Positions 1 to 20,000 are shown, counted from the first letter of the stretch. The stretch is 20,000 nucleotides of DNA from Candidatus Lindowbacteria bacterium RIFCSPLOWO2_12_FULL_62_27 (GCA_001784175.1 MFPR01000014.1:55797-75796), one strand, 5' to 3'. Translations and numbers: made by a program. The notes: generated from the sequence alone by a model not told the origin.

Positions 1-151
1 GCACGGCGACCCGAACCGCCGCCGGCGGATGGCCCTTGGCGACCGCGATGCACGCGATCCCGTCCGGAGGGCGGCCGGCCCGGGCCGCGGCGGCGCGAAT
101 CCGTTCTCTCAATCGTTTGATATTCTCACCGATGTCCGTCGAATTCCGCAT
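1..151 (-). CDS. yggS: YggS/PLPBP family pyridoxal-phosphate-binding protein, N-terminal part (runs off the left edge)
   Basis: Not in the ORF track. Manual translation from ATG at 151 gives MRNSTDIGENIKRLRERIRAAAARAGRPPDGIACIAVAKGHPPAAVRVAV. This matches the YggS N-terminus (I..N...(L/V)RERI..AA..AGR.P..I..IAV(S/A)K, with the PLP-binding Lys). Confidence 0.9.
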   Translation of the reverse strand, partial: MRNSTDIGENIKRLRERIRAAAARAGRPPDGIACIAVAKGHPPAAVRVAV

Positions 152-172
152 GGCCTGTTCGATCACAGCGTG

Positions 173-201
173 ATCTTATATTTTTCCGGCCGCAATCGCA
201 A
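173..201 (-). promoter_or_regulatory. Putative sigma70 promoter of yggS
   Basis: Minus strand TTGCGA (201-196), 17-nt spacer, TAAGAT (178-173), about 20 nt upstream of the yggS ATG. Confidence 0.55.
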
Positions 202-234
202 ACTCCGCCGCGCGGCCGGAAGCGATTCCGGCGC

Positions 235-2613
235 TCAGGGCGACAGACTCGGCCGGCAAATCAAGAGGCCCACGTACGCGATCAGTCCCAGTCCTGAAAG
301 CCATGCGCCGAGCCGGGCCAGGGGCGGCTCGTAGGCGAGGTCGATTTTGTGCTCGCCCTTGTCCAGCACGAGTCCCATGAATCCGATGTTGACCTTGCGC
401 AGATCCTGCCGGCGGCCGTTGACGGTTGCGGTCCAGCCCCGATCGAAAGGAATGGAGAGAAAGAGGATCTTCCGCCGGTCCAGCCTGAGCGTGCCCCGGA
501 TGAGATTCTGCCGGTATTCGGAGATCGCCAGCGAGTTTTCCTTCAACCGGCCCATCGACCGGACCAAGTCGTCCGCCGGCAGGTCCCGTGAAACGGTGGT
601 GATGGACTCCAGGCCGGCAAATTCGCCCTTGTCCGCGGGATCGATCACGCAGGCCCGCAGAAACGCCAGGGGTTTGACCGGGGCCTCCAGCGACTTGAAA
701 TCGCTGTGGAGCATGTAGGCGTCATAGGCGTACCCCAGCGGGAGAAAAAAATTGTTCTTGTAGAGATGAACATGCCCAAACGTTGCCACCTTTTCGTATC
801 CCAACTGCGGGAGATTCGTGGCCGTGCGGCGCGTGAGGGCATATTTGACGGCGAGCATCGTACGTATCATCGGATGGGCTTTTTCGACGCCGTCCGTCAC
901 GTGCGTGGACAGCTCGTCGGTTGGATCGATCACGCCCGCCTCTCCGAGAAACCGGATGTAATTGATTTGATTGAATGAATAATAGCTGGAGGTCCCCCGA
1001 AATCCCTGGATCTTCGCGTCATTGATCGAATAATGCATGGCCGGGCTGGACGAGTAATCTTTCGTGACGCGGAAAAATTCCGTGTCGGTGGCGTTCAGCC
1101 AGGCCACCGCGTCGACGGTGTAGTCGTTGTATCCGGTTTTCTCGTGAAGCGACGCGGCCGTCAGCGCGGATCTCGCGTCGATGGTTTGCACCGCGAAGTA
1201 GCCCATCTCGGCGGCGACGCTCGCCACAAGAAGCAATCGCGACACCCTGCCGAGGTTGCCGGCGCCCATCGCAAGCAGCAACACCGTATGCGCCGCCAGA
1301 AACGCGGCCGCCGCGCTCCGCAGGCCCGGGTCCACCCGCAGGCGGGGGTACGGGACAAACAAGACGACCAGGAGAACCGCGCACGTGACGATCAGGGTCG
1401 GCCGATCGAGTTTGGAGGAGCCGTCGATCAGGCCGAGGGCGCGCACGGCGAGGTGAATGATGAGAATCGTCAAGAACAGGGAAATGGTCCGATAATAATC
1501 GCCGCTGAACAGGTTGATCATGTACCTGAAAAATGGGAACACCAGAATCGCGACGGCGAGGGCGCAACCGCCGCCATACAGGCGACGGGTCTTGCGATCG
1601 GAGAGGGAAAAAAACTGCGGCAAAAGAAGGAGGCTGAGCAGGCCGGCGTAGAGAAGCGGCGCCTCGAAGTAATTGCCCCAGCCCCGGAACGCGCTACCGG
1701 CGCCCAGGAGGTCGTTCGAAAACAGGCGTAGCAGGATGGTGAGCGACTGTCCAAAGGTGTTGGTTTCCAATATCTGTTTCGCCGCCAGCTTGCTGAAGAG
1801 GGAGACCTCGCCGCTGACTCGCGGGCTCTGCAGCATCTGCAGGACGCCCGTCATCACGTACACGGCGCCCATGAGGACCCCGAGCGCCCACAGCCCGGCC
1901 AGCTTCGTCAGAAACACCGCATAGGCCCGCCCGAGCGGCCCGCGCTCCTCCCAGAAACGCAGCGTCGCGTATGCGGCCAGAAAGACCGTATCCATATACA
2001 GGAAATACGGCTGATCGATGCCGGCGCAGGCCACCGCAACAGGAATCAGACCCCAGCGGGACTGTTTGAAGAACCGCTCAAAGGCGTACAACAGGAATGC
2101 CACAAACATCGCCTCGGTCGGCGGAGAACGCCATGTGCCGCCCAGGACCATGTACCCGCAGAAGGTGTACAGGAGCGCGCCCATTCCCGACGCATAGGCC
2201 GAAATCCCCAGAAGCGACAGATAGCGGAAGAAGAAAACGCCGCACAACAGGATTTTCAGCAGATGGACATAAATCACCGCATACGGAATCAGCCGCGTCG
2301 GAAACAGGCTGAGGAGCAGCGCGGTCGGCTCGTTGATGGAATACGGAAAAATGTTCTGGCCCGCGCCCTGCTGAAAGGACCACCGCGGAATGCCGTCGGA
2401 CCTCAGATACTCCCGCAGGTGCACGTAGTGCGGATAATGCTCGTTCATCGTGTCGCTGCCGATGTCCTTGAAGAGAAAAATTTTCTCGAACAGCAGAAAG
2501 TCCTTGAAAACGATGAAAACGAGCAGCGCAATTAGAATGCCGAACGCGAGACCGGCCCCCGGGCCGCCCCGCGGGCGACGCAAGTCGGGCGGGTCCACGG
2601 AAACTTTTTTCAT
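235..2613 (-). CDS. YfhO-family polytopic membrane protein (putative GT-C glycosyltransferase), ~792 aa
   Basis: Many TM segments. The N-terminal loop reads D..NEHYP...L...L....IP.WSF..GAGQN and the C-terminus reads LFLSIPFDRGWTATVNG...VNIGFMGL.L..GEH.I.L.Y.PP...LG, both typical of YfhO. Start moved from 2811 to ATG 2613 (MKKV...) because the upstream extension overlaps the tRNA-like element and the hairpins. Confidence 0.85.
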   Translation of the reverse strand: MKKVSVDPPDLRRPRGGPGAGLAFGILIALLVFIVFKDFLLFEKIFLFKDIGSDTMNEHYPHYVHLREYLRSDGIPRWSFQQGAGQNIFPYSINEPTALLLSLFPTRLIPYAVIYVHLLKILLCGVFFFRYLSLLGISAYASGMGALLYTFCGYMVLGGTWRSPPTEAMFVAFLLYAFERFFKQSRWGLIPVAVACAGIDQPYFLYMDTVFLAAYATLRFWEERGPLGRAYAVFLTKLAGLWALGVLMGAVYVMTGVLQMLQSPRVSGEVSLFSKLAAKQILETNTFGQSLTILLRLFSNDLLGAGSAFRGWGNYFEAPLLYAGLLSLLLLPQFFSLSDRKTRRLYGGGCALAVAILVFPFFRYMINLFSGDYYRTISLFLTILIIHLAVRALGLIDGSSKLDRPTLIVTCAVLLVVLFVPYPRLRVDPGLRSAAAAFLAAHTVLLLAMGAGNLGRVSRLLLVASVAAEMGYFAVQTIDARSALTAASLHEKTGYNDYTVDAVAWLNATDTEFFRVTKDYSSSPAMHYSINDAKIQGFRGTSSYYSFNQINYIRFLGEAGVIDPTDELSTHVTDGVEKAHPMIRTMLAVKYALTRRTATNLPQLGYEKVATFGHVHLYKNNFFLPLGYAYDAYMLHSDFKSLEAPVKPLAFLRACVIDPADKGEFAGLESITTVSRDLPADDLVRSMGRLKENSLAISEYRQNLIRGTLRLDRRKILFLSIPFDRGWTATVNGRRQDLRKVNIGFMGLVLDKGEHKIDLAYEPPLARLGAWLSGLGLIAYVGLLICRPSLSP

Positions 2614-2644
2614 GATTCGGAAGAGGCTACCACACGAGGACGCG

Positions 2645-2785
2645 CCGTCCAAGGCAAACTTGGCCCTTGTGCGGCCCTTGTGGCAACGGGGACAATACAT
2701 CCCTGATGTCCCCGTCGCACCCTGGGCAATTTTCGTACTTCCTGTACGAAAATTGCCCTGCTCCAGGGACAATACATCCCTGTAT
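2645..2785 (-). repeat. Array of GGA-loop hairpins and direct repeats between the tRNA-like element and yfhO
   Basis: 17-nt direct repeat GGGACAATACATCCCTG at 2689-2705 and 2766-2782. Perfect 15-bp stem 2724-2738/2744-2758, with loop AGGAA on the minus strand. Tandem GGCCCTTGTG at 2662-2671 and 2673-2682. Confidence 0.85.
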
Positions 2786-2851
2786 GCCGGAGGAGGGACT
2801 TGAACCCACACGGGGGGTGACCCCCACGGGATTTTGAGTCCATCCAGCGGC
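2785..2851 (-). pseudogene. Truncated (D-arm-less) tRNA-Leu(CAA)-like element
   Basis: Minus strand 2840-2785 is 50/56 identical to tRNA 3157-3212. It has the CAA anticodon loop, variable arm, T arm and 3' acceptor strand. The 5' part is only GCCGCTGGATG, so the D arm is absent. Confidence 0.85.
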
Positions 2852-2878
2852 GGTGGCTATTGACCACCAATATGCGTA

Positions 2879-2907
2879 ATCGTAGGAAAATACGGGGATA
2901 AAAGCAA
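2879..2907 (-). promoter_or_regulatory. Putative sigma70 promoter driving the tRNA-like element and yfhO
   Basis: Minus strand TTGCTT (2907-2902), 17-nt spacer, TACGAT (2884-2879). Predicted start is about 2872. Confidence 0.6.
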
Positions 2908-2956
2908 TATGCATTTATGCTATGAGTTCCTTTTTGCACAATGGTATCGAATAGTT

Positions 2957-2977
2957 TTGGCAAAGTATTGGCAAAGT
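2957..2977. repeat. Tandem direct repeat TTGGCAAAGT x2 (11-bp period), a possible protein-binding or integrase arm-type site
   Basis: TTGGCAAAGT at 2957-2966 and 2968-2977. The repeat is seen directly; its function is inferred. Confidence 0.5.
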
Positions 2978-3041
2978 CATTTTCGCGAATGAATCGGGTT
3001 GGCCACCGTATGCGATTCCCTCTTTTCTATTTCAATATTCC

Positions 3042-3050
3042 TGATAAGAT
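3042..3050 (+). promoter_or_regulatory. Putative extended -10 promoter of tRNA-Leu
   Basis: TGnTAAGAT at 3042-3050, downstream of an AT-rich stretch. No clear -35. Confidence 0.4.
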
Positions 3051-3062
3051 TCGTGTGGTTGT

Positions 3063-3127
3063 CGTCCCTGCCTGACAGAATGACATCCATGTCATTCGAG
3101 GGCAGGGACGTAACCATCCATGGTTAC
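3063..3127. repeat. Two palindromic hairpins with CATCCATG apices, abutting the tRNA 5' end
   Basis: CGTCCCTGCC (3063-3072) pairs with GGCAGGGACG (3101-3110) and encloses GAATGACAT-CC-ATGTCATTC (3078-3097). The second hairpin is GTAACCAT-CC-ATGGTTAC (3110-3127). Confidence 0.8.
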
Positions 3128-3212
3128 GCCGGAGTGGCGGAACGGCAGACGCGCTAGACTCAAAATCTAGTCCGGGTCACCCCGGGTGTGGGTTCAAGTC
3201 CCTCCTCCGGCA
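3128..3212 (+). tRNA. tRNA-Leu(CAA), class II, CCA not encoded
   Basis: Acceptor stem GCCGGAG/CTCCGGC plus discriminator A. D arm GCGGAACGGCAGACGC. Anticodon arm CTAGA-CTCAAAA-TCTAG. Long variable arm CCGGG-TCAC-CCCGG. T loop GTTCAAGTC. Confidence 0.97.
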
Positions 3213-3224
3213 ATTTCAAATATC

Positions 3225-4379
3225 CTATTTTACAAGAGAAGGGCGTTTCGGAAACCCCGGAAACGTCTGCTCCACCGCACGGTCCTGTTCCGCCGCTCGC
3301 GTGGTTTCGGTGAGCGTTTTTTGTTCTTCACGAGTCGCCGTCGCTGCGGGCTGGTCCACAGTTTCTGTGGAGACGGTGGCCGCATCTTTTTCTGAAGCGG
3401 ACATACCCGCCGGCGTCACATCCGGCGTCGCATCTTTGGCGAGCTTCTGGTCCGCGTCCACGATGCCGGCCGGATCCTGAGCGTCGCGGATTTCGACGGA
3501 GTGCCCTTTTCCGGCGTCCTGAACAAAATCCATGGTTTTTTCGTCCAAAAGACCGATGTCCTTTTCTTCCGCGGCGCCGGCTTCCATGATGGCATTCTCA
3601 TTTTCCTGCAACCACTGGTTAAACTCACCGACGGCCTCTTTGGGAGTCTCTTCCGTACCGATATCACGTCCCGCCTCATCGGAGCGGTCTTCCTTGTCTT
3701 TTTCCGGCCTGCCGCCCTCATCCGCTTTTTCGCCTTTCTCATCCTTCTCGGACTTCTCATTCTTCTCGCCCTTCTCGTCGTCCTTTTTCTCCTTATCCTT
3801 GTCTTTGCCCCCTTCCTCTCCCCCTGCCTTTTGTGGGCTTAGGCCCAGGACTTCCTTCATCGCCCCCGGTAATTTGTTCGGATCCTGCGGCGCCATGAAT
3901 CCATGGCCTTCGAGCATCTTCATCTCCGTGCCGGTTTGCGGGAAATGCCCCACCTCCTGCTTGCTTCCCCGGATGCCGGCAACGGCGCTCGGCGTGGTTA
4001 CGTTGAACCGATTCTGTTTTCCGCTTTTCGCATTTACTTCCGTGACGACTTTGCCGACCTGAAGGAATAGTTCCGTATAGAATTTTTGGGAGTCCTCAAC
4101 CGTGCGCCCGATCACGAATTGGGTCATCGGTGTGATTTCGGTCAAGCTGTTCTCAAATGAAAGAACGGCGCTTCCGGAAATGCCGGTCGATATTTTGTCG
4201 CCGGGTTTTATCGGCATCCCTTTTGCGGCTTTCTGCCACTGCTTTTCGCCCCGCCGCATGATTTCGACGTTGCCTGTTACATCCGTCAGGACTCCAGTCA
4301 TGATCTCCGCGGCCGTCGCGGGCAAGACTAAATTCACGGCAAATAAAATAAACAAGGCCATGGTGAGTGTCCTATTCAT
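3225..4379 (-). CDS. Exported FecR-domain protein with a highly charged low-complexity C-terminal half, ~384 aa
   Basis: Signal peptide MNRTLTMALFILFAVNLVLPATAA. FecR-type motifs G.V.I...G...W..A..GM.I.PGD.I.TG and FNVTTPSAVAGIRGS. E/K/D-rich tract at about 3690-3830. Start placed at ATG 4379, which overlaps the upstream stop by 8 nt. Confidence 0.8.
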   Translation of the reverse strand: MNRTLTMALFILFAVNLVLPATAAEIMTGVLTDVTGNVEIMRRGEKQWQKAAKGMPIKPGDKISTGISGSAVLSFENSLTEITPMTQFVIGRTVEDSQKFYTELFLQVGKVVTEVNAKSGKQNRFNVTTPSAVAGIRGSKQEVGHFPQTGTEMKMLEGHGFMAPQDPNKLPGAMKEVLGLSPQKAGGEEGGKDKDKEKKDDEKGEKNEKSEKDEKGEKADEGGRPEKDKEDRSDEAGRDIGTEETPKEAVGEFNQWLQENENAIMEAGAAEEKDIGLLDEKTMDFVQDAGKGHSVEIRDAQDPAGIVDADQKLAKDATPDVTPAGMSASEKDAATVSTETVDQPAATATREEQKTLTETTRAAEQDRAVEQTFPGFPKRPSLVK

Positions 4380-4935
4380 TCCGCGCCACCTGCTTCGCCA
4401 TCGTCTGGGCAAGTTTGCTGACAAACCCCAGAAGATCCTTGCCGGAGACCACGTCGTCCGGAGACCGGTCTGACGGCAACAGGCCCAGATAAACAGCCTG
4501 TCTCACCGCATAACGCTGGCTGCCCGGAAAAACGCGTGCCATGACGCCGCCCTTCAACCGGAGCGCATCGATCATCATGTGCGCGAGATTGCCGGTGGTC
4601 AGGCGGCTGTTTCGAATCACGGCGACATCCTTGCGAAATTTCACGCCGCTCTCCGCCAGAAACCTCAACTCGGATTCAATCCTCTCAGGCCCGTCGTATC
4701 CTCCCAGCCGGGCAAGAAGCCGCACGGCGTCTTCGACCGTCGCGGTTTCCTTCCTGAAAAGCGCGGCATAGAACTCCGATTCGGACGCGGCAGATGCCGG
4801 AGAAAGTCCGATCCACCCGAATAGTAAAATGACCGTGATCGCCAGAGCGCGCGACGCCATGGACGGCGTCGTACCCGGAGTCGGAGATTCTGCGACACAC
4901 GGACGTGTCGCAGCCGACGGAGGGTGCGTTTTCAT
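4372..4935 (-). CDS. Exported hypothetical protein (helical, weakly SLH-like)
   Basis: Hydrophobic signal-like segment ALAITVILLFGWIGLSPASAA. ATGA overlap with the upstream gene; the true start may be the later Met of MASRALA. Motif LKGGVMARVFPGSQRYAVRQAVYLGLLP. Confidence 0.7.
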   Translation of the reverse strand: MKTHPPSAATRPCVAESPTPGTTPSMASRALAITVILLFGWIGLSPASAASESEFYAALFRKETATVEDAVRLLARLGGYDGPERIESELRFLAESGVKFRKDVAVIRNSRLTTGNLAHMMIDALRLKGGVMARVFPGSQRYAVRQAVYLGLLPSDRSPDDVVSGKDLLGFVSKLAQTMAKQVARNE

Positions 4936-6380
4936 AAATCGAGCGAGAACTTCAGGCGCATATAATTTTCAGCCCCGCGGTTCGTATACGCGGGGCCGGG
5001 CGAGAACCGGCCGAATTTGAACTGGTAGCTGATGTCCACGGCGGCTTTCCAAGCGACCGTCATGTCAAACTCCGAGCCGATCTTGCGAGACGATCCGGCG
5101 CCGGACGAAATGTAGGGATCCGACGTCACACCGGATGCCTTATCGCGCGAGTAAAGGTAGTACGTCGGCTGAACGGACATATCCGACCACAGCCGGTTGG
5201 CAGACCATCCAAACGGTTTCACGCTGGCGCCGAATTTGTAGACTTGGATATTGGTCAGCTGCGGGGCAAGCGCATATCCGAGCGTCAATCCGCCAAACGA
5301 GATGAACCGCTCATCCTTGCCGGCCGTGCTTCCGCCGAATGACGAGTTTGCGCTTCCCTGGGCGTCGCCGTCGCCGCTGCCGGCGGCGTACTCGACATAG
5401 AAACTGGGCGCCATGGCCGTCGCGAAGTAATACCGCAACCCTCCGTCGATCGCGCTGGATGAAATGCTGACTTTTGTAGTTCCGCCCGATGGATACGTTT
5501 TGCCGGACTCCTGAATATACATCGACCAGTATCGCAGATTGCCGATCACCCGTCCCTCAAATCCCAACCCGTAATAGAGCGAATCCAATTGATGGGGTTG
5601 GCCGGTTGCGGGATTGACGGATTCGTCATTCCGGTCCTGATTCATAAGCCCGAACAGATCCAGTGTCTGGGTCTTCATGAATTTCACTTTCCATTCCATA
5701 CCGTAGAACCAGCGTTTGGTCCGGCCCGATCCCGGTGAGAAATTGTCGATGTTGTCATCTGAAGGATTCTGCCGGGCGAAAAACACCTGAAACTCATTGA
5801 TCCGTGAAAGGGCCTTGTAATGCAAACCGTCAACCGTGAGTCCAAACGATATGCCGCGTTCGACCATGACGAACTGCCGGCCGAGCGTGATCTGATGTTT
5901 CCAGCCTCCCGCCGGATACTGTTGTTGCAGATACAGGAGATCGACCGCCGGTCCCACCATATCCCGGCGCCGGACTGCGCCTGTTGGCGTGGAATTGAGA
6001 GACTGGGTGGCTTTCATGCGCGCGTAAAATTGCGTCTTGCCTGACCGGCTGGCGACGTTGGTGAAAAATCGAAAATCGTTCTCCCACGTGTGGTCGAGGG
6101 AATCCTGCGCGGCCACATTCCTGTCGTTTTCGTCAGACGACGAATAAGATGGCGCGTACCAGCCGCCGAAATTCATGCGCCAGCCCAAACCGCGTGCGAG
6201 GCCGCGCGTGACCCATGAGGAGCTTCCCGAAAAATCCTGTGTGCGCTTGAGTTCGTCGAGCGTTTCAACCCGCTCCCGGCGGAGTTCTTCCTGGGACATC
6301 TGCGCGTATGAGCCGGCAGAAACCATGAGCCAGAAGCCGGCAGCCAGAATGAAAATCCCGATTCTGTATTTGACACTCAT
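4932..6380 (-). CDS. Outer-membrane beta-barrel protein, alginate-export (AlgE)-like
   Basis: Signal peptide, alternating amphipathic strands rich in aromatics and Gly, and motifs ITLGRQ, DGL, EYAAGSGDGD, KIGSEFD. Ends in a terminal beta-strand YMRLKFSLDL. ATGA overlap with the giant gene's stop. Confidence 0.7.
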   Translation of the reverse strand: MSVKYRIGIFILAAGFWLMVSAGSYAQMSQEELRRERVETLDELKRTQDFSGSSSWVTRGLARGLGWRMNFGGWYAPSYSSSDENDRNVAAQDSLDHTWENDFRFFTNVASRSGKTQFYARMKATQSLNSTPTGAVRRRDMVGPAVDLLYLQQQYPAGGWKHQITLGRQFVMVERGISFGLTVDGLHYKALSRINEFQVFFARQNPSDDNIDNFSPGSGRTKRWFYGMEWKVKFMKTQTLDLFGLMNQDRNDESVNPATGQPHQLDSLYYGLGFEGRVIGNLRYWSMYIQESGKTYPSGGTTKVSISSSAIDGGLRYYFATAMAPSFYVEYAAGSGDGDAQGSANSSFGGSTAGKDERFISFGGLTLGYALAPQLTNIQVYKFGASVKPFGWSANRLWSDMSVQPTYYLYSRDKASGVTSDPYISSGAGSSRKIGSEFDMTVAWKAAVDISYQFKFGRFSPGPAYTNRGAENYMRLKFSLDL

Positions 6381-9300
6381 CTAGCCACCGCCAGCTTGTC
6401 GACGAGTTTCGTGCCGGGCGTTTCGAGGATGTAAATGTAAACTCCCGACCCGACTTTCTGGCCAAACCGGTTGGTCGTATCCCAGATGACCAGATTGGAT
6501 CCGGGATTTCCCTGGTGCTTGAATTCCCGCACGAGCCGGCCGCCGACATCGTAGATTTTCAAAGTCACGTCACCGGCCACCTGCAGATTGTATTTGAACG
6601 TCATGCTGCCGGTTGTACCGTCCGGCCCGGGATTGGGGTATACGAACGTCTGGCTCTTGTCGAGATTGGGCGACAAAAACGCGCCCAGATATTCGGGCAA
6701 TCCCACCGCGACTGTCAGTTTCAACGACGATCCGGCGGCAAGAACGGCGGACGAGGATTTGCGCAGATTCACCGGCCCTTGCGGCAAACCCACGAGATAG
6801 GCGCCGTATTTTTCCGGCACGGATTCAAGATTGTTCCAATTTAACAGGATGTTGTCCTTCAAATCGCTCGACACACCCAATGACCAGCTCCTGGCGGTTG
6901 TCACCGGTTCCGCGTAGGCCGCCGCGAGTCTGTTGCCGTTCTCTGCCACAACTCCAAGCGAGACAAAATTGCTAGCCACCGGCGGCGGCTCGTATCGTTC
7001 AGCGGCGGTCGCTTCTTCCGCTTTTGAAACGACGCCGATATAATTCTGAAAATCCTGCATGCCGCCGGCCGCGGCGGTAAGTTGGATCGTCCAGTTCTGG
7101 TCCGACGCGGCATCCTGCTGATAGACCGCCGACAAAAGTTTAGGCGCCTGATTGAGAACCTCGGCGGCCGTTTCGGGTGGAACGGATGGGTTGGGATAAA
7201 TCGTCATGTTGCAGGCTTTTTTCGCGTACATAAAAAATCCGACCGTCGGTTTCAAATGTATTGCCGACAGGGATGGCCGATTGATATCCGGACCCCAAGT
7301 ATAGTCACTTGATCCGTTCCACCAATAGACAGCATTCTGGATTAATCCGGCGGCCTCGGCCTTGGCCGGCGTTAGTTTTTTGTCGCCGGTATCAAACCGG
7401 ACATCCGAGTCCCAGCTCACATAGAAATACTGCCCGCTGCCGACCTGATGCCAACCAGTCTTGAGGGCCACCGTTATGGTGTCATAACCGGCGGTTCCCT
7501 GGAAATCGATCGTGCCGCTCGCATTTTGCGGATCAAAGATCCAGTACCCGCGGCCGCGAACCAGCGCGGAGGGCGTGACATAGTCGCGTTCTCCTGCCGC
7601 CGTTCCCGCATCCTGATTCCATTCCCCGATGTTGGAGAGCGGAAATTTGGCTTTGATCGCATTCTGAACATCCGCGACCGTCAGCGACTTGTTGGGCGCG
7701 ATCATCTTGAACACCGACTTGGATATCTCGAGTCCGTCCGCATACGCCACAAAAGCATCCTTGAGCGCGGAGTTCGACGCAACGGTAACAGCGACATGGT
7801 AGGGTCCGCGACGGGCGCCGAGCGTCAGCGTGTCACAGGCCATCCCGCTGTTGTCCGTGATGACGGTACTCAGCGCCAGACTCGCTCCCGCGCCGCCCGC
7901 GGGGACGGCGATCGAGAACGTCACGGCCTGGCCCGGGACGGGATTACCGGTGTCGTCTTTCAACACGACGCAGAGCGGGCTTGGCAAGATTGTGGAGTGC
8001 GTGCCCAACTGGTGGTTGTTGAGAAGAATGATCTTTGTCGGCAACCCCGGAACCGCAACCCTGAACCGCCTCGACGTAGAGTTCAATCCGACATTCCGCA
8101 ACCGGTCAATGGCCCGGACACGCCAGTAATACGTGCCGTCGCTAAGATTGGCCACGGTGTCGCTCGTCCTGCTTGCAGAAACCGTGTCAGCAAACAGCAA
8201 ACTCGAAAATGTCGGTGAGCTTGAAAGCTCCAACACGTAAGAATCGATCCCAACACTATCGGCAAGATTCTTCCACGACAGAACCGGTCTCGATGTCGTC
8301 GTTTCCTGTTGATCCGCCGGCGAGGCCAACTCCACCCTGTCGGCGTGGGTGTCCAGCAGAAAGACGCGCACGGCGGTATCGACCTTCCCGACCCGGTCGC
8401 GGCCGATGACCCGCCAATAGAATGTGTCCTCGCTTGAAATCCTTCTGACGATGCTTGCGGCGCTCGTATCCACCACGCTGTCTGTGAGGACGGAGAAAGA
8501 CGCCGCGTTCGACATCTGCCAAGTATACGTCTCGGCGTCGTCCGTCGACCACGAGAACGTCAAAATGGCCGACGTCGTTTCCAATCCGTTGCCGGGCGAG
8601 GCAAGAATAATCTTCACGCCGGTATCAAACCGGAAGGCAAAGGTCGTCGAGTTAAGACCAATGTTTTTCAGATGATCCACCGCGCGCACGCGCCAGTAAT
8701 ATGTATCCTCCTCGGTCAACGCCGGTACCGTATCGGTCGTCAGCGAGCCGCGGACGGTATCGACAAAGACAAACGACATAAACGCGGATGTCCGGGAAAC
8801 TTCCACGACGAAACTGTCGATCCCGACACTGTCCGACACACTCTGCCATGTGAGCGCCGGCTTGGTATCCACGATCGCAACCCCGTTTGCGGGCGATACC
8901 AGCGTCACTTGAACGACAAACGTGTCGATGACCAGGCCGCGCGGCGACGAGTAGGAACTCAGGTTTCCGAGTTTATCGATGGAACGAATGCGCCAGTAAT
9001 AGGTATCGTTGGCAGACAGGATGAGCGTGTCGCTGGTCCGCGTGCCGACGATGGTATCGGCGAATACAAGAGATGAAAACGAAGGAGTCAGTGACACCTC
9101 AATCACGTAACTGTCGATGCCCACGCCGTCGATGACGGCGCCCCAGCTCACGACCGGTCGGACGTTGGTCGTCTCGTGGCCGTCGGCCAGCAGCAGAGAC
9201 GAAACCGCCGCCGCATCCGTATCGACAACCAGCCGGCGGGACGGCGGCGAATCAAGTGTGTTTCCGAGTTTGTCGATTCCTCGCACTCGCCAGAAGTACG

Positions 9301-12300
9301 TGTCGTTATACAGGCCGGTCAGCGTGTCGGTCGTGCGGTTTGAAGCCACGGTGTCAACGAACACCAGCGTCGAAAACGCCGTTGTCTTGGAAACTTCAAC
9401 AACGTAGAAATTAATACCGACACTGTCGGCGAGAGAGAACCAACTGACAACCGGTTTGACGTTCGTGGTTTCATGCGCATCGGCCGGCCGGTCCAGCAAA
9501 ACCTGCCCGGCGGATGTATCGACAACAAACCCTCGTGCCTGGGAATTGGCTCCAATATTTCCAAGCCGATCTATGGCTCGGACACGCCAGAAATATGTGT
9601 CATTATAAAGGTTCGACAGAGTGTCGCTGGTTCGCAGTCCCGAAACGGTGTCAGTAAAAATGAGAGCGGTGAATAACGTAGATTTGGACACTTCGACGAT
9701 GAACGAATCGATGCTGACGCTGTCTGCGAGGGCAACCCAGGACACAAGCAGTTTAGTGTTCGATGTTTCATACCCATCTGCCGGTGAAAGAATCGAAACC
9801 TGTCCTACAGACGCATCCAACATCACCGAGCGCGCCGCTGTCGTATCAACGGCGCCGTATGTGTCCTTCGCAATGACTCGCCAGTAAAATGTGTCCTCGT
9901 AGGGCAGATTTCGCACAAGAGCAGTTACTTTTGTATCGACCACGCTGTCTGCGGACGTAGAAAACGACGATGTCCTAGAGAGCTGCCAGGTGTAGGTTTC
10001 CGCCGTTGGAGAAGACCATTCAAACCTTAGCCATATCGAATTAGTCTCGTATCCGCTCGCGGGTGATATGGCGGTGACTGACACAACCGTACTTACCTTC
10101 GTGCCTTTCGTGTCGGTGAAAAACGATTGATTCATCCGCGTGGCGGCGTCAAATGAAGTGAGTCTATAAAAATAGGTGTTCCCAGCGGCGACTGCGGTGT
10201 CGATCCAGCTTGTGTCCGACGCACCCGCCGTCCAAACGAGATTGGCCGGATTGGCCCAGTTGTTGGTATCCGCCACATTGGTCAACCTGTATATGTTTAC
10301 GCCGGCGTGTCCCACGGATCCGCCGTTGGTTTCTTCATTGACTGTCGGAATCGTCCATGTAATTTGAATCTGGCCGGCGGTGACTGTATCAAGGATCACA
10401 GTTGCCGGAGGCGCCGGCGCGGTGGTGTCGGCGCCAGCAGATGTGTCTGCGGGACCGAGACGATAAGGCACATACGTGACAGAACCCCCTGCAGCGTTTT
10501 TCAATCGATTGGCTATCGCCAGCTCGTCGGTAGTGCTCCACCAGTTTCTGCTAAAATTCACTGTTTGGTTTGTTCCATTGAACACACCGCTGTCCCTGTT
10601 CACCGACGCTGGGGTAATGTTATTTTTCACGATTGTGTTGGCGGTGGATGTTCCATCCAAATAGAACTGATATCCACCATTAGAATCTGATGCATTTTGA
10701 ACAAAAACATTCGTTTCTGCGGAACTCAAATAGTACCCATGACTGAAATTGCTCGTGCTCGAGTTGTTGGAAAGAACATTTGAACTGGAGGTTGACAACC
10801 ATACCCCGAAATACGCGTTCTGATGGGCCCGGTTATTGTCCAATTTGTTGTTATTGCTTGCGCCATTCAGAAAAAAGCCGTATTGGGCGTTGCCTGCACT
10901 GTAATTGTCCATTAAAATATTGCTCGCGCACGAAATATTTAGAATAAATCCCGCCGCACTATTTCCAACGCTTTTGTTATTTTTTAGGATATTACTGTTC
11001 GCATTTTGCAAGAGAAAGCCGTAGGCGAGATTGTTTGAGCAGGTGTTGCCAATCAATGTGTTCATATTACTGTACGCGTTCAAAAAGATGCCGGAATTTG
11101 AATTGTCCACAACAAGGCAATTAATAATAGAATTCGAATCCGAATTATTGGTCAGGGTAATTCCCAAATCTCTGCTCAAACGAACCGTCACATTCTCCAG
11201 AGTCGAACTGTCAACGTTTACCCATTCGATACCGGCATGGTAATTGCGTATCCCAAGGTTCTTGACCAGAAGTCCTGATTGGGTGTCCGCAAATATTCCC
11301 TTGCGGCCCAAACTGCTATCGCCCCCCTCTAAAATTGTCGATGCCGAGTCCACGCCGATAATCGATATTCTATTTGTATCGATCACAATTGTTTCCGAAT
11401 ATATTCCGGCATCCACAAATATCGTGTCCCCCGATTTGGCTTTTTGAAGTGCTTTGGCAACGGATCGATATGGTTTCGAAGGCGAACCCTCGCCGCCAGT
11501 GTCAGATCCGAAAGCATAGGTGTAAGAATCTTCTACCACGTAACTGTCATTCACGTACCACTTCGGACCCGCATATGGGGCTGGGGTAGTGATCGCAAAT
11601 GTCTCTTCGGGCGCCCACACCGACCGCATCATGCCGCCGTCGACAGCCTGGACGGACCAGTAGTAGGCGCCTGCCGGCAAGGATCGGATGAGATAAGCGA
11701 AGGTGTCGTTCTGCACATTGCCGAGGATGGTGTTGCCGATTGAATCAGAGCTGTTGGTATCGGCGGCGACGATGTCGGCTTTGCCGGGGGCGGAACCGAC
11801 TCGCAGGTTGTACGTCATGGCATTGGCGGACGTGGAGTCGGTGGTGACTTTGGACCATGTGAGTACCATGGTATCACCCTGTAAAAACGATACGCCCTTT
11901 GGACTCAACAATGTCGGCATACTTGGTCTAATATTCATTGAACCGTTGGCATCGTTACGAAAGAGAATCAATCGATATGTTCCTGTACTTGATTGTCCAG
12001 AAACCGCCAAATCAAGGTCGCCGTCATTGTCGTAATCACCCCACTGAATTGAACTGTAATCGACACCTTGATTGACGCCCATGGGCTCTGCAACGTTTGT
12101 AAAACTATCGATTCCGTTATTCCTATAAATAATCACTCGCCTGCTTCCAGAGGCGGCAAGGTCAAGGTCTCCATCGTTATCGTAATCACCCCACTGAATC
12201 GAGCTATACGCAAGACCCACGTTCACGCCCAACGGTTCCAACACATTGATGAAATTATCACCGCCCGAGTTTCGAAATATAATAAACCGTTCACCACTTG

Positions 12301-15300
12301 TTATGCTGCGTCCGGAAACCGCAATATCCAAATCGCCGTCGTTATCGTAGTCACCCCACTGGATGGATCCATCATATACCCCCACACTGGCCCCCATTGG
12401 TTCAGCAACCTTTGCAAAACTATCGCCACCATTATTTCTATAAATGATGAATCTATAGGATGCACCATCATATCCAGAAACGGCCAGATCAAGATCACCA
12501 TCTCCGTCATAGTCACCCCACTGAATAGAACTCTCATCAAGACCTGATCCCGCGCCCATTGGTTCTGCCACTTTTGTGAAGGTCGTATCACCATTATTTC
12601 GATACAGGACCAATCGTCTGACTACTCCATCGAACCCAGAGACAGCCAAATCCAGGTCACCGTCATTATCGTAGTCACCCCACTGAATTGACCCTTTGTC
12701 GACCCCTCCCATACCGGGACTTGTCGGTTCGACGGCGCTTGTAAAACTACCCCCACCACTGTTTCTGTAGATAACCAATCTTCTGGTTGAATTATCATCA
12801 AACCCCGAAATGGCCAGATCAATGTCTCCATCGTTGTCATAGTCGCCCCACTGGATCGAACTCCTGTCTACACCTCCACCAGGTATCAAGGGCTCGGCCG
12901 CATTTGTAAAGCTACCGACGCCGTTATTACGAAAAACAATCAAGCGTCGATACAGCCCATCCTGTCCTGATATCACCAAATCCAAATCCCCATCTCTGTC
13001 GTAATCACCCCACTGAATAGATCCGTCATACACTCCTGAGCCGGCTCTGACCCCCATCTCCGTGTCTAGTGTAAAGCCAGAAGGCTTGGCTGATACGATG
13101 CTGTCGGAGTAAAAAGATTCATTCGGAATGGTAGCACTATCCCTGGTGGTAATCCTGTAGTGGTGCGCCATACCTAGTGTTGCGGTTGTGTCTGTATAGG
13201 TTTGTCCCGAACTTGTTCCAATCCGAATCCAGCTCGACGTATCCACCATCGGCGCGCGATAAACTTGATACTGGTATACGGCTGGCACACCCGTGACACC
13301 TTCTTCATTCGCCGACACAGACGACCAACTCACATTCACCTGCCCCGAACTCTGCGGTGCTGTCGCCACTACCGTGTCTGGCGCTTTGGGTGCAACCGTG
13401 TCCACTCCTAGCGCTGTGTCCACAGGCCCGAAACGATAGGGAAGAAATGACGAGGCCGTATCCCTGACCCTTGCCGCTATGACTGACTCATCCGTCGAAC
13501 CATACCAGTTACGCGCGATGTTCTGCACCAACCCAGACGAGTTGCCGATTGCGGCGATCGTGTTGTTGTAAAAGTTGTTCTTGGCAATCGTATTGTTCCT
13601 TGTCGTTCCGTACAACCACACGCCGGAGTCGCCGCCGGCGACGTCGTTTTGCGCGATCGTGTTCGTATCGGCATTATAAATAAATGCGCCGGCCCGGGTG
13701 TTGGATGCGATGCGGCAATTCGAGACCAGGTTGTCGTTGGAGGAGCCGCTGATATAGACACCGTAGAGCGAATTCGTCAGGATCGTATCGCCGATGATGC
13801 GGTTGCCGCCTGAACTACTTTCGGCCGCGATGCCGTATTGGGAATTGGAACTTGCGGTATTGTTGATGATGGTGTTGGCTGTGCAGGAGGATATCAGATT
13901 AATGCCCACAGAGTTGCCTGTGGATGAGTTATTTTGAATCAGGTTGGAGCTCGAACCCGATACGATGTAAATGCCTCTATAGGTCGAGGAGATGGCGTTG
14001 CCTTGAACGACGTTGTTCGACCCGGCCTGCAATATAATGCCGTCGCTTGTCGGCCCACTCACCGTGTTGACCGTTACTGTGCATCCTTGGCCGTAGTACA
14101 GCCCGATCCCCCAGTTGCCGTTCGACGCGGAGGTGTTGCCGGAGACGGTGTTGTTCCATCCGGACACAAAAATGCCGTTGGTGCCGTTGGATTTCGTGGT
14201 GTTGCCACTCACCAGGTTACTCGAGCCGTAGAGATGGATTCCGGAGCTGTTGGCCATCGTGCCGTTCGTGTTAAAACTACCGATGTTGTTCGTCAGGGTA
14301 TTCGAATCGCATCCGTTCAGGAGATATATCCCGTTGTTGGTGGAGCTTACGCTGTCCGAGACGATGGCCGACAGATCGACATTCAGGAAATGAATTCCGA
14401 TGAGCGCGCCTGTCACGCCAATGTTTTTGACGGTCAGGCCGACTTGGGTGTCGGCATAAATGCCGTAGAGACCAGAAACTGAACTATCGCCGGGCGGGTC
14501 GATGACCGTGGCGCCGGAGTCCTTGCCGATCAGCGAAATATAATCGGTGTCGATGACGACAGTTTCCGAGTAGAGGCCGGCGTCAACGTAGATCGTGTCG
14601 CCAGACTTGGCCTTTGACAGTGCTTTGGCGATCGAGCGGTAGGGGAACGTCGAAGAACCATTGCCAAGCGTATCGGACCCGGCCGAATAGGTATAAGAAT
14701 CCGCCGCAGTATACTGATCGTTCACAAACCATTTCGGGCCGCTATAGGAAGAAAGGACGATAAACATTTCGGGCGCGGGCCACACGGATCGTTGCATGCC
14801 GCCGTCCACCGCTTGGGCGGACCAGAAATATTGGCCGTGGGGGAGATTCTTCAAAGATGCCGTCGTACCGTTCTGGACATTCCCGAGGATTGTGTTTCCG
14901 ATGGAATCAGATGAATTTGTATCTGCGGCGGCAATATTCGTGCTTAGCACAGTGGTGCCGACCCGAATATTATAGGTCTGAGACGCCACGGGTGTTGCAT
15001 CTCCCAGCGCGGAGGTCCATGCAAGTGTTACCGTATCGATCTGACTGAAGGTCGTACCTTTCGGAGAAACAAGAGTTGGCGCCGGCGGTCTTACGTTGGA
15101 AGGACCAGTTAAATCGTTGCGATAAACTACGAGCCTGTACTGCGATGTCGCGGAGTTATAACCGGCGGCGGCAAAATCAAGGTCGCCATCATTGTCGTAA
15201 TCGCCCCACTGGACGGATGAATTCCCATTACTGCCATCGACCCCGGCGTTTACTCCCATGGGTTCAGCAACATTCGTGAAGTTGTCTGATCCATTGTTTC

Positions 15301-18300
15301 TGAAAACTATTAATCGTGAAGAAGATGGACCATAACCGGAAACGAGCAAATCAAGATCTCCGTCGTTGTCATAGTCTCCCCACGCAATCGACGATCGCTG
15401 AACGCCGGTGAGGCTTGCCACATTGGTAAAAGTATTTCCGCCGTCATTTCGATAAATGATCGTTGATGCGCCACCCGGCTGAGCGAATCCGGAAACCGCC
15501 AAGTCCAAATCACCGTCGTTGTCATAGTCTCCCCACTGGATTGATGACAACTGCAGCCCGCTTGTAGATCCACCCAGCGGTTCCGCAACATTTATAAATG
15601 TTTCTCCGCCGTCGTTTCTATAGACGGTCAATCGATAACTGGTTGAGTTGTCCAATCCGCTAACTGCAAGATCGATGTCACCGTCGTTGTCGTAGTCACC
15701 CCACTGGATTGAACCCTTATATACGCCAACATTGACCCCCATGGGTTCTATAGCACTTGTGAAAGTACCGCCCCCGTCATTCCTATAGATAATCAGACGC
15801 GGCGATGTTGAGTTAATGGGCAATATCGTTCCAGAAACTGCAAGATCGAGATCGCCGTCATTGTCATAATCACCCCACTGTATAGAAGCATAGATGAGGC
15901 CTCCCCCTTCCCAAACATTCGTAAATGTTCCACTGCCATCATTTCGAAAGATGGTTAATCTTAGGCCTGATCCAACCCCGTCTCCCGCGACAGCCAAATC
16001 AAGATCCCCGTCTTTATCATAGTCACCCCATTGGACCGAACTTTGATGTACGCCCGCATTTGCCCCCATCGGCTCTGCGGCATTTGTGAATGTCCCGGCG
16101 ACGTTGCGATAAATGATCAGCCGGGCGCCGGATCCGGATGTGCCTGAAGTGACCAGATCCAAGTCACCGTCGTTGTCATAATCTCCCCATTGAATTGAGG
16201 CACTAAAAAATCCCGTTCCGGCTCCATACGGTTGTGCAACCAGTGTCCACACGGAAGACGAGGCACTTGCTGCAGCTTGAGTCGTATCCGAAAAAAAGCT
16301 CTGGTTCACAGGCGATCCTGCGTCATAAGATGTCAGTCGGTAGTAATAGGTATTTCCCCCTGTAACCGCATTGTCATTCCATGTGGTTTCCGTCGAGGTC
16401 GCTGTATATACGAGATTGGCGCCGTTAGCCCAGTTGGTAGTATCAGCCAGATTCGTCAGGCGATAAATCTTCGCCCCGCTGTAAGCGACCGCGCCCCCGT
16501 TCGTTTCTTCGTTGATCGTGGGTATAGTCCACGAGACTTTGATTTGTCCTGCGGCACTTGCGTCAAGCGTGACATTGGCTGGTGGGGCAGGGGCGGTCGT
16601 GTCTACTCCTGCAACTGTATCTACGATACCCAATCGGTAGGGAATGAAGAATACGGAGTCGCCGTTCGATTCTTGATAAATCTTACGCTTGATGGACACC
16701 TCGTCCGTCGTGCCCCACCAGTTGCGTATGAACGAGAATCTGTTTCCTGTGACGGTCGATGCGACGTATACACCGCTGTCCGGATTTTCCGGGGTGGTTC
16801 GGATGATATTTTTTTGGACAGTATCAGAGTGCGATGCTCCCACAATTTTGAATTGCCACAGGCGATTTGAATCAAGCGTGTTCTGGACGAAAACATTCTT
16901 GTTGGATGCGTTCAATAAAACGCCGTGCGAATTGTTGAAGCTGACGTTGTTTGAAAAGAAATTATTATCCGAGGAACCAAGTGCGATTCCTTCGGGATTA
17001 CCGATGACACTATTGCCGTGGAATACGTTGTTGCTGTTCAGATAATCGAGATAAATCCCGTATGTCCCGTTTGAGGTAAACGTGCTGCCCAGGACCGTAT
17101 TGTTGTCGGAATACGAAAGACGCATGCCGTCTTGGGAATTGCTCGTGGATTGTGAATTCTGAACCAATACGTATGTACAATGGTCTAAATCAATCCCAAT
17201 CTGTTCGTTACCGGTACTGACGCACTTTTCAATTGTGTCCGCCGAGGAGTAATAAGCATAAATCCCAAACCCACAGTTGCGAGTAGTTATATTTTCAATG
17301 CTGGATCGCGATACGTTGTCCAGGCGAATACCGTAGAATCCTCTTTGAATGAGAAGATTGCTTATTCTGATGGCAGAACGATTGGCCGCATATATGACCT
17401 TCAAATTCGATCCGGAACTGCTGTCACCGGCGTCGATGATTGTACCTGTCGGACTTGAATCGACTCCAATAATCCATATGGAATCGATACCGATCGTGAA
17501 GGATTCGGGATAGTGACCCCGGTCGATAAGGATCGTATCGCCCGCTTGGGCAAAGCTCAGCGCCTTGGCCGCCGTTCGATATGGTGAATTCTTCGTGCCG
17601 GTACCCGACGTGTCCGAACCACTGGCATACGTATACGAGTCCGACCCGGACACGTATGTATCATTCACAAACCACATTGTTTTCTGGGCATATGCAGTTT
17701 TCGTGTCGGAATTGAAGAAAGACTGATTTGTAATGGATGCCGAGTCGAACGAGGTTATCCTGTAGTAATAATTATTGCCGGTGGTGACGGTCGTATCGAT
17801 CCACGACGATTCAGAGGCTGTGGCAACATGAACCAGATTGACAGTATTCGCCCAGTTTGACGTGTCAGGCAAATTTTTCAATCGATAAATTTTAGCGCCT
17901 GTGTATCCGACAACACCGCCGTTGGTTTCTTCAGTCGTCGAAGGCCCAGCCCACGTCAATTGGATGGACCCGTCCGATGTGGCGGTAACCGTGAGCACCG
18001 GCGGAGCCGGCGCGGTTGTGTCGGCGCCCTGGGTGGTGTCCACCGTCCCGAGTCGATACGGTATGAAGACAATAGAGTCAGCACCCGTGGGAGCGCCACT
18101 CACCATTTTCTTAATCTTTATTTCATCGGTTGTATTCCACCAGTTGCGGGTGAAGGTGAATTTGTTAGCCGCGGCCGTCGAAGCATTGTACACTCCGCTG
18201 TCAGGATTGGTTTGCGAGGTATTGATATTGTTCTTTTGAATCGTATCACTTGAAGACGCGCCATCAAGATAAATTTGATATTTGACATTTGAATCCAATG

Positions 18301-20000
18301 TATTCTGAACCAATGTATTGTTCGAACTTGCATTTAGATATACCCCGGAGAGTGAATTCGACTTGAGAGTGTTGTTCCTGATTGTGTTATTATTCGATCC
18401 CGAATATAAGAATATCCCGTTGTTGGAATTGAAAAATGTTGTATTCCCCGTCACTGTGTTATTCGAACTGGATTCCAGACGAATCCCATCAATATTCGAA
18501 TTGGCCGTGTTTCCGCTTATGTTGTTAGTGCTGGATATCAGGTGGATGCCGTAATTTGTATTCGAATTGGCCGTGTTGTTGCTGACAGTATTGTTATTAC
18601 TTCCGGAAAAATAGATGCCACGCGTATTCGTATCACACATATTGTTGCTCAATATGTTGCCGGAATTTGAATTCAGATAAATGCCGAGGTTTGCGTTTGA
18701 ACTGACTAAGTTGTTGCTGACCGTGTTGTTGTTGGAACTGGAAGATAGAGTAATTCCATCGGAATTGAGCTTGCAGATATTGTTGCTAATTGTGTTACTC
18801 GAACTCGATCTAATCTCAATACCGGAACCATTCTCATTGACCATGTTGTTGCTGACCGTGTTTGTATCCGAACCATTAATGAGATAAATGCCTTGGTCGT
18901 AACATACACTGATGCTGTCGCCGATGATTGTCGACAAATCCACATTGACCCACTTGATACCCTCGCGGGCGCCCGTGACACCGATGTTCTTAATCAAGAG
19001 CCCGGTTTGCGTGTCCGCATAAATTCCATAAAGACCAGCAGTCGAATATGATCCGGGCGGGTCGATCACCGTCGCGTTTGAATCCTTCCCGATGATCGAG
19101 ATGTAGTCCGAGTCAATGACGACGGCTTCGGTATACAGCCCGGCGTCGATATAGATCGTGTCCCCGGATTTGGCCACCGACAGGGCCTTCGATATGGTTC
19201 GAAACGGTTTTGTTGATTCACCGGTCTGCGTGTCATAACCGTGGACATACGTATAGGAATCGCCCGCCACCGAAAGGTCGTTGACATACCACTTCGGGCC
19301 GCTGTACGAAACAGTAACCACAAACGTTTCCTCCGGCGCCCACGCCGACCGCATCATGCCGCCATCGACGGCCTGCACGGACCAGTAGTATGTTCCGGCA
19401 GGCAGGGACCGGATCAGATACGCAAACGTGTCGTTCTGGACGTTTCCAAGTATCGTATTGCCGACCGAATCCGCGGAATTTGTGTCGGCGGCGACGATGT
19501 CAGCCCTGCCCGGCGCGGAGCCGACGCGTAGGTTGTAGGTCATGGCGGTGTCAGGCGTCGTGTCAGTAGAGACTTTCGTCCACCGGAACGTCACTGTGTC
19601 GCCCTGCGTGAACGACATGCCTTTGGGCAAATTGATCTGTGACGCATCCGGGCGGGCGTTTGCCGGGGCGATAGCGTCGTTCCGGTAGATGATCAATCGT
19701 CTGTTGTTGCCGGTATCTCCGGACACGGCAAGGTCGAGGTCGCCATCGTTGTCGTAATCAGCCCACTGGATGGAACCCAACCACACCCCCGCGTTGACGC
19801 CCATCGGCTCGGCCACGTTCGCAAAACTTCCGCCGCTGTTGTTCCGATAGATGATCAATCGAAAGTTTGCGCCGTTATGTCCCGACACGGCAAGGTCGAG
19901 GTCGCCGTCGTTGTCGTAATCGCCCCACTGGATCGAACTATTATACACACCCGCGTTGATGCCCATCGGCTCGGCCACGTTCGTGAAACTTCCGCCGCCG
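6377..20000 (-). CDS. Giant multidomain surface protein / adhesin (>4,540 aa, 5'-truncated by the window): FG-GAP propellers, NosD/pectin-lyase-like beta-helices, FN3/Ig repeats, FlgD-Ig/T9SS-like CTD
   Basis: The frame is open to the window edge (GGGSFTNV precedes the called GTG at 19978). It has 16 W(G/A)DYDxDGDxD repeats, four Asn/Ser-rich GIxL..S..N.I..N beta-helix blocks, seven tandem (Y/F)WR(V/I) FN3-like repeats, and a C-terminal YPNP...IYDVGGRLVR...WD...GSGVYIY motif. Confidence 0.93.
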   Translation of the reverse strand, partial: GGGSFTNVAEPMGINAGVYNSSIQWGDYDNDGDLDLAVSGHNGANFRLIIYRNNSGGSFANVAEPMGVNAGVWLGSIQWADYDNDGDLDLAVSGDTGNNRRLIIYRNDAIAPANARPDASQINLPKGMSFTQGDTVTFRWTKVSTDTTPDTAMTYNLRVGSAPGRADIVAADTNSADSVGNTILGNVQNDTFAYLIRSLPAGTYYWSVQAVDGGMMRSAWAPEETFVVTVSYSGPKWYVNDLSVAGDSYTYVHGYDTQTGESTKPFRTISKALSVAKSGDTIYIDAGLYTEAVVIDSDYISIIGKDSNATVIDPPGSYSTAGLYGIYADTQTGLLIKNIGVTGAREGIKWVNVDLSTIIGDSISVCYDQGIYLINGSDTNTVSNNMVNENGSGIEIRSSSSNTISNNICKLNSDGITLSSSSNNNTVSNNLVSSNANLGIYLNSNSGNILSNNMCDTNTRGIYFSGSNNNTVSNNTANSNTNYGIHLISSTNNISGNTANSNIDGIRLESSSNNTVTGNTTFFNSNNGIFLYSGSNNNTIRNNTLKSNSLSGVYLNASSNNTLVQNTLDSNVKYQIYLDGASSSDTIQKNNINTSQTNPDSGVYNASTAAANKFTFTRNWWNTTDEIKIKKMVSGAPTGADSIVFIPYRLGTVDTTQGADTTAPAPPVLTVTATSDGSIQLTWAGPSTTEETNGGVVGYTGAKIYRLKNLPDTSNWANTVNLVHVATASESSWIDTTVTTGNNYYYRITSFDSASITNQSFFNSDTKTAYAQKTMWFVNDTYVSGSDSYTYASGSDTSGTGTKNSPYRTAAKALSFAQAGDTILIDRGHYPESFTIGIDSIWIIGVDSSPTGTIIDAGDSSSGSNLKVIYAANRSAIRISNLLIQRGFYGIRLDNVSRSSIENITTRNCGFGIYAYYSSADTIEKCVSTGNEQIGIDLDHCTYVLVQNSQSTSNSQDGMRLSYSDNNTVLGSTFTSNGTYGIYLDYLNSNNVFHGNSVIGNPEGIALGSSDNNFFSNNVSFNNSHGVLLNASNKNVFVQNTLDSNRLWQFKIVGASHSDTVQKNIIRTTPENPDSGVYVASTVTGNRFSFIRNWWGTTDEVSIKRKIYQESNGDSVFFIPYRLGIVDTVAGVDTTAPAPPANVTLDASAAGQIKVSWTIPTINEETNGGAVAYSGAKIYRLTNLADTTNWANGANLVYTATSTETTWNDNAVTGGNTYYYRLTSYDAGSPVNQSFFSDTTQAAASASSSVWTLVAQPYGAGTGFFSASIQWGDYDNDGDLDLVTSGTSGSGARLIIYRNVAGTFTNAAEPMGANAGVHQSSVQWGDYDKDGDLDLAVAGDGVGSGLRLTIFRNDGSGTFTNVWEGGGLIYASIQWGDYDNDGDLDLAVSGTILPINSTSPRLIIYRNDGGGTFTSAIEPMGVNVGVYKGSIQWGDYDNDGDIDLAVSGLDNSTSYRLTVYRNDGGETFINVAEPLGGSTSGLQLSSIQWGDYDNDGDLDLAVSGFAQPGGASTIIYRNDGGNTFTNVASLTGVQRSSIAWGDYDNDGDLDLLVSGYGPSSSRLIVFRNNGSDNFTNVAEPMGVNAGVDGSNGNSSVQWGDYDNDGDLDFAAAGYNSATSQYRLVVYRNDLTGPSNVRPPAPTLVSPKGTTFSQIDTVTLAWTSALGDATPVASQTYNIRVGTTVLSTNIAAADTNSSDSIGNTILGNVQNGTTASLKNLPHGQYFWSAQAVDGGMQRSVWPAPEMFIVLSSYSGPKWFVNDQYTAADSYTYSAGSDTLGNGSSTFPYRSIAKALSKAKSGDTIYVDAGLYSETVVIDTDYISLIGKDSGATVIDPPGDSSVSGLYGIYADTQVGLTVKNIGVTGALIGIHFLNVDLSAIVSDSVSSTNNGIYLLNGCDSNTLTNNIGSFNTNGTMANSSGIHLYGSSNLVSGNTTKSNGTNGIFVSGWNNTVSGNTSASNGNWGIGLYYGQGCTVTVNTVSGPTSDGIILQAGSNNVVQGNAISSTYRGIYIVSGSSSNLIQNNSSTGNSVGINLISSCTANTIINNTASSNSQYGIAAESSSGGNRIIGDTILTNSLYGVYISGSSNDNLVSNCRIASNTRAGAFIYNADTNTIAQNDVAGGDSGVWLYGTTRNNTIAKNNFYNNTIAAIGNSSGLVQNIARNWYGSTDESVIAARVRDTASSFLPYRFGPVDTALGVDTVAPKAPDTVVATAPQSSGQVNVSWSSVSANEEGVTGVPAVYQYQVYRAPMVDTSSWIRIGTSSGQTYTDTTATLGMAHHYRITTRDSATIPNESFYSDSIVSAKPSGFTLDTEMGVRAGSGVYDGSIQWGDYDRDGDLDLVISGQDGLYRRLIVFRNNGVGSFTNAAEPLIPGGGVDRSSIQWGDYDNDGDIDLAISGFDDNSTRRLVIYRNSGGGSFTSAVEPTSPGMGGVDKGSIQWGDYDNDGDLDLAVSGFDGVVRRLVLYRNNGDTTFTKVAEPMGAGSGLDESSIQWGDYDGDGDLDLAVSGYDGASYRFIIYRNNGGDSFAKVAEPMGASVGVYDGSIQWGDYDNDGDLDIAVSGRSITSGERFIIFRNSGGDNFINVLEPLGVNVGLAYSSIQWGDYDNDGDLDLAASGSRRVIIYRNNGIDSFTNVAEPMGVNQGVDYSSIQWGDYDNDGDLDLAVSGQSSTGTYRLILFRNDANGSMNIRPSMPTLLSPKGVSFLQGDTMVLTWSKVTTDSTSANAMTYNLRVGSAPGKADIVAADTNSSDSIGNTILGNVQNDTFAYLIRSLPAGAYYWSVQAVDGGMMRSVWAPEETFAITTPAPYAGPKWYVNDSYVVEDSYTYAFGSDTGGEGSPSKPYRSVAKALQKAKSGDTIFVDAGIYSETIVIDTNRISIIGVDSASTILEGGDSSLGRKGIFADTQSGLLVKNLGIRNYHAGIEWVNVDSSTLENVTVRLSRDLGITLTNNSDSNSIINCLVVDNSNSGIFLNAYSNMNTLIGNTCSNNLAYGFLLQNANSNILKNNKSVGNSAAGFILNISCASNILMDNYSAGNAQYGFFLNGASNNNKLDNNRAHQNAYFGVWLSTSSSNVLSNNSSTSNFSHGYYLSSAETNVFVQNASDSNGGYQFYLDGTSTANTIVKNNITPASVNRDSGVFNGTNQTVNFSRNWWSTTDELAIANRLKNAAGGSVTYVPYRLGPADTSAGADTTAPAPPATVILDTVTAGQIQITWTIPTVNEETNGGSVGHAGVNIYRLTNVADTNNWANPANLVWTAGASDTSWIDTAVAAGNTYFYRLTSFDAATRMNQSFFTDTKGTKVSTVVSVTAISPASGYETNSIWLRFEWSSPTAETYTWQLSRTSSFSTSADSVVDTKVTALVRNLPYEDTFYWRVIAKDTYGAVDTTAARSVMLDASVGQVSILSPADGYETSNTKLLVSWVALADSVSIDSFIVEVSKSTLFTALIFTDTVSGLRTSDTLSNLYNDTYFWRVRAIDRLGNIGANSQARGFVVDTSAGQVLLDRPADAHETTNVKPVVSWFSLADSVGINFYVVEVSKTTAFSTLVFVDTVASNRTTDTLTGLYNDTYFWRVRGIDKLGNTLDSPPSRRLVVDTDAAAVSSLLLADGHETTNVRPVVSWGAVIDGVGIDSYVIEVSLTPSFSSLVFADTIVGTRTSDTLILSANDTYYWRIRSIDKLGNLSSYSSPRGLVIDTFVVQVTLVSPANGVAIVDTKPALTWQSVSDSVGIDSFVVEVSRTSAFMSFVFVDTVRGSLTTDTVPALTEEDTYYWRVRAVDHLKNIGLNSTTFAFRFDTGVKIILASPGNGLETTSAILTFSWSTDDAETYTWQMSNAASFSVLTDSVVDTSAASIVRRISSEDTFYWRVIGRDRVGKVDTAVRVFLLDTHADRVELASPADQQETTTSRPVLSWKNLADSVGIDSYVLELSSSPTFSSLLFADTVSASRTSDTVANLSDGTYYWRVRAIDRLRNVGLNSTSRRFRVAVPGLPTKIILLNNHQLGTHSTILPSPLCVVLKDDTGNPVPGQAVTFSIAVPAGGAGASLALSTVITDNSGMACDTLTLGARRGPYHVAVTVASNSALKDAFVAYADGLEISKSVFKMIAPNKSLTVADVQNAIKAKFPLSNIGEWNQDAGTAAGERDYVTPSALVRGRGYWIFDPQNASGTIDFQGTAGYDTITVALKTGWHQVGSGQYFYVSWDSDVRFDTGDKKLTPAKAEAAGLIQNAVYWWNGSSDYTWGPDINRPSLSAIHLKPTVGFFMYAKKACNMTIYPNPSVPPETAAEVLNQAPKLLSAVYQQDAASDQNWTIQLTAAAGGMQDFQNYIGVVSKAEEATAAERYEPPPVASNFVSLGVVAENGNRLAAAYAEPVTTARSWSLGVSSDLKDNILLNWNNLESVPEKYGAYLVGLPQGPVNLRKSSSAVLAAGSSLKLTVAVGLPEYLGAFLSPNLDKSQTFVYPNPGPDGTTGSMTFKYNLQVAGDVTLKIYDVGGRLVREFKHQGNPGSNLVIWDTTNRFGQKVGSGVYIYILETPGTKLVDKLAVAR
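19722..20000. repeat. Near-identical intragenic DNA repeats (162-bp period) encoding FG-GAP blades
   Basis: CCCGCGTTGA(C/T)GCCCATCGGCTCGGCCACGTTCG at about 19788 and 19950. GACACGGCAAGGTCGAGGTCGCC(A/G)TCGTTGTCGTAATC at about 19722 and 19884. Confidence 0.85.

Follow-up and report, generated by a model that had tools for sequence, protein, structure and literature searches.

What is the 3' part of a leucine tRNA gene doing, inverted, between an intact copy of that gene and the start of a membrane-protein gene in Candidatus Lindowbacteria bacterium RIFCSPLOWO2_12_FULL_62_27? The locus lies in a window of 20,000 nucleotides, the whole stretch of DNA that was analysed, from whose first letter all positions are counted. 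The original prediction had seen here a D-arm-less tRNA-Leu(CAA)-like RNA of 67 nt with its own promoter, heading the leader of yfhO and perhaps expressed as a tRNA mimic or processing element, and had named an integrase attachment scar as the mundane alternative. The reading that we favor, and consider probable, takes the unit to be a remnant, now dead, of another tRNA-Leu(CAA) gene besides the live one, whichever of two routes discussed below produced it. The elements that have to be compared are the following:

2785..2840, minus strand: tRNA-Leu(CAA) remnant, in inverted repeat with 3157-3212 (50/56); it holds the anticodon loop, preceded by the last 2 nt of the 5' stem strand and followed by the 3' stem strand, and then the variable arm, T arm, acceptor 3' strand and discriminator A
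3128..3212, plus strand: live tRNA-Leu(CAA), class II, 85 nt, with no encoded CCA (ARAGORN, Rfam)
2785..2811, unstranded: left copy of a perfect 27-nt inverted block (T arm and acceptor 3' strand), partner 3186-3212
3186..3212, unstranded: right copy of the same block, partner 2785-2811

The inverted repeat pairs 2785-2840 on the minus strand with 3157-3212; its arms are 56 nt long, 50 of the 56 positions are identical and 316 nt lie between the arms, which the repeat finder reports as 89% complementary. The minus strand of the remnant corresponds to positions 30-85 of the live tRNA-Leu(CAA), with runs of identity of 11, 2, 10 and 27 nt, and a 23-nt motif from the T arm and acceptor strand occurs in exactly two copies in the 20-kb window, where a motif search expects 0.00 by chance. 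The homology starts in the anticodon stem and runs precisely to the discriminator base, with which the tRNA ends; past it the 3' flanks show no relation, nor do the 100 nt that precede the remnant resemble those that precede the live tRNA. Since the match is bounded in this way on both sides, the parent of the remnant was a separate gene and not a local segmental copy. The remnant stands head to head with the live gene, 287 nt from the 5' end of the latter; it is in the sense orientation relative to yfhO, with 171 nt between its own 3' end and the start codon of that gene (ATG 2613) downstream. The tRNA homology noticed in the original prediction is real, and it extends over 56 nt rather than 67. 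The neighbor is, as had been stated, an intact gene of 85 nt, called by ARAGORN at 3128-3212; it scores 56.1 bits against the Rfam tRNA model, and its predicted cloverleaf (-36.4 kcal/mol) lies only 1.6 kcal/mol above its minimum free energy fold (-38.0 kcal/mol).

The homology raises the question of whether the remnant could still be a tRNA or a tRNA-like RNA. With default settings ARAGORN calls only the live tRNA in the window and leaves the remnant uncalled, and at the Rfam gathering threshold the single match in the window is again the live gene, with none on the remnant or the leader. Of the Rfam models, tRNA-Sec scores best on the remnant, reaching 20.5 bits where 47 are required. A pseudogene or partial call had been expected from such programs; none appears at default, and one does when the ARAGORN threshold is lowered to 80% (-ps80), as a 92-nt unit at 2782-2873 with a poor cloverleaf: the acceptor stem is mismatched and includes G-U pairs, the D stem has only 2 bp and the T arm is displaced. 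The unit shows no homology to tRNA positions 8-29, so that the D arm is missing, and its acceptor stem comes to only four contiguous pairs and one possible further pair instead of 7 bp.

Folding points in the same direction. The proposed cloverleaf (4-bp acceptor stem, 3-bp anticodon stem, 5-bp variable arm and 5-bp T arm) evaluates to -22.4 kcal/mol, while the minimum free energy fold is a rod-like hairpin of -37.7 kcal/mol (z -4.6; 0/200 shuffles as good); on this purely thermodynamic prediction the cloverleaf is worse by 15 kcal/mol. In the predicted ensemble the T-arm and anticodon-stem pairs have a probability of 0.0, which disfavors the proposed retention of a 3-bp anticodon stem and a T arm as structures, whereas the pairing proposed between GCCG at the 5' end and CGGC at the 3' end is indeed predicted, with a probability of 0.99 (0.97-1.0). 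We considered that the remnant's own substitutions might have created the rod and rejected this, because a control with the live allele folds in the same way at -34.5 kcal/mol. The remnant is thus predicted to fold alone as a rod-like hairpin and not as a cloverleaf. Among tRNA-like RNAs, the mascRNA family is known from eukaryotes. The proposed topology of the remnant resembles it in having an acceptor-like closure, a central arm and a T-arm sequence, and the mascRNA model (RF01684) aligns exactly to 2786-2851; however, its score of 14.6 bits is far below the cut-off, 42.5 (E 1.2 when 141 nt were searched), and no T arm is predicted to form in the candidate. With the cloverleaf disfavored and every tRNA or tRNA-like model below its threshold, the remnant is most likely not a working tRNA or tRNA mimic.

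The differences between the two copies are informative about the parent of the remnant. There are six, at tRNA positions 41, 42, 45, 46, 57 and 58, all in stems and all consistent with pairing. Positions 41 and 42 belong to the 3' strand of the anticodon stem, where the opposite strand of the remnant retains only three fitting bases; the other four lie in the variable arm and exchange two C-G pairs for G-C. When six substitutions were placed at random in the 56 nt, 89/300,000 simulations gave at least two stem pairs in which both bases had changed and pairing was kept, which bears out the claim that four of the six differences are compensatory. The variable arm of the remnant is fully paired, with pair probabilities of 0.97-0.99 or higher (to 1.0). 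Because the differences from the live neighbor preserve pairs, the parent was once functional, and the remnant derives from a different tRNA-Leu(CAA) allele, the origin that had been proposed and that the variable-arm changes support. The divergence arose under selection for tRNA structure, which could have acted either on the parent of the remnant or on the live gene. The compensatory changes do not show present-day constraint on the remnant itself. The anticodon stem of the live gene is fully paired between its own two strands, and for this reason the live gene is not a chimera of a parent gene and an incoming element.

Upstream of the homologous part, four further elements enter the argument:

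2841..2851, minus strand: 11-nt 5' flank closing the predicted rod (pair probability 0.99 for GCCG/CGGC)
2852..2868, minus strand: predicted hairpin of 6 bp with a 5-nt loop, adjoining the candidate 5' end and ending at -1
2879..2907, minus strand: promoter-like hexamers TTGCTT-17-TACGAT, a base-rate match
2841..3127, unstranded: head-to-head spacer from the remnant to the live tRNA, distinct in composition

Nucleotides 1-4 and 7 of the 11-nt flank are the bases of the live acceptor 5' strand (5/7), and the flank is either a chance sequence or a decayed acceptor strand. As a matter of similarity it is not significant: against tRNA positions 1-29, 985/1000 shuffles are as similar, and by chance a 7-mer with no more than two mismatches to the acceptor strand would turn up among 24 positions with P 0.43. 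As a matter of folding it does better, as only 18/3000 random 11-mers from the window stabilize the fold of the remnant equally well; across flank lengths the per-length p is 0.005-0.075, and when all lengths are taken together 7/400 random flanks reach an equally small minimum p. The hairpin at 2852-2868, which had been described as abutting the unit just as a hairpin abuts the intact tRNA, does exist, and the live tRNA and the candidate 5' end each have a hairpin of 5 bp or more whose last base is at -1; for such hairpin ends the base rate per position is 0.025 across the window and 0.05-0.06 within this intergenic region. The flank closure and the adjoining hairpin thus have modest statistical support, which is suggestive only because the tests were run after the pattern had been picked; they keep an internally deleted whole gene and a constrained RNA among the rivals. 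Just upstream of the live tRNA we also observed two hairpin-forming palindromes (3078-3097 and 3110-3127) with the common center CATCCATG, of which the first sits within an outer stem of 10-11 bp (3063-3073 / 3100-3110; z -6.5 for 3055-3135) and the second ends at -1 of the tRNA.

The claim that the remnant has its own promoter is not supported. The hexamers TTGCTT (2907-2902) and TACGAT (2884-2879), 17 nt apart, match 3+4 of the 12 positions of the sigma-70 consensus, which may not be the promoter type of this lineage, and the 20-kb window contains 729 plus-strand and 693 minus-strand sites that match at 7/12 or better, or about 36 per kb per strand. A scan of 2400-3500 for sigma-70 sites of 9/12 or better gave 0, with the same proviso about the consensus. 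The G+C content is 0.41-0.46 in 2801-3100 and 0.55-0.65 around it, and the spacer 2841-3127 is likely the place of the tRNA and yfhO promoters, none being identified there. Within this spacer a tandem 11-nt unit at 2953-2977 is present in two copies that are 91% alike; an exact 10-mer occurs twice in it (2957-2966, 2968-2977) and has no further exact copy in the window, and the spacing gives a GG-N10-GC pattern that is reminiscent, at the level of sequence, of sigma-54 promoters.

On either side of these elements lie the genes whose transcription they might affect:

235..2613, minus strand: yfhO-family membrane protein gene, 792 aa from ATG 2613 (Pfam YfhO, E 1.2e-62)
2614..2784, minus strand: yfhO leader from the remnant to the start codon, a chain of stable hairpins
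3225..4424, minus strand: FecR-domain ORF, convergent with the live tRNA; 13 nt separate its stop from the tRNA 3' end

The gene downstream of the remnant, yfhO, codes for a membrane glycosyltransferase, and the RNA leading to it is unusually structured: over 265 nt, beginning at 2875 and reaching the start codon, it has a predicted fold of -130.4 kcal/mol (z -6.2 for 2611-2875), with 0/200 shuffles as good. One hairpin begins 2-3 nt past the 3' end of the remnant. Further on, perfect 17-nt direct repeats (2689-2705 and 2766-2782) flank a perfect 15-bp palindrome (2724-2758); the repeats and the palindrome each lie within a stable hairpin (z -7.9 for 2686-2785), and neither element has other copies in the window. 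They could be protein-binding sites, arm-type sites of a recombinase or a small inserted element. An attenuator was also considered and dropped, the terminator-like site at 2768-2756 overlapping two stronger hairpins and being missing from the minimum free energy fold.

The coding assignment of this stretch was examined as well. The YfhO call in the database (821 aa) starts at an ATG within the first 17-nt repeat of the leader, and its alignment with a 54%-identical homologue starts at residue 44, which makes the 792-aa form from 2613 more plausible. None of the three minus-strand frames is interrupted by a stop within the remnant, which the ORFs 235-2811, 2610-2963 and 2627-2914 cross. The second and third of these have no Pfam match, the 95-aa ORF spanning the remnant has no database relative, and the small ORFs of the spacer and the leader retrieve nothing in Pfam or PHROGs at E <=0.01. 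ORFs confined to 2610-2963 are probably not genes. For annotation, the remnant should not be called a tRNA, and the 821-aa yfhO call is probably too long.

Beyond the FecR-domain ORF, and also on the minus strand, follow a 187-aa ORF without a family, an Alginate_exp-like ORF and an ORF of at least 4540 aa. The last (6377-19999) runs off the window and contains NosD, right-handed beta-helix and FG-GAP repeats, and together with the Alginate_exp-like porin, the 187-aa ORF and the FecR-domain protein it looks like a surface-protein or secretion-type cluster. The antisense of the variable arm and anticodon loop of the live tRNA includes a terminator-like site on the minus strand (3185-3172), which might end this upstream operon. 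No integrase, excisionase, transposase or phage family was found among the window ORFs tested or the intergenic small ORFs. A search of the window for a second copy of the 5' half of the tRNA gave a best score of 19, which 19/20 shuffled windows reach; a 12-nt match at 3287-3298 was accordingly rejected as being at chance level.

How, then, did the remnant come to lie where it does? Fragments of tRNA genes are a common by-product of integrase-mediated insertion, and Williams is said to have set out, in 2002, the classes of sublocation that integrases use. In its full form the reading that we prefer, a dead remnant that includes an att-type 3' fragment relocated by a rearrangement, is put forward tentatively. 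A second tRNA-Leu(CAA) gene would have been cut at its anticodon stem-loop by recombination of the tyrosine-integrase type, leaving an att-type 3' fragment, and a later rearrangement would have placed this fragment beside the live gene. Today the remnant would have no sequence-specific function; either from a yfhO promoter in the AT-rich spacer or by minus-strand read-through of the operon, it would be transcribed as one more hairpin of the leader. The start of the homology in the anticodon stem supports this route because that is the commonest crossover class for island integrases: in the Islander study, 2083/3919 islands are anticodon-centered and 3760/3919 leave 3' fragments (PMC4383910). 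tRNA fragments scattered by later events are described in another report (bioRxiv 10.1101/2020.12.28.424599), and there is a precedent for an inversion that put a partial and a full tRNA copy on opposite strands (PMC9897764).

The resemblance to the tRNA fragments at the ends of islands and prophages (attL/attR) is close in some respects and fails in others. As in the cases described, the remnant is a 3' fragment that reaches from the anticodon stem-loop to the discriminator base, in an allele slightly different from that of the live gene (PMC4383910, PMC9897764), and as in Islander it is an end fragment that starts at the anticodon region (PMC4383910). On the other hand, Islander has the 3' fragment downstream of the full gene and in the same orientation, with an integrase and an island of 2-200 kb between gene and fragment (PMC4383910); here the remnant is inverted and upstream of the sole tRNA-Leu of the window, at 316 nt, with no integrase or island between the copies or within 20 kb. 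The live anticodon stem is moreover not chimeric, and the 5' flank of the remnant is complementary to its 3' end. The neighboring tRNA is not the attL partner, as it is inverted, on the wrong side and 316 nt away, no integrase is encoded in the window and the stem shows no chimerism; since the pair fails the orientation, configuration, length and integrase filters of Islander, an extra, unobserved rearrangement is needed. A recombination scar is the right kind of explanation, while the simple version that takes the neighbor as attL fails. A further parallel is the inversion that followed prophage integration in Thermococcus kodakarensis, which likewise left partial and full tRNA copies on opposite strands; those lie about 179 kb apart and have a recognizable prophage history, whereas here 316 nt separate the copies and no element is visible (PMC9897764).

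Several observations sit less easily with a pure att scar. There is no degenerative change in 56 nt, so that the remnant must be young, refreshed by gene conversion or constrained. Neither the stabilization by the flank (7/400) nor the adjoining hairpin is predicted by such a scar, and the sense orientation of the remnant upstream of yfhO, which would allow a role in the leader, counts against a dead remnant.

A dead remnant could also have arisen without any mobile element, a route that we consider unlikely, if the minus strand had once carried, around 2785-2870, a complete tRNA-Leu(CAA) gene, divergent from the live one and with the AT-rich promoter region in common, and this gene had lost roughly positions 8/10-28, which hold the D arm and the 5' anticodon-stem strand. 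Such an internal deletion accounts for the inverted head-to-head position with no extra rearrangement, and it agrees with the homology ending exactly at the tRNA 3' end, with a hairpin ending at -1 of both units and with a flank whose nucleotides 1-4 and 7 repeat the acceptor 5' strand and whose closure beats random sequence (18/3000; 7/400 experiment-wise). But the homology of the flank taken alone is insignificant (985/1000 shuffles; P 0.43), and the flank tests are post hoc, the pattern having been picked beforehand. The acceptor strand would carry two mismatches in seven positions and extra bases next to 56 undecayed nucleotides, an unevenness that needs gene conversion; at the same time, paralogues 300 nt apart are expected to homogenize, and not to keep four diverged pairs. 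Finally, the end of the deletion would have to coincide with what is, in Islander, the commonest integrase crossover site (PMC4383910).

It is less probable still, and in our view rather doubtful, that the 67 nt are an expressed, tRNA-derived module at the head of the yfhO mRNA that is under structural constraint, serving as a tRNA-like processing signal for RNase P or RNase Z, or as a stabilizing, structured 5' module. Those two enzymes recognize the minihelix of acceptor and T arms, and this minihelix is not predicted for the remnant because its fold is a rod without a T arm. The position would suit such a role, in sense and 171 nt upstream of yfhO, adjoining the AT-rich spacer where a promoter is expected; so would the absence of decay across 56 nt, the closed and very stable fold (-37.7 kcal/mol, z -4.6, 0/200 shuffles), the better-than-chance closure by the flank, the unusual structure of the whole leader (z -6.2) and the hairpin 2-3 nt after the 3' end of the remnant. 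Yet the compensatory changes speak only for a functional parent, the promoter match is no better than the base rate, the rod forms even without the substitutions of the remnant (-34.5 kcal/mol in the live-allele control), and the scores stay below threshold for the tRNA models and at 14.6 vs 42.5 bits for mascRNA. Of the tRNA mimic or processing element first proposed, the cloverleaf and the promoter are thus unsupported, while the flank closure with its hairpin finds modest support.

The geometry also invites comparison with invertible DNA. As in invertons, inverted repeats, here derived from tRNA-Leu, flank a short AT-rich intergenic segment (316 nt, between divergent genes), and inversion would keep the tRNA intact: when 2812-3185 is inverted in silico, an identical tRNA-Leu appears at 2785-2869 on the minus strand, co-directional with yfhO. 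The 56-nt repeat of the remnant is far longer than typical inverton repeats. In the present state, an RNA reading through from the upstream operon on the minus strand, past the FecR-like gene, would contain the antisense of the live tRNA together with the remnant and is predicted to pair both arms into a long duplex (z -8.9). In vitro, an integrase with tRNA-Leu as its target can invert the DNA that lies between two tRNA-Leu copies in inverted orientation (PMC5495485); by analogy this would give a switch a mechanism, and it is no evidence for one here. That a tyrosine recombinase targeting tRNA genes, or RecA, flips the 374-bp segment 2812-3185 between the 27-bp blocks, such that the flipped tRNA and promoter region would read into the yfhO leader and render expression of a surface glycosyltransferase phase-variable, is highly improbable, as no recombinase gene lies in the window or nearby, no second orientation has been observed, any inverted relic gives the same geometry, and the sigma-70-like matches are at base rate with none at 9/12 or better (for a consensus that may not be that of the lineage).

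Relatives of the locus are few. Searching genome contigs for YfhO matched 75 stretches, only two of which encode relatives (26-28% identity); these two distant loci come from a Rudaea MAG and a Eubacteriales MAG, and none is from this lineage. The YfhO protein cluster has three members on eight contigs, and the next relative of the protein is 54% and the third 43% identical (276 hits among 8000 candidates scored); the FecR-like protein has its next relatives at 43-60% identity. Both flanking proteins find their nearest named relative in a Candidatus Lindowbacteria MAG. In that MAG the yfhO and FecR-like homologues have distant locus tags, for which reason the two sides of the tRNA locus are not neighbors there; this is weakly compatible with a rearrangement breakpoint here, the homologues being only 54-60% identical. 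A BLAST search with 2600-3230 matched 37 phage and 88 plasmid records; among the matches listed (20 of the 37 and 20 of the 88, respectively), all cover the live tRNA only (query 519-629, 73-79%) and none extends to the spacer or the leader.

Taken together, these observations describe an ordinary kind of object in an unusual position. None of the literature searched describes an inverted tRNA fragment beside its gene as a regulatory device. If the inverted geometry were functional, the tRNA gene could be flipped without damage and would drive an adjacent surface-modification gene; alternatively, if that reading were true, a tRNA-derived hairpin would have been co-opted as a module of an mRNA leader. 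Either function, if true, would be an unusual reuse of integrase debris, for which the support consists of the geometry and a modest folding statistic. For the organism itself, the remnant marks a likely point of rearrangement at a tRNA gene in a very sparsely sampled lineage, in which the nearest relative of the YfhO protein is 54% identical.

What the first reader, a model, noticed from the sequence alone, without database searches (positions are those of the whole stretch)
2645..2850. CsrA/RsmA-type GGA hairpin array fused directly to the 3' end of the tRNA-like element
Seen on the minus strand: AUACAGGGAUGU (2785-2774), beginning at the discriminator base; CCUGGAGCAGG; a perfect 15-bp stem with GUAC-AGGAA-GUAC at its apex; ACAUCAGGGAUGU within a GACGGGGACA/UGUCCCCGUU stem; and CCUUGGACGG. 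Established: the CsrA selected consensus is RUACARGGAUGU, with GGA in hairpin loops, and the first site matches 12/12. CsrB/RsmY/RsmZ sRNAs are arrays of such hairpins. Inference: this could be a CsrA-sponge sRNA released by tRNA-type 3' processing, or a CsrA-controlled leader of the YfhO glycosyltransferase. I do not know of a described tRNA-mimic/Csr-sponge fusion.
Basis: partly seen in the sequence, partly recalled or inferred. Interest (0 to 1): 0.75.

Follow-up and report, generated by a model that had tools for sequence, protein, structure and literature searches.

The report
Mobile GGA-hairpin repeat beside tRNA genes
The hairpin array is two copies of a small mobile repeat that sits next to tRNA genes and terminators in a little-known groundwater bacterium, and its loops look like binding sites for the regulator CsrA, although binding is untested.

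Summary
On the minus strand a dead 3' part of tRNA-Leu(CAA) (2785-2840) runs straight into a strongly folding GGA-hairpin array (z -5.7), and the genome has csrA in a flgL-fliW-csrA-flagellin cluster.

The array is not a dedicated sponge gene. It is one complete copy (2706-2784) and one 3'-truncated copy (2644-2707) of an ~80-nt three-hairpin repeat unit (P1, outer stem P2, inner hairpin P3).

- **Copy number:** about 16-20 copies in this genome, 4 matches and 50-53 matches in two sister genera, and none in 37 genomes of other phyla.
- **Placement:** the P1 end abuts a tRNA 3' end, a tRNA 5' end on the opposite strand, or a terminator T-run.
- **Mobility:** orthologous sites are filled in one genus and empty in another, and 27-codon in-frame insertions sit in conserved proteins.
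- **Structure:** stems covary at 20 of 24 pairs, while GGA stays in each loop in 43 of 45 units.

No Rfam family matches. The closest analogue is the multi-copy TwoAYGGAY element, a proposed Csr/Rsm sponge. CsrA binding is plausible (~0.4) but untested.

The parts
2785..2840 (-). Relic 3' part of a tRNA-Leu(CAA) gene, from the anticodon loop through the variable arm and T arm to the acceptor 3' strand and discriminator A2785. The 5' half is missing.
   Evidence: 55 nt at 89% identity to the real tRNA at 3128-3212, with paired changes in the variable-arm stem. Not called by ARAGORN or by Rfam at gathering threshold. Weak tRNA-Sec hit of 20.5 bits.
2706..2784 (-). Repeat unit 1, a complete variant. 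P1 is UACA-GGGA-UGUA, the outer stem is GUCCCUG/CGGGGAC, and the inner hairpin is 15 bp with an AGGAA loop.
   Evidence: Model R1 match of 39.3 bits, E 1.1e-6. A near-identical unit follows tRNA-Met(CAT) on contig C30. Fold.
2644..2707 (-). Repeat unit 2, truncated at its 3' side. It keeps the P1-like AUCAGGGAUGU, the 5' strand of the outer stem (which pairs with the 3' strand of unit 1) and a degenerate inner hairpin with a UUGGAC loop. The 3' outer strand is lacking.
   Evidence: nhmmer match of window 2644-2706 to positions 2-52 of the 81-position unit profile, E 1.6e-4. Sequence, fold.
3058..3127 (-). A third unit of the same family. It has two AUGGAU hairpins, and its P1 end abuts the 5' end of tRNA-Leu(CAA) on the opposite strand.
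   Evidence: Sequence. Weak TwoAYGGAY match of 21.9 bits at 3021-3169(-). The P1-like hairpin test was positive at this tRNA's 5' side.
3128..3212 (+). Functional tRNA-Leu(CAA) without an encoded CCA. It lies antisense within a run of minus-strand genes.
   Evidence: ARAGORN. Rfam tRNA at 56.1 bits. ORF list.
235..2613 (-). yfhO-family membrane glycosyltransferase gene. Its ATG at 2613 lies about 30 nt downstream of unit 2, and no GGA lies at its start region.
   Evidence: Pfam YfhO, E 1.2e-62. Sequence.

Best explanation
The array at 2644-2784 (minus strand) is two tandem copies, one complete and one 3'-truncated, of a lineage-specific ~80-nt palindromic repeat unit.

**The unit**
- P1 is a short hairpin.
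- P2 is an 11-bp outer stem.
- P3 is a 9-15-bp hairpin enclosed by P2.
- P1 and P3 each display C-A-N-GGA-U/C-G in the loop.

**Shown**
- The family behaves as a non-autonomous mobile insertion.
- It lands with its P1 end against the foot of a stable stem-loop: a tRNA gene end on either strand, or the T-run of an intrinsic terminator.
- One subfamily inserts as 81 nt (27 codons) in frame into protein genes.
- In the window, the copies sit behind a dead tRNA-Leu 3' fragment and in front of yfhO. A third copy abuts the live tRNA-Leu(CAA).

**Inferred (about 0.4)**
- The two loops are CsrA sites, so every copy transcribed in this orientation is a two-site ligand for the CsrA dimer. That would include tRNA trailers released by RNase Z-type cleavage, 3' UTRs and leaders.
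- Arrays such as this one would then act as small CsrA sinks.
- The alternative reader of the loops is the unknown enzyme that mobilises the element.

The confidence given (0.75) is for the repeat-family, mobile-insertion reading of the array. The CsrA part carries its own, lower odds as stated.
For: **Repeat family**
- 12 strong matches (78-98 bits) plus 8 weaker sense matches in this genome; the other 13 of the 33 hits are opposite-strand echoes.
- 4 matches in G002, 50-53 in G003, 0 in G001, and 0 in 37 genomes of other phyla.

**Placement**
- Of 14 R1-detected loci in G000, 7 follow a functional tRNA, 1 follows the tRNA fragment in the window, 1 abuts a tRNA 5' end antisense, 3 follow a terminator T-run, 1 follows an ORF end and 1 is inside an ORF.
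- P1-like GGA hairpins flank 8 of 49 non-array tRNAs at the 3' end and 6 of 49 at the 5' end antisense, against 2.4% of 200,000 random windows.
- The same placements occur in G002 and G003.

**Mobility**
- At 13 sites in 12 G003 ORFs, the G000 orthologues show 7 clean gaps of 26-34 aa, 5 split gaps of 21-26 aa, and 1 site with no gap.
- One in-frame copy lies in a LeuD-like ORF of G000.
- A flagellin leader is filled in G002 and empty in G000.
- The unit between tRNA-Lys(CTT) and tRNA-Leu(TAG) has opposite orientation in G002 and G000.
- 35 of 43 copies of the expanded subfamily are preceded by GCG, and 36 of 43 end in GGCG.

**Structure and loops**
- 95.8% of cells are paired and 20 of 24 pairs change on both sides. 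0 of 500 shuffles reach this, and slid controls give 34-44% paired.
- GGA is in the P1 loop in 43 of 45 units and in the P3 loop in 43 of 45.

**CsrA context**
- csrA lies beside fliW and flagellin genes.
- The flagellin leader carries a CAAGGAUGA hairpin and a CAAGGAGG ribosome site.
Against: - No RNA data exist for this organism, so the transcription, strand and ends of the array are unknown.
- No mobilising gene was identified. None of the 8 RAYT-like Y1_Tnp genes of G000 lies next to a unit, and the one examined has its own unrelated 31-nt inverted repeats. No longer element with the same termini was found.
- Several facts argue against selection for GGA on the transcribed strand. Units at tRNA 5' ends are antisense to the tRNA. 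The Lys-Leu spacer unit is flipped in G002. ORF-internal copies occur in both orientations, 12 sense and 5 antisense.
- csrA and fliW were not found in G003, the genome with the most copies. However, that assembly is 81% complete and also lacks the flgL orthologue.
- The covariation alignment was fitted to the model and includes 5 opposite-strand echo rows.
Confidence: 0.75

Rival explanations
1. First reader, version 1. The locus is a dedicated CsrA-sponge sRNA. A tRNA-like handle is cut by tRNA 3'-processing enzymes and releases the GGA-hairpin array, which titrates CsrA.
For: - The array starts exactly after the discriminator-equivalent base.
- None of the 79 tRNA genes listed is followed by an encoded CCA (trailers read by eye). 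RNase Z-type cutting after the discriminator is therefore the expected route; this rests on established knowledge of CCA-less tRNA genes.
- csrA is present.
- Seven functional tRNAs carry the same trailer.
Against: - The tRNA part here lacks its 5' half, so the acceptor stem that RNase Z and RNase P need is missing or very poor.
- There is no promoter-like site and no terminator that ends the array.
- There is no match to the CsrB/Rsm models.
- The same units occur after terminators, antisense to tRNAs and inside ORFs.
Confidence: 0.1
2. First reader, version 2. The array is a CsrA-controlled 5' leader that regulates translation of yfhO.
For: - The array ends about 30 nt before the yfhO ATG on the same strand.
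- In G002 a unit lies in the leader of a flagellin gene, the classic target of FliW-type CsrA.
- Units lie 31-101 nt upstream of co-directional ORFs at three other G000 loci.
Against: - No GGA overlaps the yfhO start region (CCUCUUCCGAAUCAUG). Known CsrA repression normally needs a site at the ribosome-binding site; this is established knowledge, not tested here.
- The placement follows tRNA ends and terminators rather than particular downstream genes.
Confidence: 0.07
3. The conserved loops serve mobility only. A single-strand-DNA enzyme (for example a Y1/HUH-type transposase dimer) or another recombinase recognises the two GGA-loop hairpins on one DNA strand. The likeness to CsrA sites is then a coincidence.
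For: - The family is demonstrably insertion-like.
- The P1-to-stem-loop rule is symmetric on both DNA strands, which fits DNA-level targeting better than RNA function.
- Orientation flips at an orthologous spacer.
- 6-10 RAYT-like Y1_Tnp genes occur per genome.
- Near-identical copies in G003 indicate a recent burst.
Against: - No Y1_Tnp gene or other transposase is adjacent to or flanked by units.
- Loop identity is kept across subfamilies whose stems share no sequence.
- The extended word matches the CsrA consensus at 7 or more positions in both loops.
Confidence: 0.3
4. The units are RNA 3'-end elements. As stable hairpins after tRNAs and terminators, they block 3' exonucleases or help termination and processing, as described for REP sequences in enterobacteria.
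For: - Copies sit at transcript 3' ends.
- The folds are very stable.
- Several lie between convergent genes.
Against: - This does not explain the invariant GGA loops.
- It does not explain antisense placement at tRNA 5' ends.
- It does not explain in-frame ORF copies.
- Copies after T-runs lie beyond the expected transcript end.
Confidence: 0.12

Closest known systems
TwoAYGGAY RNA (Rfam RF01731, clan CL00106)
   Same: - Hairpins with A-Y-GGA-Y-type loops occur in pairs.
- The element is present in many copies per genome with strong copy-number differences.
- It is proposed but untested as a Csr/Rsm ligand or sponge, with 'mobile-element-like' expansion. I read passages of bioRxiv 10.64898/2026.09.22.753630 and of PMC4333381.
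- The unit at 3058-3127 gives the only weak hit, 21.9 bits.
   Different: - The match is below the gathering score of 43. Canonical units give no hit at E<=1.
- The first hairpin lies outside the basal stem instead of both hairpins rising from it.
- Many loops have G rather than Y before GGA.
- The host is a deep-branching groundwater lineage with a FliW-type CsrA.
- The unit abuts tRNA ends and terminators precisely, and 27-codon in-frame insertions occur.
CsrB/CsrC/RsmX/RsmY/RsmZ sponge sRNAs
   Same: Several GGA motifs are presented in hairpin loops or between helices, at a density like RsmY/RsmZ. CsrA binds short GGA hairpins, generally in pairs (passage of PMC4383904).
   Different: - There is no model match (rsmX 16.9 bits against 56).
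- No own promoter or terminator was found.
- The array is built from dispersed repeat units rather than being a single dedicated gene.
Rickettsia palindromic elements (RPE) and bacterial MITEs/REPs
   Same: - It is a small palindromic, non-autonomous repeat.
- Orthologous sites differ in presence and absence.
- It inserts in frame into conserved protein genes without breaking them.
- The RPE property is recalled; only search listings were seen.
   Different: - No sequence relation was tested.
- This family has a target rule (the foot of tRNA or terminator stem-loops) and two conserved GGA loops.
- It does not flank RAYT genes.
3'ETS-leuZ, the tRNA-trailer-derived sponge of E. coli
   Same: A regulatory RNA is proposed to be released from the 3' external spacer of a tRNA transcript. 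This is recalled; only search listings were seen.
   Different: 3'ETS-leuZ sponges Hfq-dependent sRNAs by base pairing and is a single locus. Here the proposed ligand is a protein (CsrA), the module is repeated, and the window's copy follows a dead tRNA fragment.

Membership tests
CsrB/Rsm-type sponge sRNA (Rfam clan CL00106) | Covariance-model match at or above the family's gathering score | tested here: not met
   Only rsmX at 16.9 bits (cut-off 56) at 2656-2757(-). No CsrB, CsrC, RsmY or RsmZ hit at E<=10. Nothing at gathering threshold.
CsrB/Rsm-type sponge sRNA (Rfam clan CL00106) | Multiple GGA motifs exposed in hairpin loops or single-stranded linkers | tested here: met
   Six GGA in 141 nt. 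CA-N-GGA-[U/C]-G occurs 2 times against 0.033 expected. Loop positions are shown in the fold.
CsrB/Rsm-type sponge sRNA (Rfam clan CL00106) | Independent sRNA gene with its own promoter and terminator | tested here: inconclusive
   0 sigma-70-like sites. The 3 terminator-like sites (1.2 expected by chance) do not end the array. The promoter type of this phylum is unknown.
CsrB/Rsm-type sponge sRNA (Rfam clan CL00106) | csrA present in the genome | tested here: met
   PF02599 match of 93.1 bits at C20:113210-113368. The 85-aa ORF lies next to fliW and flagellin genes.
CsrB/Rsm-type sponge sRNA (Rfam clan CL00106) | Binds and titrates CsrA | not testable with these tools
   Needs EMSA or reporter assays.
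TwoAYGGAY (RF01731) | Model match at or above 43 bits | tested here: not met
   21.9 bits at 3021-3169(-). No hit on 11 loci holding canonical units.
TwoAYGGAY (RF01731) | Two AYGGAY-loop hairpins emerging from one basal stem | tested here: not met
   The consensus has P1 outside the P2 basal stem, and only P3 lies inside it. Loops are A-[G/U/A/C]-GGA-[U/C].
REP/REPIN with RAYT | Repeats flank, or are linked to, a RAYT (Y1 transposase) gene | tested here: not met
   There are 8 Y1_Tnp genes in G000 and none lies near a unit. The one examined is flanked by unrelated 31-nt inverted repeats.
MITE | Terminal inverted repeats | tested here: met
   The P2 arms form an 11-bp inverted repeat near both ends.
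MITE | Target-site duplication | tested here: inconclusive
   GCG precedes 35 of 43 copies of the expanded subfamily, and 36 of 43 units end in GGCG. This fits a 3-bp duplication, but no empty site at nucleotide resolution was available.
MITE | Presence/absence at orthologous sites | tested here: met
   Gaps appear in G000 orthologues at 12 of 13 sites. A flagellin leader is filled in G002 and empty in G000.
MITE | Autonomous partner with the same termini | tested here: not met
   No pair of termini 0.7-3 kb apart in the right order in G000. G002 and G003 were not searched for this.
RPE-like in-frame palindromic element (works like) | Insertion inside ORFs that keeps the reading frame | tested here: met
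   17 unit sites in 16 long G003 ORFs, all with G000 homologues. Alignments at 13 of these sites. One case in G000.
tRNA 3'-ETS-derived regulator | Lies in the 3' trailer of a functional tRNA | tested here: not met
   For the window's array the tRNA is a fragment. The feature is met at 7 other loci of the genome.

The most novel reading that the evidence does not exclude
A transposable CsrA-binding module. A small mobile element carries two near-consensus CsrA hairpins and seeds them at transcript ends (tRNA trailers, 3' UTRs, leaders such as a flagellin leader) and even inside ORFs. It thereby creates a distributed, copy-number-variable CsrA sink and new CsrA-controlled transcripts in a phylum whose CsrA is otherwise antagonised by FliW. 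It would be a convergent counterpart of TwoAYGGAY elements, and tRNA processing would release the sponge.
Probability: 0.3. Interest if true: 0.85.

Novelty: new variant of a known kind. Interest (0 to 1): 0.58.

Why it matters
- **CsrA antagonists:** sponge RNAs for CsrA are established only in Gammaproteobacteria, and FliW-type systems are thought to use a protein antagonist instead. A repeat that spreads paired consensus CsrA hairpins would be an RNA-level antagonist, or a way of rewiring the regulon, in such a system.
- **An open question made testable:** the 2026 TwoAYGGAY preprint leaves open whether mobility and Csr/Rsm regulation are linked. This family is a second, independent case with a simple 80-nt unit on which that can be tested.
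- **A new target rule:** whatever CsrA does, the insertion rule (the foot of tRNA genes on either strand, and terminator T-runs) and the 27-codon in-frame insertions describe an RPE-like element in a candidate phylum with only four genomes held.
- **Annotation:** the units break assemblies and create spurious ORF extensions, such as the 858-aa GTG-start frame that extends yfhO upstream across the units to 2811.

Tried and rejected
- **Expression:** no RNA holder was listed for the window. Laying four DNA runs gave contigs only. These break at 2735-2841, and one contig spans 2200-3500.
- **Taxon:** a FecR-like protein found no relatives. EF-Tu is at most 76% identical to MAGs of many phyla, so no phylum name could be given. 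The GTDB phylum held here has 4 genomes.
- **csrA/fliW in G001 and G003:** not found. The flgL orthologue is missing as well, and the flagellin loci fetched are not syntenic. Absence therefore cannot be told from incomplete assembly (88% and 81% complete).
- **Mobiliser:** RAYT-like genes are not linked to units. No autonomous element with the same termini was found in G000.
- **Exact-pattern scans:**
  - Genome contigs gave 39 stretches, about the chance number. Only 5 loci, all from one groundwater MAG record, hold real units.
  - Metagenome contigs gave 58 stretches. I scored 53 and left out 5 loci that looked like this assembly itself. Only L235 (a near copy of the G000 tRNA-Arg locus), L239 and L262 (a further variant, not next to a tRNA) hold units.
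- **Literature:**
  - 'CsrA' + 'repetitive extragenic palindromic' + 'GGA': 0 papers.
  - 'miniature inverted-repeat' + 'CsrA': 1 paper, unrelated.
  - 'CsrA' + 'tRNA trailer': 1 paper, unrelated (listing only).
  - 'CsrA' + 'external transcribed spacer' + 'sponge': 44 papers (12 listed); none of the 12 listed titles and abstract starts describes a tRNA-linked CsrA sponge (listing only).
- **Supplements:** The supplementary figures of the TwoAYGGAY preprint, which show its variants, may bear on how close this family is.

Full report
**What is at the site**

A copy of the 3' part of tRNA-Leu(CAA) ends with its discriminator at 2785. AUACAGGGAUGU follows at 2785-2774. Then come a 15-bp stem with an AGGAA loop, a 12-bp stem enclosing AUCAGGGAUGU, and CCUUGGACGG at 2654-2645.

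The 191-nt RNA folds at -85.6 kcal/mol, z -5.70 against 200 shuffles. Plain GGA is only twofold enriched (6 against 3.0 expected). CA-N-GGA-[U/C]-G occurs twice against 0.033 expected.

The tRNA part is a fragment. 55 nt are 89% identical to the real tRNA-Leu(CAA) at 3128-3212(+), and neither ARAGORN nor Rfam's gathering threshold calls it. The yfhO gene (Pfam E 1.2e-62) starts at 2613 on the same strand.

**It is a repeat unit**

The 15-nt core has 7 exact copies in the 4.39-Mb, 61% G+C assembly. All 7 lie 4 nt after a tRNA discriminator or are the second unit of such an array.

Reading all 79 tRNA trailers and running a profile search gave 12 canonical units. They align over about 82 nt with three helices:
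- P1: 4 bp, with an xGGA loop.
- P2: an 11-bp outer stem, GUCCCUGUUGC/GCAACAGGGAC.
- P3: 9-10 bp, with an xGGA loop.

A covariance model (R1) finds 33 matches at E<=1 in the genome. These are the 12 training units, 8 weaker sense matches and 13 opposite-strand echoes. The weaker sense matches include window 2706-2784 at 39.3 bits.

The window's second unit is truncated. It keeps P1, the 5' arm of P2 and a degenerate P3 (profile positions 2-52). Its P2 arm pairs with the 3' arm of unit 1. A third unit, with two AUGGAU hairpins, lies at 3058-3127(-) against the 5' end of the live tRNA-Leu.

**Known RNA families**

Rfam 15 gives nothing at gathering threshold. With permissive thresholds there is only rsmX at 16.9 bits (cut-off 56) on the array, and TwoAYGGAY at 21.9 bits (cut-off 43) on the 3058-3127 unit. 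Eleven loci with canonical units match nothing but tRNA.

**Placement rule**

In G000 the 14 R1-detected loci divide as follows:

| Position of the unit | Loci |
|---|---|
| Right after a functional tRNA (Lys-UUU, Lys-CUU, Leu-UAG, Leu-CAG, Arg-GCG, Trp, Met) | 7 |
| After the window's tRNA fragment | 1 |
| Antisense against the 5' end of tRNA-Gly(CCC) | 1 |
| 1-3 nt after the T-run of an intrinsic-terminator-like hairpin | 3 |
| After an ORF end | 1 |
| Inside an ORF | 1 |

A mechanical test looked for a 4-bp hairpin with GGA in a 3-6-nt loop starting within 5 nt of the tRNA end. It was positive at:
- the 3' end of 8 of 49 tRNAs outside the C27 tRNA array;
- the 5' end, on the opposite strand, of 6 of 49;
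- 2 of 30 array tRNAs;
- 2.4% of 200,000 random windows.

P1 therefore always faces the foot of a stem-loop, on whichever DNA strand.

G002 and G003 show the same placements:
- Four units follow T-runs.
- One array follows tRNA-Cys.
- Two units abut tRNA 5' ends antisense (0 and 1 nt away).
- One unit follows another tRNA 3' fragment that ARAGORN does not call (L029).
- One lies elsewhere.

**Distribution**

The GTDB phylum held here has four genomes in one family. The model finds 24 matches in G000, 4 in G002, 50-53 in G003 and 0 in G001. It finds 0 in 37 genomes of other phyla. EF-Tu is at most 76% identical to MAGs of many phyla, so this is a deep, poorly sampled lineage. The DNA is held by groundwater and soil metagenome runs.

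Two metagenome contigs from elsewhere (L239, L262) carry a further variant with the same architecture and AUGGAU loops.

**Mobility**

G003 holds an expanded subfamily of 79-nt, partly identical copies. Forty exact matches to an 18-nt P1-P2 pattern occur there, 20 on each strand of the contigs as assembled, and 0 for the reversed control.

Many copies lie inside long ORFs. I tested 16 such ORFs (17 unit sites). All have G000 homologues, with 12 units in sense and 5 in antisense.

At 13 sites aligned in detail, the G000 orthologue shows:
- a clean single gap of 26-34 aa at 7 sites;
- split gaps of 21-26 aa at 5 sites;
- no gap at 1 site.

The insertion is 27 codons and is read through as DRDVQSPKLQ..., GQGCPVP... 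or, in antisense, PPPSQIEGNP....

G000 itself has one such copy, in frame in a LeuD-like ORF.

GCG precedes 35 of 43 copies of this subfamily, and 36 of 43 end in GGCG. This fits a 3-bp target duplication (78 + 3 = 81 nt) but does not prove it.

Two further observations concern the canonical subfamily:
- An orthologous flagellin leader is empty in G000 and filled, right after the terminator T-run, in G002.
- The unit in the tRNA-Lys(CTT)/tRNA-Leu(TAG) spacer points the opposite way in G002 and G000.

No mobilising gene was found. The 6-10 RAYT-like Y1_Tnp genes per genome are not adjacent to units, and one has its own unrelated inverted repeats. No longer element with the same termini exists in G000.

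**Structure against loops**

The analysis used 50 matches from three genomes and two metagenome contigs. The alignment was fitted to the model and includes 5 echo rows.
- 95.8% of cells pair and 20 of 24 pairs change on both sides.
- 0 of 500 shuffles reach the observed values, and slid controls give 34-44% paired.
- After dropping the 5 echo rows, GGA is in the P1 loop in 43 of 45 units and in the P3 loop in 43 of 45. The stems differ completely between subfamilies.

The loops are therefore read by something sequence-specific, on one strand.

**CsrA**

csrA (93.1 bits) lies in a flgL-like/fliW/csrA/flagellin cluster. The flagellin leader next to it has a CAAGGAUGA hairpin and a CAAGGAGG ribosome site. 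This is the arrangement known for FliW-type systems (established knowledge).

CsrA sites are short GGA hairpins that generally come in pairs (passage of PMC4383904), and each unit offers two.

G002 has csrA and fliW. In G001 and G003 neither was found, but the flgL orthologue is missing too and the assemblies are 88% and 81% complete. This is no evidence either way.

Several findings count against an RNA-level role: the antisense placement at tRNA 5' ends, the flipped orthologous unit, and both orientations inside ORFs. All three sense frames but only one antisense frame were seen open. That alone could give the 12:5 orientation bias.

**Comparison with what is known**

The nearest described thing is TwoAYGGAY.
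- A 2014 paper proposed it as a CsrA-binding sRNA from motif matches (passages of PMC4333381).
[quoted passage not shown] It leaves the link between mobility and regulation unresolved (passages of 10.64898/2026.09.22.753630).

The present family shares the logic but fails the model and the topology. It adds a target rule and in-frame insertions of the kind recalled for Rickettsia palindromic elements. My searches found no paper that links CsrA sites with REP or MITE elements or with tRNA trailers.

**Verdict**

The array is a pair of units of a mobile, stem-loop-homing palindromic repeat. It is not a dedicated tRNA-mimic/sponge gene and is probably not a yfhO riboregulator.

- That the loops are CsrA sites is my preferred reading of their conservation (about 0.4).
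- The mobility-only reading is close behind (about 0.3).
- Binding assays would decide.

Noticed in passing
G000 contig C27:1563-11403 (not in the window): A dense array of about 30 tRNA genes covers most anticodons on one strand. These tRNAs largely lack the GGA-hairpin flanks: 2 of 30 are positive, about the background rate.
   Followed up: partly
window 6377-19978 (-): A giant ORF of 4533 aa with NosD/right-handed beta-helix and FG-GAP repeats. An Alginate_exp porin-like gene and a FecR-like gene follow on the same strand. The live tRNA-Leu(CAA) lies antisense at the end of this gene run.
   Followed up: partly
L029 (G003:C65), just upstream of the unit at 1501-1579: A second case of a unit that directly follows a tRNA 3' fragment (T arm plus acceptor 3' strand) that ARAGORN does not call. 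It mirrors the window's arrangement. Units may carry along, or preserve, the adjoining tRNA end.
   Followed up: no
L024 (G002:C50), unit at 1501-1580 (-), upstream of the flagellin gene at G002:C50:17072-17482: A unit plus two extra CAGGGAU words is inserted between a terminator T-run and the ribosome site of a flagellin gene. The orthologous G000 leader (C2:29645-30049) is empty. Flagellin mRNA is the classic target of FliW-type CsrA.
   Followed up: partly
G000 C1:109196-109274: A copy of the G003-type subfamily lies in frame inside a LeuD-like (aconitase swivel) ORF of this genome.
   Followed up: partly
G000 C43:105400-105586 and C1:28990-29120 (L009, L010): Stretches without an ORF end in strong terminator hairpins with T-runs immediately before units. 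They may be unannotated small RNA genes. No Rfam match at E<=1.
   Followed up: no
L048 (G000:C41:76934-80275), ORF 1474-2391: A 305-aa RAYT-like Y1 transposase (51.6 bits, below the NCBIfam cut-off of 80) is bracketed by 31-nt inverted repeats that are 97% complementary. There are 6-10 such genes per genome in all four genomes of the phylum.
   Followed up: partly
G003 expanded subfamily, outer stem P2 (A3/A4 rows such as L063-L072): The most abundant copies carry a symmetric GAA/GAA mismatch inside P2. PMC4333381 mentions tandem G-A pairs in a stem as a mark of TwoAYGGAY. This may be coincidence.
   Followed up: no
window 235-2811 (-): The longest ORF call (858 aa from a GTG at 2811) runs through both repeat units and the tRNA fragment. 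The Pfam match supports the ATG at 2613 instead, so automatic annotation may over-extend yfhO.
   Followed up: partly
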